Part shown: piece by piece, positions 1-64,000 of the stretch | How positions within the stretch are numbered: the stretch's first letter is position 1 | How the letters are laid out: each line of letters starts with the position of its first letter | Assembly: GCA_030697795.1 (NCBI GenBank) | Contig: JAUYOV010000004.1 | Location: 211,334 to 275,333 of the forward strand | DNA: 64,000 nt | DNA from: a bacterium | GTDB taxonomy: Bacteria > Patescibacteriota > Minisyncoccia > JACQLN01 | Direction: 5' to 3' | Position numbers and translations under genes: made by a program | Notes under the pieces: generated by a model | Seen by the model: only the letters and a program-made list of their open reading frames with translations | Databases searched by the model: none | Told to the model about the DNA's origin: nothing

Positions 1-1
1 C

Positions 2-703
2 AGTCTGTGGCGAAAATTACAGAAATACGATTTTGATTTAGAAAGAATGTACGACCTGGTGGCTCTTAGGGTTATAGTACCCGACATTGTTTCCTGCTAC
101 GAAACACTAGGAATACTTCATAAATATTGGCAACCGCTACCAAATAGAATTAAGGATTTCATTGCCTTGCCCAAACCCAATGGTTATCAATCGCTCCACA
201 CCACAGTTTTTTGCGAAGAAGGAAAAATAACAGAGTTTCAAATAAGAACCGACGAGATGAGTAAAAATGCTGATTATGGTATTGCAGCCCATTGGAGTTA
301 TAAAGAATCAAAAAGCCCGCTGGCTAAAAAATATTCTTGGTTAAAGCAACTGGCCGAATGGCAACAACAAAATTTAACCAGCGAAGATTTTTGGGAAAAT
401 GCCAAAATAGACTTCTTTAAAGACCGTATATTTTTATATACGCCCAAAGGCGATGTTATAGAACTACCCGAAGAAGCCACGCCCCTAGATTTTGCTTATG
501 CGGTGCACAGTGATATTGGCGACAAATGTATTCAAGCTAAAGTAAACGGAAAAATTATGGCTATAACTCATTCGTTAAATGATGGCGATATTGTAGAAAT
601 TGTAACCGCAAAAAACCAGCGCCCTTCGCGCGACTGGTTAAAGTTTATAAAAACTTCAAAGGCGAGAACAAAGATAAAGGAAAGGTTACGATTAGTTAGT
701 TAA
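2..703 (+). CDS. RelA/SpoT-family (p)ppGpp synthetase, C-terminal part, truncated at the 5-prime end by the window edge; synthetase core (YQSLHTTV..GIAAHW) plus TGS domain
   Basis: Reading frame is open from position 2. Motifs YQSLHTTVF, EFQIRT and GIAAHWSYKE match the RelA/SpoT synthetase domain. The TGS-like segment IFLYTPKGDVIELPEEATPLDFAY follows. The gene stops soon after TGS, so the usual C-terminal regulatory domains are absent. Confidence 0.8.
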   Translation, partial: SLWRKLQKYDFDLERMYDLVALRVIVPDIVSCYETLGILHKYWQPLPNRIKDFIALPKPNGYQSLHTTVFCEEGKITEFQIRTDEMSKNADYGIAAHWSYKESKSPLAKKYSWLKQLAEWQQQNLTSEDFWENAKIDFFKDRIFLYTPKGDVIELPEEATPLDFAYAVHSDIGDKCIQAKVNGKIMAITHSLNDGDIVEIVTAKNQRPSRDWLKFIKTSKARTKIKERLRLVS

Positions 704-949
704 TCAATCAGAATGTTTTAAAATGTTCAAAACCAGATAAACATCTTTTTGGATCTGAAAAAAGAACCTATAGTTATCGTCTACTCTTGCCTGCCAAACG
801 TCCCCTAATTCTTCTCGCTTTTTAGATCGTAATGACGGATATCTTATATCTCTAAGAAGGAAAGATAACTGTTTTTTGAATTTTCTTTTTATCTCTGGAG
901 GTAACTTCTCTAAATTTTTATCAAATTGCTCAGCAAACCGAACCTTCAT
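704..949 (-). CDS. RelE/ParE-family type II toxin
   Basis: 81 aa basic protein with a RelE/ParE-like C-terminal pattern. Its start overlaps the stop of the upstream RHH gene by 4 nt, a typical antitoxin-toxin coupling. Confidence 0.5.
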   Translation of the reverse strand: MKVRFAEQFDKNLEKLPPEIKRKFKKQLSFLLRDIRYPSLRSKKREELGDVWQARVDDNYRFFFQIQKDVYLVLNILKHSD

Positions 950-1203
950 AAGCGGCTAAGATATTTCATCGCCTCTCTACTATTAGTAAAAGCTTTTGAA
1001 ACTCGCCCTTCTTTGATATCTTTTAATCCCTCGGCTACGGCCTTTTTTTCTCGTTTTAAAAGTAGTTCTTCTTTAAGTAAATTTTTTCTAACAAGATCGC
1101 GAAAATACTCCGATTTAGAAGCATAACGACCGCTTTTTACCTTTTTCTCTATTTCTAAATTAAGTTCTCTTGGTAACGATATAGAGACAATTACTCTAGG
1201 CAT
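946..1203 (-). CDS. Ribbon-helix-helix (CopG/ParD-like) antitoxin
   Basis: 85 aa. The N-terminus MPRVIVSISLPRELNLEIEKKVKSGRYASKSEYFRDLVR has an RHH-like beta-strand/helix pattern. Translationally coupled to the downstream toxin. Confidence 0.5.
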   Translation of the reverse strand: MPRVIVSISLPRELNLEIEKKVKSGRYASKSEYFRDLVRKNLLKEELLLKREKKAVAEGLKDIKEGRVSKAFTNSREAMKYLSRL

Positions 1204-1275
1204 ATTTTTATAAATTTATCTGTATTACATTGTAATACAGATAGCGTATACCGAGCACATATTAAAATCAACGGG

Positions 1276-2199
1276 TTATAACTGGTTAGTTAATTTTTTA
1301 ATTAGCCTGTCTAGATCCTCTTGAGAATAAAAACTAATAGCGAGCTTGCCCTTTTCGCGGCTACCCGAAAAAGAAACGGGCGTGCCTAAGGTATCTTGGA
1401 TTGTTTTTTTATAATTTTCTAGTTCAGGGTCACTGACTCTTGCGGTTTTGGCTTTATAAGATTCATCTTGGCGAACAATATCTTCTAATTCGCGCACCGA
1501 TAAAGTTTTTTTAATAATTTCGTCGGTTAAAAATATCTGGCGTTCAGAATTTTTAATAGCGAGCAGTACTTTAGCGTGGCCTTCGCTTATTTTCCCATCG
1601 GAAATGCTTCGCTGAACTTCGTAGGGTAAATCTAAAAGCCTAACTCTGTTGGCTATAACCTCGCGGCTTTTGCCAACTTTTTGCGCTACTTGCATTTGAG
1701 TTAACTTAAATTCGGTCATCAAACGTTCGTAAGCCAAAGCTTCTTCTATGGCGTTTAGGTTTTGACGCTGAACATTTTCTATTAAAGCTATTTCTAACCT
1801 TGTAGCATTGTCGGGATTTTTAATGATTACCGGAACTTGTCGAAGCCCCGCAATACCCGCAGCCCTTAAGCGGCGTTCGCCTGCTATTAACTGATATTCC
1901 ACCCTAGTGCCGCTAGAAACAGCCAGCTCAACTTTAGAAACCAGAAGCGGCTGAAGCATGCCGTATTGCTTCATAGAATCGGCCAGGCTGTTAAGTTCGG
2001 TTTCGTTAAATTCTTTTCTGGGCTGGTAAGGATTTGGTTTTATTTTTTCGAGTTCAATATAAAAAACACTTTCTTGCCTGGCGGTGGTGACCACGCTTTT
2101 TGCTGGAACAGAAAAATTAGTTTGTTCTTTGGGAGAAGAAACTTCTTCACCATTCTTTTTTTGAGGAATCAATGATTCCAAGCCTCTACCTAGGGCCAT
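1276..2199 (-). CDS. parB: ParB/Spo0J partition protein
   Basis: ParB box LIAGERRLRAA, HTH region and C-terminal dimerisation region. Adjacent to parA. Confidence 0.85.
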   Translation of the reverse strand: MALGRGLESLIPQKKNGEEVSSPKEQTNFSVPAKSVVTTARQESVFYIELEKIKPNPYQPRKEFNETELNSLADSMKQYGMLQPLLVSKVELAVSSGTRVEYQLIAGERRLRAAGIAGLRQVPVIIKNPDNATRLEIALIENVQRQNLNAIEEALAYERLMTEFKLTQMQVAQKVGKSREVIANRVRLLDLPYEVQRSISDGKISEGHAKVLLAIKNSERQIFLTDEIIKKTLSVRELEDIVRQDESYKAKTARVSDPELENYKKTIQDTLGTPVSFSGSREKGKLAISFYSQEDLDRLIKKLTNQL

Positions 2200-2210
2200 A
2201 TTTTTTTAAA

Positions 2211-3200
2211 TTAAATTTGATTAGTATTTTCTTCTAAAGAAACTTCTGAACTATTTTCTATATTCACTGAAGCTAACGTAGTAACAATTTCTGTATCAAC
2301 AAACTCGTTACTTGCTATAGTCGCCACGACACCACTTTCTGGTTCTAAATTATTAATACTTTCTGTATTTGATATATTTTCTTCAATAGCAGTTTCAGCA
2401 ACGGCTTCTGTGGCAACAGATACTTCTGGCGCACCAACATTCTCTAAACCTAATATTTCTTCGGCTAACTGTCTATATGCTTTGCCCCCTTTGGAATAAA
2501 GATCATATTGTAAAATTGTTTTGCCAAAAGAAGGCGCTTCGGCCAAAGACACACAACGCGGTATAACAGAATTAAAAACTCGCCCCGGAAAATTTCTGTT
2601 CATTTCTTTGACCACATCACGGTTTAACCTGTTGCGCTTATCGTACATGGTTAAGACCGCACCCAACACATTAATATTATGCCCCAGATTATCGCGAATT
2701 AATTCTATAGTTTTTAAAAGATGCCCAATGCCTTCCAAAGCGTAATATTCGCATTGTACAGGAATAACAACGTAATCGGAAGCAACTAAACCATTTATGG
2801 TAAGTAGGCCAAGTGATGGTGGTGAATCAATTAAAACATAATCGTAATTTGTGGAAACTCGGCCTAAGGCTTCGCGCAAACGAAACTCTCTGTTAGGTTG
2901 AGTTACTAATTCTATGCCCGCGCCGGCTAAATTTGTATTGGACGGCAAAAGATCCAAACCCATTACACCGGTTTTTCTTATGGCTTCTTCGGGTAATAAG
3001 CCATTAGTTAAAACATGATACAAATTCCATTCTATTTGATATGGATCCACGCCCAGACCAGAAGTTGTATTAGCTTGTGGGTCTAAATCCACCACCAAAA
3101 CAGACTTGCCATGCGCTGCCAAAAAAGCGCCTACGTTTATAACGCTGGTTGATTTCCCTACACCGCCTTTTTGGTTAACAAAAGAAATGGTTCTAGACAC
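2211..3200 (-). CDS. parA: ParA/Soj partition ATPase with acidic low-complexity C-terminal tail
   Basis: Deviant Walker A KGGVGKST at the N-terminus. ParA-family length plus an extension of about 70 aa. Confidence 0.85.
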   Translation of the reverse strand: MSRTISFVNQKGGVGKSTSVINVGAFLAAHGKSVLVVDLDPQANTTSGLGVDPYQIEWNLYHVLTNGLLPEEAIRKTGVMGLDLLPSNTNLAGAGIELVTQPNREFRLREALGRVSTNYDYVLIDSPPSLGLLTINGLVASDYVVIPVQCEYYALEGIGHLLKTIELIRDNLGHNINVLGAVLTMYDKRNRLNRDVVKEMNRNFPGRVFNSVIPRCVSLAEAPSFGKTILQYDLYSKGGKAYRQLAEEILGLENVGAPEVSVATEAVAETAIEENISNTESINNLEPESGVVATIASNEFVDTEIVTTLASVNIENSSEVSLEENTNQI

Positions 3201-3367
3201 AAAATTACTTAGTTACTTAATTAGGTATTACTTATTTTACCTTAAGAAATCTTCATTGACAATGAAGCGTTTTTACTAGAAAATACCTAAATATTGGGCG
3301 ACCCGCCAAAGGCGGGTAAAGTGGCAGATTTAGTCGCCTTTGGCGACCGCACAAGACTCAAAATCAA

Positions 3368-3604
3368 ATGATATCTGTTTATGTAATTAGAAGTAAAAAT
3401 AAAAACTTTCGATATGTTGGCATAACAAATAACATAAATGAGAGATTGGAAAGACATAATACAGGCAAAAACAAATCGACAAGAAATTATGCTCCTTTTG
3501 TACTGACCTATTCAGAAAAATATAAAGACTATAAAGAAGCAAGGATGAGAGAAAAATTTTTAAAAAGCGGAGTTGGAAGAAAATTTTTAGATAGTTTACA
3601 ATAA
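3368..3604 (+). CDS. GIY-YIG domain protein (UPF0213-like small nuclease)
   Basis: ISVYVIRSKN..FRYVGITNNINERLERHN matches the GIY-YIG signature. 78 aa. Ends 8 nt before the tRNA-Leu gene. Confidence 0.6.
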   Translation: MISVYVIRSKNKNFRYVGITNNINERLERHNTGKNKSTRNYAPFVLTYSEKYKDYKEARMREKFLKSGVGRKFLDSLQ

Positions 3605-3612
3605 ATAACCAT

Positions 3613-3699
3613 GCCCAGGTGGCGGAATTGGCAGACGCACAGGACTCAAAATCCTGCGATGGCAACATCATGAGGGTTCGACCCCCTTCCTGGGCACCA
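3613..3699 (+). tRNA. tRNA-Leu (anticodon CAA)
   Basis: Cloverleaf: 7-bp acceptor stem GCCCAGG/CCTGGGC; anticodon stem CAGGA/TCCTG with loop CTCAAAA, giving anticodon CAA; long variable arm typical of tRNA-Leu; T-loop TTCGACC; discriminator A; CCA is encoded. Confidence 0.85.
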
Positions 3700-3747
3700 C
3701 ATAAAAACAGGCGTCTAACTTGTCTGTTTTTAATTTTAATAAAATCT

Positions 3748-4137
3748 CTAATTAAACTTTATAGAAAAACCATACATCCCCATAGCGCAAGTTCCGTTTA
3801 TAACCGAACCGATCTTTTGGGGTGGCACTTCAATTTCGGTTGTACCCGATGGAGCTAAATTGGCTCTGTAGTTTAAACTTGGAATAACTAAAGCCGAAGT
3901 GCAATCAAAAGTGCCTTGTGTTTTTACTTTAATAACCGTGGGTATATCGGCTTTAGCTAAAATTTTTCGAGGCGTATAACCGCCCTTGGCTTTGATTGCT
4001 ATAATCTGTTTGCCGTCTATAATTTCTGAAACAGCTACGCTATCCACCGCACCGCTAGAATTTCTATTATTGGCAAAAAATATGGTGGCAAAAATAATAC
4101 CGGTCGAAACCACGATGGAAATAATTGTTAACTTCAT
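3748..4137 (-). CDS. Small secreted or membrane-anchored protein, putative metal-binding (CAMGM Cys/Met motif), co-operonic with cop genes
   Basis: N-terminal hydrophobic anchor and beta-rich sequence. Lies directly downstream of the HMA/CopA genes. Family is not recognised with confidence. Confidence 0.3.
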   Translation of the reverse strand: MKLTIISIVVSTGIIFATIFFANNRNSSGAVDSVAVSEIIDGKQIIAIKAKGGYTPRKILAKADIPTVIKVKTQGTFDCTSALVIPSLNYRANLAPSGTTEIEVPPQKIGSVINGTCAMGMYGFSIKFN

Positions 4138-4148
4138 AATCTTTGTTT

Positions 4149-5168
4149 CTAAAAATTAAATACTGGATTTAATAACCCTACTGCGACCAAACTATTAATT
4201 AAATTAAAAATTCCAAAAAATATTACCACCAAACCCGCCGCTTTAAAAAATATTCCTGATTGCGCTTTTTTGTGGATGCCGAGCGAACTAAAACTTAAAA
4301 GCAAAAGCACGGGCAATGTGCCAAGCGCAAACACACCCATAATTAGCGAACCTGCTAAAAAATTTCCGGTAGTTAGTGTATAAATCTGCATAGATTGAGT
4401 GAAACCGCACGGCAAGAAAAAGGTGGCAACGCCTACCAAAAGAGGCGTAAGCGTATGGTTTACACTTTTGAGGCCATGCACCCGCTTCCCAATAAAATTA
4501 GGTATAGTTGGTTGTAATTTTTTGGCCCAAGGGAACACATCCAGAAGATTAATGCCGAGCACAAGAAGCACTAAAGCCACTATAAAACTAAGAACGAATG
4601 TGACGGTTGATCCAAGCTGAAAAGCCGAGCCAAGCAGGCCGATAGCACCACCCAGAATAAAAAACGATACTAACCGTCCTATATGAAACAACACCTGCGG
4701 ACGAATCTTATCTCCTTCTTTGGCAAAGTTTGCGGACATAGAAAGAACTAGTCCACCGACAACTGCCATACACGTAGAAACAGAGGCTATCAGACCAATA
4801 ATAAAAGCCGTGCCCAAGCCAACTTCCGAACTGTTAACCAAATTTACTAAGCCAATCTTTTGTAAAAAAATAAAAAGCAAAATAAAACCTAAAGCTATTG
4901 GACCCGCCATTAAAAAATCTTTCCATTTAACTGAATGTTTTTGTTTTTCCAGAGAAAGTATATAACCGTGCGGTTTTAAGACTTCGTTTAAATCTCTCGC
5001 GATGTGTTCGGGTTCTTTATCACCAAAATCACCAGTCACTTCTATAGTATGATTTGTAAGCGATGACTTTGCTTTTGACACCTCGGTCATATTAGCAAGT
5101 TCGCTTTCTGTGAGCGCCACGCAGGCGTTGCAGTGCATACCGTTAACGTGAAATATGTATGTTTTCAT
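4149..5168 (-). CDS. HMA-domain (GMHCNAC) fused to a DsbD_2/CcdA-like polytopic membrane protein
   Basis: The N-terminal heavy-metal-associated motif GMHCNAC is followed by about 6 TM helices. These carry two membrane-embedded Cys residues (STCMA and FLPCGF), typical of the DsbD_2 family. Confidence 0.5.
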   Translation of the reverse strand: MKTYIFHVNGMHCNACVALTESELANMTEVSKAKSSLTNHTIEVTGDFGDKEPEHIARDLNEVLKPHGYILSLEKQKHSVKWKDFLMAGPIALGFILLFIFLQKIGLVNLVNSSEVGLGTAFIIGLIASVSTCMAVVGGLVLSMSANFAKEGDKIRPQVLFHIGRLVSFFILGGAIGLLGSAFQLGSTVTFVLSFIVALVLLVLGINLLDVFPWAKKLQPTIPNFIGKRVHGLKSVNHTLTPLLVGVATFFLPCGFTQSMQIYTLTTGNFLAGSLIMGVFALGTLPVLLLLSFSSLGIHKKAQSGIFFKAAGLVVIFFGIFNLINSLVAVGLLNPVFNF

Positions 5169-5215
5169 ATTACTTGTAGTGAGTCTGTTGAACTATTTAT
5201 AGTGAGCCCGTCGAA

Positions 5216-7513
5216 CTATAATTTCTTTGTTTTAATCCTCAAAGAATTTGCTACCACCGAAACACTAGAAGCCGCCATAGCAAAACCAGCAAACACTGGG
5301 CTTAAAAGCCAACCCAAAAATGGATAAAATGCGCCCGCCGCCAGAGGTATGCCAACAATGTTATAAATAAACGCCCAGAAAAGATTCTGCTTAATACCGC
5401 GCATTGTTGTTTTAGAGAGCGTTATCGCTTTAACCAGTTTTGAAATATCTCCGTGCAGTAAAGTTATACCAGCCGATTCTATAGCTACATCTGTACCCGT
5501 AGCCATAGCTATACCAATATCGGCTTGAGCCAAAGCTGGAGCATCATTTACACCATCGCCCGCCATAACAACAATCTTACCTTGCGATTGAAGTTCTTTA
5601 ATCTTTTTAAGTTTATCTTCGGGCATAACTTCGGCCACAACTTCATCTATACCAACTTCTTTAGCAATATACAAAGCAGTCTGTTTATTATCGCCTGTTA
5701 GCATAACCACTTTAATACCTAATTTATGCAAACGTTTAACGGCTTCGGCTGATTCTGGTTTTACCGCATCGGCTATCATAACCACACCTAAAACTTTTTC
5801 TTTGGCTGCAATTATTACAGGAGTTTTGCCGTTAGCCGTATCTTTTTCCATCAAGCTAGAATCAAATTGAATATTTAGATCGCGCATAAGTTTAATGTTG
5901 CCAGCATAATATTCTGTATTATTTATTAAACCTTTAACACCTTTACCTTTTATAGCTTCGAAATTATTTATTTGAGCAAAAGAAATATTTTTTTCTTTAG
6001 CATAATTAATAACTGCGTAAGCTATGGGATGCTCGGAATTTTTTTCTAGCGAGGCCAAAATAGAAATTAATTCTTCGTCTTTTTTTTCTGAAAAATTTTT
6101 AACAGAAACTAGCTCCGGCTTGCCTTTGGTTAGAGTTCCCGTTTTATCTACCACCACCACATTAGCTTTATGTAACTTTTCTAGCGTAGCCGCATCTTTT
6201 ACCAAAATACCTTCTTTGGCGCCCTTACCCACGCCGACTATAATCGCGGTGGGCGTAGCCAAACCAAGCGCGCAAGGGCAAGCAATAACCAAAATACCCA
6301 CAAAAGAAACCAGGCCAAATGAAAGCGCTTGCGAAAAATCCATATAACGAGCGCCGACTATAAGCCATAAACCTAAAACCACGAACGATAAAACTAAAAC
6401 CACCGGCACAAAAACAGCAGAAATTTTATCGGCTAAAGCCTGTATCGGCGCTTTACTGCCTTGAGCCTCCTCAACCATTTTAATTATATGCGCCAACATA
6501 GTCTCGGAACCTACTTTAGTGGCCTTAAAAGTAAAAGCACCGCTAGTGTTTATAGTTCCGGCCACAACATTTTCTCCAACGTCTTTTTTAACCGGAATAG
6601 GTTCGCCCGTAATCATAGATTCATCCACGTAAGAAGCTCCTTCGGTTATTACCCCATCAACTGGAATTTTGCCGGCGGGTTTAATCAAAATTAAATCGCC
6701 GTGAATAACTTCGCTTATTGGAATTTCTTGTTCGTGGCCATTTCGAACAACTAAGGCGGTTTTCGCCTGCATATTAATAAGTTTTTCTATGGCATCACCT
6801 GTTTTTATTTTAGAACGCGCTTCTAAATATTTTCCCAGAGTGATAAAAGTGATAACGACTATTGTAACATCATAATATGTATCTTCTGTGTTTATGAAAG
6901 TAGCCAAAACATCTTTAAAAATAGTAATGATTAAGCTATAGGCAAAGGCCACAAAAGTACCGATACCAATAAGCGTATCCATATTAGCTTTGCCATAGCG
7001 CAGAAAACGATAAAAACCCATTAAATAGGGTTGGCCGATATAAAACAAAGTATAGGCCGCTATTAAAGGCAGTAAATTTTGAAAAACATTTTCTACTGCA
7101 TTAGGAATTTCGGAAGCTACACCTAACTTAGAAAAAATTCCCCAAACCATAAAAATAGCGCTAACAATAGCCAAAGGAACTGCTGTTATTAACTTTTTTT
7201 TCATATTAGACAGTTCAGCTAGTTTTTCTTTTTTGCTTTGGTTCAAACCTAGATGTTCAGCGTGTTCGCTTTCCGACATATTCATTTCTTTAGCTGTTGG
7301 CTGAGGTAATGCCAAAGAATAACCTAATGGTTCTATTTTTTTAGAAATGGTTTCTAGGTTTGTTTTAGATTCATCAAAAGAAACTTTGGCCGTTTCTGTT
7401 CCATAGTTAACCTCTACCGATTCCACGCCCTCAACTTTTTTAAATATTTTTTCTATAATGGCCGCGCAGGAAGCACAATGCATCCCCTTGATTCTAGATG
7501 TTTTGGTTATCAT
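5216..7513 (-). CDS. copA: Cu(I)-translocating P1B-type ATPase
   Basis: N-terminal HMA GMHCASC; TM CPC motif CPCALGLATP; phosphorylation site DKTGTLT; hinge GDGVNDAPAL. Confidence 0.9.
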   Translation of the reverse strand: MITKTSRIKGMHCASCAAIIEKIFKKVEGVESVEVNYGTETAKVSFDESKTNLETISKKIEPLGYSLALPQPTAKEMNMSESEHAEHLGLNQSKKEKLAELSNMKKKLITAVPLAIVSAIFMVWGIFSKLGVASEIPNAVENVFQNLLPLIAAYTLFYIGQPYLMGFYRFLRYGKANMDTLIGIGTFVAFAYSLIITIFKDVLATFINTEDTYYDVTIVVITFITLGKYLEARSKIKTGDAIEKLINMQAKTALVVRNGHEQEIPISEVIHGDLILIKPAGKIPVDGVITEGASYVDESMITGEPIPVKKDVGENVVAGTINTSGAFTFKATKVGSETMLAHIIKMVEEAQGSKAPIQALADKISAVFVPVVLVLSFVVLGLWLIVGARYMDFSQALSFGLVSFVGILVIACPCALGLATPTAIIVGVGKGAKEGILVKDAATLEKLHKANVVVVDKTGTLTKGKPELVSVKNFSEKKDEELISILASLEKNSEHPIAYAVINYAKEKNISFAQINNFEAIKGKGVKGLINNTEYYAGNIKLMRDLNIQFDSSLMEKDTANGKTPVIIAAKEKVLGVVMIADAVKPESAEAVKRLHKLGIKVVMLTGDNKQTALYIAKEVGIDEVVAEVMPEDKLKKIKELQSQGKIVVMAGDGVNDAPALAQADIGIAMATGTDVAIESAGITLLHGDISKLVKAITLSKTTMRGIKQNLFWAFIYNIVGIPLAAGAFYPFLGWLLSPVFAGFAMAASSVSVVANSLRIKTKKL

Positions 7514-7514
7514 T

Positions 7515-7778
7515 TTATTTTCGCTTAAGCTTATAAACTTTCAATATCTCCTTTTTGGCTTTATTGTTTTCGCCGGAAGATACCTGTTTTAATACACAGC
7601 TATCCAAATGATTTTCCAAAAGAAGATCTTCGGCATTAGATAGCCCTTGTTTAACGGCCGAAGTTTGAGTAATAACATCTATGCAATAAACATCCTTTTT
7701 AACCATTTCTTGTAAACCTCTAACTTGCCCTTCTATTATTTTTAAGCGATGAATTATTTTATTCTTTGTTGGACTCAT
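7515..7778 (-). CDS. csoR: CsoR/RcnR-family copper-sensing repressor
   Basis: 87 aa four-helix protein with the C...H...C ligand pattern (YCIDV ... HLDSC). Overlaps the copA start. Confidence 0.8.
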   Translation of the reverse strand: MSPTKNKIIHRLKIIEGQVRGLQEMVKKDVYCIDVITQTSAVKQGLSNAEDLLLENHLDSCVLKQVSSGENNKAKKEILKVYKLKRK

Positions 7779-7793
7779 AATGTTTTTAAGTAT

Positions 7794-7810
7794 ATACCCC
7801 TAGGGGGTAT
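7794..7810. promoter_or_regulatory. Putative CsoR operator: GC-rich palindrome ATACCCCTAGGGGGTAT upstream of csoR-copA
   Basis: Perfect 17-bp palindrome 16 bp upstream of the csoR start. Recalled from memory, not checked here: the known CsoR site has the form TACCC-N-GGGTA. Confidence 0.5.
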
Positions 7811-7900
7811 TGGTCAACCCTTCAGTTAAAAATCTCCCCGATATCAATCAAGGAGATTTGTTTTTATCCCGCACCTTTTTTGTTAAAAAGGTGCGGGATT

Positions 7901-8500
7901 TTATTTTTGCGAGGGGAAAAATCTTTCTACATAACCCCATAAACTCAAGAAAGCAAGAACAGCGGAGCTAAACAGAAAAAAGAGAAACATATAATCAAAA
8001 AATGTTTTGCCTAAAACTGGCACAAAGTAACTATCGACAAAAAATAAACCGGCTACAAAAAAATACAAACACATTTTTCTCTTGCCCCAAACGTGAGCGC
8101 TTACATCCAAGTTTCTGCTTACACCAAAAATCCAAGTGCTTATTAAACCCGCTTCAAATACAAGTATGGCTATCAAAAAAGCCGAAGCCCAAACCGAAAC
8201 CGTACCTGACTCATTTATAAGTTGATTTAATTTAAACCCAAAAAGCGTGCAGGCAAAAAGTTTATCCCTAGCCCTATCTAGAGATTTTCCTAGTGTAGAA
8301 ACAATTTTAAAGCTCCGGGCTATTTTACCATCTAGCAAATCCGAAATGCCTATAAACACAACCATAAAAATCATGATCCCGCCTGAATAACCCTTAAACA
8401 AGAGCGTGATAAAAAGTATTACAGCAATTACGCCGATCCCTGTTACCATGTTGGCCAAATTATTCTTCATTTCTCTCCCCCTTTGTGATGAGTTAATCAC
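7901..8500 (-). CDS. CDP-alcohol phosphatidyltransferase family membrane protein
   Basis: Signature DLLDGKIARSFKIVSTLGKSLDRARD (D-G-x2-A-R...G-x3-D-x3-D) in a polytopic membrane protein. Confidence 0.65.
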   Translation of the reverse strand: MINSSQRGREMKNNLANMVTGIGVIAVILFITLLFKGYSGGIMIFMVVFIGISDLLDGKIARSFKIVSTLGKSLDRARDKLFACTLFGFKLNQLINESGTVSVWASAFLIAILVFEAGLISTWIFGVSRNLDVSAHVWGKRKMCLYFFVAGLFFVDSYFVPVLGKTFFDYMFLFFLFSSAVLAFLSLWGYVERFFPSQK

Positions 8501-8623
8501 ACCATCTTTTTAAAGAACGGAAAAGCCAACATATAGTAATACATTGGCTTAAAATAGGCAAAGGCAAGCGCAAGCTAATGGTCACAAATTTATGCTATAG
8601 CATTTTTTAGTGACTATAAAATA

Positions 8624-9169
8624 TTATTTACCAAACCTATTTTTAGTAAGTTCAAAAATAATATAACTTACAACAGCACCTACTGCCCAACCAGCAACAA
8701 TATCGCTCGGCCAGTGAACCCCGGCTGCTACTCTAGCCACACCTATTAAAATAGCCGAAATAAAAAGAAACAAACTAAGTTTGGGTTGCTTAACTAAGAA
8801 AAAATAAACAGCCAGCGCCATAAAAAAAGTGGCGTGGCCCGAAGGAAAAGAAGCTTCTAATGGGTTTTGATTTATAAGAGCATCCAAACCGCCAAAGACA
8901 AACGGCCTTTCACGTGGATAAAAATAACGGATTAGCGAGGTTACACCGAATCTAGCGACTAAAGCCGAAAAAAGAGCAATGCCGGTATGAACTGCTCTAA
9001 TTTTTAAATCGGATTTTCTAAACTTGGGAGTCCACAAATAAAAAAGCAAAACCGCCACCACCACAAACTCCCAATAGGCCGCAAAAAGAATTATGAGCGT
9101 ATCGGTCCAAACATCCTTAAAAGATAAATTATAAATTGAAGCGAAAAAAATATTATCCATTAAAAACAA
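8624..9169 (-). CDS. PAP2-family phosphatase (undecaprenyl-diphosphatase / PgpB-like)
   Basis: PAP2 motifs PSGHA and GVHWPSD within a 6-TM protein. Confidence 0.7.
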   Translation of the reverse strand: MFLMDNIFFASIYNLSFKDVWTDTLIILFAAYWEFVVVAVLLFYLWTPKFRKSDLKIRAVHTGIALFSALVARFGVTSLIRYFYPRERPFVFGGLDALINQNPLEASFPSGHATFFMALAVYFFLVKQPKLSLFLFISAILIGVARVAAGVHWPSDIVAGWAVGAVVSYIIFELTKNRFGK

Positions 9170-10406
9170 ATTTACTAGCTAAACTTTTAACCTCTTCTCT
9201 TATTTTACCTAAATCTTCTTTATTTTGTAAGGTTTTGTGTATAAGTTCAGCTATTTTTTTCATTTCTTCTTCTTTCATACCCCTCGTAGTTACCGCAGGC
9301 ATACCAATTCTTATGCCCGAAGGATCCCACGGCTTACGCGGATCAAATGGAATCATATTTTTATTAACTACAATGCCCACTTCTTCTAGTTTTTTTCCAG
9401 CCTCGTCACCGGTTAATTTTAAAGGCGTAACATCTACCAACATTAAATGATTATCTGTTCCGCCAGATACCACAGAAAAACCTAGATTAGTTAATTCTGA
9501 AGCTAATGCTTTTGAATTTTTAACAACTTGTTCTGCATATTCTTTGAAATTAGATTGACTAGCTTCTTCTAAAGAAATTCCGATAGCTGCGATCGTATGT
9601 AATTGTGGTCCGCCTTGCAAGCCCGGAAAAACTGCCTTGTCTATATTTTCCGATAATTCTTGTTTAGAAATAATTATGGCACCCCTTGGACCGCGCAAAG
9701 TTTTATGTGTAGTTGTAGTAACAATATCGGCATAAGGCAGTGGCGATGGATGCGCGCCGCCAATAACTAAGCCAGCAATGTGTGATAAATCCACCATCAA
9801 CTTTGCACCAACTGCATCGGCAATTTCTTTAAACTTTTTAAAATCTATTATTCTAGGATATGCTGTGGCGCCCGCCACAATTAGTTTAGGCTTAAATTTT
9901 TTAGCCTGATCCAAAATTAGTTCATAATCCAACAAACCATCTTTGCCTACGCCGTAATGTTCAAATTTAAATAATTTTCCGGTAAAGCTTACTTTATGCC
10001 CATGGGTTAAATGTCCGCCATGTTCTAAAGACATAGCCAAAACCTTATCTCCTAGCTCTAAAACCCCTAAATAGGCGGCCAAATTAGCAATGCTACCCGA
10101 ATAAGGTTGAACATTTACACCCCAGTCATTATTGGATATTCCAAAAACTTTATAAACCAAACTTTTTGTTTCATCTTCTATTTTATCTACAATTTTGTTG
10201 CCAAAATAATAACGCTGGTGCGATTTACCCTCGGCATATTTATTAGTTAAAACTGAACCTAAGGCTAATAAAACATTTTTTGAAACTAAATTTTCCGAAG
10301 GGATTAAATTTATAGTTTCATTTTGACGCTGTTCTTCTTCTTTTAAGAATTTGGCTATATTTGAATCCATCTTATGTAAAAATTTGATACTTCTGAGCGA
10401 CTTCAA
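9153..10406 (-). CDS. glyA: Serine hydroxymethyltransferase
   Basis: 417 aa, SHMT-like along its length, including the PLP-lysine region TTTTHKTLRGPRG. Confidence 0.9.
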   Translation of the reverse strand: MKSLRSIKFLHKMDSNIAKFLKEEEQRQNETINLIPSENLVSKNVLLALGSVLTNKYAEGKSHQRYYFGNKIVDKIEDETKSLVYKVFGISNNDWGVNVQPYSGSIANLAAYLGVLELGDKVLAMSLEHGGHLTHGHKVSFTGKLFKFEHYGVGKDGLLDYELILDQAKKFKPKLIVAGATAYPRIIDFKKFKEIADAVGAKLMVDLSHIAGLVIGGAHPSPLPYADIVTTTTHKTLRGPRGAIIISKQELSENIDKAVFPGLQGGPQLHTIAAIGISLEEASQSNFKEYAEQVVKNSKALASELTNLGFSVVSGGTDNHLMLVDVTPLKLTGDEAGKKLEEVGIVVNKNMIPFDPRKPWDPSGIRIGMPAVTTRGMKEEEMKKIAELIHKTLQNKEDLGKIREEVKSLASKFVFNG

Positions 10407-10429
10407 GGAGGTTCAACTTCTTAAAATAG

Positions 10430-10470
10430 GGAGGATGAAGGTGCTCCTCCTTGCCAGGAGCGAAGAAGTA
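10430..10470. repeat. Small palindromic repeat family, intergenic copy (glyA/tsaC intergenic) with hairpin GGAGGATGAAGGTGCTCCTCC
   Basis: Contains ...CCAGGAGCGAAGAAG. Confidence 0.5.
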
Positions 10471-10483
10471 TTAAATTTTGGAG

Positions 10484-11134
10484 TTATTTAATTTGTATTG
10501 TTTTTAAAATATTTAAAAAATTTTCCTTGTTGGTTGGGTTAATTCGAACGATTCTGGCATTATCCGTGGTTAAATCAATTATGGTGGAAGGATCGGATTC
10601 TGGCAAAACCCCGCCATCAATCACTAAATCCGGTTGCGAATTTTCTCGGCTAAAACGCTCTATAATCTCTTGCGGATCTTGAGACGGCTCTTCGCCCGAA
10701 ATATTGGCGGAAGTTGCAGTAATTGGTCCTTCAAAATCTGTTATAACGCTTTGGCAAAAATAATTATCGGGCATTCTCAAGGCTATAGAACTTCTGCCGG
10801 CGGTAAGCAAAAAAGAAATACTAGGTTTTTTCTTTAATATAAAAGTAAACGGGCCTGGCCAAAAGTTTTTTAATATTTTTTCTCTGGGCTTATCTATAAC
10901 CGCCAGGGCTTTAGCCATACTGATGGAATTTACCATAACCGGCAATGGTTTTTTATCGGAACGTTTTTTAATGGCAAAAATTTTTCTAATGGCATCGTTA
11001 TCAAAAGCATTAACTCCCATACCATAAAGTGTATCCGTGGGATAAACTACTACCCGCCCTTTTAACAACGCTAGCGCAGCTTCTTTAGAGGCCAGTTCCG
11101 GAGAAAAATTGTTTCGAATATCTAAAATTTTCAC
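10484..11134 (-). CDS. tsaC: L-threonylcarbamoyladenylate synthase (YrdC/Sua5 family)
   Basis: YrdC-domain motifs VVVYPTDTLYGMGVNAFD. 216 aa. Confidence 0.8.
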   Translation of the reverse strand: MKILDIRNNFSPELASKEAALALLKGRVVVYPTDTLYGMGVNAFDNDAIRKIFAIKKRSDKKPLPVMVNSISMAKALAVIDKPREKILKNFWPGPFTFILKKKPSISFLLTAGRSSIALRMPDNYFCQSVITDFEGPITATSANISGEEPSQDPQEIIERFSRENSQPDLVIDGGVLPESDPSTIIDLTTDNARIVRINPTNKENFLNILKTIQIK

Positions 11135-11145
11135 GTAATACTAAT

Positions 11146-11243
11146 TTACGAATTTATGCGAATGATACGAATACTATATGCGAATATTTTTATTCGTGCA
11201 TCTATTTGTATAATTCGTATGCATTCGTATATTGGCATTGCAC
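11146..11243 (+). repeat. About 95-bp repeat Y, copy 1 (TACGAAT heptamer array; between the leuS stop and the tsaC start)
   Basis: Homologous to 16283-16367. Four ACGAAT/GCGAAT direct repeats at about 10-bp spacing, then inverted ATTCGTAT copies. Confidence 0.8.
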
Positions 11244-13729
11244 TATACCACGAAGTTAATAAACCTGTCTTTAATAAAAATAACTTTTTTTACGGGGGAG
11301 ACAAGATACTTAGAAATATTTTTGTTGTTTTTAGCCGCCGTTTCAACCTCTTTTTGAGAAGAATCTGCTGGCATTTTAATAACCGCGCGCATTCTGGCAT
11401 TAACCTGCACTACTATGTCTACCTCCTTGTCTTTGACCAGTTTAACGTCAAACTTTGGCCAAGGCGCTATATGAATAGATTTTTTATTCTTTAAAATTTC
11501 TCTAAATATTTCCTCGCTCATATGTGGTGCAAAAGGCGCTAAAATCTTAGCAAAAATTTCTAGTTCGCTTTTGCCAACAGATTCTATATTGGCTTCAAAT
11601 TCATTTAACAAAACCATTAAAGCCGAGACCGAAGTATTGTAATTTAAATTTTCTAAATCTTCTGTAACTTTTTTGATTGTCTTGTGTATCTTTGTTTGTA
11701 TATTGGAATTTGCTTGCCCTTCCGAAGCTCTGAAAGAGCGAAGGAGGGTGATTTGTTTAGAAATTAGAAATTGGGAATTAGAAATTTTCCAGATTCTTTC
11801 CAAGAATCTGATTATCCCTTTTATACCACCATCTCTAAAATCACCACCTTGATCGAACGGACCCAAAAACATTAAGTACATTCTTAAAACATCGGCGCCG
11901 TAATTTTTAATATATTCGTCGGGATTAACCACATTCCCCTTGGATTTTGACATTTTAGCGCCATCTTTTATTAACAAACCGTGGGCACGGAATTTTTTAA
12001 ATGGTTCGTCAAAATTAGTTAAACGCAGGTCCTTGAATACCATTGCTAAAAAACGCACATACAATAAATGCAAAACAGAATGCTCCGCGCCACCAATATA
12101 CATATCTACCGGGCACCATTTTTTAGTTACAGATTGATCCCAAGCGTATTTCTTTTCTTTAACAGAAGCATAACGCAAATAATACCAAGCCGAATCTAAG
12201 AAAGTATCGGAAACATCGGTCTCGCGTCTCGCCATACCTTCGCATTTAGGGCATTTAACTTTATAAAATTTTTCATCGGCCGCTAAAGGCGACTGGCTCG
12301 TACCAGTTGGCCTAAAGTTTTTTATGTAAGGCAATCTAACCGGTAAATCTTTTTCGGGCACCACAACCCAACCTGGATTTTCCAACTCTCCCAAATTAAA
12401 TTCTCCCTTATTTTTGAGATTTGATTTTTGAGATTTGATTTTTTCTGCGCAGTTTTCACAGAAAACAAGCGGTATAGGCGCACCCCAATAACGCTGTCTG
12501 GAAATTAGCCAGTCACGAAGCCGGAATTGAATTGTTTTTTTACCTCCACTCTTTTTTATTCCTTCTTCAATAGAGACTAAAGGTGCGCTACTCACTGGTA
12601 ATTTGAATTTTTGGGCAAATTCTAAATCACGCTCATCGTGCGCTGGAACACCCATAACTGCGCCTGTGCCGTAACCTGCTAAAACATAATCCGAAATCCA
12701 AACCGGAACTTTTTCGTTGTTGGCTGGGTTAATGGCCGAGATACCAGAAAAAACTCCTGTTTTTTCTGGACCCCGACCCTCATGAGGCGTCGGGGTTATA
12801 TTATTTTTTATATACTCCCTGACCTCATTCGGCGCTTGCCAGCCGATATCTAACCAAGACTTTGCTTTCTCGGGCGAAATTGCAATAAACGTTACACCAA
12901 AAACTGTATCTGGGCGTGTAGTAAAAACTTCCAAATACGCCGATTCACGCTGATCTGACGCAGATTTACGCAGAAAAATTCCGCGTTGATCCGCGTTAAT
13001 TTCCGCGTTGATCCGCGTAAGGGGAAATTTTATAGAAGCACCTTCCGATTTACCTATCCAATTTTTTTGAGCTATTTTTACTTTTTCGCTCCAATCTATT
13101 TTATCTAAACCTTTTAAAAGTTTATCGGCGTATTTAGTTATTCTAAAAAACCATTGCTCTAATTCTTTTTTAATAACTTTAGTATTACATCTTTCACATT
13201 CACCACTTATTACTTGTTCATCGGCTAAAACTGTTAAACACGAAGGGCACCAATTAACCGCCGATTTTTTGCGGTAAGCCAAACCATTTTTATATAACTG
13301 AATAAAAATCCATTGAGTCCATTTATAATATTCAGGGTCGTAAGTTTCTAGTTTTTCGTGCCAAGCAAAACCATTGCCTATCATTTGCAGTTGGCGATAA
13401 AAATTTTTCTCGGAAACTCTGGCTTGATCCATCGGGTGTTCGCCAATTTTTAAAGCGTAGTTTTCGGAATGTATGCCAAAACCATCTAAACCAATCGGCT
13501 CAAAAACGTTATAGCCCTGCATTCTTTTAAATCGCCCGTAAATATCGCTCCCCACAAAAGCGTACACATTACCCACGTGTAAGCCTTCAGCTGAAGGATA
13601 TGGAAACATCATTAGGTTATAGAAAGGATTCTTAGCGTTTTTAAGATCCGGTTCGTAAACCTTCTCGGCCAGCCATTTTTTGCGCCATTTAGATTCTACT
13701 CTCTTGTGGTTGTATTTAGCCATTTGCAT
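11243..13729 (-). CDS. leuS: Leucyl-tRNA synthetase, carrying several low-complexity or repeat-derived in-frame insertions
   Basis: HIGH-type motif HVGNVYAF; KMSKS; editing-domain TTRPDT. Inserts at about 11717-11750, 12410-12450 and 12979-13023. Confidence 0.9.
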   Translation of the reverse strand: MQMAKYNHKRVESKWRKKWLAEKVYEPDLKNAKNPFYNLMMFPYPSAEGLHVGNVYAFVGSDIYGRFKRMQGYNVFEPIGLDGFGIHSENYALKIGEHPMDQARVSEKNFYRQLQMIGNGFAWHEKLETYDPEYYKWTQWIFIQLYKNGLAYRKKSAVNWCPSCLTVLADEQVISGECERCNTKVIKKELEQWFFRITKYADKLLKGLDKIDWSEKVKIAQKNWIGKSEGASIKFPLTRINAEINADQRGIFLRKSASDQRESAYLEVFTTRPDTVFGVTFIAISPEKAKSWLDIGWQAPNEVREYIKNNITPTPHEGRGPEKTGVFSGISAINPANNEKVPVWISDYVLAGYGTGAVMGVPAHDERDLEFAQKFKLPVSSAPLVSIEEGIKKSGGKKTIQFRLRDWLISRQRYWGAPIPLVFCENCAEKIKSQKSNLKNKGEFNLGELENPGWVVVPEKDLPVRLPYIKNFRPTGTSQSPLAADEKFYKVKCPKCEGMARRETDVSDTFLDSAWYYLRYASVKEKKYAWDQSVTKKWCPVDMYIGGAEHSVLHLLYVRFLAMVFKDLRLTNFDEPFKKFRAHGLLIKDGAKMSKSKGNVVNPDEYIKNYGADVLRMYLMFLGPFDQGGDFRDGGIKGIIRFLERIWKISNSQFLISKQITLLRSFRASEGQANSNIQTKIHKTIKKVTEDLENLNYNTSVSALMVLLNEFEANIESVGKSELEIFAKILAPFAPHMSEEIFREILKNKKSIHIAPWPKFDVKLVKDKEVDIVVQVNARMRAVIKMPADSSQKEVETAAKNNKNISKYLVSPVKKVIFIKDRFINFVV
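11717..11750. repeat. Small palindromic repeat family (core CGAAGCTYTRAGCGAAGGAGG), copy in frame inside leuS
   Basis: Shares the core with copies at 10430-10470, 14263-14293, 35714-35770, 41711-41776 and 53781-53812. Confidence 0.7.
12979..13023. repeat. ATCCGCG-unit GC-rich repeat (TTCCGCGTTGATCCGCGTTAATTTCCGCGTTGATCCGCG) in frame inside leuS
   Basis: Related copies lie in ileS (34941-35009) and polX (48637-48676). All three are in minus-strand genes. Confidence 0.7.
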
Positions 13730-13793
13730 CTACTTAAAATAGCGAAAAAGAAGGTTTAAAGCAAGAAAACCTGCTTAAAAAGCATGCGGCAAA

Positions 13794-14690
13794 TTAAATC
13801 CCAAAAATAGCGCGGGTGTTTTCAACAGTATGATGAGAAACTTCTTCAAAATCAATGCCTTTTATTTCGCCGATTTTTTTGGCTACTTCTATAACATAGG
13901 CGGGCTCGTTGCGTTGCCCGCGATAAGGCGCGGGCGTGACATAAGGCGCATCGGTTTCTAATAAAATTCTATTTACCGGAACTGTTTTTATAATTTCATC
14001 GTAATCGCGAGTAAAGGTTACTACACCGCCAAACGTAAAATAAAAACCCATATCCAAAAGCATGGTCGCTTGTTTTATGTTGCCACTAAAGAAATGGATA
14101 ATACCGGGGATAATTTGTAGCTTGGAGCTATTAGCTTTTAAGGTATCTATCAAATCATCAAAAGCTTCGCGGCAATGAATCATTAAAGGCTTTTTGACTT
14201 CGTGAGCTAATTCTATATGCTTTATAAAAGTTAGTTTTTGTTTTTCCTGGCGTAGCTCAACTGATCCGCCTTCGCTAAAAGCTTCGGCGGATGCTCGATT
14301 TTGCAATCTCTCACTCCGTTCGCGAGCAAAATCGGCATAATAATCTAAACCACATTCACCAATCGCCACAACTTTTGGATGTAAAGCTAATTTTTTATAT
14401 TCTTCGTAATCAAAAACTTCGCCTCTACTAGTAAATTCCATTCCTCCTTCACCAAGCTCAGCTTGGTCGTGGAAAGATTTATCGGTATGCACCGGATGCA
14501 AACCGACCGTGGCATAAACACCTTCGTTATATTTTTCGGCAAGTTTGATTGCTTCAAGAGAAGTATCTAGCTGTGTGCCAACATTTACCAGCCAAATTCC
14601 AGCATCTAAAGATCTTTTAATAACTTCGTCTCTATCGTCTTTATAGGCTGCAAATTGAATATGGGTATGTGCGTCTATTAGTTTTGGCAT
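13794..14690 (-). CDS. tatD: TatD-family metal-dependent hydrolase/DNase, with an in-frame repeat insertion
   Basis: N-terminus IDAHTHIQF and conserved TatD His/Asp/Glu ligands. Insert of about 45 aa (SERLQNRASAEAFSEGG...) contains a copy of the small palindromic repeat. Confidence 0.8.
   Translation of the reverse strand: MPKLIDAHTHIQFAAYKDDRDEVIKRSLDAGIWLVNVGTQLDTSLEAIKLAEKYNEGVYATVGLHPVHTDKSFHDQAELGEGGMEFTSRGEVFDYEEYKKLALHPKVVAIGECGLDYYADFARERSERLQNRASAEAFSEGGSVELRQEKQKLTFIKHIELAHEVKKPLMIHCREAFDDLIDTLKANSSKLQIIPGIIHFFSGNIKQATMLLDMGFYFTFGGVVTFTRDYDEIIKTVPVNRILLETDAPYVTPAPYRGQRNEPAYVIEVAKKIGEIKGIDFEEVSHHTVENTRAIFGI
14263..14293. repeat. Small palindromic repeat family, copy in frame inside tatD (reverse orientation CTTCGCTAAAAGCTTCGG)
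   Basis: Reverse complement of the CGAAGCTTTAGCGAAG core. Confidence 0.6.
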
Positions 14691-14707
14691 GTTTTTGAGA
14701 AAAAAAT

Positions 14708-14785
14708 ATCATTCCGAACAGCATTATGGAGAAGACTAATTTATAAATAAAGAGGCTCCATATCGTCTGTGAGGAATGATATTTT
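14708..14785 (+). repeat. About 78-bp structured repeat X, copy 1 (upstream of tatD)
   Basis: About 90% identical to 29077-29157. Nested inverted repeats (TCATTCC/GGAATGA; ATGGAG/CTCCAT). Confidence 0.8.
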
Positions 14786-14787
14786 TA

Positions 14788-16269
14788 CTAGTTTAATCTA
14801 GGAAACAAATTCTCGCCTTTCTTAAAGTTTATTGCGGATTCTGTAAACCAGATTTGTTTTCTAATTTTTTCGCCTGTTTCTGGTAAAAATGGTTCAACCA
14901 AATTTAGTATAACACCTAGCAAGTAGCCAGAATTAGCCATAACTTTCCTAAGATTTTCAGTTGAAACCACGTTTGACGTGGCGTCTTTAATTTCCCAAGG
15001 TTTTTTATCGTTAATATATTTATCGGCAAAAGAAACCAAACCCCAAACATTTATTAAAGCTTCGTGTAATTTAATTTCGTCTAAAGAAGATTCATATGCT
15101 TTATAAAAATCGTTGCAAGCTTTTTTAACTTCTGGTTCTATATCCGTAGCAAAATCAAACTTTACCGGGTTTATTTTTTCGCCCAAAGTAACTGTGCGCG
15201 CTACCAAATTTCCTAAACCATTAGCTAAGTCTGCGGAATATCTATCTTCAAACTTTCTTAAACTAAAATCTCCGTCATCGTAAGAAGGAATTTCTCGTAA
15301 AAGATAGTAACGTAACGCATCTGTGCCATATTTTTGAACCAGTGGCACAGGATCCACAATATTACCCAAACTTTTAGACATCTTTTGCCCTTCCACCGAA
15401 ATAAAACCATGAACAAAAATAGCTTGGGGTAATGGCAAACTAGCCGATAAAAGTATACCCGGCCAAATAGCCGCATGAAAACGTAAAATATCTTTGCCTA
15501 CAACTTGAAGATCGGCTGGCCAAAGTTTTTTAAATTGCTCGGTTTCATCGCCATAGCCAATAGCTGTAATGTAATTAGCTAAAGCATCACACCAGACGTA
15601 TATAACTTGGTCGGGATCGCCAGGCACCGGTACGCCCCACGGCAAATCTTTTTTAGGCCTAGAAAAGCTAACATCCTCTAAACCAGATTCTATAAAAGAT
15701 AAAATTTCATTTTTACGAGATTCGGGAATTATTTTTAATTCGTCATTTTTAATTTTAGAAGCAATCTGGCTTTGATATTTTGAAAGCCTAAAAAACCAGT
15801 TTTCTTGTTCTACTGTTTCTGGTGCTTTTTGGTGATCGGGGCATTTACCATCCACCAAATCTTTTTCTGTTTTAAAAGATTCGCAACCCACGCAATAAAG
15901 CCCGTTGTATTTTTTCTTATAGATATCACCGGCTTCCGAAAGTTCCTGCCATAATTTTTGAACACCTGGCCAATGAACTTCTTGATCGGTTGTTCTAATA
16001 AACCCATCCCAAGAAAGATTTAAAACATTTTTTAACTGTTTAAAATATTCTGCGTTTTCGTTTACAAATTCCTGTGCATTTTTATTCTCTCTTTCGGCTG
16101 CGCGAAAAATCTTAACACCGTGTTCGTCGGTACCCGTTAAAAAGAAAACTTCATCACCTTTTATTCTGTGATAACGCGCCAAAACATCCGCTTGAATCTT
16201 TTCTAAAGCGTGTCCAATGTGCGGTTTCGCATTAACATAATCAATGGCGGTTGTAATATAAAACTTCAT
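14788..16269 (-). CDS. metG: Methionyl-tRNA synthetase (short form, no C-terminal tRNA-binding domain)
   Basis: HIGH motif PHIGHALE and KMSKS; Met-RS catalytic core. 493 aa. Confidence 0.9.
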   Translation of the reverse strand: MKFYITTAIDYVNAKPHIGHALEKIQADVLARYHRIKGDEVFFLTGTDEHGVKIFRAAERENKNAQEFVNENAEYFKQLKNVLNLSWDGFIRTTDQEVHWPGVQKLWQELSEAGDIYKKKYNGLYCVGCESFKTEKDLVDGKCPDHQKAPETVEQENWFFRLSKYQSQIASKIKNDELKIIPESRKNEILSFIESGLEDVSFSRPKKDLPWGVPVPGDPDQVIYVWCDALANYITAIGYGDETEQFKKLWPADLQVVGKDILRFHAAIWPGILLSASLPLPQAIFVHGFISVEGQKMSKSLGNIVDPVPLVQKYGTDALRYYLLREIPSYDDGDFSLRKFEDRYSADLANGLGNLVARTVTLGEKINPVKFDFATDIEPEVKKACNDFYKAYESSLDEIKLHEALINVWGLVSFADKYINDKKPWEIKDATSNVVSTENLRKVMANSGYLLGVILNLVEPFLPETGEKIRKQIWFTESAINFKKGENLFPRLN

Positions 16270-16282
16270 AAGTATACTAATC

Positions 16283-16367
16283 TACGAATCTATGCGAATT
16301 ATACGAATGGATTTAACGAATATTTGTAACTTATTTGTATCATTCGTATCCATTTGTATATTGGCAT
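16283..16367 (+). repeat. About 85-bp repeat Y, copy 2 (immediately upstream of the metG start)
   Basis: See copy 1. Confidence 0.8.
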
Positions 16368-16369
16368 AT

Positions 16370-17410
16370 TTAATTTTCTTCGTGATGATGTCCAAAATCT
16401 TTTATAATTTCCACTAAAACTACAGCTACCGGCACCGCAAGAATTATGCCCGGTATGCCAAAAAGTTCACCACCCACCAGCAAAGAAATTATAACGATAA
16501 CCGGGTTAAGACCGATAACTCGGTTCATTATATTAGGCACAAAAACATGATTTTCTAACTGGTGCACAATAGTGTAAACAAGAAGCACCCAAAGGGCTAC
16601 TATGGGCGATTTTAATAAACCCAAAATTACAGCAGGCACCGCGGCCAGTACCGGCCCAAATATTGGAATAATTTCCATAATACCTGCCACCAAAGCCAAG
16701 AGAACTCTGTGATTAATTCCAAAAATCAAAAGCCCAATATAAATTAAAACGCCAACTATTAAACTAAGCACCAACTGCGCTTGCAACCAACGGCCCAGTT
16801 TGTATTGAGCGCGAGACCATAAACCCAAAACATAGGGCTGTTTTTCTTTGGGTGTAACCGCACGCAAAAACATACTAATACCGTGTTCTTGGGCCGCTAA
16901 ATAAAAAGAAATAACAATAACAAAACCTGCAGAAATAAATCCGCCAAAAATTCCGCTGGTAGCTCCAAAAATATTTCCAGAAACATGCGCCAGATCGTTA
17001 CTGATAGCCACCAGATTATCTTGGACCTTGTTTAACAATTGTTCATACTGTGGCGCAGAATCTCTTATGACCTTAAAAAAACCATTCACCTTATCAAAGT
17101 AAACCGGCACAGTTAAAGAAAGATTGCCTAATTCGTCCGACAAAGGAGAAATTATAAAATAAAGTATTGTGCCCAGTACCAAGAATGCTAAAAGGTAAAT
17201 AACAAAAACACCCAAGGTTCTGGGAATGCCTTTGCCCTGAAAATAATTAGCCAGAGGTGTCACCGCCGCCGCAATTATTATAGAAAACAAAAGCACCGCT
17301 ATGACGTCGCGGATTAAATAAACTAAGGCTAAACCCAGCACAATAGCAAAACCACGGAGTAGGGTTTCCGTGTTTATGCTGATATCGGTATGAGCTAACG
17401 GAGATTTCAA
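16370..17410 (-). CDS. AI-2E family (UPF0118/PerM-like) transporter
   Basis: 346 aa, about 8 TM helices. Topology and length fit the AI-2E family. Confidence 0.6.
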   Translation of the reverse strand: MKSPLAHTDISINTETLLRGFAIVLGLALVYLIRDVIAVLLFSIIIAAAVTPLANYFQGKGIPRTLGVFVIYLLAFLVLGTILYFIISPLSDELGNLSLTVPVYFDKVNGFFKVIRDSAPQYEQLLNKVQDNLVAISNDLAHVSGNIFGATSGIFGGFISAGFVIVISFYLAAQEHGISMFLRAVTPKEKQPYVLGLWSRAQYKLGRWLQAQLVLSLIVGVLIYIGLLIFGINHRVLLALVAGIMEIIPIFGPVLAAVPAVILGLLKSPIVALWVLLVYTIVHQLENHVFVPNIMNRVIGLNPVIVIISLLVGGELFGIPGIILAVPVAVVLVEIIKDFGHHHEEN

Positions 17411-18678
17411 AATTTTAATATCCCTTCAAAGCCTGTCTTGTCCTTAAGCGGGCCAATTACGGCCAAGTTGAGATTCTTGTTTTGGAAGATATCTTCGGCG
17501 ACATTTTTTACATCAGCCAAAGTAACCTTGTCCATCATACTGAACTTTTGTTCAACTGTCAATATATCGTTGGTTAGTACCTCCTGAAGGCCGAAAAATG
17601 AGGCTAAATCATCGGAAGCTTCTAGCCCCAACAAAGTTCCGCCTCTTATAAAATCCTTAGCCTTTTGGAGCTCTTTTTCTTCTACTCCATTGGCTTTTAC
17701 CTTTTTAAGTTCGGCCATTATGGCTTCTACAGCTTCGTATACTCTAGTCGTATCAACTCCAGAACTTACTTCGAAGTAACCATGATCCAAAGAAAGTGTG
17801 GACGAGGCGCGAATGTAATAACCCAAACCAAGTTCGTCGCGAATTCTAATAAATAATCTAGAAGACATGCCTCCGCCCAAAATTGTAGCGAGCAACCCCA
17901 AAGCCCAACGGCGCGGATCAAACATATTATAAGCCCGCACGCCTAAAATCAAATGGCATTGATCGGTGTCCTTATAAAAAACTTTTATTTGGGGCGCATC
18001 TTGAGATTCCACGCAGGGCAATGGTTTGGGCACATCGCCTTCTTTTACCGCACTAAAATATTTTTGCACTTTGGTTTTGGCGTCTTCCGCGGTAATGTTA
18101 CCTGCCACCACCACGACCACGCCTTTGGAACGATAATGCTTAGCCATATAATCTATAAAGTGCTGGCGGTTAATGGAACGAATAACTTCTTTTCGGCCGG
18201 CAATATCCCAACCCGCCGGCTGATCGCCATATAATAATTCTTCAAATAAGTCACCGACTTTACGCGTCGGCGTATCCTCGTACATATCTATTTCGCCAAT
18301 AATTACACCTCGTTCTTTTTCTATTTCTTCTTGCGGAATTTTAGAATTTAAAAATATATCGCTTACCACATCAAAGGCGAGATCGGAATGTTTTGAATCA
18401 ACTTTGACCCAGTAACCCGTTAATTCTTTATCTGTAAAAGCATTGTAAGCCGCGCCCACCGCATCCAGTTCGTGCGCAATATCCGATTTGCCCGGACGCT
18501 TGGTCGTGCCTTTAAAAAACATATGTTCTAAAAAGTGCGAGATGCCGTTTATATCTTTAGTTTCGTACCTAGAACCTGTGCCGGCTAAAACCAGCAAGGT
18601 TAAAGTTTGCGTGCCTTGCATTGGCACATAAATCGCTCTTAAGCCATTCGGCCAAACATCTTTTATAAAGTTATGCAT
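17407..18678 (-). CDS. M16-family (pitrilysin-like) zinc peptidase
   Basis: Inverted zinc motif HFLEH...E in GISHFLEHMFFKGT. Confidence 0.8.
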   Translation of the reverse strand: MHNFIKDVWPNGLRAIYVPMQGTQTLTLLVLAGTGSRYETKDINGISHFLEHMFFKGTTKRPGKSDIAHELDAVGAAYNAFTDKELTGYWVKVDSKHSDLAFDVVSDIFLNSKIPQEEIEKERGVIIGEIDMYEDTPTRKVGDLFEELLYGDQPAGWDIAGRKEVIRSINRQHFIDYMAKHYRSKGVVVVVAGNITAEDAKTKVQKYFSAVKEGDVPKPLPCVESQDAPQIKVFYKDTDQCHLILGVRAYNMFDPRRWALGLLATILGGGMSSRLFIRIRDELGLGYYIRASSTLSLDHGYFEVSSGVDTTRVYEAVEAIMAELKKVKANGVEEKELQKAKDFIRGGTLLGLEASDDLASFFGLQEVLTNDILTVEQKFSMMDKVTLADVKNVAEDIFQNKNLNLAVIGPLKDKTGFEGILKF

Positions 18679-18712
18679 AATTTGTTTTTTAAAATTATAT
18701 TTAAACTATATC

Positions 18713-19621
18713 TTAAAAATAGAATAGCAGTTTTTGTTTTATATTAAAACCCTTACAATGCCTCAAAACTCCCAAATACGAATCTACATTTTTCTCATTA
18801 ATCTTTCTTAACATCCTTCTTTTTGTTTTAGTCCTCAAAACCCTATGGTTAGGCAAAACCACATAACCCAGAAAATCTATACCCTGCCTGTATTTACGAA
18901 TAATTATTTTGTCTGGATGCAAAAATAGCTTTAGATTCTCAAAAAGAAAAGTATTAATTTTGTAAGACAGATTTAATAAATAATATTTATTACTTCCTAA
19001 AATAACAAAATCATCGCAGTAACGAATATAATACTTTTCTTTTAAGTTATGTTTAACAAATTGGTCTAATTCGTTTAAATAAATATTGGCAAATAACTGG
19101 CTGGTTACATTGCCTAAGGGTAACCCTTTGTTAAAACTACCTATTATTTTCTCAACCAACCATACAGCATTATCGTCTTTGATCTTTAGTTGAATCAATT
19201 TAATTAGAGCATCTTGATCTATGGAATCAAAAAACTTTTTAATATCACACTTTAAAGCAAAAATAGTTTGGCTATTGTTTTGGCTTAACTTACGACAAAA
19301 AGTTTCTAGTCTTGTTACTGCTTTGTGTGTTCCTTTGCCTATTCGGCAAGAATAAGAATCAAACATAAAATGTCTATCGAATATTGGATATAAAACTCTA
19401 AAAACAGCTTGATGTAAAACCCTGTCGCGTACACAAGCTTTATGGATATGACGCAATTTTGGGTCGGTAACATAAAAAGGAATATACTGGCTGTGTTTAT
19501 ATGTTTTATTTTTTAATTCGCTATGCAGTTGAAACAGATTATCTTCTAGGTTAAAATCAAATTCTTGAACATCCAACCTTTTTCTTTTGCCTTTTTTAAA
19601 TTCGCGCCAAGCTAAAAACAA
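18713..19621 (-). CDS. DGR reverse transcriptase (RT1)
   Basis: Matches DGR RTs along its length. N-terminal LAWREFKKGKR. Motif 4 is LGNVTSQLFANIYL, the I/LGxxxSQ DGR hallmark. YxDD motif is YCDD. Confidence 0.85.
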   Translation of the reverse strand: MFLAWREFKKGKRKRLDVQEFDFNLEDNLFQLHSELKNKTYKHSQYIPFYVTDPKLRHIHKACVRDRVLHQAVFRVLYPIFDRHFMFDSYSCRIGKGTHKAVTRLETFCRKLSQNNSQTIFALKCDIKKFFDSIDQDALIKLIQLKIKDDNAVWLVEKIIGSFNKGLPLGNVTSQLFANIYLNELDQFVKHNLKEKYYIRYCDDFVILGSNKYYLLNLSYKINTFLFENLKLFLHPDKIIIRKYRQGIDFLGYVVLPNHRVLRTKTKRRMLRKINEKNVDSYLGVLRHCKGFNIKQKLLFYF

Positions 19622-20024
19622 GTTTTCTAAGCTAATAATTTTTTTAAAAATATTATGGAAAATTTCTCCATTAAAGCCCCCCCCCTACGGAGTTGAAATA
19701 TCGCTGGTGCATAAAATTTGTGAATTGTATAAATTATTCCACGAATGTTTGAAAATATTTCCCAAGACGGAACGATTTACTTTGGGCCAAAAAATTGAGA
19801 ACACCATTCTAGAAATTTTAGAACTAATCCTTTCAGCCAGTTACCAATCAAAATATGGAAAAAGTGAAACCTTAATAAGAGGTAGCGATAAAAATGACCT
19901 TCTAAAGTATCTTATCCGTCTTGCTCACGATACCAAATCAATCAATATAAAAAAATATCTATTAGTTGAGGAAAAGGTTTTAGAAATAGGTCGTATGTTA
20001 GGTGGCTGGATAAAATCCAACTAA
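19587..20024 (+). CDS. avd: Avd-like accessory variability determinant (four-helix-bundle family); true start probably near 19709-19718
   Basis: Paralogous to the two other Avd-like ORFs and shares the C-terminal IGRMLGGWI motif. Alignment to those paralogs places the N-terminus near VHKICELYK. Confidence 0.7.
   Translation: MPFLNSRQAKNKFSKLIIFLKILWKISPLKPPPYGVEISLVHKICELYKLFHECLKIFPKTERFTLGQKIENTILEILELILSASYQSKYGKSETLIRGSDKNDLLKYLIRLAHDTKSINIKKYLLVEEKVLEIGRMLGGWIKSN
19677..19686. repeat. Homopolymer C10 in the divergent RT1/avd1 promoter region
   Basis: 10 consecutive C, 56 bp upstream of the RT1 start codon and about 25-30 bp upstream of the likely avd1 start. Confidence 0.9.
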
Positions 20025-20055
20025 ACTTTGCAAAGAGCGCCTAAAAAATAAGGCG
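20024..20055 (+). terminator. Intrinsic terminator after avd1 (AGAGCGCC-loop-GGCGCTCT followed by a T-run)
   Basis: 9-bp GC stem and U-tract. Lies between avd1 and TR1. Confidence 0.5.
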
Positions 20056-20180
20056 CTCTTTTGTTTGGAAACTACCAGAGGACGACCAGCTATGTTGTCG
20101 TTGCGATTGCTAGACCAATTGTAGTTGACGTTGGCTAGACCACCGTTCTCACGGTTACCACCGTAAAGCCGGCTGGAGTC
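20054..20180 (-). repeat. DGR template repeat TR1 (AAC-rich on the minus strand)
   Basis: About 127 nt, nearly identical to 20491-20618. All 8 differences are A in TR1 versus C/T/G in VR1. TR1 encodes GGNRENGGLANVNYNWSSNRNDNIAGRPLV. Confidence 0.85.
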
Positions 20181-20431
20181 CTCAAATTTTTGCTTTAAAC
20201 CGTCCATAATCACCGAAAATCTAAATATAAATTTTCTGAAATCCGCATCCCACGGATAGTTTTTTACTCGGCAACTCTTAAATAATCTAAGAATACCCGA
20301 TCTAGTTTAAAGCAAGGAGTTTCGTTATTTCCTGTTTTAAACAGGAGAGTAAATGCGAGAATAAACCTTAGTCTATTCTTCATTAGCTTTACTCAAGGAA
20401 AATTTTACCAAATTTGTGAAAATAAAAAAAT

Positions 20432-20451
20432 CCCCCAACTTACGTTGGGGG
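20432..20451 (-). promoter_or_regulatory. GC-rich hairpin (CCCCCAAC-GTAA-GTTGGGGG) about 40 bp downstream of VR1
   Basis: 8-bp stem with a GNRA-type loop on the target strand. Confidence 0.4.
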
Positions 20452-20486
20452 AAAATCCAAGGGCCAAAGCCCAAGGGGAAAAGAAC

Positions 20487-21320
20487 CTACTTTGCGAAAC
20501 TCACCAGAGGACGACCAGCTATGCTGCCGCTGCGATTGCTAGACCAATCGTAGTTGACGTAGGCTAGACCACCGTACTCACGGTGACCACCGTAAAGCCG
20601 GCTGGAGTCCTCAAACTTATCGTCGAACCACTCCCACATATTGAATCGGCCGCGATTGCTGTCGTAGAGATTGCCAATGGCATTGGACTCTACAGCCCGC
20701 TCCAACCGAACCTGTTCGGGTTTGAAACCGAATGCTTCGGCGATAGCAGGACAAACCACATCTCGCCATTCATCGTTGGTAATGGCAAAACGAGAGCCCG
20801 AAGGAGTATTATCGTGTTTGCCGATTTTTCCTTCTTCGCGCAATTTACTGATGATTAGCGCGAGAGGGTCATTGGAAAATACTTGCGTGCCGTCGGTGTA
20901 ATTCACACCGACGGTGAAATCAGCTAGATACCAACCTCTGTAGAGTTTGGCACTGTCGGGGGCGAGCTTGCCTTCCCCGATTTTCTGGTAGAACCATTTT
21001 TCAGGTTTTACCCAATTCTTGAGCTTGCAATTCTCGCCAATTCCTTCCATCGGCAGATATACCGGCCTGAAGTCGAACCCAGCCCACTTGGCCAAGTTCT
21101 CTTCGGTGAATTCGGGAGGCAGAGGATCAACATCCACACGGAAGAACTTTTGAAGCTTCTTCTGTGTTGCCTCCACTAAAGCTACCAGCAAAGACACTAT
21201 GCGATGTTCGTTGAAAGCTTTAACACTTTCCAAAGTGTGACTGCCGTCATCTATCTGACGGAAAAAATCTTTGAGCACGCCGGACCACGCCGACATCTCA
21301 CCGACTGGGGCATTAGCCAT
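20487..21320 (-). CDS. DGR target protein 1 (FGE/C-type-lectin-like C-terminal variable domain); GC-rich
   Basis: VR1 lies at the C-terminus. The pattern WEWFDD...RLYGG...GRPLV resembles FGE-type CLec folds. Strong SD AGGAGA upstream. Confidence 0.75.
   Translation of the reverse strand: MANAPVGEMSAWSGVLKDFFRQIDDGSHTLESVKAFNEHRIVSLLVALVEATQKKLQKFFRVDVDPLPPEFTEENLAKWAGFDFRPVYLPMEGIGENCKLKNWVKPEKWFYQKIGEGKLAPDSAKLYRGWYLADFTVGVNYTDGTQVFSNDPLALIISKLREEGKIGKHDNTPSGSRFAITNDEWRDVVCPAIAEAFGFKPEQVRLERAVESNAIGNLYDSNRGRFNMWEWFDDKFEDSSRLYGGHREYGGLAYVNYDWSSNRSGSIAGRPLVSFAK
20491..20618 (-). repeat. DGR variable repeat VR1 (3-prime end of target 1)
   Basis: Encodes GGHREYGGLAYVNYDWSSNRSGSIAGRPLV at the C-terminus of the 277-aa ORF. 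Confidence 0.85.
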
Positions 21321-21478
21321 AGCCAGTTTCTCCTGTGATTAAAAGGTTTTAAGAGTACAATTTAGGCTCTATTTGAGCTTGATAACATAATAGCAGTTAT
21401 TGTATCTTGTGTCAAATTGACTTGGTTGTAAACAAACTAAGAATATACTACTATTCAGTTACTAGTCCTTAGGGTTCC

Positions 21479-21511
21479 GAGATCCCGCTCCGTTATGGAG
21501 CGGGATCGAGT
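21479..21511 (-). terminator. Hairpin terminator downstream of glyQS (GATCCCGCTCC-loop-GGAGCGGGATC)
   Basis: 11-bp GC stem 20 bp after the glyQS stop. Confidence 0.5.
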
Positions 21512-21530
21512 CTTTTGTGCGAGATTGTTT

Positions 21531-22931
21531 TTAACTATAAATTTTGTCTGAAAGATAATTTTGTAATTCCGAAATTTTTATTCTTTCTTGTGTAGTGGTA
21601 TCCCTATCCCGAACCGTTACTGTTTCATCTTCCAAAGTTTGAAAATCTACAGTTATACAGTAAGGTGTACCAATTTCATCTTGGCTGTAATAACGTTTAC
21701 CAACATTACCGCGATCATCCCAAGCTACCACAAATTCTTTTTTCAAACCCACATAAACTTTTCTAGCCGCCTCCACAAGTTCTGGTTTATTTTTCATTAA
21801 AGGAAACACCGCAACTTTGTAAGGCGCTATTTTTGGGCTTAATTTTAAAACAGTGCGAGATGAATCAGTATCGTCGTAAGCGCTACATAGAATAGCAAGT
21901 AACGATCTATCTACTCCCCACGTTGGCTCTATAACATGTGGCCAATATTCTTCGCCGCTAGATGTACCATCTCCTTGTTCACGATATTTTAAATTTTGCC
22001 CAGAGCCTTTTTCATGATTTTTTAAATCAAAATCGGTGCGGTAAGCCAAACCATAAAGTTCTTTTCGGCCAAAAGGGAAATCAAATTCAAAATCTATGGT
22101 GCGTTTAGAATAATGAGCCCTGTCTTCGGCTGGAATTTCTATTTCGTGCACGTGTTTTAAATCTATGCCGACATCTTCCATCCAACCTAGCATTTCTTTC
22201 CGCCAATGTTCAAAATTTTCTTGCCAAGTATCTTTTTTAATAAAATATTCAATTTCCATTTGTTCAAATTCGCGCGTTCTAAAAATAAAGTTCCCTGGTG
22301 TAATTTCATTTCTAAAAGCTTTACCAATTTGAGCAATACCAAACGGAATTGTTTTACGGGTTGTATCTAAAACATTTTTAAAGTTAACGAACATGGCTTG
22401 CGCCGTTTCGGGCCGAAAGTAAACCGTATTAGAGCTATCTTCGGCTGGACCAAGAAAAGTTTTTAACATCAAATTAAATTGCTTAGGTTCAGCAAGATTT
22501 CCTCCACAGTTTGAACATTTATTTTTGTTTTGTAATTTGGTATTTGTTTCGGATTTCGAATTTCGTGCTTCGGATTTATCATGTTCATCTACCCTAAACC
22601 TTGAGTGACACTTAACACATTCTGCTAATGGATCGTTAAAATTTGAAAGATGCCCACTAGCCTCCCAAACTTTCGGATTCATTATTAAAGCAGCATCTAA
22701 ACCAACCATATCGTCGCGACCATGCACAAATTTTTTCCACCACAACTGTTTTATATTATTTTTTAATTCCACGCCTAAAGGCCCGTAATCCCAGCTATTA
22801 GCCAAACCACCATAAATTTCGCTCCCAGGATAAACAAATCCTCGGCGCTTACATAAAGATACAATTTTATCTATAGAATCTACCATAAGAATACTATAAC
22901 AATTTGATAGCTTGTGAGCAAAAAAAATCAC
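21531..22931 (-). CDS. glyQS: Glycyl-tRNA synthetase (dimeric GlyQS type) with Cys-rich insertion
   Basis: Class II motifs and the GlyRS N-terminus GFVYPGSEIYGGLANSWDYGPLG. Insertion containing CVKCH...CSNCGG. Confidence 0.9.
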   Translation of the reverse strand: MIFFAHKLSNCYSILMVDSIDKIVSLCKRRGFVYPGSEIYGGLANSWDYGPLGVELKNNIKQLWWKKFVHGRDDMVGLDAALIMNPKVWEASGHLSNFNDPLAECVKCHSRFRVDEHDKSEARNSKSETNTKLQNKNKCSNCGGNLAEPKQFNLMLKTFLGPAEDSSNTVYFRPETAQAMFVNFKNVLDTTRKTIPFGIAQIGKAFRNEITPGNFIFRTREFEQMEIEYFIKKDTWQENFEHWRKEMLGWMEDVGIDLKHVHEIEIPAEDRAHYSKRTIDFEFDFPFGRKELYGLAYRTDFDLKNHEKGSGQNLKYREQGDGTSSGEEYWPHVIEPTWGVDRSLLAILCSAYDDTDSSRTVLKLSPKIAPYKVAVFPLMKNKPELVEAARKVYVGLKKEFVVAWDDRGNVGKRYYSQDEIGTPYCITVDFQTLEDETVTVRDRDTTTQERIKISELQNYLSDKIYS

Positions 22932-22953
22932 CCGATATTCTTTCGGGTGATAG

Positions 22954-23418
22954 CTATATAGTCGATACTTCTACTATTTGGCTTTCTAAAACTATGTTTA
23001 TATCCTTAAAAAGAACATGCCCTTTAAATTTCTTACCTTCTAAAAATATAGGAAACCATAACTTATCGGCAGGCCACATAGATTCAAATGGAATTTTATT
23101 TATATTAAACCATTCTGGCTTCATCTCATCACTTTCAACCATTTCCCCGCTAAAATCTTTTACACAGAAAATATGAACCTCGAGAGTTTCTGGATTACCT
23201 TCGAATTCAAAATCCATAATACCAACTTTTTCCAAGGCACCAACAACAATTCCCGATTCTTCTTGCATTTCTCTTTGAGCTGCAACTTCGATAGTTTCTC
23301 CTTCCTTAACCTTTCCACCAAACCCATTCCATCTGCCAGCACCAAAACCTCGCTTTTTCATGCCGAGTAAAACCTGCTGATTTTTATAAGGAACACATAA
23401 AGTATAAATCTTCTTCAT
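22954..23418 (-). CDS. NUDIX hydrolase (MutT-like)
   Basis: Nudix box GGKVKEGETIEVAAQREMQEESGI. Confidence 0.75.
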   Translation of the reverse strand: MKKIYTLCVPYKNQQVLLGMKKRGFGAGRWNGFGGKVKEGETIEVAAQREMQEESGIVVGALEKVGIMDFEFEGNPETLEVHIFCVKDFSGEMVESDEMKPEWFNINKIPFESMWPADKLWFPIFLEGKKFKGHVLFKDINIVLESQIVEVSTI

Positions 23419-23458
23419 ATTTCACTCTCCTCTATAAAAAGTACACCGTATAAATTTT

Positions 23459-23911
23459 TTATCCCAAAAACAAACCATCGATAACTTTACTTCCCCGCTT
23501 TACTTCTATAAAAGCGGACCTATGCTTAGATTCATCAAACACTACACCAAAGCGCGGAAAAATACCTTCTCTGCCCAGGATCCTAGGGATGGCGGGGTTA
23601 TCCATTACAATCGCTGGCGCCTTGAATAATAAATTGTCAATCTTAAATTTAATATAGCAACGGTGACCCATAAGTGTCTCGTCTCCGATTCCTCTAACCA
23701 TAATCCTTTCACTATCGCTCAAATCCAAGCCTAGCGCGGCGGCGTCGCCAGAAGGGATAACAGTTGTAGTAGCTCCAGAATCAATATAAAAAATAGCGCG
23801 TAGGCACATTGTCCCAGACCCGCAAATTGAAAGTTCCACCGCAGGAAATGCCTCAATTCGCCCATTCTCGCGGAAACGAACCCCATAAGGAAAGACATGC
23901 AGAGATTTCAT
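23459..23911 (-). CDS. Retropepsin-like (clan AA) aspartic protease
   Basis: Active-site motif IDSGATTTVIP (D-S-G-A). 150 aa. Confidence 0.55.
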   Translation of the reverse strand: MKSLHVFPYGVRFRENGRIEAFPAVELSICGSGTMCLRAIFYIDSGATTTVIPSGDAAALGLDLSDSERIMVRGIGDETLMGHRCYIKFKIDNLLFKAPAIVMDNPAIPRILGREGIFPRFGVVFDESKHRSAFIEVKRGSKVIDGLFLG

Positions 23912-24114
23912 AAGCGATACACCACCATCAAACTTTTGGGTACACTGACAAGAAGAATGTCCTGAATACGAACCTTAGGCAATTGCTGTCTAGCCTTTTC
24001 TATAACCTCACTTGTATTGATACCGGAGGCAACTATTTTACCTCCAAAAATAGCCACTTGCTGTCCGCCATATTTTTTAATATCTATAACAGGCAATTTT
24101 GTCGATTTTCTCAT
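23908..24114 (-). CDS. Small hypothetical protein coupled to the aspartic protease gene
   Basis: 68 aa, 4-nt overlap with the downstream gene. No recognised family. Confidence 0.3.
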   Translation of the reverse strand: MRKSTKLPVIDIKKYGGQQVAIFGGKIVASGINTSEVIEKARQQLPKVRIQDILLVSVPKSLMVVYRL

Positions 24115-24156
24115 AAGTTTTATTATTGCTTATTATTGCATAGATATGATAAAAAA

Positions 24157-25542
24157 TCAATCTCCACCTTTAGTCTCTAAGATCAAACTTTGACTAGAAA
24201 ATATTCTGTCAACCGCCAGGCCTTCGGGTTTAGTAGTAGATTCTATAGTAACCGTGACTGGTAACTTAGCGCCACTAGACACACTATCTTTTACTTTAAT
24301 TTTTAGCGTTATTTCTTTTTTTTCCAGGGGCTCTAGGCCAAAAAGATTGGAAGTGTTATCGCGGTTTAAAATTACGGTTTTAGAAGCAGAATCTAAACCA
24401 GTGCTTGGTTGCACCGAAGTTAAATTAAAACTATCACTATCAAACTTAACTTTTAAGGTTAAATTAGCCAGTGGAATATCTAAATTATTTTGATAACCAA
24501 TTTTATATGTAATCGTCTCACTCGCGCGCGCTGAAGTTATGCCGTCGGGGCTAGTATTTATAAACAAAGCCAAAGGCGCCATAATAAGTTTAACTGTGCC
24601 GCTGGCTTCTTTATATGTTTTCCAACTTGTGCCCTCCGCGCCTTCAACCAAAGCCCTAAAAACCTTGCCTTCACCTTCTAAACCCGTAACCACGCCTTTA
24701 ATAGTTAGGGTTTTTTCTTCTTGAGGCAAAACAGAATCTAGTCTCCAAACATTATTAAATTCAGAAAGTTTTTCCGAAGATTCTATTAGCCTAAAACCGG
24801 CTGGTGACTCCAAACGCAGTCTTAAGTTATTAAAAGCAACTTCGCCTTCGTTTTTTAATTTAAATTTAACCTCTACGTTTTCGCCCGAAATGGTCTCGGC
24901 GGAGGATTCCACGTTTAAACTTACTGGAAAAGAAGAAATTTTTATAGAGGCCGTAGCCATAGATTGAAAAACAATGGTGCCGGCCGAAGGCTTAAAATTA
25001 AAAACTGCCTGTGCCTTTCTTTCAAAATTATCACCGCCAAAAACAACTGCTTTGAACTCTCTTTCATAAAGACCGCTGGGCTTAAGTTCGGGAATATTGA
25101 TAGTTTGCTTTAAAATACTTTGTTTAAATTGATCAGCTTCAGCGGTAGAAATTACCGGCTGCGAAAAATCTGGAAACTGAAAAGTTAAAATACCATCTTT
25201 TAATTCGGTTTCGTTTTTATTAACCAATCGCAATTTCCAAGTAACAGTTTCGCCCGCACTAACTTCGGCCGGTGCATTTATTTTAATTTCTATACGATCT
25301 TTTCTAAAAGCATAAAAACCACGAAAGAAAACATAAACTGCCACAGTTACTGCCAGCAAAAAGAAAACACCCGCGCCTAGAAATATTTTTTTCCAAATAG
25401 CCGGCGAAGGAGTTGTATCTTCTACTGTTGGCGGAGGCACAATAGGCTCTTCTATAGGAATAGCGATATTTTCAACCGGTGGTAAAGTCGGTTTTTCTTC
25501 GGTATAAAGCTTTTTTTGTAGTTCTTCTAAATTATCTGCCAT
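24157..25542 (-). CDS. Single-pass membrane-anchored protein with extracytoplasmic beta-sandwich (DUF11/CARDB-like) repeats
   Basis: Pro-rich N-terminus, one TM (IFLGAGVFFLLAVTVAVYVFF), then about 380 aa of beta-rich repeats. Confidence 0.4.
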   Translation of the reverse strand: MADNLEELQKKLYTEEKPTLPPVENIAIPIEEPIVPPPTVEDTTPSPAIWKKIFLGAGVFFLLAVTVAVYVFFRGFYAFRKDRIEIKINAPAEVSAGETVTWKLRLVNKNETELKDGILTFQFPDFSQPVISTAEADQFKQSILKQTINIPELKPSGLYEREFKAVVFGGDNFERKAQAVFNFKPSAGTIVFQSMATASIKISSFPVSLNVESSAETISGENVEVKFKLKNEGEVAFNNLRLRLESPAGFRLIESSEKLSEFNNVWRLDSVLPQEEKTLTIKGVVTGLEGEGKVFRALVEGAEGTSWKTYKEASGTVKLIMAPLALFINTSPDGITSARASETITYKIGYQNNLDIPLANLTLKVKFDSDSFNLTSVQPSTGLDSASKTVILNRDNTSNLFGLEPLEKKEITLKIKVKDSVSSGAKLPVTVTIESTTKPEGLAVDRIFSSQSLILETKGGD

Positions 25543-25870
25543 ATAGATGAATTGTATCGTAACAAGAGAAAAATATCACGCTAAAGGAATGTTATAATAT
25601 TCATATCCTGCTAATGCAGTTTGAACCATGGTTCAAACTCGCGGGATATCTCATTTTTGCCTTTCCGCCAAAGCTTTACGGGCGGTAAAAGAATCGCCAG
25701 AGTATTAAACCTTACGGGGTTTAATAGCGTGCGAACTAAAATGGAGATGGAACTTCTTGCTTGTTTTTGGTGGAGATTCCGCCAAAGGCGGATGCTCCCA
25801 AGTAAAATTCAGGAAAGAAGAAACATAAATTTCATACTTTCCGGTGATATTGGATGGAAACAAGCAAAAT

Positions 25871-25992
25871 CTTGACTCCGATGGCAACCGCGTTAGCGTC
25901 GGCAACTTCGATCAGAACGGCCTCAACATCAACAACAACTGGGACGATAACCGCAACGACAATCTTGGCCTGGCCTCCTCTCGAACTTCCAT
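25871..25992 (+). repeat. DGR template repeat TR2 (AAC-rich on the plus strand, non-coding location)
   Basis: Matches the reverse complement of 27629-27749. Encodes VGNFDQNGLNINNNWDDNRNDNLGLASSR, versus VR2 VGDFDRFGLYFDYDHDDNRYDSLGLASSR. Confidence 0.75.
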
Positions 25993-26002
25993 CTGCAACC
26001 AT

Positions 26003-26026
26003 AAAACCCTCCTTTAGGAGGGTTTT
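26003..26026. terminator. Bidirectional hairpin AAAACCCTCC-TTTA-GGAGGGTTTT between TR2 and the avd2 stop
   Basis: 10-bp stem flanked by A/T runs on both sides. Confidence 0.5.
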
Positions 26027-26037
26027 ATGGTTTTGCA

Positions 26038-26388
26038 TCAATGAGTTTTTGACGAGCGGATCCAACCGCCTAACATCCGCCCTATCTCATTAACCATTTC
26101 CTGAATTAAAATATATTTTTTATTCTCTAAAACACCAATATCTTTAGCCAAGCGGACATAAACCCTAAAAAGATTGAGCTTAACACTAACTCTTTCTAAG
26201 TATGTTACTCTTTTGAGCTTATCCAAACTGCTTATTTCCAACAAATAGCCCAATATCTCAATCAAAATCAAATTGCATTTCTCGCCTAAAGAATACTTGT
26301 CTTGCTTGGGAAAACCTTTCAAACAAGCATAAAATTCTTTATATAAATCGTAGGTTTTTTTAAATAGCGGAATATCAAAACTATCCAT
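26038..26388 (-). CDS. avd: Avd-like accessory variability determinant (avd2)
   Basis: 116 aa. C-terminus EIGRMLGGWIRS. Paralog of avd1 and avd3. Start diverges from RT2 with a 2-nt overlap. Confidence 0.75.
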   Translation of the reverse strand: MDSFDIPLFKKTYDLYKEFYACLKGFPKQDKYSLGEKCNLILIEILGYLLEISSLDKLKRVTYLERVSVKLNLFRVYVRLAKDIGVLENKKYILIQEMVNEIGRMLGGWIRSSKTH

Positions 26389-27382
26389 GAAAATTTATCA
26401 AAATATATACGAACAAATAATCTCTGCCGAAAATTTGTTTCTAGCTTGGGCAGAATTCAAAAAAGATAAACAAAAAAGAAAAGACGTTATGCAATTTGAA
26501 TACAGGCTGGAAAAAAATATTTTAGGCTTGTGCCAAGAACTAAAAAATCAAACATATAAGCATAGTCCTTATAGTAATTTTTATATAACCGACCCCAAAC
26601 CCAGGCACATTCACAAAGCATTGGTTAGAGACAGAGTGGTGCACCATTCAGTTTTTAATATCCTTAATCCTGTTTTTGAAAAAACTTTTATCTTTAATTC
26701 TTATTCCTGCAGAAAAAACAAAGGCACTCACAAGGGCATAAACCAATTACACAAAATTTTAAGAAAAATAAGCCAAAACAATCATAAACCATGCTTTATA
26801 TTAAAATGCGATATTAAAAAATTCTTTCAATCAGTTAATCACGGTATTTTGTTAAATATTATTGATCGAAAAATATACGATGAAAAAGCATTGGCCTTAA
26901 TTAAAGAAATTGTAGAGAGTTTTAAACCCGGGTTGCCCATAGGCAACCTAACCAGCCAATTATTTGCCAATATTTATTTAAATAATCTGGACCAATATAT
27001 AAAGCACCATTTAAAAATTCCCTTTTATATAAGATATACCGATGATTTTGTGATTATTTATAACGATTTGGAAAAACTAAAACAGTGGCTTAGCCAGATT
27101 CAGGAATTTTTAAATGTAAACCTAAAACTACGTCTGCATCCCAATAAAGTTATTCTGCGCAAATATCATCAAGGAACTGATTTTTTGGGCTATGTGCAAT
27201 TTCCCCATTATTGTATTTTGCGCCCTAGAACCGAAAGAAGAATAATGAAAAGGATACAGCAGGGAGTTTCTGAACAATCGCTAAATTCATATCTAGGTGT
27301 GCTTTCTCATGCTAATAGTTATAAATTATCGGAAAAAATCAAAAACTTGTTTTGGTTTAATAAAAAAGAAAACCCGTCTTGA
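26387..27382 (+). CDS. DGR reverse transcriptase (RT2)
   Basis: IGNLTSQLFANIYLN (SQ motif); IRYTDDFV. Matches RT1 and RT3 along its length. Confidence 0.85.
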   Translation: MKIYQNIYEQIISAENLFLAWAEFKKDKQKRKDVMQFEYRLEKNILGLCQELKNQTYKHSPYSNFYITDPKPRHIHKALVRDRVVHHSVFNILNPVFEKTFIFNSYSCRKNKGTHKGINQLHKILRKISQNNHKPCFILKCDIKKFFQSVNHGILLNIIDRKIYDEKALALIKEIVESFKPGLPIGNLTSQLFANIYLNNLDQYIKHHLKIPFYIRYTDDFVIIYNDLEKLKQWLSQIQEFLNVNLKLRLHPNKVILRKYHQGTDFLGYVQFPHYCILRPRTERRIMKRIQQGVSEQSLNSYLGVLSHANSYKLSEKIKNLFWFNKKENPS

Positions 27383-27427
27383 TGGACGAGTTAAAAAATA
27401 ATTATAATTCCACAATTAAAAATTACG

Positions 27428-27463
27428 TTGGTTGGTTGGTTGGTTGGTTGGTTGGTTGGTTGG
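27428..27463. repeat. Microsatellite (TTGG)9
   Basis: Perfect tetranucleotide tandem repeat between the RT2 stop and the target 2 stop. Confidence 0.9.
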
Positions 27464-27567
27464 AATTGGAACTCTCTTTCATTATAAATTTAGTATAACA
27501 TAATTGGTTATAAAAAATTGAACCCTCGGATTTTCCGAAGGTTCAAGAAACAAAATTCAAAAGCCTG

Positions 27568-27597
27568 CCCCGCACCGAGCTACGCTCTGGTGCGGGG
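27568..27597 (-). promoter_or_regulatory. GC-rich hairpin (CCCCGCACC...GGTGCGGGG) about 30 bp downstream of VR2
   Basis: 9-bp perfect GC stem. Position is analogous to the hairpins after VR1 and VR3. Confidence 0.4.
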
Positions 27598-27622
27598 ATT
27601 CAATACTTCAAAACTCAACTCC

Positions 27623-28396
27623 CTATTTGGAACTTCGAGAGGAGGCCAGGCCAAGACTGTCGTAGCGGTTATCGTCATGGTCGTAGTCGAAGTAGAGGCC
27701 GAACCGATCGAAATCGCCGACGCCAACGCGGCTGCCATCGGAGTCAAGAGACGAAGTTCGGACATAGGTGTGTTCGAACAGTCGCTCACCAGTAGCCATG
27801 AAGTGGCCAATGATGGCGTAGACCACCACTTGCGCCTTCGGTGTTTCCTCGTCTTTGCCGAGTAGCTTCTGCTGATCATCCCAAGTCTTGGACGTGGAAT
27901 CCATAACCGGAGTTTTGCGGACGAGATGCCATCCGACTTCGCCCTTGTATTTGGCAAAAGTCTCCTTGTTGTACCAATCCTGTTCATAAAACAGGCGCTG
28001 ACCGTTGTTAGCGACCTTGCCTCGGATGTCCAGGATTGAGAGAGGAAAAATGGCGACAAGGGTATGCGTGTCTCTTGCCTCGGTAAGCTCGGCTTCAGTG
28101 AACGGAACTTCGGCCAAAGCCGAGATCTGCGCTCGCGTGGGCTTTACACCGAGATACTGAATCGCTTCCTCTACCCCAAACATGTTGCGCCCCATTATCT
28201 GATGGGCCGTTTTCTGCGAAGTGGTGGCTTCATAGCCGCCGTTGCTGATAAGCCTAACCACTTTCGTGGCAAGGTCATTGCCCTTGGAGCCTATGACTCT
28301 CTGGGCAAGTTCATCGTTGAGGCCAGCGGCCTCAAGTTTTAGGAGCACTTCATGCTCTTTGTGCACCGACAGAGTACGGCTCACGATGGTTTCCAT
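27623..28396 (-). CDS. DGR target protein 2 (C-terminal variable domain); GC-rich
   Basis: 257 aa. VR2 at the C-terminus. Strong SD GGAGGT upstream. Confidence 0.75.
   Translation of the reverse strand: METIVSRTLSVHKEHEVLLKLEAAGLNDELAQRVIGSKGNDLATKVVRLISNGGYEATTSQKTAHQIMGRNMFGVEEAIQYLGVKPTRAQISALAEVPFTEAELTEARDTHTLVAIFPLSILDIRGKVANNGQRLFYEQDWYNKETFAKYKGEVGWHLVRKTPVMDSTSKTWDDQQKLLGKDEETPKAQVVVYAIIGHFMATGERLFEHTYVRTSSLDSDGSRVGVGDFDRFGLYFDYDHDDNRYDSLGLASSRSSK
27629..27749 (-). repeat. DGR variable repeat VR2 (3-prime end of target 2)
   Basis: See TR2. About 13 mismatches at TR adenines. In addition, one codon differs at all three positions (TGG in TR, CAT in VR) and there is one C/T difference. 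Confidence 0.75.
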
Positions 28397-28492
28397 CGCG
28401 TACCTCCTATAGGAATGAGTTATCCCGAAATCGTCGGGACCGCGGTTTTTACTAACTTTTAAGTACTAATAACCATACTATCATATTGACAA

Positions 28493-29038
28493 CTATAAGT
28501 CAATAGTAACCCCAAAATTATTTAAAAACATATCTTTTATCTTTGTTCTAAGAATAGTGGAATCAGCTAATTTAAAATCTGGTGCTCTGGGGTTTAAGCC
28601 ATTGGAATCTAAAATATGATAACACCATAAATAAGCCGACTCCTTTAAGCCTTCTCTAGTAGCATATTTATTATTTAAAATAGAAAAGAAGTTTGCGGTT
28701 TGTTGCCAAATTTTTTCTTCGCCCATACCTGGTTCAAAGATTCTAAATATAATTTGCGTAGCAAAATGCGCCAACTTTAGGCAGTATAAATCATTCTTTA
28801 AAATTAAATGCGAATCCTTAATTTTAAAATCTGTAATTATCGGTATATGTTTTGATGGCACAAAAAAAACTTCGGCATGATTAAACATATCTAGGCCATG
28901 CCTAAGTTTGCCGGTATATTTGCGCACACTTTTAGCCTGCAGTTCCATTAAGCCAAACTCTTTGGTATAAAGTGTAAAAACCGCATCAGCTTCACGGCGA
29001 GGTGTGTTTTTTAAAATAATGCCTTCTATAGATTTCAT
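28493..29038 (-). CDS. RecO-like recombination mediator (short, N-terminal OB-fold type)
   Basis: N-terminus IEGIILKNTPRREADAVFTLYTKEFGLMELQAKSVRK resembles the RecO N-domain. No C-terminal zinc finger. Confidence 0.45.
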   Translation of the reverse strand: MKSIEGIILKNTPRREADAVFTLYTKEFGLMELQAKSVRKYTGKLRHGLDMFNHAEVFFVPSKHIPIITDFKIKDSHLILKNDLYCLKLAHFATQIIFRIFEPGMGEEKIWQQTANFFSILNNKYATREGLKESAYLWCYHILDSNGLNPRAPDFKLADSTILRTKIKDMFLNNFGVTIDL

Positions 29039-29076
29039 AAACGGTAAAAGTATAACATGTATCCTAAATTAAAATT

Positions 29077-29157
29077 ATCATCCCGAACAGCATTATGGAG
29101 AAGACTATCTTATATAAATAAAGAGGCTCCATATCGTCTGTGAGGGGTGATAATTTT
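29077..29157 (+). repeat. About 80-bp structured repeat X, copy 2 (upstream of recO-like, divergent from the GT39 gene)
   Basis: See copy 1. The outer stem shows a compensatory change (TT/AA to CC/GG). Confidence 0.8.
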
Positions 29158-29211
29158 TCTTAAAAACTTGCTGGCGAGCGAAAGAGCAATTTTTAAGCTA
29201 AACTATTAAAC

Positions 29212-30906
29212 ATGAGTAGGAATAGTAAAATTTTAATAGCAATTATGGCTCTGGCGGGTATTTTGCGCTTATGGGGTTTGGGTTCGGCCGAACTCCTTTT
29301 TGATGAATCTTTTTATTCTTTTAGATCCATCGGCTGGCTGGACTACCTAGAAAGCCCATACCAAACCACGCCGGTACAGTGGTTTATCCCGAGCGAAGTC
29401 GAGGGACTCATGGATGGCGAGAGTAACCGAACCATGAGTGGTACAAATATGCCATGGTGGCTTAAACTATCTTTCCACGACCACCCGCCTTTATTCTTTT
29501 TAATTCAAAAAGTATTTTTTAATTTATTCGGTGATTCACTTTTTATCTCACGCTTACCCTCGGCAATTTTCGGCTTGGGTTTTGTTTATTTAATTTATTT
29601 AATTGGCAAAAAACTTTTTAAAAAAGAATCGGCCGGTTTAATTTCCGCTTTTATTGCCGCCATAAGTTTTGCCCATATTTCGCTTTCGCGACTCGCCATG
29701 CTGGAATCTGTTTTGTTCTTTTTTATACTTTTAAATATTTATTACTTTTTAAAACTGCTTGAGATGGATTCGGCAAGCTCACCGCAAGCTAAAAAATATT
29801 GGTGGCAGTTTGGCTTAACGTTTGGCATGGCTATGTTAACCAAATATATCGCCGTTTTTTTGATTCCAACTTACCTTGTCTTTCTTGTCATTAAGAAGGT
29901 TCAACCTTCCTGGAAGGTTGAACCTTCTAGGATTTCCTGGCGATCTATCTGCCTAGCTATCGTTTTGGCTATAATAATTTTCTCGCCGGTTATTGTTTAT
30001 AACATTTATTCTTACAAAACCTTTGGGCATTTTGATCTGCAGTTGGCTTATCTTCTAAAACAAGATACCCCTTGGCCCATTGAAGCTTTCGGTGGCAAAA
30101 CCCAGGATCCTTTTTCTAAAATTGGCGAAAATTTGCCCGCAGTGTTTTCTATGCCATTCCTAGTAATAGTCTTGATTAGTTTAGTTTTCGCCACCATAAA
30201 ACAAAGAAAAGAATTGTCTTTAGTGTTAATTTCTTTTGTTTTTATAATTTTACTTTTAACCCAAACTGGTTCAGCCATTCGTTTTGTTTCTTTACTTGTA
30301 ATTCCTGCCATATTTTTTATAACTGCGTTTATTTTATTTTTATGGCAAAAACCGTATAGATTCTTAAGTGTTGGTTTAATATTTACTGCCATAATTTGCA
30401 GCGAACTTTACTTTTTTGCTTTTTCTAAACCCGATTACGGCGTAGTAAAACTAGATAAATATTTCGATTCTGTTTTTAACGGTAACAGACCCGAGAATTT
30501 ACCTACACATCTCAATCCTTATTTAAATAAAGTTATACAAGATTATTCACAAAAATACCCCGCCACACTGGCGCCAACCGGCATAATTTACGACGACAAT
30601 ATTGCTTTGCAAGCTCAACTTTGGCTTTTTTCGCGAAGGCAATATTACCACGGTATACCTGTTATGACGGCGAGTAACTTTGAAAATATTATAGAAAAAA
30701 ACGGCGTCTCGGCTTTTAAAGACTTTACACTTTACTTTGTAAAGGCCGAAGAAGCTTCACCTTTAAAACCAACCATCTCAACAGAATATGCCAAAAATAT
30801 TGAAGCCCTGTTACAAAAAAACAACCAAAAACCGGTTATAACAATAACCGGCTATGGAACGAACGCTATTCCTGCTTTTAAAGTTTATAAATTCTCGCTT
30901 AACTAA
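29212..30906 (+). CDS. Glycosyltransferase family 39 / ArnT-PMT-like integral membrane glycosyltransferase
   Basis: N-terminus LRLWGLG...DESFY and a 564-aa polytopic architecture typical of the PMT_2/ArnT family. Confidence 0.7.
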   Translation: MSRNSKILIAIMALAGILRLWGLGSAELLFDESFYSFRSIGWLDYLESPYQTTPVQWFIPSEVEGLMDGESNRTMSGTNMPWWLKLSFHDHPPLFFLIQKVFFNLFGDSLFISRLPSAIFGLGFVYLIYLIGKKLFKKESAGLISAFIAAISFAHISLSRLAMLESVLFFFILLNIYYFLKLLEMDSASSPQAKKYWWQFGLTFGMAMLTKYIAVFLIPTYLVFLVIKKVQPSWKVEPSRISWRSICLAIVLAIIIFSPVIVYNIYSYKTFGHFDLQLAYLLKQDTPWPIEAFGGKTQDPFSKIGENLPAVFSMPFLVIVLISLVFATIKQRKELSLVLISFVFIILLLTQTGSAIRFVSLLVIPAIFFITAFILFLWQKPYRFLSVGLIFTAIICSELYFFAFSKPDYGVVKLDKYFDSVFNGNRPENLPTHLNPYLNKVIQDYSQKYPATLAPTGIIYDDNIALQAQLWLFSRRQYYHGIPVMTASNFENIIEKNGVSAFKDFTLYFVKAEEASPLKPTISTEYAKNIEALLQKNNQKPVITITGYGTNAIPAFKVYKFSLN

Positions 30907-31175
30907 TCTCGGCCGTGCCCTTTGTTCCAAATGAAAGCAAAAACAAAACCTATTACATAACCCATTACGGCCGTAAATACAATCAATTTTACAGCGTTAA
31001 CCATCATAAACGCCGAAACAGTATGGGGATTGTTTAAGAAGTGAAGTCCATAAACCATGTCTAAAAACCTTTGGGCAAAATCAGCAGAAACCAAAAGTGA
31101 CCAAACCGCATGCCATAAACCCATAAACAAACCCACCGCCAAACCCGTCTTATTTTTATTTAATTTAATTGCCAT
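30903..31175 (-). CDS. Small membrane protein (hypothetical)
   Basis: 90 aa, 2-3 TM helices. Confidence 0.3.
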   Translation of the reverse strand: MAIKLNKNKTGLAVGLFMGLWHAVWSLLVSADFAQRFLDMVYGLHFLNNPHTVSAFMMVNAVKLIVFTAVMGYVIGFVFAFIWNKGHGRD

Positions 31176-31243
31176 AGTATTAATTTTAATTACTATTTTC
31201 GACTTTTATTAAAGTTATATTTTAATTTTAACACTGAAGCGTC

Positions 31244-31813
31244 CTAATAAAAAGCAATACCGCCGTGTTTTAGTTCTTTTCTTATAGACAAATAATCTGG
31301 AATTGTTTTGGCCACTAAATTCCAAAAATTATGCGAATGATTAAATTCGCCCAAGTGGCAAAGTTCGTGAACAATAATATAGTCGGCAAAACTTGGCGAC
31401 AAAAGCGCAATTTTGTAGTTAAAATTTAAATTACCCTTTTTAGAACAACTGCCCCAGCGAGTTTTCTGGTTTCTTATATTAATTTTATTAAATTTAAAAT
31501 TATACAACTTATTAAAATATTCTACCCTGCTTTGAGCCAACGCCAATGCTTGGGTTTTGTGTTTAATAAATTCTTTTCTGGTATTTTTTACAGGCACCCT
31601 TGGAACAAAAGGCTTAAAACCTTCTAACTTTTTTAAAATCCAGTTTTTGTTTTTATTAACAAACTGGTTTATAAAATTCTGGTTAGCCGAATGAGGCGCG
31701 GTTAACACCACCGCGCCGTCGCAATAAATAGCCAGCCTTAATCTTCTGGCTTTCTTACTTATTTTTAGAGTGTATTTAATTTTTTCCATTTTAGAACATA
31801 CCAACATTCTCAA
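31244..31813 (-). CDS. M48/DUF45 (YgjP-like) metal-dependent hydrolase; likely real start at about 31789
   Basis: HEXXH motif in IIVHELCHLGEFNHSH. Layout matches the DUF45 family. Confidence 0.6.
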   Translation of the reverse strand: MRMLVCSKMEKIKYTLKISKKARRLRLAIYCDGAVVLTAPHSANQNFINQFVNKNKNWILKKLEGFKPFVPRVPVKNTRKEFIKHKTQALALAQSRVEYFNKLYNFKFNKINIRNQKTRWGSCSKKGNLNFNYKIALLSPSFADYIIVHELCHLGEFNHSHNFWNLVAKTIPDYLSIRKELKHGGIAFY

Positions 31814-31823
31814 GTATGTTGGG
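31801..31823. promoter_or_regulatory. Palindrome CCAACAT-N7-ATGTTGG, copy 1
   Basis: Near-identical inverted copy at 32244-32267. Both sit 12-15 bp upstream of minus-strand gene starts. Confidence 0.4.
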
Positions 31824-31968
31824 TTGTCGTTTGTGCCAATTTATGATATTTAAAAATCTTCTCCCCACATTTGCATTCAACGGTCACAGATGTAATTCGC
31901 GGCATAAAATTATCACATTCTGGCAAGGATGGTCCTTGCTAGTTGGTAGGGGTCATTGGATAAGAGTC

Positions 31969-32229
31969 TTATATGAAAAAACCCACTCTATCTCCATCAT
32001 TAAGAAGTTCGTGCTCTGATGGTCGTTGACCATTTAGCGTCATTATTAGTTTGCCCGGCGGGTACCGTCTTTGGATTTCAGGATAAGAAGCAAAAATACT
32101 ATGCAAGAGAAAAATAAATGGTGCGTCATGACTCATAATAATTTTCATTTCTGTCTGACCAGTAATTGCTTCCATAACTGGATCAAATTTAACAAATACA
32201 TTAATTGATTTTAATACTTCTTTACTCAT
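31969..32229 (-). CDS. MoaD/ThiS-like beta-grasp small protein lacking C-terminal Gly-Gly
   Basis: C-terminal LLNDGDRVGFFI resembles the MoaD/ThiS LKDGDEVAI segment. No GG terminus. Confidence 0.3.
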   Translation of the reverse strand: MSKEVLKSINVFVKFDPVMEAITGQTEMKIIMSHDAPFIFLLHSIFASYPEIQRRYPPGKLIMTLNGQRPSEHELLNDGDRVGFFI

Positions 32230-32243
32230 CTTATTTACAACAT

Positions 32244-32267
32244 CCCAACATACTTGAGAATGTCAGG
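32244..32267. promoter_or_regulatory. Palindrome CCCAACAT-N7-ATGTCAGG, copy 2
   Basis: See copy 1. Confidence 0.4.
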
Positions 32268-32447
32268 CTGTTATTAGCCGATTCTTATTAGTTTAATCCG
32301 TTCTTGATTTAATTTTACCGCAACTTTCCCACTCCTGTAAAATATTTTTATAACCTTATAGAAACATGAAATTATCTGCACTTGAATTATATCGGTTGTG
32401 GATAACTTTCGGTTAATTTTCGGTATTGAAAATAGTATAATTAAGTT

Positions 32448-33794
32448 ATGAATAATCTAACTCCTAGGCAAAAACAAATCCTTGATTTTGTAACTAAATA
32501 TAGCAATAAGAAAGGCTATGCTCCTTCCCATAAAGAAATCGGGAAATATTTTAAACTTACTTCCTCTGCCACCATTAATGAGCACCTAGATGCCATTGCA
32601 AGTAAGGGTTATATAAATAAAGAAAAACATCAAAAAAGAAATATAGAAATTAAATCTTTAGAAACATTGGTTTCCGTACCCCTTGTTGGAACCATCACGG
32701 CTGGTGAACCAATAGAAACATATGAAATCCCAGAAAAAATATCAGTACCAAAAAACCTTTTATCTCAACAGGGTGAACACTTTGCTTTAACAGTTAATGG
32801 TAATAGTATGATTGGCGAAGGAATTTTTAGTGGAGATACAGTGATTGTTCGTAAGCAAGATACTGCAAAAGACGGAGATAGTATAGTTGCACTTATAAAT
32901 GGAAGTGAAACAACATTAAAAAAGATATATAAAGAAAAAAATGGCTTTAGGCTTCAACCAGCTAATCCAGAACTCAAACCAATATTTGTAAAACAACTTG
33001 AAATACAAGGCAGGGTTATAAGTGTCATTCGTAATCTAGAAACCTTAGTAAATAAAATTAACTGTGGCGATGTTTTGGAAACAATTAAAAAAATACCAGA
33101 AAGTTCAGTACACCTAGCAATAACTTCCCCGCCATATAACGTTGGAAAAAGCTATGATAATCATAACGATAAAATGGAGTATTCTGACTATCTTGATTGG
33201 TTGTATAAAGTTTGGCAGGAAACAAAAAGAGTTTTAGTTCCTGGTGGAAGATTTGCTATAAATATTGCTCCAACTGGTATAAAAGATTTTGTACCAATAC
33301 ATCACGATTTTATAGCTCAACTCAGGAAACTCGGAATGAAATTTCGAACAGAAATTATATGGTACAAACAAACAATGCTAAAACGAACTGCGTGGGGAAG
33401 TTTTAAAAGCCCAGCCAACCCACATATTGTTCCGTCTTGGGAATATGTTTTGATTTTCTCTAAAGATCAAGATCGTTTAGATGGAGATAGTAAAATGGCT
33501 GATATTACCAAAGATGAGTTTATGAAATTTTCCGATGGATTTTGGCAGATTTGGCCAGAAAGACAAAGAAAAGGACATCCAGCTCCATTTCCCGAAGATT
33601 TAATATATAGATTAGTAAAATTCTATTCCTATAAAGATAGTACTATTTTGGATATGTTTGGAGGAACAGGCACAGTAGCAACTGTAGCCGCCAAAACTGG
33701 TAGAAATTTTATACACATAGATGTTTCTCCTCAATACTGTAAAATCGCTAAAGACAGACTAGAAAAAGAAATTAACCAAGGAAAGTTAGTTTAA
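32448..33794 (+). CDS. Fusion protein: LexA-like repressor (wHTH plus S24 self-cleaving peptidase) fused to a beta-class amino (N4/N6) DNA methyltransferase
   Basis: Residues 1-200 match LexA (HTH; Ser in VNGNSM; catalytic Lys in TLKKI; C-terminal QGRVISVIR). Residues 200-448 carry MTase motif IV SPPY (LAITSPPYNVGKSYD) and an AdoMet motif (DMFGGTGT). Confidence 0.7.
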   Translation: MNNLTPRQKQILDFVTKYSNKKGYAPSHKEIGKYFKLTSSATINEHLDAIASKGYINKEKHQKRNIEIKSLETLVSVPLVGTITAGEPIETYEIPEKISVPKNLLSQQGEHFALTVNGNSMIGEGIFSGDTVIVRKQDTAKDGDSIVALINGSETTLKKIYKEKNGFRLQPANPELKPIFVKQLEIQGRVISVIRNLETLVNKINCGDVLETIKKIPESSVHLAITSPPYNVGKSYDNHNDKMEYSDYLDWLYKVWQETKRVLVPGGRFAINIAPTGIKDFVPIHHDFIAQLRKLGMKFRTEIIWYKQTMLKRTAWGSFKSPANPHIVPSWEYVLIFSKDQDRLDGDSKMADITKDEFMKFSDGFWQIWPERQRKGHPAPFPEDLIYRLVKFYSYKDSTILDMFGGTGTVATVAAKTGRNFIHIDVSPQYCKIAKDRLEKEINQGKLV

Positions 33795-34364
33795 TTTGTT
33801 TGAATACCAATTAACAAGGTCTTTGGCTAAACTACTTAATGCTTTTAACTTGCCTCCTAATTTAGTTTTGTTGTTTTCAATATATATTCCGTCTGTATAA
33901 TGGGAACCTAGTTGTCTATCTTTTGTTGGACTTTCTTCACTACCCCATTCTGACTGCCAAGACCGCCCACTTTGCTGTCTTCCTTTGTCAGGAGTAGAGA
34001 AAACAAATTTTAAACTTGGAATCATATCTTTTAAAACAACAGCATAAAATAATGATTCTGAAAGTCTTCCGTGTAAACTAGTTTTACAACTTATAATTGC
34101 AACGGGATTGTTGTTTCCATCAACTACAACAAGATCTATATCGCCCCAAATTCTTTGATTAGAATTAATTTTGCCAACGGGAATACTAAGTTTTTTCCAT
34201 AAACTACTATCATTTCTAGCATCATCACCTCTTATGACTTTTAATTTAGATTTAAGAGAAATCAAATCTTGATTTACTTTATCTCTGACAAAATGCTCCC
34301 AAGCTCTACCGCTTTTTTGGACATATCTTTGTCTTTGACTATTTGTTTCGTAGTTATTAGGCAT
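33786..34364 (-). CDS. Putative PD-(D/E)xK restriction endonuclease, convergent with and overlapping the methyltransferase by 9 nt
   Basis: Core GDIDLVVVDGNNNPVAIISCKTS fits the D...(D/E)xK pattern. 192 aa. Confidence 0.4.
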   Translation of the reverse strand: MPNNYETNSQRQRYVQKSGRAWEHFVRDKVNQDLISLKSKLKVIRGDDARNDSSLWKKLSIPVGKINSNQRIWGDIDLVVVDGNNNPVAIISCKTSLHGRLSESLFYAVVLKDMIPSLKFVFSTPDKGRQQSGRSWQSEWGSEESPTKDRQLGSHYTDGIYIENNKTKLGGKLKALSSLAKDLVNWYSNKLN

Positions 34365-34370
34365 ATTATT

Positions 34371-37300
34371 TTAAATATTTTTAATCCCCACCCCGATTTC
34401 AAATCCTTCATAATTCCAAACTTTGTGGACCAAGAAATTTTCGTGTTCGGTTATGCCAAAGTTAATTTGTGTAGAACGAGTTTCGGCTTTTATAACTTGT
34501 TCCCAACGAGTTAATAATTCTTTAAAGTTGGCGTTTTGGTTAAGTTCGTAATGTAAAATTATTTTATCTTCTGGTGTTAATTTGGCTTCTTTTCGCATTT
34601 CGTTTATATTGCGAATCATTTCACGAACCATTCCTTCTTCCTTAAGCTCCGCCGTAAGTTCGGTATCCAAATTAACGTTGTTCTTTTCTATTTTTCTATC
34701 ACTTAAAACTTTTTTAACATTGAGTTCTTCGGCAACTATATATAGAACATCGCCAATTAAATTGTAATCAGCCGGTGAAACATATAAAGCATTTAAGGGC
34801 TGGCGTACGCGCAAACCCGCTTGAGCGCGCTCGGCAAGCCCCAGCGCCACAATTTCGCGGGCTCTATCCATGACTTTCGTAATATCGGAAGCCTTAACAG
34901 TTTTGGTATTTGGCCATTTTTCCAAATGAACCGACTCCCCAAACGCCGATAAACGCCGATTTTTATCCGCGCTGATCCGCGCTGATCCTTGCGTTAATCC
35001 GCGTAATTCTTGATAGAGCCATTCCGATATAAACGGCGCAAATGGCCCCATAACAACAGATACGCGTTTTAAAACTTCGGTTAAAGTATTTTGAGCCGAT
35101 AGTTTTTCGGCATCTATATTTTGCTTTTGGAACTTACGGCGGCTACGGCGTATATACCAATTAGAAAGTTCGTCTATAAAAGCTTCTATAGCACGCGAAG
35201 CGGAAGTAATGTCGTAGCTTTCTAAAAATTTATTTACTTCGAACTCCAACATTTCTGTTTTAATCAAAACCCATTTATCTAAAATATCTGTTTTGGCTAG
35301 TAAAGATTTCGGAGCTTCGGTGTAATAAGTTTCTAAAAACAAAAACGAATTAATTAAAGTATCGGCGAATCTACGTTTTTTAGATTCTATATCGCGCAAA
35401 CTAAAAAGTTTATTATCGCCCGGCGCGTTTACAGTGTAAAAATACCAACGCATCATATCGAACCCAACTTTCTCACCCACCAGCCAAGGGTCTACAATGT
35501 TCCCTTTAGACTTCGACATCTTCTCGCCCTTTTCATCTAGAACATGGTTTAAACTAATTACATTCTTATACGGATTACCTTCGCCTAAAGCGGTAGATAC
35601 CGCCATTAAAGTATAAAACCAGCCCCGGGTTTGATCGATCGCTTCGCAAATATAATCTGCTGGAAAATGGTCTTTCGGTAAATTTTTATTTTTTATATTT
35701 AAATTTTTCTTGTCCTTCGAAGCCTTGCTGTGCCACTCCGTAGCTTTGAGCGAAGGGTGGGCGTAGGAGGAAACTTGAGACGCCCACGGCATTGCACCCG
35801 AATCAAACCAAACATCGGCCAAGTCTTTTATACGTTCCATCTTCGAGGAACACATAGAACACTTAAGGAACACGCTATCGGCATAGGGGCGATGCAGGTT
35901 TAAATTGCCTTCTTCATCGTGGGGCCAGTTATTTGTTTCTACAAAAGTAAATTCGGCAGGGGACAAAGCTAGTTTAGAATCTTTAACTGCGTTTTGATAC
36001 AAAAGTTTTGTTTCGTCTTCGCCATAAATTCCATTAGATAATTGCATTAAAAATAAGGGGTCCATATGGCTTACCACAACCACCTTCTTGCCAGCGTGTT
36101 CTCTAGAAACATCCATCATAAATTCGCGCACCCGTTTGGCCACATCCAACCACGATTCGCCTGCCGGCGCGGGGCGAATAAATTTATCTTTAAAAGAATT
36201 AAAATATTTTTCATATTCCAAAAATGGCCCGCCATTAAACTCGCCAGTGTTTATTTCGCGTAAGCGTTCATCAAAAATTACTTCTTTTATTTTAAGTTCG
36301 TCCGCCAATATTTGAGCCGTCTCTCTGGCTCTTAATAGATCCGATGAATATATGGCCGATACCTTATTAGCCGCCAAAAGTTTTTTTATATTTTGGGCGG
36401 ATGCCTCTGCTTGTTTTCTACCCTTTTCGGTTAGGGGGTTTAAAATCTTTTCAGGGTAAGCACTGCAAATACCTTTAGCGTTAGATTCTGCTTCGCCATG
36501 GCGCATTAAAATTAAAGTGGTTGGAGAATCTAGGCGGTGTTCGTTAAGCTCGGCTAAAGAACCAATAACAGTTTTGTGTTCGCATTTGGTGCATGCCCAA
36601 ATTGGCAAGGGTGTTCCCCAATAGCGTTCGCGGCTTATAGCCCAGTCTTTAACCTCGCGTAACCATTCGCCAAACCGGCCATCTTTAATGTGTTCGGGCA
36701 CCCAATTAACTTTTTCGTTATTTTTAATTAGATCGTTTCTTAACGCCGACATTTTTATAAACCAACTTTCTTGGGCGTAATATAGTAAGGGCGATTTACA
36801 CCTCCAGCAAAAAGGATATTCGTGCTTATAGCTTGACTCATTAAACAGCAAATTTTGTTTTTTTAAGTAAAACAAAATCGTTTTTTCGGTTATGGGGTCT
36901 TTTTTGTTTTCACTAACAACAGCAAGCCCGCCTACTATAGGAACAGATTTTACAAAAACTCCTTCACGATTAACCGTGTGGAATTTAGGCAAATTTAATT
37001 TGGAACCGAGTTCAAAATCGTCGACGCCATACATTACGGCTGTATGCACAATGCCCGTACCATCTGCGGTAGTTACAAAATCGGCTTCGTAAACTCTGTA
37101 CGAATTTTCGGATTCCAACTCTTTAACAGCAAAAAGTGGTTCGTAAGAAAGTCTAGTAAGCTCGCTAGAAGTTAGTTCTTTATTTATTTTGTATTCTACT
37201 TTAGCCTCGCCAAAAACTTTAGGCGCTAAATCGCGAGCCAAAATATATTTTTCACCATTAGCTTCGACTTCTACATAGGTAACTTTCGGGCCAACAGCTA

Positions 37301-38003
37301 ACGCAACATTTCCCGGTAACGTCCAAGGCGTCGTGGTCCAAGCCAAAAGAAAAGTGTTTTCTCCGCCAGCTGGCGGATTTTTAACTTTAAATTTTATTAT
37401 GACCGACTTATCTGTAACTGTTTCGTAACCCTGCGCCACTTCGTGGCTGGAGATGGGCGTACCACACCTAACACAAAAAGGCACAACTTTATAATCTTTA
37501 ACTAAAAGTTTTTTATCGTAAATTCTTTTTATAATATTCCACAAACTTTCTATGTATTGCGGTTCGTAGGTTATGTATGGGTTTTTAAGGTCGAGCCAGT
37601 AACCCATGCGGCGCGTTAGCTTTTCCCATTCATCTTTATACTGCCAGACTGATATTTGGCATTCTTTATTAAATTGAGCGATGCCGTATTTTTCTACTTC
37701 GCGCTTATTTTTTAAACCTAATTTTTTTTCGACTTCAATTTCTACCGGCAAACCGTGTGTATCCCAACCAGCCCGACGCAAAACATAGCGCCCTTTCATT
37801 GTTTGAAAACGGCAAACAATATCTTTAAACGATCTAGCTAAAACATGATGGAGCCCTGGTTTACCGTTGGCCGTAGGCGGGCCTTCGTAAAATACGAAAG
37901 GTTTACCATCTTTAGTGGCTTTTAAAGTCTTTTCAAAAACATCGTTATCGTGCCAATGTTTTAAAACTTTTTCTTCTTCTTGGGGTAAATCAACGTGACG
38001 CAT
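34371..38003 (-). CDS. ileS: Isoleucyl-tRNA synthetase with an inserted histidine-phosphatase (PGAM-like) domain and repeat-derived in-frame inserts
   Basis: HIGH-type motif PPTANGKPGLHHV; KMSKS; editing domain. The insert LILMRHGEAESN...VVVSHMD (RHG and second His motifs) sits between WACTKCEH and LHRPYAD. Confidence 0.9.
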   Translation of the reverse strand: MRHVDLPQEEEKVLKHWHDNDVFEKTLKATKDGKPFVFYEGPPTANGKPGLHHVLARSFKDIVCRFQTMKGRYVLRRAGWDTHGLPVEIEVEKKLGLKNKREVEKYGIAQFNKECQISVWQYKDEWEKLTRRMGYWLDLKNPYITYEPQYIESLWNIIKRIYDKKLLVKDYKVVPFCVRCGTPISSHEVAQGYETVTDKSVIIKFKVKNPPAGGENTFLLAWTTTPWTLPGNVALAVGPKVTYVEVEANGEKYILARDLAPKVFGEAKVEYKINKELTSSELTRLSYEPLFAVKELESENSYRVYEADFVTTADGTGIVHTAVMYGVDDFELGSKLNLPKFHTVNREGVFVKSVPIVGGLAVVSENKKDPITEKTILFYLKKQNLLFNESSYKHEYPFCWRCKSPLLYYAQESWFIKMSALRNDLIKNNEKVNWVPEHIKDGRFGEWLREVKDWAISRERYWGTPLPIWACTKCEHKTVIGSLAELNEHRLDSPTTLILMRHGEAESNAKGICSAYPEKILNPLTEKGRKQAEASAQNIKKLLAANKVSAIYSSDLLRARETAQILADELKIKEVIFDERLREINTGEFNGGPFLEYEKYFNSFKDKFIRPAPAGESWLDVAKRVREFMMDVSREHAGKKVVVVSHMDPLFLMQLSNGIYGEDETKLLYQNAVKDSKLALSPAEFTFVETNNWPHDEEGNLNLHRPYADSVFLKCSMCSSKMERIKDLADVWFDSGAMPWASQVSSYAHPSLKATEWHSKASKDKKNLNIKNKNLPKDHFPADYICEAIDQTRGWFYTLMAVSTALGEGNPYKNVISLNHVLDEKGEKMSKSKGNIVDPWLVGEKVGFDMMRWYFYTVNAPGDNKLFSLRDIESKKRRFADTLINSFLFLETYYTEAPKSLLAKTDILDKWVLIKTEMLEFEVNKFLESYDITSASRAIEAFIDELSNWYIRRSRRKFQKQNIDAEKLSAQNTLTEVLKRVSVVMGPFAPFISEWLYQELRGLTQGSARISADKNRRLSAFGESVHLEKWPNTKTVKASDITKVMDRAREIVALGLAERAQAGLRVRQPLNALYVSPADYNLIGDVLYIVAEELNVKKVLSDRKIEKNNVNLDTELTAELKEEGMVREMIRNINEMRKEAKLTPEDKIILHYELNQNANFKELLTRWEQVIKAETRSTQINFGITEHENFLVHKVWNYEGFEIGVGIKNI
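34941..35009. repeat. ATCCGCG-unit repeat in frame inside ileS
   Basis: AAACGCCGATAAACGCCGAT...ATCCGCGCTGATCCGCGCTGATCC..TAATCCGCG. Confidence 0.7.
35714..35770. repeat. Small palindromic repeat family, copy in frame inside ileS
   Basis: CCTTCGAAGCC...CCGTAGCTTTGAGCGAAGGGTGGGCGTAGGAGG. Confidence 0.7.
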
Positions 38004-38022
38004 AGTGATTTAAATATATCAT

Positions 38023-39018
38023 TTAAGCTAGCGGAAAATAAGACATTAGTAAAATATCGGTAATTCCATAAGTATTCCCATGCTTCAACAACCCCAAATA
38101 AGAACTTACCGTTTCTGGCTCTGGGTTCTCTCCAATTCTTTTCATCATCCGTTTTTTAGTAACTGTTCTTAAAACTTTATGATCTGTAAAATGAACCCAA
38201 CCCAAAAAATCCGCACCCGAAGCTAGAGTTTTGATAAAAACTTTGTCGGGGTGGAGTGTGAGTTTGAGATTTTTAATTAAAAATTCTTGAATCTTTGGGA
38301 TTAAGTTCTCTAACCATTCTTTGTCTTGCGATAAAACCACAAAATCATCGGGGTATCTAATGTAATACTTAACTTTTAATTTATGTTTAACAAACTGGTC
38401 AAACTTGTTCATATAGATATTCACCAAAAGCTGGGAGGTTAAATTGCCCAAGGGCAAACCAATATTGGGTTTTGTTTTAAAACTGGACACAACATTATTG
38501 AGTAACCAAATAATATTTTTGTCTGGTATATATTCAGTTAGTATCTCTAGCAAAACTTTGTGATGAATACTGGAAAAGAATTTTTTAATGTCGCATTTTA
38601 AGACCCAGCAAGTTTTAGTGTTATTTTGACCAACTTTGTAAGCAAAAGACTGAAAACGATTCAGGGCTTTATGCGTGCCTTTGTTCTTTCGGCAAGAAAA
38701 AGAATCGGCTATGAATGTTTTATCAAAGAAAGGGTAAAGAATATGATAAATTGCGTGGTGAAGTAGCCTATCCCGAACTGTGGCTTTATGTATGTTTCGG
38801 GGTTTGGGGTCGGAAATATTGAAAGCTTGGTAAATGCCATGCCGATAAGTGAAATTGACCAAGTCTTGGTTAAGTTGAAAAATATTATCCATTAAATTAA
38901 AGCCAAATTCCTGCACATCTTTTCTTTTTCTCTTGCCTTTGATAAACTCCTGCCAAGCCAATAACAAATTATCAACGCTAATAACATCTTCAAAACTATG
39001 GATCAATTGAGTTTTCAT
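38023..39018 (-). CDS. DGR reverse transcriptase (RT3)
   Basis: LGNLTSQLLVNIYMN (SQ motif); IRYPDDFV. Paralog of RT1 and RT2. Confidence 0.85.
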   Translation of the reverse strand: MKTQLIHSFEDVISVDNLLLAWQEFIKGKRKRKDVQEFGFNLMDNIFQLNQDLVNFTYRHGIYQAFNISDPKPRNIHKATVRDRLLHHAIYHILYPFFDKTFIADSFSCRKNKGTHKALNRFQSFAYKVGQNNTKTCWVLKCDIKKFFSSIHHKVLLEILTEYIPDKNIIWLLNNVVSSFKTKPNIGLPLGNLTSQLLVNIYMNKFDQFVKHKLKVKYYIRYPDDFVVLSQDKEWLENLIPKIQEFLIKNLKLTLHPDKVFIKTLASGADFLGWVHFTDHKVLRTVTKKRMMKRIGENPEPETVSSYLGLLKHGNTYGITDILLMSYFPLA

Positions 39019-39035
39019 AATTCTACATTAAGTAA

Positions 39036-39046
39036 CCCCCCCCCCC
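39036..39046. repeat. Homopolymer C11 in the 53-bp divergent RT3/avd3 intergenic region
   Basis: 11 consecutive C. A similar C10 tract at 19677-19686 sits between RT1 and avd1. Confidence 0.9.
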
Positions 39047-39071
39047 GAGACTTCCACCGCTGATTGATAAA

Positions 39072-39443
39072 ATGAAAAATCTCTATTTTATCTGGTTTCA
39101 ATACTACCAGATTTTACCCAAAGCGCATCGCTACACGCTTGGCCGCAGAATTGACTCTATGTTTATTGAAATAGTTGAAGCGATAGTTACAGCGTCTTTT
39201 CTAACGCAAGAAAAGAAGCTCCCGTTTGTTCAGCACGCCCTTCGCAAAACAGACACGCTTAAAATCCTATTACAAGTATTATGGGAAACTAAATCTTTAG
39301 ATGATAAAAAATATATAGCCGTATCAAAACCTTTAGAAGAAATCGGCAAAATGCTGGGTGGCTGGAATGGCCAGCTTCAAAAACCCCTCGACATAGCTCG
39401 GGATAAAGAAAACTCTCCCCACAAAAAGCAGAGAGAGAAATAA
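39072..39443 (+). CDS. avd: Avd-like accessory variability determinant (avd3)
   Basis: 123 aa. C-terminal EEIGKMLGGW motif. Confidence 0.75.
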   Translation: MKNLYFIWFQYYQILPKAHRYTLGRRIDSMFIEIVEAIVTASFLTQEKKLPFVQHALRKTDTLKILLQVLWETKSLDDKKYIAVSKPLEEIGKMLGGWNGQLQKPLDIARDKENSPHKKQREK

Positions 39444-39447
39444 AGAA

Positions 39448-39573
39448 AGTTGCGAGCACGGCCGAAGGATTGTTGGCATTCCAGTCGTTCTCAAGCCAGT
39501 TGTAGTTCCAGTCCCACTCACCATCGTTCCAGTAGAGATAAAGAACGTTGCGGTTGCCATTCGGACTGCGAAT
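39448..39573 (-). repeat. DGR template repeat TR3
   Basis: Encodes RSPNGNRNVLYLYWNDGEWDWNYNWLENDWNANNPSAVLA. Begins 5 nt after the avd3 stop. Confidence 0.85.
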
Positions 39574-39824
39574 ATATTGTATAAAGCGCCACCTATGCCA
39601 CCACCCCTTGAATACTCTTAGGGTTGTATCGTATTTGGTATCTAAAATACCCTAGCGCTATATACCGAGTATCTTCATTTTTTTAAGCTTCCATAAACCA
39701 CCCTATTCCCAACCGTAATCGGGAATACTCTCGATTTATGGTTACTGGCTTCGGTAGCAGGCAACCTTAATCGCCCGCGTATTCACCTAATACCATTTGC
39801 ATAATAACATTTTGCAAAAGAAAA

Positions 39825-39851
39825 TTCCCTACGACATTACGTCGTAGGGAA
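39825..39851 (-). promoter_or_regulatory. Hairpin TTCCCTACGAC-loop-GTCGTAGGGAA about 54 bp downstream of VR3
   Basis: 11-bp stem. Confidence 0.4.
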
Positions 39852-39902
39852 TTTAGAGTACAAAGTCCAAAGGATCTAAAAGTTCTAGAATTCTAAGGAC
39901 TA

Positions 39903-40547
39903 TTAACTCGCGAGCACGGCCGAAGGATCGTAGGCACTCCAGCCGCCCTCAAGCCAGCGGCAGTACCAGCCCCACCCACCACCGCCCCAGCAGAGACAAA
40001 GAACGTAGCGGCGGCCAAGCGGACCGCGAAGGGTGGTGCCGTCAAAGGAAATGAAGGTGGTATTGCTGTTCGTTTTTTCTTTCCAACTTTCGGGAATAAG
40101 ACTCTTGTTTTCCCAGAGAGTTTGGAAGATTTTGGCATCTAGGCGGACGTAATTTTTGGCTTTGAGGCGCTTCAGTTTCTCTTCACCTTTGATGACACTC
40201 TCGTCTTCTTTGAGGCAAGTGACTAACTGGATGTTGGAGAGGTCTAGCTCGGTGAGGTTGAGAGAGCGCTCATCCTGTTCTTCCTCGCCCGAGAGACCAT
40301 CGCCATCTGCTGGACCTTTCCAGATGCTCCAACCTTCGCCCAAAAACTGGGCGGGGTTGAAGGGTTGGGTGCGGTTGATTTTTAAGACCGTATCTCCAAA
40401 ACGCCCCTCCACCGCATTCTGCAAATAGCGTTGGAGTTTTGCCGGATCGTAGGGATAACCCTTGGGCTGACGAAGCTGTCGGCCAATTTCAAAAAGCTGG
40501 CCAGTGATGCTTTCGTACAGTTCGCCTGCGACACTAGGATGTGCCAT
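39903..40547 (-). CDS. DGR target protein 3 (C-terminal variable domain); GC-rich
   Basis: 214 aa. VR3 at the C-terminus. Confidence 0.8.
   Translation of the reverse strand: MAHPSVAGELYESITGQLFEIGRQLRQPKGYPYDPAKLQRYLQNAVEGRFGDTVLKINRTQPFNPAQFLGEGWSIWKGPADGDGLSGEEEQDERSLNLTELDLSNIQLVTCLKEDESVIKGEEKLKRLKAKNYVRLDAKIFQTLWENKSLIPESWKEKTNSNTTFISFDGTTLRGPLGRRYVLCLCWGGGGWGWYCRWLEGGWSAYDPSAVLAS
39905..40030 (-). repeat. DGR variable repeat VR3 (3-prime end of target 3)
   Basis: Encodes RGPLGRRYVLCLCWGGGGWGWYCRWLEGGWSAYDPSAVLA. 24 substitutions relative to TR3, all at TR adenines. Confidence 0.85.
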
Positions 40548-40754
40548 GACGATAATCCTTTCTTTATTTGGCTATCTAAGATGCCGGACATCTGCCGGAG
40601 CCCCAGATAAACCAGTTATTAAGGTACAATACAAGTGTAGCAGATAGTCAAATGGAAGTCAAGAGTGCACTATTGGAAGGATTCGTGAGCATTTTTTCAG
40701 CTTAATTTTAAATACAAATAATACCCAACGGTAACCTGTGTTAAACTAAAATCA

Positions 40755-41195
40755 ATGGAGGCCAAAACAAACAAAAAGGCGTTTTTTAATTACGAAATCC
40801 TAGAAAAGTTCGAGGCGGGTTTGGTGTTGCTTGGAGGCGAAGTTAAATCTATAAGAAATAATCATTACAGTTTACAAGGCGCATACATAACAGTAGAAGA
40901 TGAAGAGGCTTGGTTAGTGAAAGCCATGATCGCCCCTTACCAGCCTAAAAATATGAGCGGGCAGTATAACCCCGAACGCAAGCGCAAACTTTTACTTAAC
41001 AAAAAAGAACTCCAGTATTTACAAGGAAAAACAAAGGAAAAAGGCTTGACTATTGTGCCTCTAAAAGTTTACAATAAGCACGGTCAAATCAAGTTAGAAA
41101 TTGCTTTAGCCAAAGGTAAAAGCAAGGGCGATAAGAGAGAAGTTCTTAAAAAACGTATCGCCGACCGAGATATCGCCAGAGAACTTAAATCTTGA
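40755..41195 (+). CDS. smpB: SsrA-binding protein
   Basis: Matches SmpB along its length (FFNYEILEKFEAGLVLLGGEVKSIR...). Confidence 0.9.
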   Translation: MEAKTNKKAFFNYEILEKFEAGLVLLGGEVKSIRNNHYSLQGAYITVEDEEAWLVKAMIAPYQPKNMSGQYNPERKRKLLLNKKELQYLQGKTKEKGLTIVPLKVYNKHGQIKLEIALAKGKSKGDKREVLKKRIADRDIARELKS

Positions 41196-41260
41196 AACTT
41201 GTAACCTGAAACTTCAGAAAAAAGATACGAGCTACAAGTTGCGAGTTACAAGATTAACAT

Positions 41261-41620
41261 CGGGGATGACATGAATCGACAAGGAACGTATCGATAAGAA
41301 TTCGAAGCTGAGGTAGACCACAAACTCATAAAACTGGTTACAAATAGTAAGTGCAAACTTATTTAGCGCTAATAAACCAGCGTTTGCTGTAGCTTAAAAT
41401 CTATCAGCCATCGCCCTGTTTTCGCCCGAGTAAACAGTGTGCGGTGCCAACCTTTCGGGCCGCTCTTTCAGGCCAGGCGAACTTGAAAGCTAAGACAACG
41501 CCAAAAGTTTAATTTTTTTCACCATTCTTTAAGGGTTAAACTTAAATTAAGAATGGTTAGGCTTCGTACTAGTTCAATCGAGAAATTTTTTGTACGCGGG
41601 TTCAATTCCCGCCATCTCCA
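41261..41620 (+). ncRNA. ssrA: tmRNA (ssrA)
   Basis: 5-prime end GGGGATGACATGAATCGACAAGG matches the canonical GGGGnTGAnnnnGAnTCGACnGG. 3-prime tRNA-like end GTACGCGGGTTCAATTCCCGCCATCTCCA has a T-arm and a 7-bp acceptor stem pairing with the 5-prime end. Immediately downstream of smpB. Tag ORF ends ...PAFAVA-stop. Confidence 0.8.
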
Positions 41621-41710
41621 CTGCTACGCCAAGGCTACGCAGTGCACGCACCAATCTAAACAAGACATGCTATATTAATTGAACGATCTTGTTAGATTAG
41701 AATAGTAGCA

Positions 41711-41776
41711 GTGTCCTTCGTAGCTTTACCGTGTCCTCCGTAGTCTTTGACGAAGGAGGAGCGAAGTAGGACAACC
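41711..41776. repeat. Small palindromic repeat family, intergenic copy (between tmRNA and the GIY-YIG gene)
   Basis: CCTTCGTAGCTTTACCG...GACGAAGGAGGAGCGAAGTAGG. Confidence 0.7.
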
Positions 41777-42019
41777 TTTATGTATTACGTATATGTCTTA
41801 AAAAGTTTAAGAGATAACAGTTTTTATAAAGGTGTTACTGCTGATTTAAAAAAGAGAATCTTGGAGCATAATTCTGGATTAGCTAAATATTCTTCTTTTA
41901 AAAAACCTTTTAAACTAGTCTGGTACTCTGCGTTTTCAAACAAAGAAAAGGCTTATAAATTTGAAAAGTATATAAAATCTGGATCTGGTTTCGCTTTCGT
42001 TAACAAACACCTAATTTGA
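41747..42019 (+). CDS. GIY-YIG domain protein (paralog of 3368-3604); probable start at 41780
   Basis: YYVYVLKSLRDNSFYKGVTADLKKRILEHN matches the GIY-YIG signature. Overlaps the infC start by 4 nt. Confidence 0.55.
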   Translation: MTKEERSRTTFMYYVYVLKSLRDNSFYKGVTADLKKRILEHNSGLAKYSSFKKPFKLVWYSAFSNKEKAYKFEKYIKSGSGFAFVNKHLI

Positions 42020-42507
42020 AAATAAACAACCAAATACGTTCCGAAAAGTTAGTAGTTATAGATGAAACCGGCAAAAACTTGGGCGTTTTAACTTTGCAGG
42101 AAGCTTTAAAAATGGCCAAAGAAAAAGGCCTAGATTTAGCCGAAGTTAACCCTACTGCTACCCCGCCAGTTGCCAAAATCATAGATTATGGTAAATTTGA
42201 ATACCGCCAAAGGAAAGCCGAACAGAAAATGAAAGCCTCCAACAAGAGGCAGGAGCTTAAAACGGTACGTATTGGGCTTAAAACATCTGTGCACGATACC
42301 GAGGTAAAAGCTGGTTTAGCTGATAAATTCTTAAAAAAGGGTGATCAAGTTAGGTTAGAAATATTCCTAAGAGGCAGAGAAAAAGCCTTCAGAGACTTAG
42401 CTAGAACCAAGCTTATAGCTTTTGAGAAGATGATTGCCGAGACTCACAAAACAGATGGTTCGCCTACTAGCTCGCCTTCCGGTTGGTCTATAACTATACA
42501 TAAATAA
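42016..42507 (+). CDS. infC: Translation initiation factor IF-3
   Basis: Conserved IF-3 N and C domains (VRLIDE-like VVIDETGKNLGV; LEIFLRGRE). Confidence 0.85.
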   Translation: MKINNQIRSEKLVVIDETGKNLGVLTLQEALKMAKEKGLDLAEVNPTATPPVAKIIDYGKFEYRQRKAEQKMKASNKRQELKTVRIGLKTSVHDTEVKAGLADKFLKKGDQVRLEIFLRGREKAFRDLARTKLIAFEKMIAETHKTDGSPTSSPSGWSITIHK

Positions 42508-42527
42508 ATATTGATTCATAGAAAAAT

Positions 42528-42731
42528 ATGGGTGCAAAAACAAACAAATCGATGGCGAAAAGATTCCGTGTAACCAAGAACGGAAAGCTTATGCACAGAA
42601 CCCCAAACCAGAATCACTTTAGAGCTAAAAAATCTAGTAATAGAAAAAGAAACATAGGAAAAGGTTCAGCTATGGCTAAACCCGAAGTTAAAAATATTTT
42701 AGAAAGAATGCCGTTTGCAAGATTAAGTTAA
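42528..42731 (+). CDS. rpmI: 50S ribosomal protein L35
   Basis: 67 aa, basic. Position between infC and rplT, and KRFRVTKNGK match L35. Confidence 0.8.
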   Translation: MGAKTNKSMAKRFRVTKNGKLMHRTPNQNHFRAKKSSNRKRNIGKGSAMAKPEVKNILERMPFARLS

Positions 42732-42737
42732 AAAAAT

Positions 42738-43088
42738 ATGGCACGCGTAAAAAGAGGAACAATTGCGTCTAAACGCAGAAAAAATTTATTAAAATATACC
42801 AAAGGCTTTAAGTGGTCACGTAATACGCATTACCGAGCGGCTAAAGAAGCTTTGTTGCATGCCTGGAGCAAAGCTTATCACGATCGCAAAAAGAAAAAGG
42901 GTGACTTTAGAACTTTTTGGCAGATTAAAGTTGGTGCCGCGGCTAAACAAAATGGAATTTCTTACAGCCGTTTTATAAACGCCCTTAAAAAAGCCAACGT
43001 GGAGTTAGACCGAAAAATTTTGGCCGACATCGCCGAAAACAATCCCGAGGTTTTTGCTAAAATTGTAGAAAAAGTAAAAGTTAAATAA
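42738..43088 (+). CDS. rplT: 50S ribosomal protein L20
   Basis: MARVKRGTIASKRRKNLLKYTKGF matches the L20 N-terminus. Confidence 0.9.
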   Translation: MARVKRGTIASKRRKNLLKYTKGFKWSRNTHYRAAKEALLHAWSKAYHDRKKKKGDFRTFWQIKVGAAAKQNGISYSRFINALKKANVELDRKILADIAENNPEVFAKIVEKVKVK

Positions 43089-43104
43089 TATAACTTAAAT
43101 AAAA

Positions 43105-43133
43105 ATACCCCCAAGCTTGGGGGTATTTTTATT
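43105..43133. terminator. Bidirectional intrinsic terminator ATACCCCC-AAGCTT-GGGGGTAT plus T-run
   Basis: 8-bp GC stem with flanking A- and T-runs, between the rplT and racemase 3-prime ends. Confidence 0.6.
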
Positions 43134-43830
43134 TGTAGCTAAGCCTAACCACTTCTTTAGCTAATACTTCTAAGGGGTCAACGATTGGAATCTTAACAAA
43201 TTTTCTTACCTTTTCGGCGTACAAAGAAAATTCCGTACAAGCAAAAATAACAGCTTCGGAATTTTCATCAAATTTTTTTATTACGCTAACAATATTTTCT
43301 AAAATATTTTTCTCGCATCCAGCTTTTATGCTGTAAATAATCTTAGAGACTTTCTGCTGCGTTCTTTTATCCGGACAGATCCAGTTGATTTTATTAGAAT
43401 CATTTTTTGATTGATAAATCTTTTCTCTTACAGTAGCCTCGGTGGCTAAAATAAGCACACTGCCAAAATTACTGGCGACATTATTTACCGTAAGATCGAT
43501 CATATCTAATATCGGTAGTGAAGTATTTTTTTGTATTTCTTTAAGTTTGGCATGGGCAGTATTACAAGTGATAGCCACTAAACTTGCACCGGATTTAGCA
43601 AGAACATTAAGCGATTTACAAACCTCTTTTACATAATTTTTACCACCATCTTGAGTCAAAGATATTGTTCTATCTGGAATTTTAGGGTTGGTAAAACAGA
43701 TCACTTGAATATGGTCTTGATCTTTTTTGGCTGGCGTTGAGTCTATTATAAGTTTTTGAAACCAGATACCCGCCATTGGCCCCATACCACCTAGAACACC
43801 CAAACGAAATAACTTTTTCTTTTTATCCAT
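43129..43830 (-). CDS. Asp/Glu/hydantoin racemase family protein (aspartate racemase-like)
   Basis: Motifs LGGMGPMAG and the two active-site Cys regions (CFTNP... and ITCNTAH). Confidence 0.7.
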   Translation of the reverse strand: MDKKKKLFRLGVLGGMGPMAGIWFQKLIIDSTPAKKDQDHIQVICFTNPKIPDRTISLTQDGGKNYVKEVCKSLNVLAKSGASLVAITCNTAHAKLKEIQKNTSLPILDMIDLTVNNVASNFGSVLILATEATVREKIYQSKNDSNKINWICPDKRTQQKVSKIIYSIKAGCEKNILENIVSVIKKFDENSEAVIFACTEFSLYAEKVRKFVKIPIVDPLEVLAKEVVRLSYK

Positions 43831-44893
43831 TTTTATTTTTTATTATTTCAATAACTTGGTCTTTAGGGATAGATTTTAAAGTATTACCTCCTCGACCAGT
43901 AGTGGTTTTGGCAGCAAATAAAGCATCGTAAACACTCTCTTCCACCGCCTCAACGGCTCCCAAGAAAAACTGCGTTAAATCTGCATCGAGCAAACATTTA
44001 GACAAATCTCCTTCGCCCTCTATACCATTTCTGTTAGTACTAAAAGCTATAATATAATCTCCGCTACCATGCGCCATCACAGAACCTGTTTTAGCCAAAC
44101 CCAATACCGCTCTTTTAGCTATTCTTTTTAGCTGGCGAGCTGAAAATGGAGCGTCCGTTGCTAAAACAACCACACAAGATCCATCGCCTGTTTTAATAAA
44201 ATTATCAAAATCGGTTTCGCCTAGAATTTTTCCTATGGGTAATCCTAAAATATTTAATGCTCCACCAAAATTTGTTTGAACCAAAGCACCCAATGTATAT
44301 TTTTTATTTCCAATTTTTATTAAACGCGAAGACGAGCCAATACCACCCTTCCAAGAAAATACTCGCGTGCCAACACCTGCTCCCACACAACCCGCCCCTG
44401 TATTAGTCGATAAATTTTTAAAAGCCTTAAACACATCGTCTGCACCGATTGAATTTTTATGAATGTTATTTAACCAACCATCGTTAGTTTCGCCAACTAC
44501 AGTATTTATAGTTTCTATTGGTTTAATATCTGGTGAATTTTTTATAACCCAATCTACTACACCGCGCATTACCGGCCCCACCGCCAAAGTATTGGTTAGG
44601 GCAATTGGTGTTTCCAAAGTACCTAATTCTTCTACTTGAGTTATGCCAGTCAACTTTCCAAAACCGTTACCCACATAAATTGCCGCCGGAATTTTTTTTC
44701 TAAATAAATTTTTTATTCCAGGATCAATTATAGTTATTCCAGTTCTAATATCGCGACCAGATATTTTATTAAAGTGACCAACTCTTACACCTAAAACATC
44801 GGCTATAGAATTTTTTTTGCCGCATGGCAAAAAACCGACTTTAAAGCCATAATCTTTGAATCTTTTTATTAATATATTTTCTTTGTTTTTCAT
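43823..44893 (-). CDS. P1/S58 family (DmpA-like) aminopeptidase / D-aminopeptidase
   Basis: Motifs FSWKGGIGSSSR, VQTNFG and VVLATDAPFSARQLKRIAKRAVLGLAKTGS...HGSGDYIIAFST match the DmpA family. Confidence 0.6.
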   Translation of the reverse strand: MKNKENILIKRFKDYGFKVGFLPCGKKNSIADVLGVRVGHFNKISGRDIRTGITIIDPGIKNLFRKKIPAAIYVGNGFGKLTGITQVEELGTLETPIALTNTLAVGPVMRGVVDWVIKNSPDIKPIETINTVVGETNDGWLNNIHKNSIGADDVFKAFKNLSTNTGAGCVGAGVGTRVFSWKGGIGSSSRLIKIGNKKYTLGALVQTNFGGALNILGLPIGKILGETDFDNFIKTGDGSCVVVLATDAPFSARQLKRIAKRAVLGLAKTGSVMAHGSGDYIIAFSTNRNGIEGEGDLSKCLLDADLTQFFLGAVEAVEESVYDALFAAKTTTGRGGNTLKSIPKDQVIEIIKNKNG

Positions 44894-44948
44894 TTATTAA
44901 AATTGGCGCGTGCTTGAAGTTTTATTCCACCTCAAGCCCGCGCACTTT

Positions 44949-46718
44949 TTATCCAAACACTACCGGAGCAACCGCCATATCTACCATGCCGTGAACCCTA
45001 AAAGTATTTGAGGGTACAGCACAAGCAGAAACAGAGACGAGCTCCCCACCAACCATCCACGGACGCAACAAAATGCGACAACTAAAGGCTTCGCCACAAT
45101 TTCGGCGAGTATTCATAACCGGTATACGCACAACGCCGCTCTCCAAACGACGCTGAACTATAAATGGCTGGTTTAAACCCAAGCGCTCTTTGATCCAGTC
45201 TGACCAAGTATCGCTAGTTAAACCATGACCAATCAAAACACCATAGGATCTGGCCGATAGAGTATTCGCTCCACAGACCTTAAGCACCAATCGGTTTCTC
45301 TCCTCTTCCTCTAAATGTATAAGCTGGAGAATACCTACAATGTGTAATCCAGCCACAGAACACGGAAAAGATTTATGAACACTGTGAGGACGAACCAAGT
45401 GAGAATCTGGCAGAATCGTATCTAGAACAGAAAAAGATTCTAGAGAAAGTTCACGACGGAAAAAATCTGCTCGGCTCCTAAAAATAGAAAACCAAGCTTT
45501 GTTTCCGAAATGAGCAAACTCTGGCACCATACGCACAAAACCGTCTCTGGCCGCACAAACCAAATCACCTAACTTGTTACCTTCGGTTTCAAAGATTGGG
45601 AATTGTCGCCAAATAGTACCGATCTTTTTCTCACCCAAATAAACTCCATGAGAATTAATAGTGAGACAATCTAGGTGTTCGGTAGAAAGAAAAAAAGCTG
45701 GGTAACCGCGTCTCCGTAAGTCTTCTACCAACCACTTAATTTCGGGCATGTAGCATAGACTCCACTTATGCGACACAAGAAAAAGTATTGGCCCAGATTC
45801 TACTAACCAATCAAAACATCTTCTCCACCTATCCTGATTAACTCCGTAGGCTTGATCCAAATGAACCAGCTCCGCAAAACCACCTGGCATCTCGTCATTT
45901 TCTGAAGCGAATACACCATCGCCTGTAAAATGTAAATCGGGACGACGCACCGAAAATGTTTTTTTGGTAGGAAAAAGATAAATATCCTTAAGCGCTCCAT
46001 TAAGATCAACACCGGAAAAAAGCATTTCAGGAACACTGCTATCAAGAGAGGTTAATTTACAACTCGATTCTTCAAACTCATCAAATGCCATCATTATCTG
46101 TTTTAAGCTAGTTTCATCACAAACCAGAGGTTCGGGAGGAATTCTTATCCAGCTTATTTTAGAATCCTTGGGTAATTCTAAAACCTTTTCTTGATCAGCT
46201 ATGGCTTGGGCGAAATCCGGACCACTGTTTAGCCTACCAATTACTTTAGATACATCGCCTAAATTTACACTCATCGGAGGTTTTTCATTGAGACGAGGCT
46301 TGCCCCATGGATAATAACCAATACCAATACGATCTTGGAAATTGCGAACAAAATCGGCACGCAATTGGCGAGCGCAGCCCTCAATTCTTCTACAACTTCT
46401 ACCAACTCTAACGCACCATTGCGCACCATATGCCCAACTAGGAATATTTGAAGATTCACCGGGACGAAGTTGTGTCGTTGGGCTAAACTGCTTAATCATA
46501 CCGCTGTCAAAAAGAACCACCGCTGAATCTGGCGAAATTCCGCTTTCAAACATAGCCTTAACTTCATTGGCGTCTGTGAAAACAATGCACTCCTGTTCAC
46601 TGCCAAGCATCGATTTAAGTTCACCAATAACCTGCTCGCTTACCGAATTACCCTTTAAGGTAAAAAACAATCTCGGCGTATTAAAGAGCGCCTGAAAAGT
46701 ATTGTTAATGCGTAACAT
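44949..46718 (-). CDS. Hypothetical 589-aa protein; compositionally atypical (about 48-50% GC; Cys/Trp/Arg-rich); possibly ATP-grasp-like
   Basis: Long ORF with a strong SD (AAGGAGGA). The fold is not confidently recognised. GC is clearly above the flanking genes. Confidence 0.3.
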   Translation of the reverse strand: MLRINNTFQALFNTPRLFFTLKGNSVSEQVIGELKSMLGSEQECIVFTDANEVKAMFESGISPDSAVVLFDSGMIKQFSPTTQLRPGESSNIPSWAYGAQWCVRVGRSCRRIEGCARQLRADFVRNFQDRIGIGYYPWGKPRLNEKPPMSVNLGDVSKVIGRLNSGPDFAQAIADQEKVLELPKDSKISWIRIPPEPLVCDETSLKQIMMAFDEFEESSCKLTSLDSSVPEMLFSGVDLNGALKDIYLFPTKKTFSVRRPDLHFTGDGVFASENDEMPGGFAELVHLDQAYGVNQDRWRRCFDWLVESGPILFLVSHKWSLCYMPEIKWLVEDLRRRGYPAFFLSTEHLDCLTINSHGVYLGEKKIGTIWRQFPIFETEGNKLGDLVCAARDGFVRMVPEFAHFGNKAWFSIFRSRADFFRRELSLESFSVLDTILPDSHLVRPHSVHKSFPCSVAGLHIVGILQLIHLEEEERNRLVLKVCGANTLSARSYGVLIGHGLTSDTWSDWIKERLGLNQPFIVQRRLESGVVRIPVMNTRRNCGEAFSCRILLRPWMVGGELVSVSACAVPSNTFRVHGMVDMAVAPVVFG

Positions 46719-46837
46719 ATTATCCTCCTTAGGATAAAAGTAGTGTTAGGATTTTAAGGAACTTCCAGTGGCCTAAATTTTAGGACACTGGTTTGAACAT
46801 CCAGTTTAGATGCTCAAACCAATTTCCAAAACTTAAA

Positions 46838-46857
46838 AAACCTCCGGAAGGAGGTTT
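46838..46857 (-). terminator. Hairpin AAACCTCC-GGAA-GGAGGTTT downstream of the MGMT-NUDIX-PolX cluster
   Basis: 8-bp stem plus a T-run on the minus strand. Confidence 0.5.
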
Positions 46858-47073
46858 TGATGATTATCTTTATAAAATATATCGGATTAGACCATGTAGA
46901 CTGCTATATTTTTATCAAAACCTCCTTGGTTTCTAACTTTAAGTAAGCGCAAAGTAAACCAGTTAATTGTTCTGGTCTTTGGCATATATGTATAATGCGT
47001 GGCTTTGATAAAACTCATAGTATATGAGTATACTATATTAACTATATTCTTAAGTCAACTAGGCTGAGCTTGG

Positions 47074-47361
47074 TCAAATAGTATGCAGTAAGTCAACTTT
47101 ACCGTTTTTTACGCCAACTCCTTCTACTTGAAGGAGTTTTGCTTTTTGGGCTGGGCCGCCGCGGTTATAACCGCCCAAAGAACCATCAGATCTAACCACG
47201 CGATGGCAGGGAATTTTAGGATCAAAATTTTTAGATAGCACCACCGCAACCCCTCGACTAGCTCGAGGCGAACCAATAGAAATCGCAACCGATTTGTAAG
47301 TGGCTATTTTCCCTTTTGGAATTTTTTGTGTAAATTTATAAACTTTATCCTTAAAATTCAT
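47074..47361 (-). CDS. MGMT-family protein (methylated-DNA-protein-cysteine methyltransferase DNA-binding/active-site domain)
   Basis: Active-site PCHRVV motif. 95-aa single-domain form. Confidence 0.75.
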   Translation of the reverse strand: MNFKDKVYKFTQKIPKGKIATYKSVAISIGSPRASRGVAVVLSKNFDPKIPCHRVVRSDGSLGGYNRGGPAQKAKLLQVEGVGVKNGKVDLLHTI

Positions 47362-47773
47362 TTATATTTTTTAAGAAAAATTCTTTATCCTTATAGTGAG
47401 TCAATAAATTAGCGACTTCATTTTTAGATACCCATCTCGCCTCTGGGTTATCTGGATCTACAGGTTTTAAATCCTTTTCTATAGTTTTAAACAAAAACAT
47501 GTAAATTGTTTTAAGTTCAGAAATATCATCTTCTCCATCGGCGTTAATTCTATGGCGCTTATAACTACCTAGATCTCTGATCAATTCCAAACTAGATACT
47601 CCGGACTCTTCATTAATCTCCCTTTTTGCCGCAGTCAAACCATCTTCCCCTGTTTCAATGTGGCCTTTTGGCAAAGACCAAGATTGATTTAGGTCGGGCC
47701 TTTTTTGACTTACAACCAAAACCTCACCTTTTTCGTTTATCACAATACCGCCAGCGCTTTCTGTGTGTTTCAT
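47351..47773 (-). CDS. NUDIX hydrolase (start taken at the internal Met to avoid a 70-nt overlap with polX)
   Basis: Nudix box GHIETGEDGLTAAKREINEESGV. Confidence 0.75.
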   Translation of the reverse strand: MKHTESAGGIVINEKGEVLVVSQKRPDLNQSWSLPKGHIETGEDGLTAAKREINEESGVSSLELIRDLGSYKRHRINADGEDDISELKTIYMFLFKTIEKDLKPVDPDNPEARWVSKNEVANLLTHYKDKEFFLKNINEF

Positions 47774-49536
47774 TTTTTTAAAAATCCCAACATCTTCTCT
47801 AATGGCCAAGCATTCACGATGTCCGACTTCGTGGTCCAAGCACGCCTGGCTTGCGCAATGCCAAGTTCTAAATATTTAAAGTGATCCGTATGATGCGCAT
47901 CAGAATCTATAGACAATTTTACCCCTTCTGCTAAAGCCATTCTTATATGCTCATCTTTTAAATCCAGCCTATCGGCAAAAGCGTCTATTTCTAAAACTGT
48001 GCCCGTTCTTTTAGCGGCCTTGACGATCTCCACCATATCAACTTCGTAAGCTGGGCGTTTATTAATAATTCGGCCTGTTGGATGAAAAAGAATATCTACA
48101 TTTGGGTTTTCCATCGCCTTAATTATTCTTTTGGTTTGCTCGGCTTTTGGTAGGTTAAATAACGAATGCACCGCCACACCAACAATATCTAACTTGGCTA
48201 AAGTTTTGTCGTCTATATCCAGCGAACCGTCTTTTAATATATTAACCTCTGCTCCCTTTAGAACTCGTAGCTTACGACTTTTAGCTTTTAGCTTATAGTT
48301 AATTTCGTCAATCGCAGACATTTGCTTTTCTAATTTTTTCTCGTCTGATCCGCCTGTCATAGCAAGGGATTTTGTATGATCGGTTATTAAAATATATTCT
48401 AAACCCATCTTCATAGCCGCTTCTGCCATTTCTTCTATTGTGTTTTCGCCATCGGTCCAAGTAGTTTGAATCTGCAAGTCTCCCTTCAAGTCATTGTACC
48501 CAATGAGTTTTGGTAATATATGATTTTGAGCGGCTTCAATCTCGCCTGATAATGTTCGGAGTTCAGGTTCAATATAATCCAAGCCAAGTTTATTATATAT
48601 TTCCTCCTCGGTTTTACCAGCAATCATAACCTCTTTCCGCGTAAATCCGCGTTTTGATCCGCGCCTTTCCGCGACCTTAAAGAGGCCGTATTCGTTTAAT
48701 TTATATCCTTTATCTATAGCAATCTTTCGCAATTCAACATTATGGTTTTTGTCTCCGGTAAAATACTGGGCGGCCGCCCCAAAACTTTCGGGGACCACCA
48801 CGCGTAAATCCATTTCTAAACCATTTCTTAATTTAACCACACTTTTAGTTTCGCCTTTCGCCACCACTCGCCCAACTTCGGGCATTTTAATAAAAAGATC
48901 CATAACTTCTTTTGGTTTTTTAGAAGTTATTAAAATATCTATATCGCCCACAGTTTCCTGCATTCGGCGGGCCGAACCGCATAATAAAACTTTTTCTGTA
49001 TATTGGCTTTTTTCTAAGCGTGAAATTATTTCCCTAATTTCCGGCAAAACAAAACCCAAAACATAGCGGTAGATATGTTTTTTAACAAATTCTAAACCTT
49101 TTAAAATTTTCTCTTCGGACTTTTCGCCAAACCCCTCTAGACTTTTTATTAAACCCGCCTTCGCCGCCTTCTCTAAATCGCCTAATGTCCTAATTCCTAG
49201 CTTCTTATATAGCTTATAAACTCCTTTCGGCCCAACACCCTCCACACTGGTTAAACCTTCTATATCTACCGGAATTTTCTTTTTTAAAGCTAAGTGTTCC
49301 TTTATTTTTTTTGTTTTTATATATTCCTCTATCATTTCCGACATGCTTTTGCCTACACCCTGAATTTCTTCTAAAGCTTTGGTTCCGCCTCTTTTGTATA
49401 TATCTTTTAAGTCTTCGCCTAGGTTTTCTATATTCGTGGCCGCGCGTTCAAAAGCCTGTGGCTTAAAAGCCACCTCTTGCATAGCAAACAATATAGAGAT
49501 TTCTTTAAATATCTTGGCGATTTCTTGGTTTATCAT
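47770..49536 (-). CDS. polX: DNA polymerase X family protein with C-terminal PHP phosphoesterase domain
   Basis: HhH N-terminus; Pol-beta nucleotidyltransferase motif LCGSARR...GDIDILI; PHP His/Asp motifs (HTDHT, HH). Confidence 0.85.
   Translation of the reverse strand: MINQEIAKIFKEISILFAMQEVAFKPQAFERAATNIENLGEDLKDIYKRGGTKALEEIQGVGKSMSEMIEEYIKTKKIKEHLALKKKIPVDIEGLTSVEGVGPKGVYKLYKKLGIRTLGDLEKAAKAGLIKSLEGFGEKSEEKILKGLEFVKKHIYRYVLGFVLPEIREIISRLEKSQYTEKVLLCGSARRMQETVGDIDILITSKKPKEVMDLFIKMPEVGRVVAKGETKSVVKLRNGLEMDLRVVVPESFGAAAQYFTGDKNHNVELRKIAIDKGYKLNEYGLFKVAERRGSKRGFTRKEVMIAGKTEEEIYNKLGLDYIEPELRTLSGEIEAAQNHILPKLIGYNDLKGDLQIQTTWTDGENTIEEMAEAAMKMGLEYILITDHTKSLAMTGGSDEKKLEKQMSAIDEINYKLKAKSRKLRVLKGAEVNILKDGSLDIDDKTLAKLDIVGVAVHSLFNLPKAEQTKRIIKAMENPNVDILFHPTGRIINKRPAYEVDMVEIVKAAKRTGTVLEIDAFADRLDLKDEHIRMALAEGVKLSIDSDAHHTDHFKYLELGIAQARRAWTTKSDIVNAWPLEKMLGFLKK
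48637..48676. repeat. ATCCGCG-unit repeat in frame inside polX
   Basis: CCGCGTAAATCCGCGTTTTGATCCGCGCCTTTCCGCG. Confidence 0.7.
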
Positions 49537-49668
49537 CTTTTATATCTTAGCAAGCCCACCTAAATTTTGCTAAGCAAAACTTTGGCGGGCAAGTCGCGTA
49601 ACAAATATAAAACGGCTCAACATCATTGAGCCGTTTGGCAGTTCCAAAAGGACCGCCCTTTTTGAAGT

Positions 49669-49950
49669 TTAAAGATGAACGAACCTACGCCATCGCGATA
49701 GTGGCCGCGTAACTTCTTCTGGTTTTGGATCATCTGGCAAAAGCATTTCCCAGCTACCTTCGTCATGTGGCATTGTTGGAACAACTTCAGAGCCAAGTTC
49801 AGGGCAGTATTCTTCCATATCTTTGGCGATTTGTTCGTCGGGAGTCTCGGAAAAATATTCGTCTAAAATCTGGAAAGATTTTTCTTTTGAAGCGGCCATG
49901 GAAACCTCCTTTTTTAAAAGAACTATGGCGTAAAGCCATGTGATGGCCAC
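49669..49950 (-). CDS. Hypothetical acidic protein
   Basis: ORF only. Confidence 0.25.
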   Translation of the reverse strand: MAITWLYAIVLLKKEVSMAASKEKSFQILDEYFSETPDEQIAKDMEEYCPELGSEVVPTMPHDEGSWEMLLPDDPKPEEVTRPLSRWRRFVHL

Positions 49951-49956
49951 GCCATT

Positions 49957-50169
49957 TTACATGGCTAGAGCATTTTTAAGCTCTTTTATATCCAATTCCA
50001 ATTTCTCTATTCGGCGTTTGTGATCAATCAAGATAATATTTTCTACCTTATCAAAACGTCTGTTCATTTCCAAACGCAAATCACCGAGATCTTTCTTAGT
50101 AGCGGTTTCTTCAAATCCTTTAGCCACCATTCTAGCTAGATCTTCAATTGTAGTTTTCTTCTTTGGCAT
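49957..50169 (-). CDS. Hypothetical coiled-coil small protein
   Basis: ORF only. 70 aa. Confidence 0.25.
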   Translation of the reverse strand: MPKKKTTIEDLARMVAKGFEETATKKDLGDLRLEMNRRFDKVENIILIDHKRRIEKLELDIKELKNALAM

Positions 50170-50276
50170 ATCTTAAAAATATACCTTATCAGATTGTCCG
50201 TCAAATAAAAAGCCCGATGGATTTTCCATCAGGCCTGTGGTTTCGGAAGGATTGACCTTTTTGGATTGTTACAAGA

Positions 50277-50501
50277 TTATGTTTTTGCCTTTGGCCCTCC
50301 AGAAAACAACTTACCTAAAAACTTTAAAACGAAGATCAAAACGTCAATAAACAAAAGAACTGGCCATATTACCAAACACACCAAAAAAAATATACCTCGC
50401 GGAACAAAGTATCCTTTCCTGTATTCGGACGGTGTCTTCTCTTTTACATAAAACCAGCTATACACTGAACCAACCACCAAATACAGTAAAACTTCAGACA
50501 T
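50277..50501 (-). CDS. Small membrane protein (hypothetical)
   Basis: ORF with 2 TM helices. Confidence 0.2.
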   Translation of the reverse strand: MSEVLLYLVVGSVYSWFYVKEKTPSEYRKGYFVPRGIFFLVCLVIWPVLLFIDVLIFVLKFLGKLFSGGPKAKT

Positions 50502-50686
50502 GACCCACCTCCTTTTTGGTTTGCGGAAGGACTGCCCTTCCTGGATTTATTTCCTAAGGTATCCCAATTTTACGATCGGGCGGATCCAGTTTAGAGCATA
50601 ACCACGAATCAAACCCCAGCCCAAACAAAGAACAAGACCGACCAGTACGGCAACCAGCTCGCCGATGCTTTTTAAAATTCTCATAA

Positions 50687-50944
50687 CTACACCACCTTTC
50701 TTAGGCAGGCCAACATTTTTGTTATAGCTTCTTCGCCTTCCCAAAAACTCCCCGAGGGAGAAACTAACCTAGTCACTTTACAATCCAGAGAAATTTCGTG
50801 GTCAACTACATTAATTTTATTTCGCAATTCTTTGTGTAATTCAACAGGAATATCCCTATTACTTGTGACGATTTTCCATTTTCCGTGAAAAAGTTTGAAT
50901 TTACGTGCAATTCCTTTCCTTTTAGGTAACTTCATAAACACCAT
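50687..50944 (-). CDS. Hypothetical basic small protein
   Basis: ORF only. 85 aa. Confidence 0.2.
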   Translation of the reverse strand: MVFMKLPKRKGIARKFKLFHGKWKIVTSNRDIPVELHKELRNKINVVDHEISLDCKVTRLVSPSGSFWEGEEAITKMLACLRKVV

Positions 50945-51008
50945 CCTTTTTTAAAAGAACATTAAACCTTCATATACGCCAAAATCTACCAAATATACAA
51001 AAATAAGT

Positions 51009-51647
51009 CTACTGAACTATACGGCGGTGGCGTTCGGGTATGATTCTATCTTGGTAGCGTTTTTTAGGGCTAAGATGGCTAAGCAAACCAAGCAAAAGCA
51101 ATGAAGCCAAAAGAGATATGGCGCTAGCCGAAAGGAAAAGCGTAACAAAGCCATATTTATCGGCCACATAACCACCTACTGCTGTAGCCACCGAGGCGGC
51201 CAGCCCAACTGAAAACACGCTATCCAAACTCCATTCAAAACTTATGCGCCATTTATCTACATGGCGCGTAAAAATGGAATACCAAGCCGGTACCGCCCAC
51301 GCCATTATAAAACCATAAAAACCTTGCACAATATATAAGTGCATCGGCGTTGTAACAAAAATATAAGCTATGGGAATAAGTGAGCTCAAAAAATAACCCA
51401 AAAATAACGCCCAAAAATCATCGCGTTCGCCATCGGTTTTATCTAAAAAACGCGCGATGGGCAGTTGGAAAATAGATTTTACTATCCAAAAAATTGAAGC
51501 GGCAAAACCAGCCACCTTAGCCGAACCGCCTTCAATTTGATTTGTTAAAAAAATTGCGAACACCGGACCAAAAGAAGCAAAAGCCGAATTATAAAAAAAG
51601 TCGGCTGCCACTATTACTTTTATAATGCGATTTACGCCAGTGAACAT
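51009..51647 (-). CDS. 6-TM membrane protein resembling the C-terminal half of an MFS transporter
   Basis: Hydrophobicity pattern. 212 aa. Confidence 0.35.
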   Translation of the reverse strand: MFTGVNRIIKVIVAADFFYNSAFASFGPVFAIFLTNQIEGGSAKVAGFAASIFWIVKSIFQLPIARFLDKTDGERDDFWALFLGYFLSSLIPIAYIFVTTPMHLYIVQGFYGFIMAWAVPAWYSIFTRHVDKWRISFEWSLDSVFSVGLAASVATAVGGYVADKYGFVTLFLSASAISLLASLLLLGLLSHLSPKKRYQDRIIPERHRRIVQ

Positions 51648-51718
51648 TCTTATAGTATAACAAAAAATCCCGCTAAATAGTCGGGATAAGTTTACGCCTT
51701 AGTTTTTTATTTTACTTT

Positions 51719-53026
51719 TTAGGGTAATAAAAACACAGGAGGAGTTTCTACCTTGCTTCTTGGTAAAACAATTACCCCAAAGCCCGTGGCATTATCATCG
51801 CCTATTAAACCAACGTCGCGGCTCAATTCTTCTAAATTAGTCATTGTGTTCGTAGCCGAACCATTCCATATTTTAGCCGCAAGACCAGAAACAAAAGCCG
51901 CAGACATAGAAGTACCAGAAAGAAACCTATAACCACCATCAACCCAAGTTGATTCTATATTTACACCAGGGGCAATAAAAGAAACTTCTCTCTCCTCTTT
52001 TATATAGTCCCCATCGTTTACGCCCCGGCTAGACCAAGTAGCTGTTATCTTATCTTCAGTTAAAGCACCCACGGCCACAGAATTTTTATAAGCGGCTGGC
52101 CAATCTATAGAAGCTTTATCCGGACCATCGTTACCAGCGCCCGTAATAATTAAAATATTTTTATTCCAAGCCGAATTTATAGAATTTTTTAAAACAGAAC
52201 TTTCACTATTTCCACCCAAACCCATAAAGGCAATATCGGCCTTACCTATGTTGGCTGCGTAATCTAGGGCTGAAGCCACATCGTCCGCCCAACAGGTGCC
52301 GTCGTTGCGGCAAACTTTGTAGACCAATAAATTAGCCTCGCTCGCCACGCCCCAAATACCTTTAGCATCAAAACCGCCATCGCCCGCGATTATTCCAGCC
52401 ACATGCGTACCGTGACCATTTTTATCTTCACAGGCAGAACGAGGGACTGATCCGCGCGTAAAATCTTTACAGTCTTTTATGTCGCTAACTAAATCTGGAT
52501 GAGAAACATTAACACCTGTATCCAAAACAGCAACATTAACTCCTTTACCGCCAGAAGTAGAAGTTACAAAATCGTCGTTGTATACAGTAGCCACCCCCCA
52601 AGAAATTCCAGCTGTAGGCAAAATATCTCTATCTTTTATTTTTTGAGCGTCTTTTTGCAAAGAAGCTACAGTCTCAGAAACAACACCGTCCACATTGGCC
52701 GAAACAGTATCAACCACCTCTATACTATTTATTTTATACAAAGGCACAGGCACAACATTAATTTTAAATATTTTTTCTAGTGTCCAAACTTCGCCCGAAG
52801 TTAGGTCGGCCGTAAAACCAGAATCAAATTCGTGCTGAACGCCAAAAAGAGACTTTATAAAGTAGCTTTTAGTTGAAATTAAATATCGGCCGTTTTCTAA
52901 ATTGGAGTTTTTAGAAACAGCCAAGGCTATATTTGAGGAAACCAGAAAAACAGCTAAAAAAGCTGTTAAAACAAGAAAAAACCTAAGTTGTGGTTTTTTA
53001 TACATTAAAAGCAGATTGTTCGTCAA
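51719..53026 (-). CDS. Subtilisin-like (S8) serine protease, secreted or membrane-anchored
   Basis: Catalytic triad motifs VAVLDTGV (Asp), HGTHVAGIIAG (His) and GTSMSAAFVSG (Ser). N-terminal signal anchor. Confidence 0.85.
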   Translation of the reverse strand: MTNNLLLMYKKPQLRFFLVLTAFLAVFLVSSNIALAVSKNSNLENGRYLISTKSYFIKSLFGVQHEFDSGFTADLTSGEVWTLEKIFKINVVPVPLYKINSIEVVDTVSANVDGVVSETVASLQKDAQKIKDRDILPTAGISWGVATVYNDDFVTSTSGGKGVNVAVLDTGVNVSHPDLVSDIKDCKDFTRGSVPRSACEDKNGHGTHVAGIIAGDGGFDAKGIWGVASEANLLVYKVCRNDGTCWADDVASALDYAANIGKADIAFMGLGGNSESSVLKNSINSAWNKNILIITGAGNDGPDKASIDWPAAYKNSVAVGALTEDKITATWSSRGVNDGDYIKEEREVSFIAPGVNIESTWVDGGYRFLSGTSMSAAFVSGLAAKIWNGSATNTMTNLEELSRDVGLIGDDNATGFGVIVLPRSKVETPPVFLLP

Positions 53027-53134
53027 TTGTACCCTTTTGGGGTGACAGAAGTCAAGCCTACAGCCCTATGCAAAAACAGGCATAAAATGGGCTTATTTTC
53101 GGTGTAAAAACCATATTTTCCACAGAGCTTACTA

Positions 53135-53698
53135 CTAAAGTAGAGACTCGCACTTTTTGAGTATCTTGGGGATTCTTTTAAAAGCTGCCTTTAAAGCCTC
53201 CATATTTTGCGTAGATCTAAGAGCGGCCGCCGGATGAAAAACTGGGGCTATAAACCTACTGTCCAACTTAAAAACCTTGCCTTGATCTCGGCTAATTTTT
53301 GCTGTAGGTAAAAAATAGTTCATAGAAAAACGCCCTAGAGTTACGATGAGTTTTGGATTTATAATTTCTATCTGACGAGTCAGATATGGTTTATAAGCTT
53401 CTATCTCTTGGGGTAGTGGATCACGATTTTCCGGTGGTCTTCTTTTTACAATATTAGTTATATAAACTTCTGCCCTCTGCCAACCCACGCCTTCTATCAA
53501 AGTATTTAAAAGTTGGCCGGCTCTGCCCACAAAAGGTCGGCGCTGTTCGTTTTCGTTAAAGCCCGGCGCTTCACCTATAAACATAACTTTGCAATTTATA
53601 TCACCTTCACCAAAAACCAAATTGGATTCACGCAGAGGCAACAAACTGTTTTCTTCTAATTCTTCTTTGAGTTTTTGTAGTTCTAACTTTTTATCCAC
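53135..53698 (-). CDS. Uracil-DNA glycosylase, family 4
   Basis: Motif A GEAPG in FIGEAPGFNEN, and the family-4 C-terminal motif HPAAALR. Confidence 0.8.
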   Translation of the reverse strand: MDKKLELQKLKEELEENSLLPLRESNLVFGEGDINCKVMFIGEAPGFNENEQRRPFVGRAGQLLNTLIEGVGWQRAEVYITNIVKRRPPENRDPLPQEIEAYKPYLTRQIEIINPKLIVTLGRFSMNYFLPTAKISRDQGKVFKLDSRFIAPVFHPAAALRSTQNMEALKAAFKRIPKILKKCESLL

Positions 53699-53780
53699 GG
53701 TTTTAATGACTAATGACTAAACTTTTTTATCATTTTGATTTAGACATTAGGTTTTGATTAGAAATTAGGCATTAGATATT

Positions 53781-53812
53781 GCTCGCCCTGCGAAGCTTTA
53801 GCGAAGTAGGGG
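53781..53812. repeat. Small palindromic repeat family, intergenic copy (between the UDG and permease genes)
   Basis: GCTCGCCCTGCGAAGCTTTAGCGAAGTAGGGG. Confidence 0.7.
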
Positions 53813-53817
53813 AAATT

Positions 53818-54963
53818 TTAAAGTGTATATATAATTTCGTAGGCAACGCCTAATGCAAACATTAGCGCTAAAAGAAAAACAAGACCAGTTTTTAAAGATA
53901 AAGAATATTCTGGCGATTGATTACCTTTTTTTCTGGCTCTCGTCCAAAGCAGAATTATAAGCAAAGCTTCTAGCCCGCCCATAACACCCCCAGCCAAAGA
54001 AATTAGTTTAATAAAATCGGAAAAACCAGAGAAAAACAAATACATAGGCACACCTACAGTTAAAACAAAGCTTGCCAAGACGGGCAGTTTAAAATCTAAC
54101 TGAAAAGAATTTTTTAAATTTAAACCTATAGTAAAAAAAGAAGTTATGACAGCCAAAAACCCAACTAGAGCGCCATATTTTACAAAACCTTTACCCAGAA
54201 AATCGCTTAAACCAGCTATAGCCTCTCTGGATGTAGAAACACCGCTTATACTTACCACTGCCACTGTAAAAACCGCGTAAACTAAAATAGGAATAACTGT
54301 GCCCCAAACAATGGCTCGGCCATAGTTTTTGGCGTTTGATTTAAAAAAAGATCTAATTTCTGGTATGGCCGAACCTCCAGCCAAAGCAAAAAGAACTATG
54401 CCATAAGGAAAAAACAGTGAATCAACAGTAGAAAAATTTATTAAATTTTCTGGCCGAGCCATATCAAAAGCGTAAAAAACAAACCCCCCAATTAATAAAA
54501 TCATCGCCCCCACCAGAAAAAAATCTGTCCAGCCAGCTAAGCGCATGCCCTTAAAAACAACTGTAAAACCGATAATAGCTAAGGCGATAGAACCAGCTTG
54601 CGAAGAAAAATTTAAAAAACCAGAAAAAATAATCCTTAAAAATTCTCCGCCTACCACCAAATAGGCTAAAAGAGCTAAGTATAAATTTATAAAAAATATA
54701 ATGCTGGCAATTGTTTTCCCTGATGAACCAAAGTAAACCTCGGCGTAACCCGCCAACCTATGTTTGGTAGATGTTCTTAAAACAACTTCGCCATACATTA
54801 AATGAAGCAAGATGACTAAAATACCCAAAATAAATAAATAAAATAACACTGGTCCAATCCCAGAAATGGCGGCCGTGTAAGGCAAACCAAACATACCCAC
54901 GCCAATTATGGTTCCGACCAGAGTGGAAACTGCTAAAGTAAAATTGCTTAATGTTTTTAGCAC
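53818..54963 (-). CDS. Amino-acid permease-like polytopic membrane transporter (APC superfamily-like)
   Basis: 381 aa, about 11 TM helices. N-terminus resembles Trp/Tyr permease-type transporters. Confidence 0.45.
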   Translation of the reverse strand: MLKTLSNFTLAVSTLVGTIIGVGMFGLPYTAAISGIGPVLFYLFILGILVILLHLMYGEVVLRTSTKHRLAGYAEVYFGSSGKTIASIIFFINLYLALLAYLVVGGEFLRIIFSGFLNFSSQAGSIALAIIGFTVVFKGMRLAGWTDFFLVGAMILLIGGFVFYAFDMARPENLINFSTVDSLFFPYGIVLFALAGGSAIPEIRSFFKSNAKNYGRAIVWGTVIPILVYAVFTVAVVSISGVSTSREAIAGLSDFLGKGFVKYGALVGFLAVITSFFTIGLNLKNSFQLDFKLPVLASFVLTVGVPMYLFFSGFSDFIKLISLAGGVMGGLEALLIILLWTRARKKGNQSPEYSLSLKTGLVFLLALMFALGVAYEIIYTL

Positions 54964-54967
54964 AATT

Positions 54968-55204
54968 CTATATAGTGCTTACCGGTAAATATTTAGAAGT
55001 TAGCCAAAAAGCTATCGCGCCCCAAATTGCAGCGAGAGGCAAAATAATACGACCGTATTTTTTTAAACCCGGTTCGGTTGTGTATAAAGCACCCAAAATT
55101 ACACCCGAAAAAATTGGGTTAAGCGCAGTGATGATTAAACCAGCCCACAGCCATTTTTTAGACCTGAGCCCGTCGATAGGTTTTGAAAAATTTTGTTCAA
55201 TCAT
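54968..55204 (-). CDS. Small membrane protein (hypothetical)
   Basis: ORF with 2 TM helices. Confidence 0.2.
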   Translation of the reverse strand: MIEQNFSKPIDGLRSKKWLWAGLIITALNPIFSGVILGALYTTEPGLKKYGRIILPLAAIWGAIAFWLTSKYLPVSTI

Positions 55205-55209
55205 TACAC

Positions 55210-55632
55210 TTAATAGTGACTTTCTCTTATCGCAACAACATAAAAAACCCTATCAATAAGAAAAAAGAAAAGACGGCCTTTGTCATAATCAATTTTTGCT
55301 TCTTTTATTTCAGCATCGGGTAAATCAAACAACCCTTTATATAATTTCCTGTAGTTTCCACTATTATTAATAGGGGTAATTTCTAATTTTGGTAAACATT
55401 TTTTAAAATCATCTTCGGCTTTTATATTCACCCCTACATCACGCACTACACGAAGTGCTTTTTTTGCCATTTTAGGATTCATTCCATCAAGTTGGCACTC
55501 GCCACGATTATAGCGTTCAAATGAAATGAGTAGAGGTTTTGCCTCCGGAGCTTCTTCTGGTTGAGGAATTTCAGTTACCCTCTGGGGTATTGAACTTATC
55601 GATTGTTCTTCTTCGGGTTTTGGAATTGTCAT
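55210..55632 (-). CDS. Putative toxin partner of the Panacea-domain protein; RelE/ParE-like C-terminus with Pro/Glu-rich N-terminal extension
   Basis: C-terminal GRLFFFLIDRVFYVVAIRESHY resembles the RelE/ParE C-terminus. Immediately downstream of the DUF4065 gene. Confidence 0.35.
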   Translation of the reverse strand: MTIPKPEEEQSISSIPQRVTEIPQPEEAPEAKPLLISFERYNRGECQLDGMNPKMAKKALRVVRDVGVNIKAEDDFKKCLPKLEITPINNSGNYRKLYKGLFDLPDAEIKEAKIDYDKGRLFFFLIDRVFYVVAIRESHY

Positions 55633-55647
55633 AGCTCAAAAACATTT

Positions 55648-56118
55648 TTATTGCTTGAGCTTAGCGGCATAAAACTCTTTCATGTCTTTGAGTGAAATCT
55701 CGTTTTCTGAACCAACGCTTGATTCAATTCCCTCGCGTGCTTTTTGCCACGGTATCTCAGAATGAGAAAGATACTCTAAGTAAGCTGCGTCTTTTTTACC
55801 ATACACTGACCACACTTGATCTAGAAAGTTCTTTATCTCCTGTGAAATCATCGCAATATCCTCACTACTCACGTTTTTAACAATTGGTCCAAAGCCAAAA
55901 TTTTTATATTCAAAATATACATCACGCACAGCAGGGCCGTGTACCCACGCCTCAATTTTTTCATTAAAAAGTTTTTTGTCACGCAAGACAAGAGACCACG
56001 CCTGTGCATAGTAAAGTAGTTTTTGCAGTTTCTTATTTGTAATTGCCTTTTTTTCATTACTTGCTTTCCAGAGAAAATAGTCAGCAATTTTTTGTGCCCT
56101 CAAAATTCCGCGAATCAT
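55648..56118 (-). CDS. Panacea-domain (DUF4065, SocA/PanA-like) antitoxin-type protein
   Basis: Signature KLQKLLYYAQAWSLVL...WVHGPAVRDVY, typical of DUF4065. Confidence 0.6.
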   Translation of the reverse strand: MIRGILRAQKIADYFLWKASNEKKAITNKKLQKLLYYAQAWSLVLRDKKLFNEKIEAWVHGPAVRDVYFEYKNFGFGPIVKNVSSEDIAMISQEIKNFLDQVWSVYGKKDAAYLEYLSHSEIPWQKAREGIESSVGSENEISLKDMKEFYAAKLKQ

Positions 56119-56229
56119 AATAAATTAAGTATAGCAAACAGCAAGCGGGTGGCAAAGCTATCGCCCGATATTACACTAAATTTACTCAACCTACTTTTGG
56201 ACGGACGGATTTTGCGGCGGAACTAAATT

Positions 56230-59200
56230 TTAATAAGATCGTGTTCCTTTACAATAAGGAAATTTTGAACAACCATAAAATTTACCGCGTCTACCATTTC
56301 TTAAAATCATTTTTGCTCCGCATCGTGGGCAGATTTTATTGCTCGTTACCGTTGTAACTCTTTTTGTCGTTCCCATAACCCTGTACGATGAACTATGTCC
56401 CTTACAATACTTACAGAACCTACCATATTTGGTAAGCAATGAGGAATCCCTGAAATCATTGGCAGTTCTTATCTCTTTGCATTTGGAGCACTCTTTCATA
56501 TCCCCATTTTGCAAGCCCTCAATCGTCTCATGAATATGATTTATTCTGCTATGTCTGCTCACTCCGTTTTTGATCAGATTTCCAATTCTCTCATTGAGCG
56601 TTGCAACGGGATCATCACCGACATTGAATTTATTGATTCGTAAAAACTTATAACCGTAACTTTCTAGAACCTTTTCTCGATAAACATGAGCTTCGGTGTG
56701 ATAATCCTCATAATTAAACTCATTTATCTCGTCAATGTTTGTAAAGTGTTCCCTAAATCCGTCATATTCAATGATTATTTTGTGTTCTTTATGGCCTTCA
56801 TCTTTATAAACTAGAAGGAAATCAACTATGTAGTTTGGGTGGTTATAAGTTTTTTCTAACTGCTTCAAGTACTTCCCTAATTCAAATTGGGGGATAAATT
56901 CAATGTCGTCTTTGTGCTTCTTCCAAAAGTCGGTTTTGTAAAACCAATCCATGACTTTTGGCTCCATCTTTGATTTCACATCGGTTTCGCTGATACTCCG
57001 TTCTTTCCTCGCTTCGGCAAGCACAAAGTAGTAATGTCGCAACGCTTCTCCGATTGAGCCATTATATTTTTCAATTGGCTTGCTCAACACAAAGTACATA
57101 CACTCTTTAGCGCGACTCAACCCAACATTTAATCTTTGGGCTTTTATTTTTCCATCCTCTTCAATATCAACATTGCTCAAATCTTTAATAAACACGCCCC
57201 AAAGATGGTCGTCTTCTTCAGTGGCAACCAACGAGTAATAAATAATGTCTCTTTCCTCGCCCTGACAAGTGTCAAAAGTCATTATTTTCAGATTCAATTT
57301 GTCGTAGAAATAATCCTTTTCGAGTAACTTGCTAATCATCTCTACAAGAAGTTTCTGCTGATTGGTGTGCGGGGTGATTATTCCAACGCTTGAATTACTA
57401 TCAGCCTTTTTTAGCCTTTGTAATTCCGAGATAATAAATTCCGCTTCAAGAGAATTGGTATTTTGGGTTAATTCTTTTTTACCATCATGCTTGATAAAGG
57501 AGAAACGCAAAACTTCATCAATTGCTTTTCCTCTTATTTTCATCACCTGCAAGCTGTCTTGATAAAAGTACTTATTTGAATAGGAGATAATCTCTTTATA
57601 ACCCCTGAAGTGTTTGAGGAGTTGAGTATTGTAGTTAGTGATGAAAGAGCAAAACTCAAGAATAGATGTTTTGATGTTGAATTTACCAAGCTTAACCATA
57701 TTGGTTTCCTCATCAGAAACACACTCAAGGAAAGTAGCTTTAAGATCGTTAAGATATTCTCTATTTGTTTCAGTGCGCGCCTGTGCCGACTTGACGTTGC
57801 TGAACTGTTTCTTATCACCAAGAATGAGAACTTTCTTGGCCCGTAATAATGCCGGAAATGCCTGAGCGATGCTAACCTGCGACGCCTCATCAATGATTAC
57901 CAAATCAAATATCTCCGGCTCTAGCGGGATGTACTCTGCATAATCCCGTATACCAGCTAAAATACACGGAAATGCCTCTTTCAGTTTTAGAAATTTATCT
58001 CTCGGAAATCTTCGTTTTTGTCTGATAATGTCTCGCAACGCTGTGGCCGTTGTGCGGTTATTATCGTAGAAGTCAATCAACCTGTTATCCAAAAGATGGG
58101 TCATTTGAGCCGTTACTAACTCCTCTATACTTCGTTTTTGTCCCGCATAATTTAGTGGTGGAATATCTGCAAAATTCTTTTTTATTTTGTGTTGAAGTCC
58201 CAAGTATCTAATAAGTTTTGAGTATTCGAGATCGCCTACCTTCAAAAGCTCATTATCAATAAATGTGCTGATATTCGTTTCATCTATTTTTGTTTGCTTA
58301 GAAAATTTTGGATAACGATTGAGTAGAGAAACAATATAGGTTAAGTCTTCAAAACTGTCCGTAATAATCTCCAAGAAACTAGAGTATTCTTTCAAAGATT
58401 CTATTTCCGCTAAGAAATTATCGTCGTTTAGAAATTTCTCTATACCATCAACGCTTGTCTTATAGTTTTTGTTGCTAATCGCTTTATATTTGGTGAAAAC
58501 AGAAACGGCACTCCCTGCGATCTCAAGCTTCCTTAGTTCCTCAATATCTTTTGGAGCGAATGATTTATACCAATCAGTTTTTTGAAGTTGAGCGATTGCA
58601 GATTGATATTTATTTGTCGAAGTAAATAAGGCCTTGAATTTTTCTTGAAGCTCGCTGTCTTTGATAAGAGTGGTAAGGGATTCGATCAAATCAATCGTTC
58701 TGATAGTTGTGGGAAGGTCTTTTTTATAGTCAAAAATTTGTTCGGCAACCAGTTTAATCTCTTTCAATTTCTCGGTTAGTTTTTGAGGGGCGTTCAATTC
58801 TTCCGCTTTGAATGTCTTTTTAAATTTTGCGTTTAGTTCCTCAACCTGCTTGCCACGGAACAGATAGCCAAGGATAGGGAGTTTTAAACTCTCGTATTGT
58901 TCTATGAACCATTGAATTTGCTTGTAATTAAAATCAGAAAAAGTTGCTGATATTGATAATTCTGACAATCTCGGTCCAAAAGTTGAATTGAGATTTTCTA
59001 TACAATTTTTTATGAAAAACAAAACTTTCAACAAACTATCTACGTCTGCGAATTGTCTCGGCTTTTCAGTGCCGAGTAAGTTATATATAGTATCGTGTGA
59101 AGAAAGTTCGTTTCTGTAATTTTCAATTTCTAAAAACGACTCACCGCTCAAAGTGAAATCGGTTTTATCTTTATGTAAGCGAGTCGCTTTGTCCCGAATA

Positions 59201-61272
59201 TCAGCAACTTGAAAATATTTATCATAGTCGGTTTGAAATTTTTTCAAGAGAGATAATGCCGACTTTATGTTATTAATAAGTAACTCTGACGGTTTTGCTT
59301 TGGGGTCAAAATCATAATCATAATCTTTCAATTTTACTTTCAAATCTACAAGAATAGATCGTAGTTCTTCTAACTCGCCTGCTGATTCCGGATTCTTTAT
59401 CGCCTCATCAATATCAAGCGGAAACCCCTTTTCTTCAAAATAAGTTTCGAGGTCAATCAACTCGTGAATTTCTTTAAGATCAATTTCTCCGTAGGCCAAA
59501 ATCTCCGCTTGTAAATCTTCTTTAAGAGTATTTCCAACTTTTTCAATATCTGACTCAAGCGCGTCATGATTTTTCTTTACTGCCCGCAGATTGGTTCTGA
59601 TATTCTCAATTGCTGTTGTTGCCAAAATTTTACTGTAAGTACTCCCTGTTTTGCCAAGCCGTAAAATTGGATTTTGGAAATTCTTATCATACCGTACTGT
59701 GTTTAGTGTTTCGGTTATCTTATCCTCAACAACATCAAGAGCTTCTTTTTTATCAGAAAGAACCAAGACGGATTGATCCTTCAAAATATGATCAAAGGCA
59801 ATCGCGGTAATTGTATGACTTTTTCCTGTCCCCGGAGGTCCCTCTACGATGATATATTTACAATCGTCTTTTTTGATGGCTGACAAAATTTGACGTTGCT
59901 CACTATTGAGCGGAATTGGACTGTTGAAAACAAGGCGTTCGCTTGTTTCGGTTTCGTCCCACTCATCGTCTATAACTTTTTTGAAGGACTTGGGCTCGCT
60001 ATAAATGAAATCATCAATGAGTTGATTAAATGCTCCCGCCAAAATACTATCTCCAGAGGCAAGAAGTTTTAGAATTTCTTCATAGTCATTAACCAACGCC
60101 TCGTCCGACTTATCAAACAGGGCAATATAGCGGGCGTTTGACGCTCTCACCCAAAGACTTTTTGCAATTTGGTGCTCTGTGTCTGTTATGCTAATTTTCT
60201 TATCAAGTTTAAAAAAGTTGGTAATCTCATTCATTATCTCGCCAACCAATTCTCCAAAATTTTCTTTATATTGGGCAAGATAAATTATTCGATCCGTTAT
60301 GCTTTGTAGATTTCCGTGATGATTAGTTTCTTTGTTATATTCTTGTGTAATATATTCAAGTGCTTTCTTGTTTATATAAACTTGCGAATCAAATTCGACG
60401 GTCAGTGCGTCGCTCTGTTTGCTGACAGAAAACGGGATATAGAAAATTGGGTATTTAGCATTGTTGAAAGTTATATCGCAAAAGTAAAGATAAAATTCTT
60501 GCTTATCTAAAATCGTCCTATTTCTTTCCATCTCGTATATTTCGGCAAATAGATCGCCGACTTGGAAATTCTCGAAGAAAGAAACAATACTTGATTTAAC
60601 ATCTTTGACTTCAAAAACTTCTTTTACTTGCTTTGCAACATCAACTTCTGTCTTCGCCAAAATCAGTTTTACAATTTCAGAAATTTTGTTTTCTAATGGC
60701 GCTACAAGAACAGCGGTTAGTTCTTCTTCCATGAGATAGATACTGTTTTCATCGCCTAAATTCAAATTTTCCAGCGACTTTTCAAGGTTGCTGATAAACG
60801 GCAATACGAGTTCGGCTTTGATTACTTTTTCTGTTACTTCAAGAGAGGTCGTAAGAGCTTGATCATATTCTTTTAGGTGAGGTGCAGTCGATTTTTCTAT
60901 TTCCTCGGCTAACTTATCAATTATTTCCGAAATTTGCTTGGGCTTGATTTTGCCTAATTGTAGCCCAATAAGACCAAGGAGATTTTTAGGGATATTTGTT
61001 CTATAAACTCCCGCTTGAATGGTATTCAAAACATTAAAATCGAAGCCGCGAGTAACGGCTTTCCATGCGAGCGTATTGAAAGATGGGTATTTGTTAAGAT
61101 TAAGACCAATGAGCAAATTTGAACTATTGCGTAATTGGATGCTTCTTTTTGGGTTCCGCCGTTTATGGAAATCTGTTTCCAAGAAATCCATAAAATACTT
61201 GGCAACTTCTTTGATAAAAGCCAAGCCGTTATTTTGATTTTGTTCCGTTTTGTTACCTATTTTGTTTGCCAT
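56230..61272 (-). CDS. Giant (1680 aa) Upf1-like SF1 helicase with C-terminal DUF559/Vsr-like endonuclease fold and topoisomerase-type C4 zinc ribbons
   Basis: Walker A IIVEGPPGTGKSHTI with an AAA_11/AAA_12-like core. C-terminal IIIEYDGFREHF resembles DUF559. Final CPRCGAKMILRNGRRGKFYGCSKFPYCKGTR matches a Topo-type zinc ribbon. Confidence 0.75.
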   Translation of the reverse strand: MANKIGNKTEQNQNNGLAFIKEVAKYFMDFLETDFHKRRNPKRSIQLRNSSNLLIGLNLNKYPSFNTLAWKAVTRGFDFNVLNTIQAGVYRTNIPKNLLGLIGLQLGKIKPKQISEIIDKLAEEIEKSTAPHLKEYDQALTTSLEVTEKVIKAELVLPFISNLEKSLENLNLGDENSIYLMEEELTAVLVAPLENKISEIVKLILAKTEVDVAKQVKEVFEVKDVKSSIVSFFENFQVGDLFAEIYEMERNRTILDKQEFYLYFCDITFNNAKYPIFYIPFSVSKQSDALTVEFDSQVYINKKALEYITQEYNKETNHHGNLQSITDRIIYLAQYKENFGELVGEIMNEITNFFKLDKKISITDTEHQIAKSLWVRASNARYIALFDKSDEALVNDYEEILKLLASGDSILAGAFNQLIDDFIYSEPKSFKKVIDDEWDETETSERLVFNSPIPLNSEQRQILSAIKKDDCKYIIVEGPPGTGKSHTITAIAFDHILKDQSVLVLSDKKEALDVVEDKITETLNTVRYDKNFQNPILRLGKTGSTYSKILATTAIENIRTNLRAVKKNHDALESDIEKVGNTLKEDLQAEILAYGEIDLKEIHELIDLETYFEEKGFPLDIDEAIKNPESAGELEELRSILVDLKVKLKDYDYDFDPKAKPSELLINNIKSALSLLKKFQTDYDKYFQVADIRDKATRLHKDKTDFTLSGESFLEIENYRNELSSHDTIYNLLGTEKPRQFADVDSLLKVLFFIKNCIENLNSTFGPRLSELSISATFSDFNYKQIQWFIEQYESLKLPILGYLFRGKQVEELNAKFKKTFKAEELNAPQKLTEKLKEIKLVAEQIFDYKKDLPTTIRTIDLIESLTTLIKDSELQEKFKALFTSTNKYQSAIAQLQKTDWYKSFAPKDIEELRKLEIAGSAVSVFTKYKAISNKNYKTSVDGIEKFLNDDNFLAEIESLKEYSSFLEIITDSFEDLTYIVSLLNRYPKFSKQTKIDETNISTFIDNELLKVGDLEYSKLIRYLGLQHKIKKNFADIPPLNYAGQKRSIEELVTAQMTHLLDNRLIDFYDNNRTTATALRDIIRQKRRFPRDKFLKLKEAFPCILAGIRDYAEYIPLEPEIFDLVIIDEASQVSIAQAFPALLRAKKVLILGDKKQFSNVKSAQARTETNREYLNDLKATFLECVSDEETNMVKLGKFNIKTSILEFCSFITNYNTQLLKHFRGYKEIISYSNKYFYQDSLQVMKIRGKAIDEVLRFSFIKHDGKKELTQNTNSLEAEFIISELQRLKKADSNSSVGIITPHTNQQKLLVEMISKLLEKDYFYDKLNLKIMTFDTCQGEERDIIYYSLVATEEDDHLWGVFIKDLSNVDIEEDGKIKAQRLNVGLSRAKECMYFVLSKPIEKYNGSIGEALRHYYFVLAEARKERSISETDVKSKMEPKVMDWFYKTDFWKKHKDDIEFIPQFELGKYLKQLEKTYNHPNYIVDFLLVYKDEGHKEHKIIIEYDGFREHFTNIDEINEFNYEDYHTEAHVYREKVLESYGYKFLRINKFNVGDDPVATLNERIGNLIKNGVSRHSRINHIHETIEGLQNGDMKECSKCKEIRTANDFRDSSLLTKYGRFCKYCKGHSSSYRVMGTTKRVTTVTSNKICPRCGAKMILRNGRRGKFYGCSKFPYCKGTRSY

Positions 61273-61306
61273 ATAGCTACTTTATTAATCATCAATATTA
61301 GCACTA

Positions 61307-62692
61307 TTATGTCAAATCATGAATCTGACCTACTTGAGGAACCATTGCTTCCACCCCTAGATCGTTTTTGATTTTACCAGCTAGCACTGAAGCCGGGCCT
61401 TCTTCGCCTTGGACCACAAAAACTTTTTTAACACCTTTAATAGCACTTACCCATTTTAAAAGACCAATTTGGTCGGCGTGGGCCGAGTAACCGCCGATAG
61501 CTTTAACTTCGGCGCGCACTGGAATAACCTCGCCAAACATTTTTACTTCTTGCGCACCATCCAAAAGGCGCCGACCCAAGGTATTTTGAGTTTGATAACC
61601 GATTATCAAAAGTGTGGATTTGGGATCGGGTAAATATCGGCGTTCGTGATGCAATATTCGCCCGCCTTCCGACATACCCGAACCCGCTATTACAATTTTT
61701 GGCGGCAAAACTTCGTTTATGGCTTTAGAAGACTCTGTGGTTAAAGAAAACTGTAAGCCCGGGAAATTAAAAAGATCATCGCCCGACTTTATTAAATAAC
61801 CAGCCTCTTTATTAAAATAATCCGGATATTTTTGATATATGGCCGTGGCTTTTATAGCTAAGGGGCTGTCTATAAAAATCGGCATTCTTTTTATTCGGCC
61901 GGATTCCACTAGATCATTTAATTCAAAAAGCAATTCCTGCGTTCTTTCTAAAGCAAAGGCTGGAATCATTAACGTGCCGCCATTTTTTACTACAGATTCA
62001 ATTATAGCTTTTAATTTTTCTTTTCTGCGCGAACGATCTTCATGAGTTCTATCGCCATAGGCCGATTCCACTAAAACATAATCGGCTTCGGTTATAATTT
62101 CTGTGTTTTTTAAAAGCGGGGTGGGCGAATTGCCTAAGTCGCCCGAAAAAACAATTTTAGTTTTTCGGGACGTCCCGAGCGTAGTCGAGGGATTACTTTC
62201 ATTTAGATAAAATTCTATTATAGATGAGCCTAAAATGTGGCCGGCGTCTCTAAAAAAAGCTTTAATATTTTTATTTACCTTAACCTCTTCGCCGTAAGAA
62301 CGCCCATGCGTTAATTTCCAAATTTCTATAAGATCATTTTCGTCAAATAATGGTTCTAAACCAGTTTCTTCGGCTTCTCTTTTTAACAAATGCAGGGAAT
62401 CGTCCAAGTTAACGCGGGCCAAATCCAAGGTGGCATGCGTAGCAAAAATTTTCCCCCTAAAACCTTCTTTGTAAAGTTTGGGTATGCGCCCCACATGATC
62501 TAAATGCGCGTGGGTTATAAAAACAGCATCTATGGTTGAAGGATCGTAAGCAAATTTTTCGTAGTTTTCTTTTTCAGCCATTCGGCCGCCTTGCTGTAAA
62601 CCGCAGTCAATTAAAACTCTGGTGTCGCCACATTCCAATAAATAATTTGCGCCAGTAACCACACCGGCCCCGCCGTAGAAATATAATTTCAT
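61307..62692 (-). CDS. MBL-fold beta-CASP ribonuclease (RNase J / CPSF-like)
   Basis: HAHLDHVGRIP (HxHxDH) plus downstream beta-CASP motifs. 461 aa. Contains an in-frame GC palindrome insert at about 62163-62192. Confidence 0.7.
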   Translation of the reverse strand: MKLYFYGGAGVVTGANYLLECGDTRVLIDCGLQQGGRMAEKENYEKFAYDPSTIDAVFITHAHLDHVGRIPKLYKEGFRGKIFATHATLDLARVNLDDSLHLLKREAEETGLEPLFDENDLIEIWKLTHGRSYGEEVKVNKNIKAFFRDAGHILGSSIIEFYLNESNPSTTLGTSRKTKIVFSGDLGNSPTPLLKNTEIITEADYVLVESAYGDRTHEDRSRRKEKLKAIIESVVKNGGTLMIPAFALERTQELLFELNDLVESGRIKRMPIFIDSPLAIKATAIYQKYPDYFNKEAGYLIKSGDDLFNFPGLQFSLTTESSKAINEVLPPKIVIAGSGMSEGGRILHHERRYLPDPKSTLLIIGYQTQNTLGRRLLDGAQEVKMFGEVIPVRAEVKAIGGYSAHADQIGLLKWVSAIKGVKKVFVVQGEEGPASVLAGKIKNDLGVEAMVPQVGQIHDLT

Positions 62693-62801
62693 GAAATTTC
62701 TAATTACTAATACCTAATTTCTAATCAAATCCTAATAACCAATGACAAAATTATTTAGACATTCAGACATTAGAAATTAATTAGATATTAGTAATTGGAT
62801 A

Positions 62802-63443
62802 TTAGATATTTTCTAAAGTTGCCCACTTCTTCCTCACTATATTCGGCCACTCCGCATGTGATTTCTGCCAATCCTTAAGCCATTTTATTGTTACAGGATC
62901 CGAAGGATAGCCCGAACCAAAATCACCATACGTCTTTTTTAAAATTTTAACATATTTTTCACGTTCCGACTTAGCCAAAATAGAAGCCGCCGCTACGGCA
63001 ATATTAGAGCTATCCATTTTATTAGCGCCGATTATTTTATGATCTTGATTCAAACAGAGCGAGCTAATATTTTTGCAATAGTTTTTAATACCAGTTCCAG
63101 ACACAGGCGCGTCCAGATAAACCCTGTGGGGCAAAAAATGATTTATGAGTTTAGCCGAAAATTTAATTTCTAAGTCATTTATGGAATATTTATCTATATC
63201 GGCTGGGCTAATTTTAATAACTTTATAACCGTGGGCTATTTTTTTAATTTCTTTTGCTATCTCTTCCCTTTTTTTAGCCACCAGTAATTTTGAGTCTGTA
63301 ACGCCAAGATCGTTTAATTTATCTATTAAATGATCTTCTTCGGAAATTAAAAAACCGCCCAAAAAAAGCGGACCAATAACACAACCCTTACCAGCTTCGT
63401 CTATGCCTAAAACTAAATCGTGCATGAATGGATTATAGCGCAA
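62802..63443 (-). CDS. rnhB: Ribonuclease HII
   Basis: LGIDEAGKGCVIGPL and downstream RNase HII motifs. Confidence 0.85.
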   Translation of the reverse strand: MRYNPFMHDLVLGIDEAGKGCVIGPLFLGGFLISEEDHLIDKLNDLGVTDSKLLVAKKREEIAKEIKKIAHGYKVIKISPADIDKYSINDLEIKFSAKLINHFLPHRVYLDAPVSGTGIKNYCKNISSLCLNQDHKIIGANKMDSSNIAVAAASILAKSEREKYVKILKKTYGDFGSGYPSDPVTIKWLKDWQKSHAEWPNIVRKKWATLENI

Positions 63444-63494
63444 AGAATTAAATCAGCCCCGACGATGTTACGTCGGGGCTGAAAGGTGTTGATA

Positions 63495-63671
63495 TTAGTG
63501 CTGGGTTTCGCCTAGCCGATAGTCGGGTAGAAGACCAATACGCCTCATGGCGTAGTGCATCTCCCGATCGCTGGCATCGCGAATCGTGTGACCCGCCACC
63601 GAGTGACGGATATCTTCGCCGTCTCTGCGAATGGCTTCCATGACTCTGACTTGAATCTGATCGCCTTCCAT
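63495..63671 (-). CDS. Possible small ORF (58 aa, Arg-rich) in a GC-rich segment; below the ORF-track size cutoff
   Basis: Open frame MEGDQIQVRVMEAIRRDGEDIRHSVAGHTIRDASDREMHYAMRRIGLLPDYRLGETQH, followed by hairpin 63458-63486. No homology recognised. Confidence 0.15.
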   Translation of the reverse strand: MEGDQIQVRVMEAIRRDGEDIRHSVAGHTIRDASDREMHYAMRRIGLLPDYRLGETQH

Positions 63672-63747
63672 ATGCCCCTCCGCATATGAAATGTTTGGAA
63701 TCCTTTCCGTAGGATTTATAAGAGCCTCCCGCTCTTATGGTTTTGAT

Positions 63748-64000
63748 CTAGTTGGTAATATACGCAACGGTCACAATCACCACCCATGAGAGAATGGATC
63801 CGATGCCGACCCCTCTAAAAATGGGGCCGGGTTTTTCTGGGTATTCGGCGCTTCCGCCATCGTATCCCATGAAAAGGCCCATCTTTGTGAATAACGGGGT
63901 CAAATAGGCCTTTCCCGATTCTTCTCGCAGATAAAACGAGATGATCAGGATAGAAACCAACATCACCCCAGCACCAATCAAAGTCGGTGCAATGAAGGGC
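63748..64000 (-). CDS. Membrane protein, 3-prime part (ORF stays open to the window edge)
   Basis: Reading frame continues upstream of 63981 (PFIAPTLIGAGVM...). Hydrophobic. Confidence 0.3.
   Translation of the reverse strand, partial: PFIAPTLIGAGVMLVSILIISFYLREESGKAYLTPLFTKMGLFMGYDGGSAEYPEKPGPIFRGVGIGSILSWVVIVTVAYITN

Follow-up and report, generated by a model that had tools for sequence, protein, structure and literature searches.

Three essential enzyme genes in a Patescibacteria/Parcubacteria MAG, encoding leucyl-tRNA synthetase (leuS), isoleucyl-tRNA synthetase (ileS) and the PolX/PHP protein (polX), each contain a short GC-rich island, and these three islands are probably copies of one hairpin-forming interspersed repeat family which propagates and is translated through. 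They were found in the window, i.e., the whole stretch of 64 kb that was analysed, where the GC content is 38%, while that of the islands is 51-59%. The core of the element is a 38-39-nt array of four ACGC(G/A)GA units at a spacing of 10/11-12/10, often amounting to an internally duplicated 22-nt half. Where a loop and an inverted array follow the core, the hairpin is about 85 nt long (elements range from 39 to 87 nt); single-arm copies, such as that in polX or the array L001, are as common as two-armed ones. All 19 clean arrays have four units, a number for which this set was chosen, and three-unit arrays also occur in genes.

Array copies in leuS, ileS and polX

The preliminary description of this DNA had reported an ATCCGCG-type island in each of the three genes, and had named random frequency of the motif as an explanation to be considered. 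The lone hexamer CGCGGA is indeed at chance level (22 occurrences in the window, 17.3 +/- 3.7 expected), but on the minus strand 11 of its 16 copies fall into three tight clusters, and even one such triple cluster was obtained in only 0.026% of trials with 22 random placements. The over-representation is that of the arrays only, not of the single hexamer. The clusters are as follows:

12980-13017, minus strand: CGCGGA cluster in leuS, four units, spacing 10/12/10
34966-35003, minus strand: CGCGGA cluster in ileS, three perfect units and one degenerate, spacing 10/22
48636-48673, minus strand: CGCGGA cluster in polX, four units, spacing 10/12/10

A profile built from the 19 clean arrays and used with nhmmer matched the leuS array (E=1.7e-11) and the polX array (E=1e-10), and the ileS array as two weaker pieces; across the whole 64-kb window it gave no match beyond these three genes. 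All three islands lie in-frame within minus-strand ORFs, in a window in which the majority of genes are on the minus strand and which holds three array copies. The unit clusters, the profile matches and the in-frame position thus confirm the presence of the islands. The host genes and elements are listed below.

11243..13729, minus strand: leuS, leucyl-tRNA synthetase, host gene; the element lies immediately ahead of the CP1 'VFTTRPDT' strand
12980..13018, minus strand: leuS element, 5' arm with four ACGCGGA units (the nhmmer match given above)
12937..12979, minus strand: leuS element, loop (12975-12979) and 3' arm, which pairs with the 5' arm; inverted array match, E=4.9e-6
12925..13030, minus strand: whole leuS hairpin with the host flanks AAATTTCC / GGAAGTTT, which lengthen the stem
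34371..38003, minus strand: ileS, isoleucyl-tRNA synthetase with an inserted His_Phos_1 domain, host gene; the element lies between 'EWLYQ' and 'SVHLEKWP'
34943..35004, minus strand: ileS element, partly decayed, four units and two inverted units
47770..49536, minus strand: polX (PolX/PHP), host gene; the element lies at the tip of a thumb beta-hairpin
48636..48674, minus strand: polX element, single arm, exactly 39 nt (13 codons, VAERRGSKRGFTR) extra in comparison to the closest orthologue

In leuS, the units of the 5' arm (13018-13012, 13008-13002, 12996-12990 and 12986-12980) are separated by TCA, AATTA and TCA, so that both 17-nt halves are identical, and the arm is translated as TRINAEINADQRG. 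The 3' arm consists of the inverted units TCTGCGT, TCTGCGT, TCAGCGT and TCGGCGT at a spacing of 10/11/10 and is translated as (I)FLRKSASDQRESA. Folded as RNA, the hairpin has a predicted MFE of -48.1 kcal/mol (z=-6.6). The island had been placed earlier at 12979-13023; its existence stands but its extent does not, as it reaches 12937 through the second, inverted four-unit arm (TC[T/A/G]GCGT). The 26-residue element is found where 15 relatives have 'DVTGQKDGKH', and 30 nt of flanking codons are replaced at the site. In total, the leuS gene of the window has four lineage-specific inserts in comparison to an 81%-identical orthologue. The further leuS repeats mentioned in the preliminary description (12410-12443 and 11757-11786) and the palindrome in the RNase J-like gene (62163-62192) are likewise real, being insertions relative to the nearest orthologues, but they belong to other sequence families: the leuS repeats are AT-rich (18-20% GC), and the palindrome has a GC-rich core unrelated to the arrays.

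The ileS element comprises ACGCGGA (35004-34998), a degenerate unit ACGCAAGGA (34994-34986) and two GCGCGGA units (34982-34976 and 34972-34966), after which two inverted TCGGCGT units follow at 34959-34953 and 34949-34943. Its peptide is LRGLTQGSARISADKNRRLSAF; the segment given previously as 'ISADQRG' actually reads GSARISADKNRRLSAF. The element is absent in the six closest relatives, and the ileS copies show decay in progress, with a different unit hit in each.

The polX copy consists of TCGCGGA, GCGCGGA, ACGCGGA and ACGCGGA, separated by AAG, TCAAA and TTT, and its flanks CCTCTTT (48679-48685) and AAAGAGG (48630-48636) are mutually complementary. The single arm is predicted to fold through its self-complementary CGCG cores (-23.3 kcal/mol, z=-3.7). 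In an 87%-identical relative the empty site reads TAT AAG / GGT GAG, and in the window TTT AAG, the 39 nt and AAA GAG; the two sites differ by exactly 39 nt, and no duplicated flank, i.e., no target-site duplication, is seen between them. The same 13 residues are missing from the T. thermophilus PolX structure (3AU2), and an AlphaFold2 model of PolX presents the insert as a loop with pLDDT <50 between strands 284-289 and 301-306. Alignment of orthologues, the check proposed earlier, gave a clear answer for the three genes: the closest orthologues (81-88% identity) do not have the elements.

Recurrence in other genes and genomes

A Parcubacteria leuS (P0011, 67% identical protein) carries an array equal to that of the window leuS at 36 of 39 positions and located at a different site of the gene; in a Saccharibacteria leuS, a 4+4-unit hairpin occupies the same site as in the window. 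Among the matches listed, in-frame arrays are present in topA, recG, uvrB (two lineages), ppdK, infB, femAB and the C-terminus of leuS, as well as at a second ileS site and in genes for a Wzy-type ligase and an EF-G-like GTPase. Some copies among these matches are intergenic, and these split no gene. Every genic copy that was classified lies in a read-through ORF of at least 150 codons (543-1172 codons for housekeeping enzymes), and in polX, ileS, leuS and uvrB, distant lineages have the element at one and the same codon position.

The matches listed come from Chloroflexota, Acidobacteriota, Planctomycetota, Xanthomonadales-type Gammaproteobacteria, Patescibacteria and phage contigs. GC-rich phage contigs hold several period-10 arrays each, placed directly upstream of a ribosome-binding site and ATG. 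In both pattern scans (genome collection and viral), most of the matches listed were Asp-Ala coding repeats with a period of 6/12 from high-GC genomes, which are unrelated and were set aside. Sense copies outnumber antisense copies by about 12:4, without reaching significance (p=0.08); an array has more open frames in the sense orientation (2.42 of 3, in comparison to 1.68 for antisense and 1.52 for random 39-mers), which would agree with this excess.

Origin and proposed spread of the arrays

The preliminary description attributed the islands to a nucleotide element that propagates, not to convergent evolution of proteins, and this reading is supported by the codon phases, the codon choice, the orthologues and the recurrence described above. 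The units are read as TR / AE / AD / RG in leuS, AE / RG / RG / TR in polX and RG / .. / AR / AD in ileS, and across the three genes they occur in all three codon phases. Inside the insert of five polX orthologues, Arg is always encoded by CGC, Gly by GGA and Thr by ACG; in this genome, GGA, CGC and ACG belong to the minority codons (16%, 24% and 19%, respectively). Among invariant polX columns with degenerate codons, one shared codon is found in 5 of 6 inside the insert and in 6 of 132 outside it (Fisher p=6.9e-6); in filled orthologues (62-74% identity) the unit nucleotides are invariant at synonymous sites and the spacers drift. Since codons are fixed inside the insert and saturated outside, the possibility that shared peptides are encoded by different codons, raised earlier as a refutation, is ruled out. 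A loose resemblance of the peptides (INADQRG, ISADKNRR, RRGSKRG) could speak for selection, convergent or conserved, on a surface loop rich in Arg, Gly and Asp, yet the unit phase differs among the three genes, rare codons are invariant within the insert and identical arrays are found between genes and also in antisense orientation, which makes such selection extremely improbable. Judged from these sequences, the repeat acts at the nucleotide level and the three islands share a nucleotide-level origin.

The invariance of polX unit nucleotides next to drifting spacers might alternatively be due to purifying selection for a function of the nucleic acid itself. The arrays would then be phased DNA-protein sites, with units at 0, 10, 22 and 32 on one helix face, or they would act in RNA, as GGA hairpins for a CsrA-like or other RNA-binding regulator, or as structures for translation pausing or mRNA processing. 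The 10/12/10 spacing kept in 19 arrays and the position of the phage-contig arrays ahead of start codons agree with this, as does the unit ACGCGGAUGA, which we take to resemble the CsrA SELEX consensus RUACARGGAUGU. However, none of the three copies is present in the closest relatives of the window, whose genes are intact, the element sites differ among orthologous leuS genes, and the ileS copies are decaying, each in another unit. Selection at the RNA level was also assessed through G-U wobbles: the partner bases in the 3' arm are C 17, T 9, A 9 and G 4, and mismatches of two-armed copies (T 9, A 9, G 4) thus show no wobble excess. The observation that the perfect arm is always the 5' one was discarded as a signal, being a geometric property of hairpins. 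No binding protein was found and no Rfam family matched; at the gathering threshold (window and five related loci) and at a permissive E-value (leuS element) Rfam returned only generic miRNA-like hairpin noise. We consider a maintained function unlikely, though far from negligible. It is, in turn, distinctly improbable that each island arose in place, by slippage duplications of 10-22 nt and a snap-back or template-switch inverted arm in length-tolerant loops, with the similarity between genes reflecting a common mutational bias and not the spread of one element. Array halves are often identical including their spacers, with spacers differing between arrays (L001, L043, L047, L072, L214 and the window leuS), the same loops hold unrelated tandem units in other lineages (A-rich KIKNQ/KLKTK in polX, TTAGAAA in leuS), and the leuS host flanks are already complementary, all of which would be expected from local events. 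Against this, unrelated genes and genomes share the 7-nt core, the unit number and the spacing, the nearly identical leuS arrays of the window and of P0011 sit at different sites, and the polX orthologue with the empty site has no seed sequence for a de novo origin. Local duplication probably shapes the arrays without explaining their shared identity.

If the islands are copies of one propagating family, the element would spread as DNA, both inside a Patescibacteria genome and from one such genome to another, its copies landing in, or being copied into, many places. Surviving genic copies would be those which keep the frame, contain no stops and lie in surface loops of large housekeeping enzymes, and they would be transcribed and translated as 13-28 extra residues without a required function. 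We infer that the element is selfish or neutral, and that the insert, judging from its open reading frames, appears to be translated rather than removed. As for the mode of spread, templated copying, in which alleles would recombine or undergo gene conversion, or replication would switch its template at short inverted repeats already present, seems to fit better than cut-and-paste transposition, because the insertion is clean and without target duplication, few flanking codons are replaced and sites are re-used. Neither a transposase nor a RAYT gene was found among the window ORFs, and apart from the arms no terminal inverted repeats were seen; nor was a filled/empty polymorphism seen within one population. 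In a tree of PolX, the window allele is nested among empty-site relatives and filled alleles appear in at least five separate places, all of them sharing flanking changes (F..KE[V/I]). Over about 75 nt only, the window allele is nearer to the filled alleles than to its nearest relative (five sequences), which is suggestive of a conversion tract. The re-use of the same sites in the four genes, together with the shared flanking changes in polX, could mean that old alleles were exchanged by recombination and not that insertion was repeated.

A broader reading, which we hold to be quite doubtful, is that the arrays are part of a very widespread class of hairpins with a 10-11-nt period, spread by transposase-free templated copying. 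The copying could proceed through recombination following DNA uptake, through a template switch in replication or through reverse transcription of the DGR type. As CPR genomes are small and poor in intergenic DNA, the arrays would be forced into surface loops of essential enzymes, and they would then be a major source of lineage-specific insertions in CPR proteins.

Relation to known repeats and biological meaning

The element is best read as analogous to the Rickettsia palindromic elements (RPE). According to a review (PMC10969869, after Ogata et al. 2000, 2002), RPE are dispersed palindromic repeats found between genes and unusually often in-frame in unrelated housekeeping genes, where their peptide segments are compatible with protein fold and function, and no transposase has been identified for them. 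The array element similarly folds into a stable hairpin (as in leuS and polX, see above) and adds a tolerated segment in-frame to unrelated genes, is also intergenic and has no identified transposase. In contrast to RPE, which are about 100-150 bp long, form families defined in Rickettsia (RPE-1..10) and have no tandem units, it is a 39-nt single arm or a hairpin of about 85 nt with four 7-nt units at helical-turn spacing, it resides in Patescibacteria, and related period-10 arrays exist in other phyla and phage contigs; the two were set apart by length, host and description.

REP, BIME and REPIN sequences are also short GC-rich imperfect palindromes in many copies, often in both direct and inverted arrangement. 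By definition, REPs lie outside genes, and their head is GTAG or CGTC (PMC3733652). A RAYT gene accompanies them. All three array copies of the window, in contrast, lie inside ORFs; neither head is present in the 19 aligned arrays, which start with [ACGT]CGC(G/A)GA, and no Y1_Tnp (RAYT) was detected among the window ORFs, i.e., in 64 kb of the genome, by Pfam or synteny. MITEs such as Correia, ERIC and BOX are small non-autonomous repeats that can form hairpins, some of them giving rise to in-frame fusions (PMC10969869). The array element differs from them in having no target-site duplication, and at 39 nt it is much smaller; its two-armed copies are inverted repeats in themselves, and neither terminal inverted repeats apart from the arms nor, in the window, a parent IS were found.

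GC-rich hairpins scattered in an AT-rich genome, also inside protein-coding genes, are likewise a feature of the yeast mitochondrial 'byp' elements and GC clusters. The byp elements reportedly break the reading frame and are skipped by the ribosome, whereas every genic array copy examined keeps the frame and has no stop codons. DNA uptake sequences (DUS/USS) of Neisseria and Pasteurellaceae are single motifs, present about once per kb and spread by recombination. They resemble the arrays in that a nucleotide motif is kept in coding regions regardless of frame, with inverted pairs between genes, but the array unit is not over-represented (22 against 17 expected) and only rare four-unit arrays occur; a DUS-like function is unsupported, single CGCGGA being near chance. 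The window contains three DGRs, and reverse transcriptases of this type are abundant in CPR genomes. An involvement of DGRs (VR/TR) in the arrays is unsupported, as the TR/VR pairs of the three lie elsewhere and the array profile matches none of them. With regard to simple-sequence contingency repeats, in which a unit number that varies between close relatives causes phase variation, the arrays show four units in the set chosen for that number and three units in some genes. The literature on in-frame, palindromic or MITE repeats or array sequences in CPR/Patescibacteria yielded nothing relevant beyond the review of RPE and MITEs, and as far as we could find, the proposed class of 10-11-nt periodic hairpin repeats is apparently undescribed.

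To our knowledge, protein-coding palindromic repeats have so far been treated as a peculiarity of Rickettsia. The copies described here would extend this behaviour to Patescibacteria, where the element is another one and very compact. Its frozen synonymous sites and re-used codon position make it a tractable case for studying the transposase-free spread of short repeats. If the reading is true, annotators and phylogeneticists would be warned against treating such inserts as homologous protein characters, some of the lineage-specific insertions that have been puzzling in housekeeping proteins of CPR would be explained, and the invasion of essential genes by selfish DNA would be a recurrent outcome in small, gene-dense genomes.

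Arrays in leuS, ileS and polX

The window, part of a Patescibacteria/Parcubacteria metagenome-assembled genome, is AT-rich (38% GC), and the near relatives of its LeuS, IleS and PolX are all Patescibacteria. Three of its genes, all on the minus strand, contain a cluster of the hexamer CGCGGA:

12980-13017, minus (sense) strand: four copies in leuS (11243-13729), spacing 10/12/10
34966-35003, minus (sense) strand: three perfect copies and one degenerate copy in ileS (34371-38003)
48636-48673, minus (sense) strand: four copies in polX (47770-49536), spacing 10/12/10

Although the single hexamer is not over-represented in the whole window (22 observed versus 17.3 expected), its clustering in the three genes is far beyond chance. 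A profile made from 19 clean arrays matched these loci and nothing else in the 64 kb.

The array core spans 38-39 nt, [N]CGC(G/A)GA-3 nt-ACGCGGA-4/5 nt-ACGCGGA-3 nt-ACGCGGA. Many copies have two identical 17-nt halves, spacers included, whereas the spacers vary from copy to copy; the array is thus a block of about 22 nt duplicated internally. In leuS, a 5-nt loop and the inverted units TCTGCGT, TCTGCGT, TCAGCGT and TCGGCGT follow (12937-12974). The leuS element proposed in the preliminary description is real, but it had been drawn too short, leaving out this four-unit arm. Together with complementary host flanks, the leuS region is predicted to fold as one hairpin (-48 kcal/mol, z=-6.6). The ileS copy retains two inverted units (TCGGCGT twice), and the polX copy is a single arm, which is predicted to fold as well (-23.3 kcal/mol, z=-3.7) because the CGCG core is self-complementary. 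Within such an arm the outer two units (1 and 4) and the inner two (2 and 3) pair with each other, and this also explains why the central spacer is longer.

Alignment of orthologues showed that all three elements are absent from the closest relatives and are thus insertions. The window polX has exactly 39 nt more than its 87%-identical orthologue in a syntenic relative (TAT AAG/GGT GAG in the relative, TTT AAG/GTCGCGG...ACGCGG/AAA GAG in the window), and no target duplication was found between the filled and the empty site. The same 13 residues are absent from the T. thermophilus PolX structure, and about 45 of 80 fetched metagenomic polX loci have an empty seven-residue loop (consensus F[KR]G.K.I). 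In an AlphaFold2 model of PolX (mean pLDDT 84) the insert is a loop with pLDDT <50 at the tip of a beta-hairpin. At the leuS site the window has 26 residues versus about 10 (DVTGQKDGKH) in fifteen relatives, 78 nt standing in place of 30 nt, and the element is absent from the six closest ileS relatives.

The genes read the units in different phases (leuS TR-AE-AD-RG; polX AE-RG-RG-TR; ileS RG-..-AR-AD). In five insert-bearing polX orthologues (62-74% protein identity to the window) the array units always encode Arg by CGC, Gly by GGA and Thr by ACG, minority codons of the window genome (24%, 16% and 19%). Of the invariant degenerate columns, 5 of 6 within the insert had identical codons versus 6 of 132 outside it (p=6.9e-6), which does not agree with shared peptides under varied codons. 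The different phases and fixed minority codons thus exclude peptide-level convergence and bear out the nucleotide element that had been proposed.

Recurrence in other genomes and evolutionary pattern

In a Parcubacteria leuS whose protein is 67% identical, the sequence ACGCGGATCAACGCGGAAGATTACGCGGATCAACGCGGA agrees with the window leuS array in 36 of 39 positions and sits elsewhere in the gene. A Saccharibacteria leuS has a hairpin of 4+4 units at the very site used in the window. We scanned a genome collection (one genome per species) for period-10/11 arrays. Among the matches listed, the Patescibacteria with arrays were Saccharibacteria, Wolfe-, Jorgensen-, Moran-, Lipton- and Doudnabacteria and Paceibacterota, and 12 independent arrays were in-frame in sense orientation, 4 others antisense. 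The host genes include topA, recG, ppdK, infB, femAB, a Wzy-type ligase and an EF-G-like GTPase; some arrays are intergenic. Two lineages have uvrB arrays at the same site, and ileS has an array at a second site also. At locus L115 of a Saccharibacteria MAG (1-2043), an EF-G/LepA-like GTPase has a PDDEXK_3 (PD-(D/E)XK nuclease) domain inserted in its GTP-binding domain, and the gene carries an ACGCGGA-type array in antisense.

Among the matches listed, Chloroflexota, Acidobacteriota, Planctomycetota, Gemmatimonadota and Xanthomonadales-type genomes also have ACGCGGAT arrays of period 10, frequently accompanied by an inverted partner. GC-rich phage contigs carry several arrays each, just upstream of ribosome-binding sites. 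One IMG/VR phage contig (GC ~0.6) has five (ACGCGGATNA)x3 arrays, each followed 3' by TCGGA(A/G)GGA, a short spacer and ATG, thus each adjoining a ribosome-binding site, which suggests that period-10 arrays in phages of GC-rich hosts have a regulatory or processing role:

Phage locus L226: 2934-2960, 8240-8266, 9018-9044
Phage locus L276: 119-145, 494-520

Distant lineages have the element at one and the same codon position in each of polX, ileS, leuS and uvrB; in the nearest relatives of the window that position is empty. In a PolX NJ tree the window allele has an empty-site allele as its sister, and alleles with the element occur in at least five places. All element-bearing polX alleles share small changes in their flanks (Y to F; GD/GE to KE), and over about 75 nt the window is nearer to them than to its nearest relative. 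This pattern fits repeated acquisition at a preferred site, recombination exchanging short allele segments, or a single old insertion, lost many times, together with constraint at the nucleotide level.

Other inserts, repeats and neighbours in the window

Further repeats and inserts were located as follows:

11138-11238 and 16274-16367: tandem-arm hairpins of the ATACGAAT / ATTCGTAT unit, intergenic, downstream of leuS and of the 16370-17410 gene
53700-53785 and 62690-62815 (intergenic), 11750-11790 (leuS): third tandem-unit hairpin family, TCTAAT / ATTAGA(A/G) units
12410-12443: lineage-specific in-frame leuS insert, perfect 14-nt x2.4 repeat KIKSQKSNLKNK
~11690-11730: lineage-specific in-frame leuS insert, GC-rich, SFRASEGQAN
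62163-62192: perfect 14-nt palindrome TCGGGACGTCCCGA in the beta-CASP RNase J-like gene (61307-62692)
14702-14789 and 29071-29160: intergenic repeat of ~90 nt, 85-92% identical, downstream of two unrelated genes

The ATACGAAT / ATTCGTAT hairpins have the architecture of the GC-rich family with an unrelated, AT-rich unit (predicted RNA folds, z=-2.3 and -3.4); the intergenic TCTAAT / ATTAGA(A/G) copies gave z=-3.0 and -5.0. The leuS arm of the latter family is in-frame, encodes ISNSQFLISKQ and is missing from an 81%-identical orthologue. The KIKSQKSNLKNK repeat recurs in a 66%-identical JGI orthologue, there with a nested SSFAKASADRQ insert. With its four inserts, the window LeuS exceeds its closest relative by 52 residues. 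The palindrome TCGGGACGTCCCGA lies within PSTTLGTS, an eight-residue in-frame insert missing from the syntenic relative. The preliminary description had seen in the other leuS repeats and in this palindrome the same tendency as in the arrays; they are indeed in-frame inserts missing from relatives, but the sequence families differ: the two leuS repeats are AT-rich (18-20% GC), and the palindrome's GC-rich family is another one. The leuS of GCA_016204035.1 (locus L001, ~3350-3430) has one more in-frame insert, PVRSSLAEVRRTRDKVASETSNG; its coding sequence is a nested palindrome whose terminal inverted repeats (CCCGTTAGAAGT...ACTTCTAACGGG) are perfect over 12 nt. It adds another hairpin family to those within housekeeping genes of CPR bacteria. 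Spacers of the syntenic relative hold a different repeat, ttttcgctcctgcaaggagg..., thus the small intergenic repeats are lineage-specific.

Three diversity-generating retroelements (DGRs), each with an RVT_1 reverse transcriptase and two with bAvd genes, lie within the 64 kb, which also carries a restriction-modification pair:

18713-19621 and repeat pair 20074-20189 / 20503-20618: DGR 1, variable repeat at the C-terminus of ORF 20487-21320
26038-27382 and repeat pair 25870-25991 / 27628-27749: DGR 2, variable repeat at the C-terminus of ORF 27623-28396
38023-39443 and repeat pair 39447-39572 / 39905-40030: DGR 3, variable repeat at the C-terminus of ORF 39903-40547
32448-33794 and 33786-34364: fusion ORF and convergent restriction gene, overlapping ends

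Template/variable repeat mismatches fall at coding-strand adenines in 8/8, 24/25 and 13/18 cases, respectively. No RVT_1 or bAvd was found in the segments of the syntenic relative fetched around leuS, ileS and smpB. A perfect (GTTG)x9 microsatellite (27427-27463) separates a DGR reverse transcriptase gene from its target gene. The fusion ORF joins LexA DNA-binding and S24 peptidase domains to an N6/N4 DNA methyltransferase and resembles an SOS-type repressor to which a restriction-modification methylase has been fused; the convergent gene encodes a BsaWI-like restriction endonuclease. A complete His_Phos_1 (histidine-phosphatase) domain is inserted at about residues 500-670 of IleS, in the window and in all Patescibacteria relatives found.

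Nature and spread of the element

Of the known families, the Rickettsia palindromic elements (RPE; Ogata et al., summary in PMC10969869) come closest. The window element works as they do; it differs in size, sequence family and host and is not a member. Unlike REP, the window copies are genic and without the GTAG/CGTC head, and no RAYT was seen within the window. The element also differs from MITE in having no TSD, from translational-bypass elements (byp) in being in-frame and open, and from DUS/USS in the absence of single-motif enrichment. DGR membership was rejected, the array profile matching only the leuS, ileS and polX loci. No Rfam family matches the element, and the searchable literature, whose incomplete coverage leaves room for an earlier description, gave none of such elements in CPR bacteria.

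We found no transposase among the window ORFs and no link between the arrays and the three DGR cassettes or the restriction-modification pair. Since the insertions are clean or replacing and complementary flanks pre-existed, templated copying (recombination, gene conversion or template switching) would be more likely than cut-and-paste. The main rival, a functional binding or structural array, seems unlikely: ileS copies are decaying, and the units affected differ between lineages, which argues against strict nucleotide-level function. Generation in situ by slippage is more doubtful still; slippage probably shapes the arrays, but it leaves their shared identity unexplained.

We consider the islands to be probably copies of a hairpin repeat which propagates, is selfish or neutral and, judging by its open frames, is translated through. 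In sense orientation the arrays have 2.42 of 3 frames open versus 1.52 for random 39-mers, and the surviving copies are located in loops; selection would act as a filter on which copies survive.

Follow-up and report, generated by a model that had tools for sequence, protein, structure and literature searches.

REP and REPIN elements are non-coding imperfect palindromes that occur in many copies per genome, lie outside genes, often right after stop codons, and are mobilised by RAYT (Y1 HUH) transposases. Their hairpins are kept by compensatory change; they show strand polarity, leave no target-site duplication and persist over the long term. MITEs such as Correia/NEMIS, ERIC, RUP and BOX are about 100 nt long, reside in intergenic or intercistronic gaps and are co-transcribed with their neighbours; they vary in presence between relatives, fall into subfamilies and nest. 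IS200/IS605 derivatives (PATEs, the SNRs of Deinococcus) also lack target duplications and are recognised as an imperfect hairpin on one strand. Integron attC sites, which serve here as an analogy only, are structure-defined imperfect palindromes of 57-141 nt in which unpaired or extrahelical bases confer strand selectivity; each follows directly on the 3' end of an ORF, and the strand that folds is antisense to that ORF. Intrinsic terminators, including bidirectional ones, place a hairpin directly after the stop codon.

These traits, mobilisation by a RAYT apart, have a counterpart in a hairpin family found in a 64,000-nt stretch of Patescibacteria DNA (the window, in what follows). As with REP/REPIN elements, there are multiple extragenic copies with compensatory upkeep of the hairpin (3 in the 64 kb; some 30 distinct ones in related Patescibacteria contigs totalling roughly 260 kb, every one of them intergenic); as with MITEs, presence varied between relatives and one unit recurred in contexts that are unrelated; and, as around terminators, A and T runs accompany many copies. 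The distinguishing marks of each system are another matter. REP units measure 20-40 nt and have a conserved 5' tetranucleotide of the GTAG type and conserved arms, whereas the present elements span 85-110 nt, conserve their apical two thirds, leave the basal stem free to vary and carry no conserved flanking tetranucleotide. MITEs have conserved terminal inverted repeats, target-site duplications and related autonomous insertion sequences; here the terminal 4-9 bp are entirely different from copy to copy and yet pair, no duplication was seen, and there is no known parent insertion sequence. PATEs and SNRs have a pair of dissimilar subterminal hairpins, target the 3' side of a fixed tetra- or pentanucleotide and have their active strand on the lagging-strand template, in contrast to a single hairpin whose 5' flanks share no motif. 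No RYYYAAC/GTTRRRY boxes of the attC type were seen by inspection; the apical part is conserved rather than the base, the neighbours are syntenic housekeeping genes and not cassettes, and there is no integrase. Compared with an intrinsic terminator, the stem is much longer, the internal loops are conserved and the apical loop reaches 24-38 nt, and there are copies 10 nt ahead of co-transcribed genes as well as within divergent promoter gaps. The family lacks the defining features of REPs, MITEs, IS200/IS605 derivatives, attC sites and simple terminators, and its general behaviour is that of bacterial interspersed palindromic repeats.

Two window copies, W1 and W2, had been noticed in a first-pass annotation of the sequence. 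Both are present where they had been placed, on the + strand and in the same orientation, with an identical core (CCGAACAGCATTATGGAGAAGAC ... AAAGAGGCTCCATATCGTCTGTGAGG); the core halves CCGAACAGCATTATGGAGAAGAC and AAAGAGGCTCCATATCGTCTGTGAGG have no further match in the window, 0 being expected by chance. The complete hairpins turned out to be slightly longer than proposed, 14702-14786 for W1 (108.7 bits) and 29071-29157 for W2 (105.5 bits). W1 does lie upstream of tatD, at 11 nt from the start codon (14690, - strand), and is also only 1 nt away from the metG stop codon (14788-14790, - strand). W2 is indeed near the start of the recO-like gene (29038, - strand; 32 nt), but the gap is a divergent one, shared by this RecO_N gene and a PMT_2 glycosyltransferase gene starting at 29212 on the + strand. 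Since the copies are on the + strand and tatD and recO on the - strand, W1 and W2 are antisense to the two genes that they had been thought to lead. The count of two also required revision: a covariance model made from 12 copies detected a diverged member, W3, likewise a complete hairpin, at 10379-10479 (+), between the start of glyA (SHMT; 10370, -) and the stop of a Sua5/YrdC-family gene (10484, -). W3 scored 34 bits with the model of the W1/W2 subfamily (S1) and 100.8 bits with a second model, derived from its own subfamily (S2), which found no additional member within the 64 kb. TatD itself (13794-14690) is 298 aa long, most of its close homologues having 275-279 aa.

The W1 hairpin is built on the + strand from an outer stem whose 5' arm, AAAAATATCATTCC (14702-14715), pairs with 14773-14786 (GGAATGATATTTTT); the letters vary among copies and the pairing is kept. 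Next, a GA (14716-14717) faces another GA (14771-14772) to form a tandem G.A/A.G mismatch in a YGAR context. The middle stem ACAGC (14718-14722) pairs with GTCTGT (14765-14770), leaving T14766 bulged, and the inner stem TATGGAG (14725-14731) pairs with CTCCATA (14756-14762) below an A/U-rich apical loop (14732-14755) carrying a TAnAAT-like hexamer and then AAAGAGG. From base to tip, W1 and W2 share the same order: 14 bp of outer stem, the tandem G.A/A.G mismatch, 5 bp of middle stem interrupted by a single bulged U, the 2x2 internal loop, 7 bp of inner stem and a 24-27-nt A/U-rich loop ending in AAAGAGG. Folding energies are -31.7 kcal/mol for W1 and -33.3 kcal/mol for W2 (z = -6.4), and none of 200 shuffled sequences was as stable. 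In the apical loop of all subfamilies, a TAnAAT-like hexamer precedes a purine-rich RRGAGG by 1-3 nt (14741-14755, 29112-29126 and 10426-10440 in the window copies); this conservation could reflect contact with a protein or an RNA, or else a -10-like box. Resemblances to hammerhead, twister-sister, K-turn and C/D-box motifs were discarded, as the structure is one hairpin that does not branch, lacks a 3-nt bulge and has no hit in Rfam. A coding function was rejected too: the elements contain only ORFs of 6-8 codons, of inconsistent lengths.

The difference between the outer stems of W1 and W2 had been read as a compensatory double change, TT/AA to CC/GG. Comparison of TCATTCC/GGAATGA with TCATCCC/GGGGTGA bears out one compensatory pair (U-A to C-G); the other change converts a U-A pair to a U.G wobble. 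The conclusion drawn from it, that the structure is under selection, is strongly supported by the covariation present in all three helices once more copies are compared, a check that gave a very strong signal. Among 19 distinct S1 copies, 97.8% of the cells are paired and 18 of 26 pairs are altered on both sides, which 0 of 500 shuffles equalled. The altered pairs number 12 of 14 in the outer stem, 3 of 5 in the middle one (A-U to G-C, C-G to U-A) and 3 of 7 in the inner one. Shifting the 3' partners cuts pairing to 35-47%, and RNAalifold, unaided, yields the identical structure. In the seven S2 copies, 96.3% of cells are paired and 17 of 27 pairs covary. Some covariation could be only apparent, arising in the absence of selection when quasi-palindromes are corrected by template switching; however, this process would erase conserved mismatches, and these are kept. 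Insertion into pre-existing palindromes was rejected as the origin of the variable outer stem, the pairing being continuous into the conserved part and the copies at L004 and L013 (loci of relatives are designated by L numbers) having their outer stem in common.

The hairpin is also polar. On the alignment structure, G.U outnumber A.C combinations by 24 to 6 (p = 0.0014), or by 14 to 4 if counted by copies; a fold in a purine/pyrimidine alphabet over-paired and was discarded. The remaining mismatches are purine-purine, and the internal ones are tandem G.A, which would read U.C/C.U on the complement. In 23 of 29 copies, the sense strand folds more stably than the antisense strand, with a margin of 10-22 kcal/mol in S2; for W3 the values are -43.1 kcal/mol (+) and -33.1 kcal/mol (-). 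A mutational strand bias was rejected as the source of the G.U excess: whether linked to replication or to transcription, it predicts the opposite sign, as the + strand is C-rich and is the template strand. Because strand bias predicts the wrong sign and L034 holds both element orientations among co-oriented genes, polarity is a property of the element itself and not of the neighbouring genes.

Copies were collected by pattern scans of genome and metagenome collections followed by model searches of the loci found, and further, syntenic loci were retrieved via RecO and TatD homologues. The pattern scans yielded several Patescibacteria MAGs and groundwater contigs, the remaining hits being high-GC chance matches. 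S1 denotes the original W1/W2 type, in which the tandem G.A is kept; in S1b, U-A pairs take its place; S2 has GAGCGA in both arms, hence two tandem G.A motifs, and the inner stem CAAGGAGG/CCUCCUUG; in S3, part of the apex is replaced by an extra hairpin. The subfamilies are homologous, since the S2 model picks up S1 copies in the same orientation. Small GC-rich hairpins (e.g. CCCGCCAAAGGCGGG, GAATCTTGCTTAGGCAAGATTC) sit inside some copies (L017:1753-1839, L033:14013-14122, L011:4311-4418, L018:5699-5809 and L024:2052-2162), which suggests a further tiny nested repeat.

The family is specific to a single sublineage of Patescibacteria, with affinity to Sungbacteria/Paceibacteria. Syntenic loci of more distant Sungbacteria contain no member and have short or overlapping junctions. 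A gathering-threshold scan of the whole window with Rfam 15 returned the tmRNA and one tRNA only, and E-value scans of S1, S2, S1b and S3 copies against the same release gave only chance hits far below threshold. No match was obtained by blastn against phage and plasmid collections or by a pattern scan of viral contigs, and literature searches turned up no description of interspersed hairpin repeats, MITEs or structured intergenic RNAs from the CPR lineage.

Where genes are in tandem, the base of the hairpin is separated by 1-17 nt from the preceding stop codon and by about 9-18 nt from the following start, with 17 copies antisense and 4 sense to the genes. Four copies are at or beside convergent gene ends (two in L011, one in L016 and L018:5699), and seven occupy the divergent recO/PMT gap. 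The neighbours include aminoacyl-tRNA synthetase genes, an AI-2E transporter, PAP2, SHMT, a PMT glycosyltransferase and hypothetical genes. An A-run and a T-run flank the stem in about two thirds of copies, the T-run being absent in about one third. The element ends show no conserved termini and no target motif, and no common motif was found in the 5' flanks; nor were near-identical recent copies found within any one genome. GC skew is negative almost throughout the window and 46 of its 56 ORFs are on the - strand, so that the - strand is probably the leading strand. Judged by GC skew and gene orientation, the sense strand of the element is usually on the apparent leading-strand template, opposite to the IS200/IS605 bias.

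Relatives share a syntenic block in the order PMT / recO - ... - AI-2E - metG - tatD - leuS - Sua5 - glyA, and comparison of its gaps revealed turnover. The metG-tatD gap holds S1 in the window and L017, S1b in L032, S2 in L033 and a different hairpin family, H2, in L034. The Sua5-glyA gap carries S2 in the window and L033 and is empty (7 nt) in L034. At recO/PMT there is S1 in the window, an S1-like element in L034, S2 in L029, a reversed S3 plus S2 in L024, a reversed S2 plus S1 in L025, and an empty gap of 25 nt in L032. Between AI-2E and metG, the window has H2, L017 a decorated S1 and L034 S2, and L032 is empty. In filled gaps, the 12-26 nt left outside the hairpin correspond in length to the empty orthologous gaps (7-25 nt). 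Next to W2, at 29171-29194 (+), lies a putative 3' half of an S2 element, CTGGCGAGCGAAAGAGCAATTTTT, of which about 20 of 24 bases match, in a comparison by eye, the S2 copy of L029 in the same gap (CTGGCGAGCGCAGGAGTAAGTTTTGC); this segment is probably what remains of an S2 copy after its replacement or disruption by the S1 copy.

The closest relative, L032 (91% MetRS identity; 72% at four-fold sites), has a metG-tatD element more different from that of the window than has L017 (about 50% at four-fold sites), whose core is identical to the window's. This order of similarity points to replacement, and not to simple vertical descent, at metG-tatD. Unit transfer between unrelated flanks was observed: L004 and L013 share a 91-nt unit with 95.6% identity, outer stem included, within flanks that are unrelated. 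No flanking direct repeat surrounds this unit, and none is evident at W1-W3; the empty sites are too diverged for junctions to be placed at the base level. The second family, H2, is unrelated and consists of ACGAAT/ATTCGT units about 11 nt apart (window 11135-11242 and 16270-16369; L034:9893-10000; L032:3308-3407). Its + strand is the stabler one (-40.7 vs -24.9 kcal/mol), and it fills gaps that carry S1 or S2 in relatives.

The explanation we prefer, and hold with no better than even confidence, is that of a mobile hairpin repeat of the REP/REPIN/MITE kind, lineage-specific and with a structure selected in single-stranded form, having no role as leader or operator of DNA-repair genes. The "REP-like element" that the first-pass annotation kept as a fallback comes closest to the evidence. 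Each copy is a small non-coding interspersed repeat of about 85-110 nt forming one long imperfect hairpin, and the family would have colonised the short and few permissive intergenic gaps of compact genomes. The element would move, or be exchanged, as a discrete unit without target-site duplication; copies turn over between related genomes and nest beside or into each other. Selection would act on the hairpin together with its asymmetric core (the tandem G.A, the bulged pyrimidine, the 2x2 internal loop and the A/U-rich loop ending in RRGAGG). As polarity follows the element, and as the base is variable but paired and the asymmetric core conserved, we infer that the structure is read as single-stranded DNA or RNA by a candidate trans-acting enzyme or binding protein; mobility would then proceed via a single-stranded intermediate. 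In operons, the element would be co-transcribed as an intercistronic hairpin, and the 17:4 antisense excess probably stems from selection against the stabler sense hairpin, with its SD-like GGAGG tracts, in mRNA. A search for a transposase or RAYT partner by a weak tblastn on 300 kb, with an IS608 TnpA sequence as query, gave no match, and Pfam scans of 28 ORFs in roughly the first 31.8 kb of the window gave no Y1_Tnp. The missing partner speaks against the mobile reading, as do the lack of conserved termini, of a target motif and of near-identical copies in any one genome, and a strand placement contrary to that of IS200/IS605.

A host-beneficial, cis-acting RNA of operon mRNAs, whose repeat-like spread would be secondary, is the leading competitor, though an unlikely one. 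Such an RNA could serve as a hairpin for processing or stability, terminate transcription partially or in both directions, or keep stop and start close for translational coupling where SD sequences are few. The tight fit between stop and next start speaks for this, as do the A-run and T-run around the stem in most copies and the lack of SD sequences in most genes. Moreover, the metG-tatD gap holds some long hairpin, of varying family, in 5/5 close relatives, and orthologous sites keep the core at a divergence that nearly saturates synonymous (four-fold) positions; occupancy and core identity of this order could mean that the hairpin is useful to the host. However, the best-folding strand is absent from the mRNA in 17 of 21 tandem contexts, and further copies occupy divergent promoter gaps, which contain no gene end. 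The same junctions measure 7-25 nt or overlap in relatives, and the family is missing from more distant syntenic genomes, which argues that a hairpin is not required there. In addition, a consensus terminator scan called none of W1, W2 and W3, canonical short GC-rich terminators being present elsewhere in the window.

We also considered, as a rather speculative option, that the hairpins are substrates of an undescribed single-strand-specific CPR system. In one form, recombination or transposition would use the tandem-G.A hairpin, read as attC or REP sites are, by a different enzyme; in the other, a multi-copy protein-binding RNA module would organise operon expression in genomes that are SD-poor and rich in leaderless genes.

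The RNA-like side of the polarity (G.U wobbles, tandem sheared G.A in a YGAR context, purine-purine mismatches), the strong covariation and the loop nucleotides common to the subfamilies, the TAnAAT-like hexamer followed by RRGAGG, would also suit an independent structured sRNA or protein-binding RNA made from the sense strand of a multi-copy gene family, which might titrate a protein, or the anti-SD of the ribosome, by means of the exposed RRGAGG and the G.A motifs. We regard this as improbable. No conserved promoter lies upstream, where the 5' flank is mostly the start, 9-18 nt away, of an oppositely oriented gene. A candidate -10 box within the 5' arm follows the changes of its pairing partner and does not keep the promoter consensus; the TATCAT read there as a promoter was rejected since its -7 position changes with the pairing partner. 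Promoter-like hits are no commoner than in shuffled sequence, there is neither a consistent U-tract nor an Rfam family, and gain, loss and replacement among relatives are atypical of an sRNA gene.

Very improbable, in our estimate, is an outward promoter in which the TAnAAT of the apical loop acts as a -10 box for the adjacent gene. The hexamer is kept in the loops of S1, S1b and S2, all 7 elements in divergent recO/PMT gaps face the nearest gene, and -10 boxes near the ATG are common among the genes of this genome. The loop element, however, lacks a -35 or a TG extension, A/T-rich loops give -10-like hexamers on both strands, and promoter scans showed no enrichment; in the 17 tandem contexts, transcription would run antisense into the 3' end of the upstream gene.

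The original proposal of a 5' leader RNA or operator co-regulating the DNA-repair genes tatD and recO, suggested by two window copies 11 and 32 nt from their start codons, is hardly tenable: both copies are antisense to these genes, as are 17 of 21 tandem copies to theirs; the third window copy precedes glyA and the family of about 30 flanks functionally unrelated genes; the recO gap of L032 is empty (25 nt) and those of L024, L025 and L029 differ in subfamily or orientation; and the tatD gaps of L033 and L034 hold another subfamily or family. Scattered copies had been named beforehand as speaking against such a role, and scattered they are, with no functional bias among their neighbours.

CPR/Patescibacteria genomes are tiny and densely packed, which makes a persistent repeat family informative. 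The family offers a covariation-rich structural motif with clear strand polarity and can serve to track genome dynamics among uncultured species that are closely related. It also carries a caution for annotators, in that a hairpin upstream of a gene is not, in these genomes, a regulator specific to that gene. A partner enzyme or RNA-binding protein, should there be one, would provide a new handle on DNA movement or operon expression in these organisms.

The window contains three DGR cassettes within 22 kb (18713-21320, 25870-28396 and 38023-40547), which break up a gene block that is contiguous in relatives. The first comprises a reverse transcriptase (RT) gene (18713-19621, -), bAvd (19587-20024, +), a TR (20074-20189) and a VR (20503-20618) within an ORF at 20487-21320 (-). 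The second has its TR at 25870-25991, bAvd at 26038-26388 (-), the RT at 26387-27382 (+) and the VR at 27628-27749 in an ORF at 27623-28396 (-). In the third, the RT (38023-39018, -) is followed by an ORF at 39072-39443 (+), the TR (39447-39572) and a VR (39905-40030) in an ORF at 39903-40547 (-). TR/VR differences fall at one base (T; A on the other strand) in 8/8, 13/18 and 24/25 cases. W1 and W2 were rejected as DGR template or variable repeats: they differ by T>C and A>G, which is not adenine-specific, and both are intergenic.

Most window genes lack a Shine-Dalgarno sequence, and a TATACT/TATAAT-like box, in some cases TG-extended, lies only a few nucleotides upstream of the ATG in many of them (for example at 29039-29060, 32418-32447 and 51648-51680), suggesting leaderless or very short-leader mRNAs. 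parB and parA are at the left end (1276-3200), followed by tRNA-Leu(CAA) at 3613-3699, and the tmRNA gene is at 41262-41623. Finally, periodic repeats of the ATTAGAAAT/TTAGGNATTAG type occur in two intergenic gaps (53699-53817 and 62693-62801) and at one coding site in leuS (11750-11787).

Follow-up and report, generated by a model that had tools for sequence, protein, structure and literature searches.

Two intergenic spacers in a 64-kb stretch of patescibacterial DNA (the window, 64,000 nucleotides in all, 38% G+C, with genes mostly on the minus strand) are filled by short elements made of two inverted arms. These elements are probably ORF-less, non-autonomous relatives, MITE-like or decayed, of a cassette in which the same kind of arms encloses a gene for a GxxExxY nuclease. 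The arms are homologous, systematically linked to the nuclease gene, placed between genes in spacers that they fill, and absent from the orthologous site in close relatives. Because they flank a PDDEXK_3/GxxExxY gene as inverted repeats, they point to a selfish cassette and not to a host regulon. The cassette is widespread and apparently undescribed.

Two inverted-arm elements in the window

The first-pass annotation had described homologous elements upstream of tsaC and metG. This homology is confirmed by an alignment of the two at 80% identity, in which element 2 shows a 7-nt deletion at the apex, and by matches to a hidden Markov model (HMM) of the arm that was trained on 32 arms from other genomes. 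The location of the elements also stands, while their bounds need a slight extension, to 11135-11242 and 16270-16369, where they fill the entire spacers. Pfam matches agree with the identities proposed earlier for the flanking genes, all of which lie on the minus strand. The features are as follows.

10484-11134, minus strand: Sua5/YrdC (TsaC), by Pfam; start codon GTG at 11134
11135-11242, no strand assigned: element 1, ORF-less with inverted arms; the whole spacer from the leuS stop (11243-11245) to the tsaC start (11134)
11135-11185, plus strand: arm A of element 1, adjoining the tsaC GTG; arm HMM match at 11134-11173 (plus strand), E 3.9e-11
Words in arm A of element 1: outer ACTAAT at 11140-11145; ACGAAT at 11148, GCGAAT at 11158, ACGAAT at 11167, GCGAAT at 11180
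11186-11191, no strand assigned: apical loop of element 1 (ATTTTT), the site of the ~400-nt nuclease ORF in the full cassettes of other genomes
11192-11242, minus strand: arm B (inverted) of element 1, reaching 1 nt short of the leuS stop; arm HMM match at 11247-11204 (minus strand), E 5.3e-08
Words in arm B of element 1: ATTCGT at 11192, ATTTGT at 11204, ATTCGT at 11213, ATTCGT at 11223, ATTGGC at 11231
11243-13729, minus strand: LeuS, by Pfam
14788-16269, minus strand: MetG, by Pfam; start codon ATG at 16269
16270-16369, no strand assigned: element 2, ORF-less with inverted arms; the whole spacer from the AI-2E transporter stop to the metG start
16270-16321, plus strand: arm A of element 2, adjoining the metG ATG; arm HMM match at 16274-16310 (plus strand), E 1.6e-09
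Words in arm A of element 2: outer ACTAAT at 16276-16281; ACGAAT at 16284, GCGAAT at 16294, ACGAAT at 16303, ACGAAT at 16316
16322-16369, minus strand: arm B (inverted, more decayed) of element 2, reaching 1 nt short of the transporter stop; arm HMM match at 16367-16335 (minus strand), E 5.7e-05
Words in arm B of element 2: ATTTGT at 16322, ATTTGT at 16333, ATTCGT at 16342, ATTTGT at 16352, ATTGGC at 16360
16370-17410, minus strand: AI-2E family transporter, by Pfam; stop codon 16370-16372

Both elements are near-palindromes of 100 to 108 bp, and neither contains an ORF. Their arms share one build, with ~45 to 50 bp and four to five AC(G/A)AAT words at 8 to 13 bp, and are bounded by the outer words ACTAAT and ATTGGC. 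The four direct words lie at the sites where they had been reported, while the periodicity of about 10 bp, or one helical turn, that had been proposed for them applies only roughly: the forward words are spaced by 10, 9, and 13 bp in both elements, and thus there is no strict helical repeat. The inverted copies of the words and the common end TT(C/T)GTATATTGGCAT, both noticed previously, are present in the two elements.

The pattern ACGAAT-N(2-8)-RCGAAT-N(2-8)-ACGAAT occurs at two sites in the 64 kb, both of which are the elements, and at none in 100 shuffles. When run on the window, the arm HMM retrieved exactly four arms, two per element and in opposite orientation (E 4e-11 to 6e-5). At gathering thresholds, the Rfam search of the window returned just a tmRNA and one tRNA, with no T-box and no family for the elements, while a permissive scan of 11050-11330 yielded only sub-threshold matches to generic hairpin models of miRNA precursors. 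The earlier remark that the element is not a T-box is correct.

Arms flank a GxxExxY nuclease gene in other genomes

At locus L015, two arms lie ~415 bp apart around a 135-aa ORF situated between nusG and rplK. The enclosed ORF is a PDDEXK_3 gene, as are those between inverted arms at loci L084, L046, and L116. Assignment of the ORF is based on matches to Pfam PF13366 (PDDEXK_3; E 1.6e-18 and 8e-18, 67.6 and 65.3 bits versus a cut-off of 22) and to NCBIfam TIGR04256 (GxxExxY protein; 69.1 and 61.4 bits versus a cut-off of 35).

Since loci picked by their DNA pattern would be biased, we also approached the link from the protein side, aligning three cassette proteins and using 80 metagenome loci that were picked solely by similarity to them; 71 of these loci had full flanks. 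At least two forward CGAAT words were found within 90 nt upstream of the ORF in 53 of the 71 loci; in 50, the first 110 nt downstream contained two or more inverted words, with both sides occupied in 41, while words in the wrong orientation were seen in only 2 (upstream) and 7 (downstream) of the 71. Most of the remaining loci have arrays of variant words (CCGAAT/ATTCGG, CTAAT/ATTAG, GCGAAA/TTCGC, and CACGAAC/GTTCGT), and the variants CCGAAT, CTAAT, and GCGAAA go with particular cassettes. The arm HMM, which is narrow, gave 62 matches in the 273 kb of protein-picked loci, 43 of them at the predicted place and in the predicted orientation. The arms form inverted repeats in 55 of 69 loci. In ~85% of the loci, the ORF is co-oriented with both neighbors, and the gaps of ~58 nt that separate them consist of just the arms. 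The nusG-rplK junction is occupied repeatedly (L015, L124, L146, and L168).

GxxExxY genes of other subfamilies were found with flanking inverted repeats of unrelated sequence, twice in L007 (TGTCTGAAC.../...GTTCAGACA) and also in L102. Taken together with the arms present in most loci, these repeats make the embedding between inverted repeats look like a general property of GxxExxY genes. The window itself holds arms only and not the full form of the cassette: jackhmmer and tblastn detected no PDDEXK_3 gene in the 64 kb or in the available loci of syntenic relatives. An autonomous partner in this genome is thus hypothetical, which counts against the cassette reading.

In the searchable literature, we found no description of this cassette and few mentions of GxxExxY, PDDEXK_3, or PF13366 (in three, one, and two papers, respectively). 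CACGAAT/ATTCGTG turned up in primers and in papers on CRISPR only, and the MITE term is absent from the 12 papers listed, out of 1,016, for MITE or Patescibacteria-related terms.

The partner protein is a small PD-(D/E)XK nuclease

The cassette protein has ~125 aa and belongs to the PD-(D/E)XK nuclease family. In 48 homologues, D64 and K76 are invariant and E74 is nearly invariant (D...E-x-K), and the AlphaFold model (pLDDT 92.6) displays the PD-(D/E)XK fold. A fold search returned generic PD-(D/E)XK proteins only, namely Cas4, lambda exonuclease, tRNA-splicing endonuclease, Hjc, and the catalytic domain of I-Bth0305I, all with E > 1e-3, and among solved structures none matched the nuclease by sequence. 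To our knowledge, a 125-aa PD-(D/E)XK core is not among the known transposases. In the defense-system search (PADLOC), one GxxExxY protein gave a weak “homing endonuclease” match; in the phage library, the nuclease matches PHROGs of unassigned function. The family is large, with 3,889 clusters at 50% identity (E <= 1e-3), and a superfamily survey from 2012 listed its function as “Unknown,” with “multiple transfers” (PMC3424549).

Arms are widespread and mostly ORF-less

One genome per GTDB species was scanned with the pattern ACGAAT-N4-GCGAAT-N3-ACGAAT, which was found at no fewer than 120 loci, at least, versus ~17 expected under uniform base composition (2 × 5.96e11/4^18). The matches listed include many Patescibacteria lineages, Bacteroidota (Chitinophagaceae and Mucilaginibacter), Planctomycetota, Verrucomicrobiota, Elusimicrobiota, Thermodesulfobacteriota, and a few others. 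The consensus of the Patescibacteria arms is cGA(T/C)(A/G)C(C/T)AAT-(A/C)(T/C)ACGAAT-nn(A/G)(T/C)GCGAAT-(G/A)A(T/C)ACGAAT, and the arm ends read CGA(T/C)(A/G)C.

By a crude ORF call, ~102 of the 123 matches listed are intergenic. They often fill the spacer, typically at 0 to 30 nt from the flanking genes, and among these matches the arms have many unrelated neighbor genes and occur in both orientations with respect to these; several genomes have multiple copies. Roughly half of the matches listed have an inverted partner arm nearby, and ~67 of 123 are single arms without a partner. In the Bacteroidota and Planctomycetota loci, matching arms were not found beside PDDEXK_3 genes, and no convincing ORF enclosed by arms was present in the non-Patescibacteria loci.

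The words of an arm vary together: 9 arms are all-CAC, 17 are all-TAC, and 1 is mixed C/T, while in a further 5 arms a T outer word is paired with AACGAAT. The words also tolerate degeneracy from ACGAAT to ACAAAT. As far as the sequences go, co-variation and degeneracy would fit recognition by one protein, with shared descent as the alternative. The words may well be protein-binding sites, as had been suggested.

The predominance of ORF-less forms bears on the main rival to the cassette reading, according to which the hairpin is primary, as a mobile or host-maintained palindrome, and the GxxExxY gene entered its loop later, much like homing-endonuclease genes in introns or the loop ORFs of 23S rRNA intervening sequences (IVSs). 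Among the matches listed, ORF-bearing loci amount to ~4 of 120 and are greatly outnumbered by ORF-less arms and hairpins; ORF-less hairpins of the same overall layout recur across different Patescibacteria. A precedent exists in the Coxiella 23S rRNA IVS, which is described as a selfish hairpin element with an internal ORF (PMC4990558). We nevertheless regard this order of events as unlikely: the other GxxExxY subfamilies (L007 and L102) have their own, unrelated inverted repeats, the variant words are tied to particular cassettes, which is what a joint unit of arms and gene would produce, and no other candidate mobilizer is linked to the arms.

Presence of the elements differs between relatives

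The window comes from a Parcubacteria-type patescibacterium, whose relatives, by MetG, carry the annotation Minisyncoccia or Parcubacteria. In three syntenic relatives (L121-L123, with MetG 87 to 90% identical), the spacer between the AI-2E transporter gene and metG measures 25 nt and has no CGAAT element, and the leuS-tsaC spacer contains a different element together with degenerate arm remnants. Two more distant relatives have MetG proteins that are 76% identical. One of them (L204) possesses just the metG-proximal arm at the AI-2E transporter-metG site, and the other (L205) has no arm there and a CGAAT hairpin in the neighboring metG-tatD spacer. These differences indicate that the spacers of the clade are turnover hot spots for several small palindromic element families. 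A Y1 gene in L204 is accompanied by its own, unrelated hairpins. Of the recurrence and the conservation that the first-pass annotation had expected of its array, the former is borne out by many further copies and the latter is not found at orthologous sites.

An informal reading of the junctions in the window, L015, L168, L104, L109, and L111 revealed no target-site duplication, and the empty spacers of L121-L123 and the filled ones are too diverged to be aligned for a precise junction. The two window copies score 55 with each other and 53 to 54 with copies from other Patescibacteria (L098 and L104); being about as close to these as to each other, they lend no support to a recent spread within this genome. 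Because both have the same apical junction, the ORF was probably lost before the two copies arose from their common progenitor.

The arms behave as DNA-level terminal repeats

As a single strand, each element can adopt a long, imperfect hairpin. That of element 1 has −40.7 kcal/mol for the plus strand and −24.9 for the minus strand; the hairpin of element 2 has −28.5 kcal/mol on the plus strand and −20.0 on the mRNA-sense strand. Both strands fold better than shuffles, with z values of −3.3 and −3.4 in the mRNA sense and −7.5 and −5.9 in the antisense (plus strand), and the stem extends to 0 to 4 nt from the start codons of tsaC and metG. G.U pairs give the plus strand, the antisense of the genes, a far more stable fold.

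In the window, arm mismatches are G.U and A.C in ratios of 6:2 and 5:1 (neutral arm alignment), which are partly common by descent. The excess of G.U and the strand asymmetry result from the stronger decay of one arm (ACGAAT to ACAAAT). Over 55 ORF-bearing cassettes, read on the ORF strand, the arm mismatches comprise 104 G.U versus 111 A.C, in addition to 303 transversions. The G.U bias seen in pattern-selected copies is an ascertainment effect, since the pattern demands G in the second word. In 41 hairpins, the more stable strand showed no consistent sense or antisense preference with respect to gene orientation. An antisense RNA, suggested by the stronger fold of the plus strand, is not borne out by the family-wide G.U counts and the lack of a strand rule.

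When RNAalifold was applied to 15 ORF-less hairpins, the covariation term was +0.14, and thus no RNA-type covariation was detected; conservation of the words leaves the hairpin pairs almost without variation. The signal for compensatory evolution specific to each copy is weak (mean score of 21.1 within a copy versus 15.3 between copies), and most Patescibacteria copies match the partner arms of other copies as well as their own. The palindrome thus follows from the closeness of both arms to a single consensus, as in terminal inverted repeats. With no RNA covariation and no family-wide G.U strand bias, the arms behave as terminal repeats at the DNA level and not as an RNA structure.

These results weigh on the proposal that the element acts in RNA, where an intercistronic hairpin would be kept as a processing site (e.g., for RNase III), as an mRNA stabilizer, or as an occluder of the tsaC and metG starts. 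REP-type elements are known mRNA stabilizers, and the proposal agrees with the better-than-shuffle folding of both strands and with a stem that almost reaches the start codons. It is quite improbable all the same: the more stable strand is the one antisense to the genes, the 41 hairpins follow neither sense nor antisense, covariation and a G.U excess are lacking in the family (that of the window being accounted for by the decay of one arm), partnerless single arms are common among the matches listed, and the orthologous spacers of relatives have no element.

The reading put forward in the first-pass annotation, an iteron-like array that binds a host regulator and gives translation-related genes a shared promoter or operator module, could draw on words about one helical turn apart, direct and inverted, beside the tsaC and metG starts and on copies that precede rplV, rpsQ, ssb, thrS, and rplK, but it is very improbable, being largely refuted by the absence of the element from relatives (L121-L123) and further opposed by neighbors that are unrelated genes in both orientations, by sigma-70 promoter-like matches at shuffle background in the region (22 versus 21 ± 4.8 expected), and by arms that are the terminal repeats of a nuclease gene. 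In tiny genomes dominated by operons of this kind, an apparent link to translation genes would arise in any case. Intrinsic terminator-like matches in the region were also at shuffle background.

A proposed nuclease-based cassette

Returning to the interpretation of the window elements as relatives of an arm-flanked nuclease cassette, the full cassette of other Patescibacteria is a unit of ~0.5 kb, consisting of an arm, the nuclease gene, and an inverted arm; it is wedged between the stop codon of one host gene and the start codon of the next and is usually oriented like them. The words are putative binding sites of the cassette's own nuclease, which might assemble on the two arms in the way that a transposase occupies subterminal repeats. 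The cassette could then spread by nuclease-initiated transposition or homing, and the ORF-less derivatives could be mobilized in trans. Nuclease binding, movement, and mobilization in trans are proposed by analogy with transposon subterminal arrays, free-standing homing endonuclease genes, and MITEs. The hairpin in the operon mRNA would be a by-product. Since arms and hairpin reach the start codons, a side effect on tsaC and metG expression is plausible.

A broader idea, which we offer tentatively, is that GxxExxY/PDDEXK_3 might serve a class of compact mobile cassettes, so far undescribed, as their enzyme. In Patescibacteria, the ~0.5-kb units of gene and two inverted arrays would insert after the stop codon of one essential operon gene and ahead of the start codon of the next; arms that agree in words and spacing are also present in Bacteroidota, Planctomycetota, and others. 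Under this idea, the nuclease would recognize the words, words and protein would co-evolve, and ORF-less hairpins, including the two in the window, would be mobilized in trans.

If true, this would provide a biological context for GxxExxY/PDDEXK_3, a large orphan family, and would account for a recurrent intergenic sequence of ultra-small Patescibacteria genomes that might otherwise pass for a promoter, an operator, or a structured RNA. A PD-(D/E)XK-based cassette with arms made of word arrays would also join the known kinds of small selfish elements. Arms set against the starts of essential genes may modulate operon expression in organisms that have very little regulatory DNA. For annotation, the arms should be masked ahead of motif or regulon discovery.

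Comparison with known systems

Iterons of plasmids and phages are direct repeats of 17 to 22 bp beside a rep gene and an AT-rich unwinding region. The elements described here have words of 6 to 7 nt in both orientations, are flanked by leuS, tsaC, the AI-2E transporter gene, and metG, and have no rep gene.

REP/REPIN-RAYT systems resemble them in their intergenic palindromes, in hairpins of ~100 nt, and in one small nuclease-type gene flanked by repeats. They differ in the fold of the enzyme, which is HUH/Y1 there and PD-(D/E)XK here, while our elements lack a GTAG head and occur at low density (two per 64 kb). The linked gene is PDDEXK_3 and not Y1, and the arms end in CGA(T/C)(A/G)C.

The 23S rRNA IVS (e.g., Coxiella IVS/S23p, PMC4990558) likewise has a long stem and an optional ORF in the loop, is deemed selfish, and is common in ORF-less forms. 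Unlike the IVS, which lies in 23S rRNA helices and leaves the RNA by way of a base-paired stem, our elements occupy spacers of mRNA operons between protein-coding genes, are associated with another ORF family, and show neither covariation nor G.U bias. Free-standing homing endonucleases (phage Seg/Mob and, with a PD-(D/E)XK fold, I-Ssp6803I and I-Bth0305I) share with the cassette a small nuclease gene located between conserved essential genes and a sporadic distribution, and the weak PADLOC match and the weak fold match to I-Bth0305I are in line with this. Unlike the cassette, homing endonuclease genes normally have no long inverted word-array arms and no palindromic ORF-less relics.

The arms also recall the subterminal arrays of Ac/Ds (AAACGG hexamers) and Tn7 (TnsB sites), where short words are direct at one end and inverted at the other. 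In Ac/Ds and Tn7, these words are cooperative binding sites for a protein of the element itself, and Tn7 encodes TnsA, a nuclease with a restriction-enzyme fold (PD-(D/E)XK). This is a resemblance only and not homology, and the cassette has no DDE partner protein.

Parallels are also found with MITEs such as Correia/NEMIS of Neisseria. Here the partner is a 125-aa PD-(D/E)XK GxxExxY protein and no recognized transposase, no target-site duplication was seen in the informal reading of junctions, and the arms are arrays of 6- to 7-nt words instead of a single terminal inverted repeat. Like MITEs, the elements are non-coding units of ~100 bp bounded by two inverted arms, they are scattered in intergenic spacers near the starts and ends of genes in multiple copies, their presence or absence differs between relatives in the manner of an insertion polymorphism, and the same arms bound a larger, gene-bearing element.

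Dispersed elements in intergenic spacers

Besides the CGAAT-type inverted arms, the window and the corresponding loci of its relatives harbor a second dispersed spacer element of about 90 nt. Copies were found in the window, in a syntenic relative (L122) and in two more distant relatives (L204 and L205):

10407-10483, window
12925-13020, L122
6850-6945, 8475-8570 and 13560-13660, L204
6905-6985, L205

The core of this element reads TTCGCTCCTGCAAGGAGG(G/A)GC ... CCTCCCT ... GAACCTCC(TT/CC)GAAGTCGCT. Copies in L122 and L204 have a closing stem, ATTCGCAT...ATGCGAAT, built from the word that also forms the CGAAT arms. The spacers occupied differ across the clade of the source organism, and the element in the window had no match in Rfam.

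A third repeat family, a hairpin of about 90 nt (approximately -32 kcal/mol on either strand), occurs twice in the window:

14691-14787, metG-tatD spacer
29071-29160, 14 kb away

The orthologous metG-tatD spacer of L121, another syntenic relative, also contains this hairpin (9470-9560). That spacer carries a CGAAT-word hairpin in L205 and the GGAGG-type element in L204.

Two further spacers consist of CTAAT/ATTAG words, which fill the entire intergenic gaps:

53699-53817
62693-62801

The words repeat roughly every 7 bp, first five or six in direct and then four in inverted orientation. The 25-nt spacer between the AI-2E gene and metG in L121 and L122 (7976-8000) is a short array of CTAAA words. 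The profile HMM built from 32 CGAAT arms of other genomes did not match the CTAAT or CTAAA word spacers.

Word arrays and genes at other loci

In six loci from Bacteroidota and others (L097, L017, L076, L094, L107 and L034), the CGAAT arms are adjoined by arrays of other short words, namely CCCTAAA (five copies), TTAGTTTT, TGCGT and TTGGAC. Thus, several kinds of word-array spacers co-occur in those genomes. L204 also has an IS200-like Y1 transposase gene (PF01797; 3696-4373) with a separate set of flanking hairpins (tgtgcaatatcagatattgcaca) unrelated to the CGAAT arms.

Many database proteins with a GxxExxY domain are 250 to 900 amino acids long (e.g., P0246, P0254, P0270 and P0288), with the domain in a terminal or central position. 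They may have arisen when gene calling joined the cassette ORF to neighboring genes, or they may be true fusions.

Other features of the window are as follows:

3613-3696, plus strand, tRNA
27440-27480, (TTGG)n microsatellite
39040-39055, C11 homopolymer run in intergenic DNA
41262-41623, plus strand, tmRNA gene (Rfam, 105 bits)

A palindromic insertion inside leuS

Arrays of short words also lie inside ORFs:

12958-13020, palindrome of ACGCAG/CCGCGT words (-33 kcal/mol) inside leuS (11243-13729, minus strand)
34966-35006 and 48636-48676, related CCGCG-word arrays within two other long ORFs

The leuS palindrome is in frame and encodes the peptide INAEINADQRGIFLRK; this 16-amino-acid insertion is missing from the syntenic LeuS of L122 and L205. 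LeuS of the window contains two further insertions, of 25 and 13 amino acids. This pattern is reminiscent of the palindromic elements of Rickettsia, which are inserted in frame.
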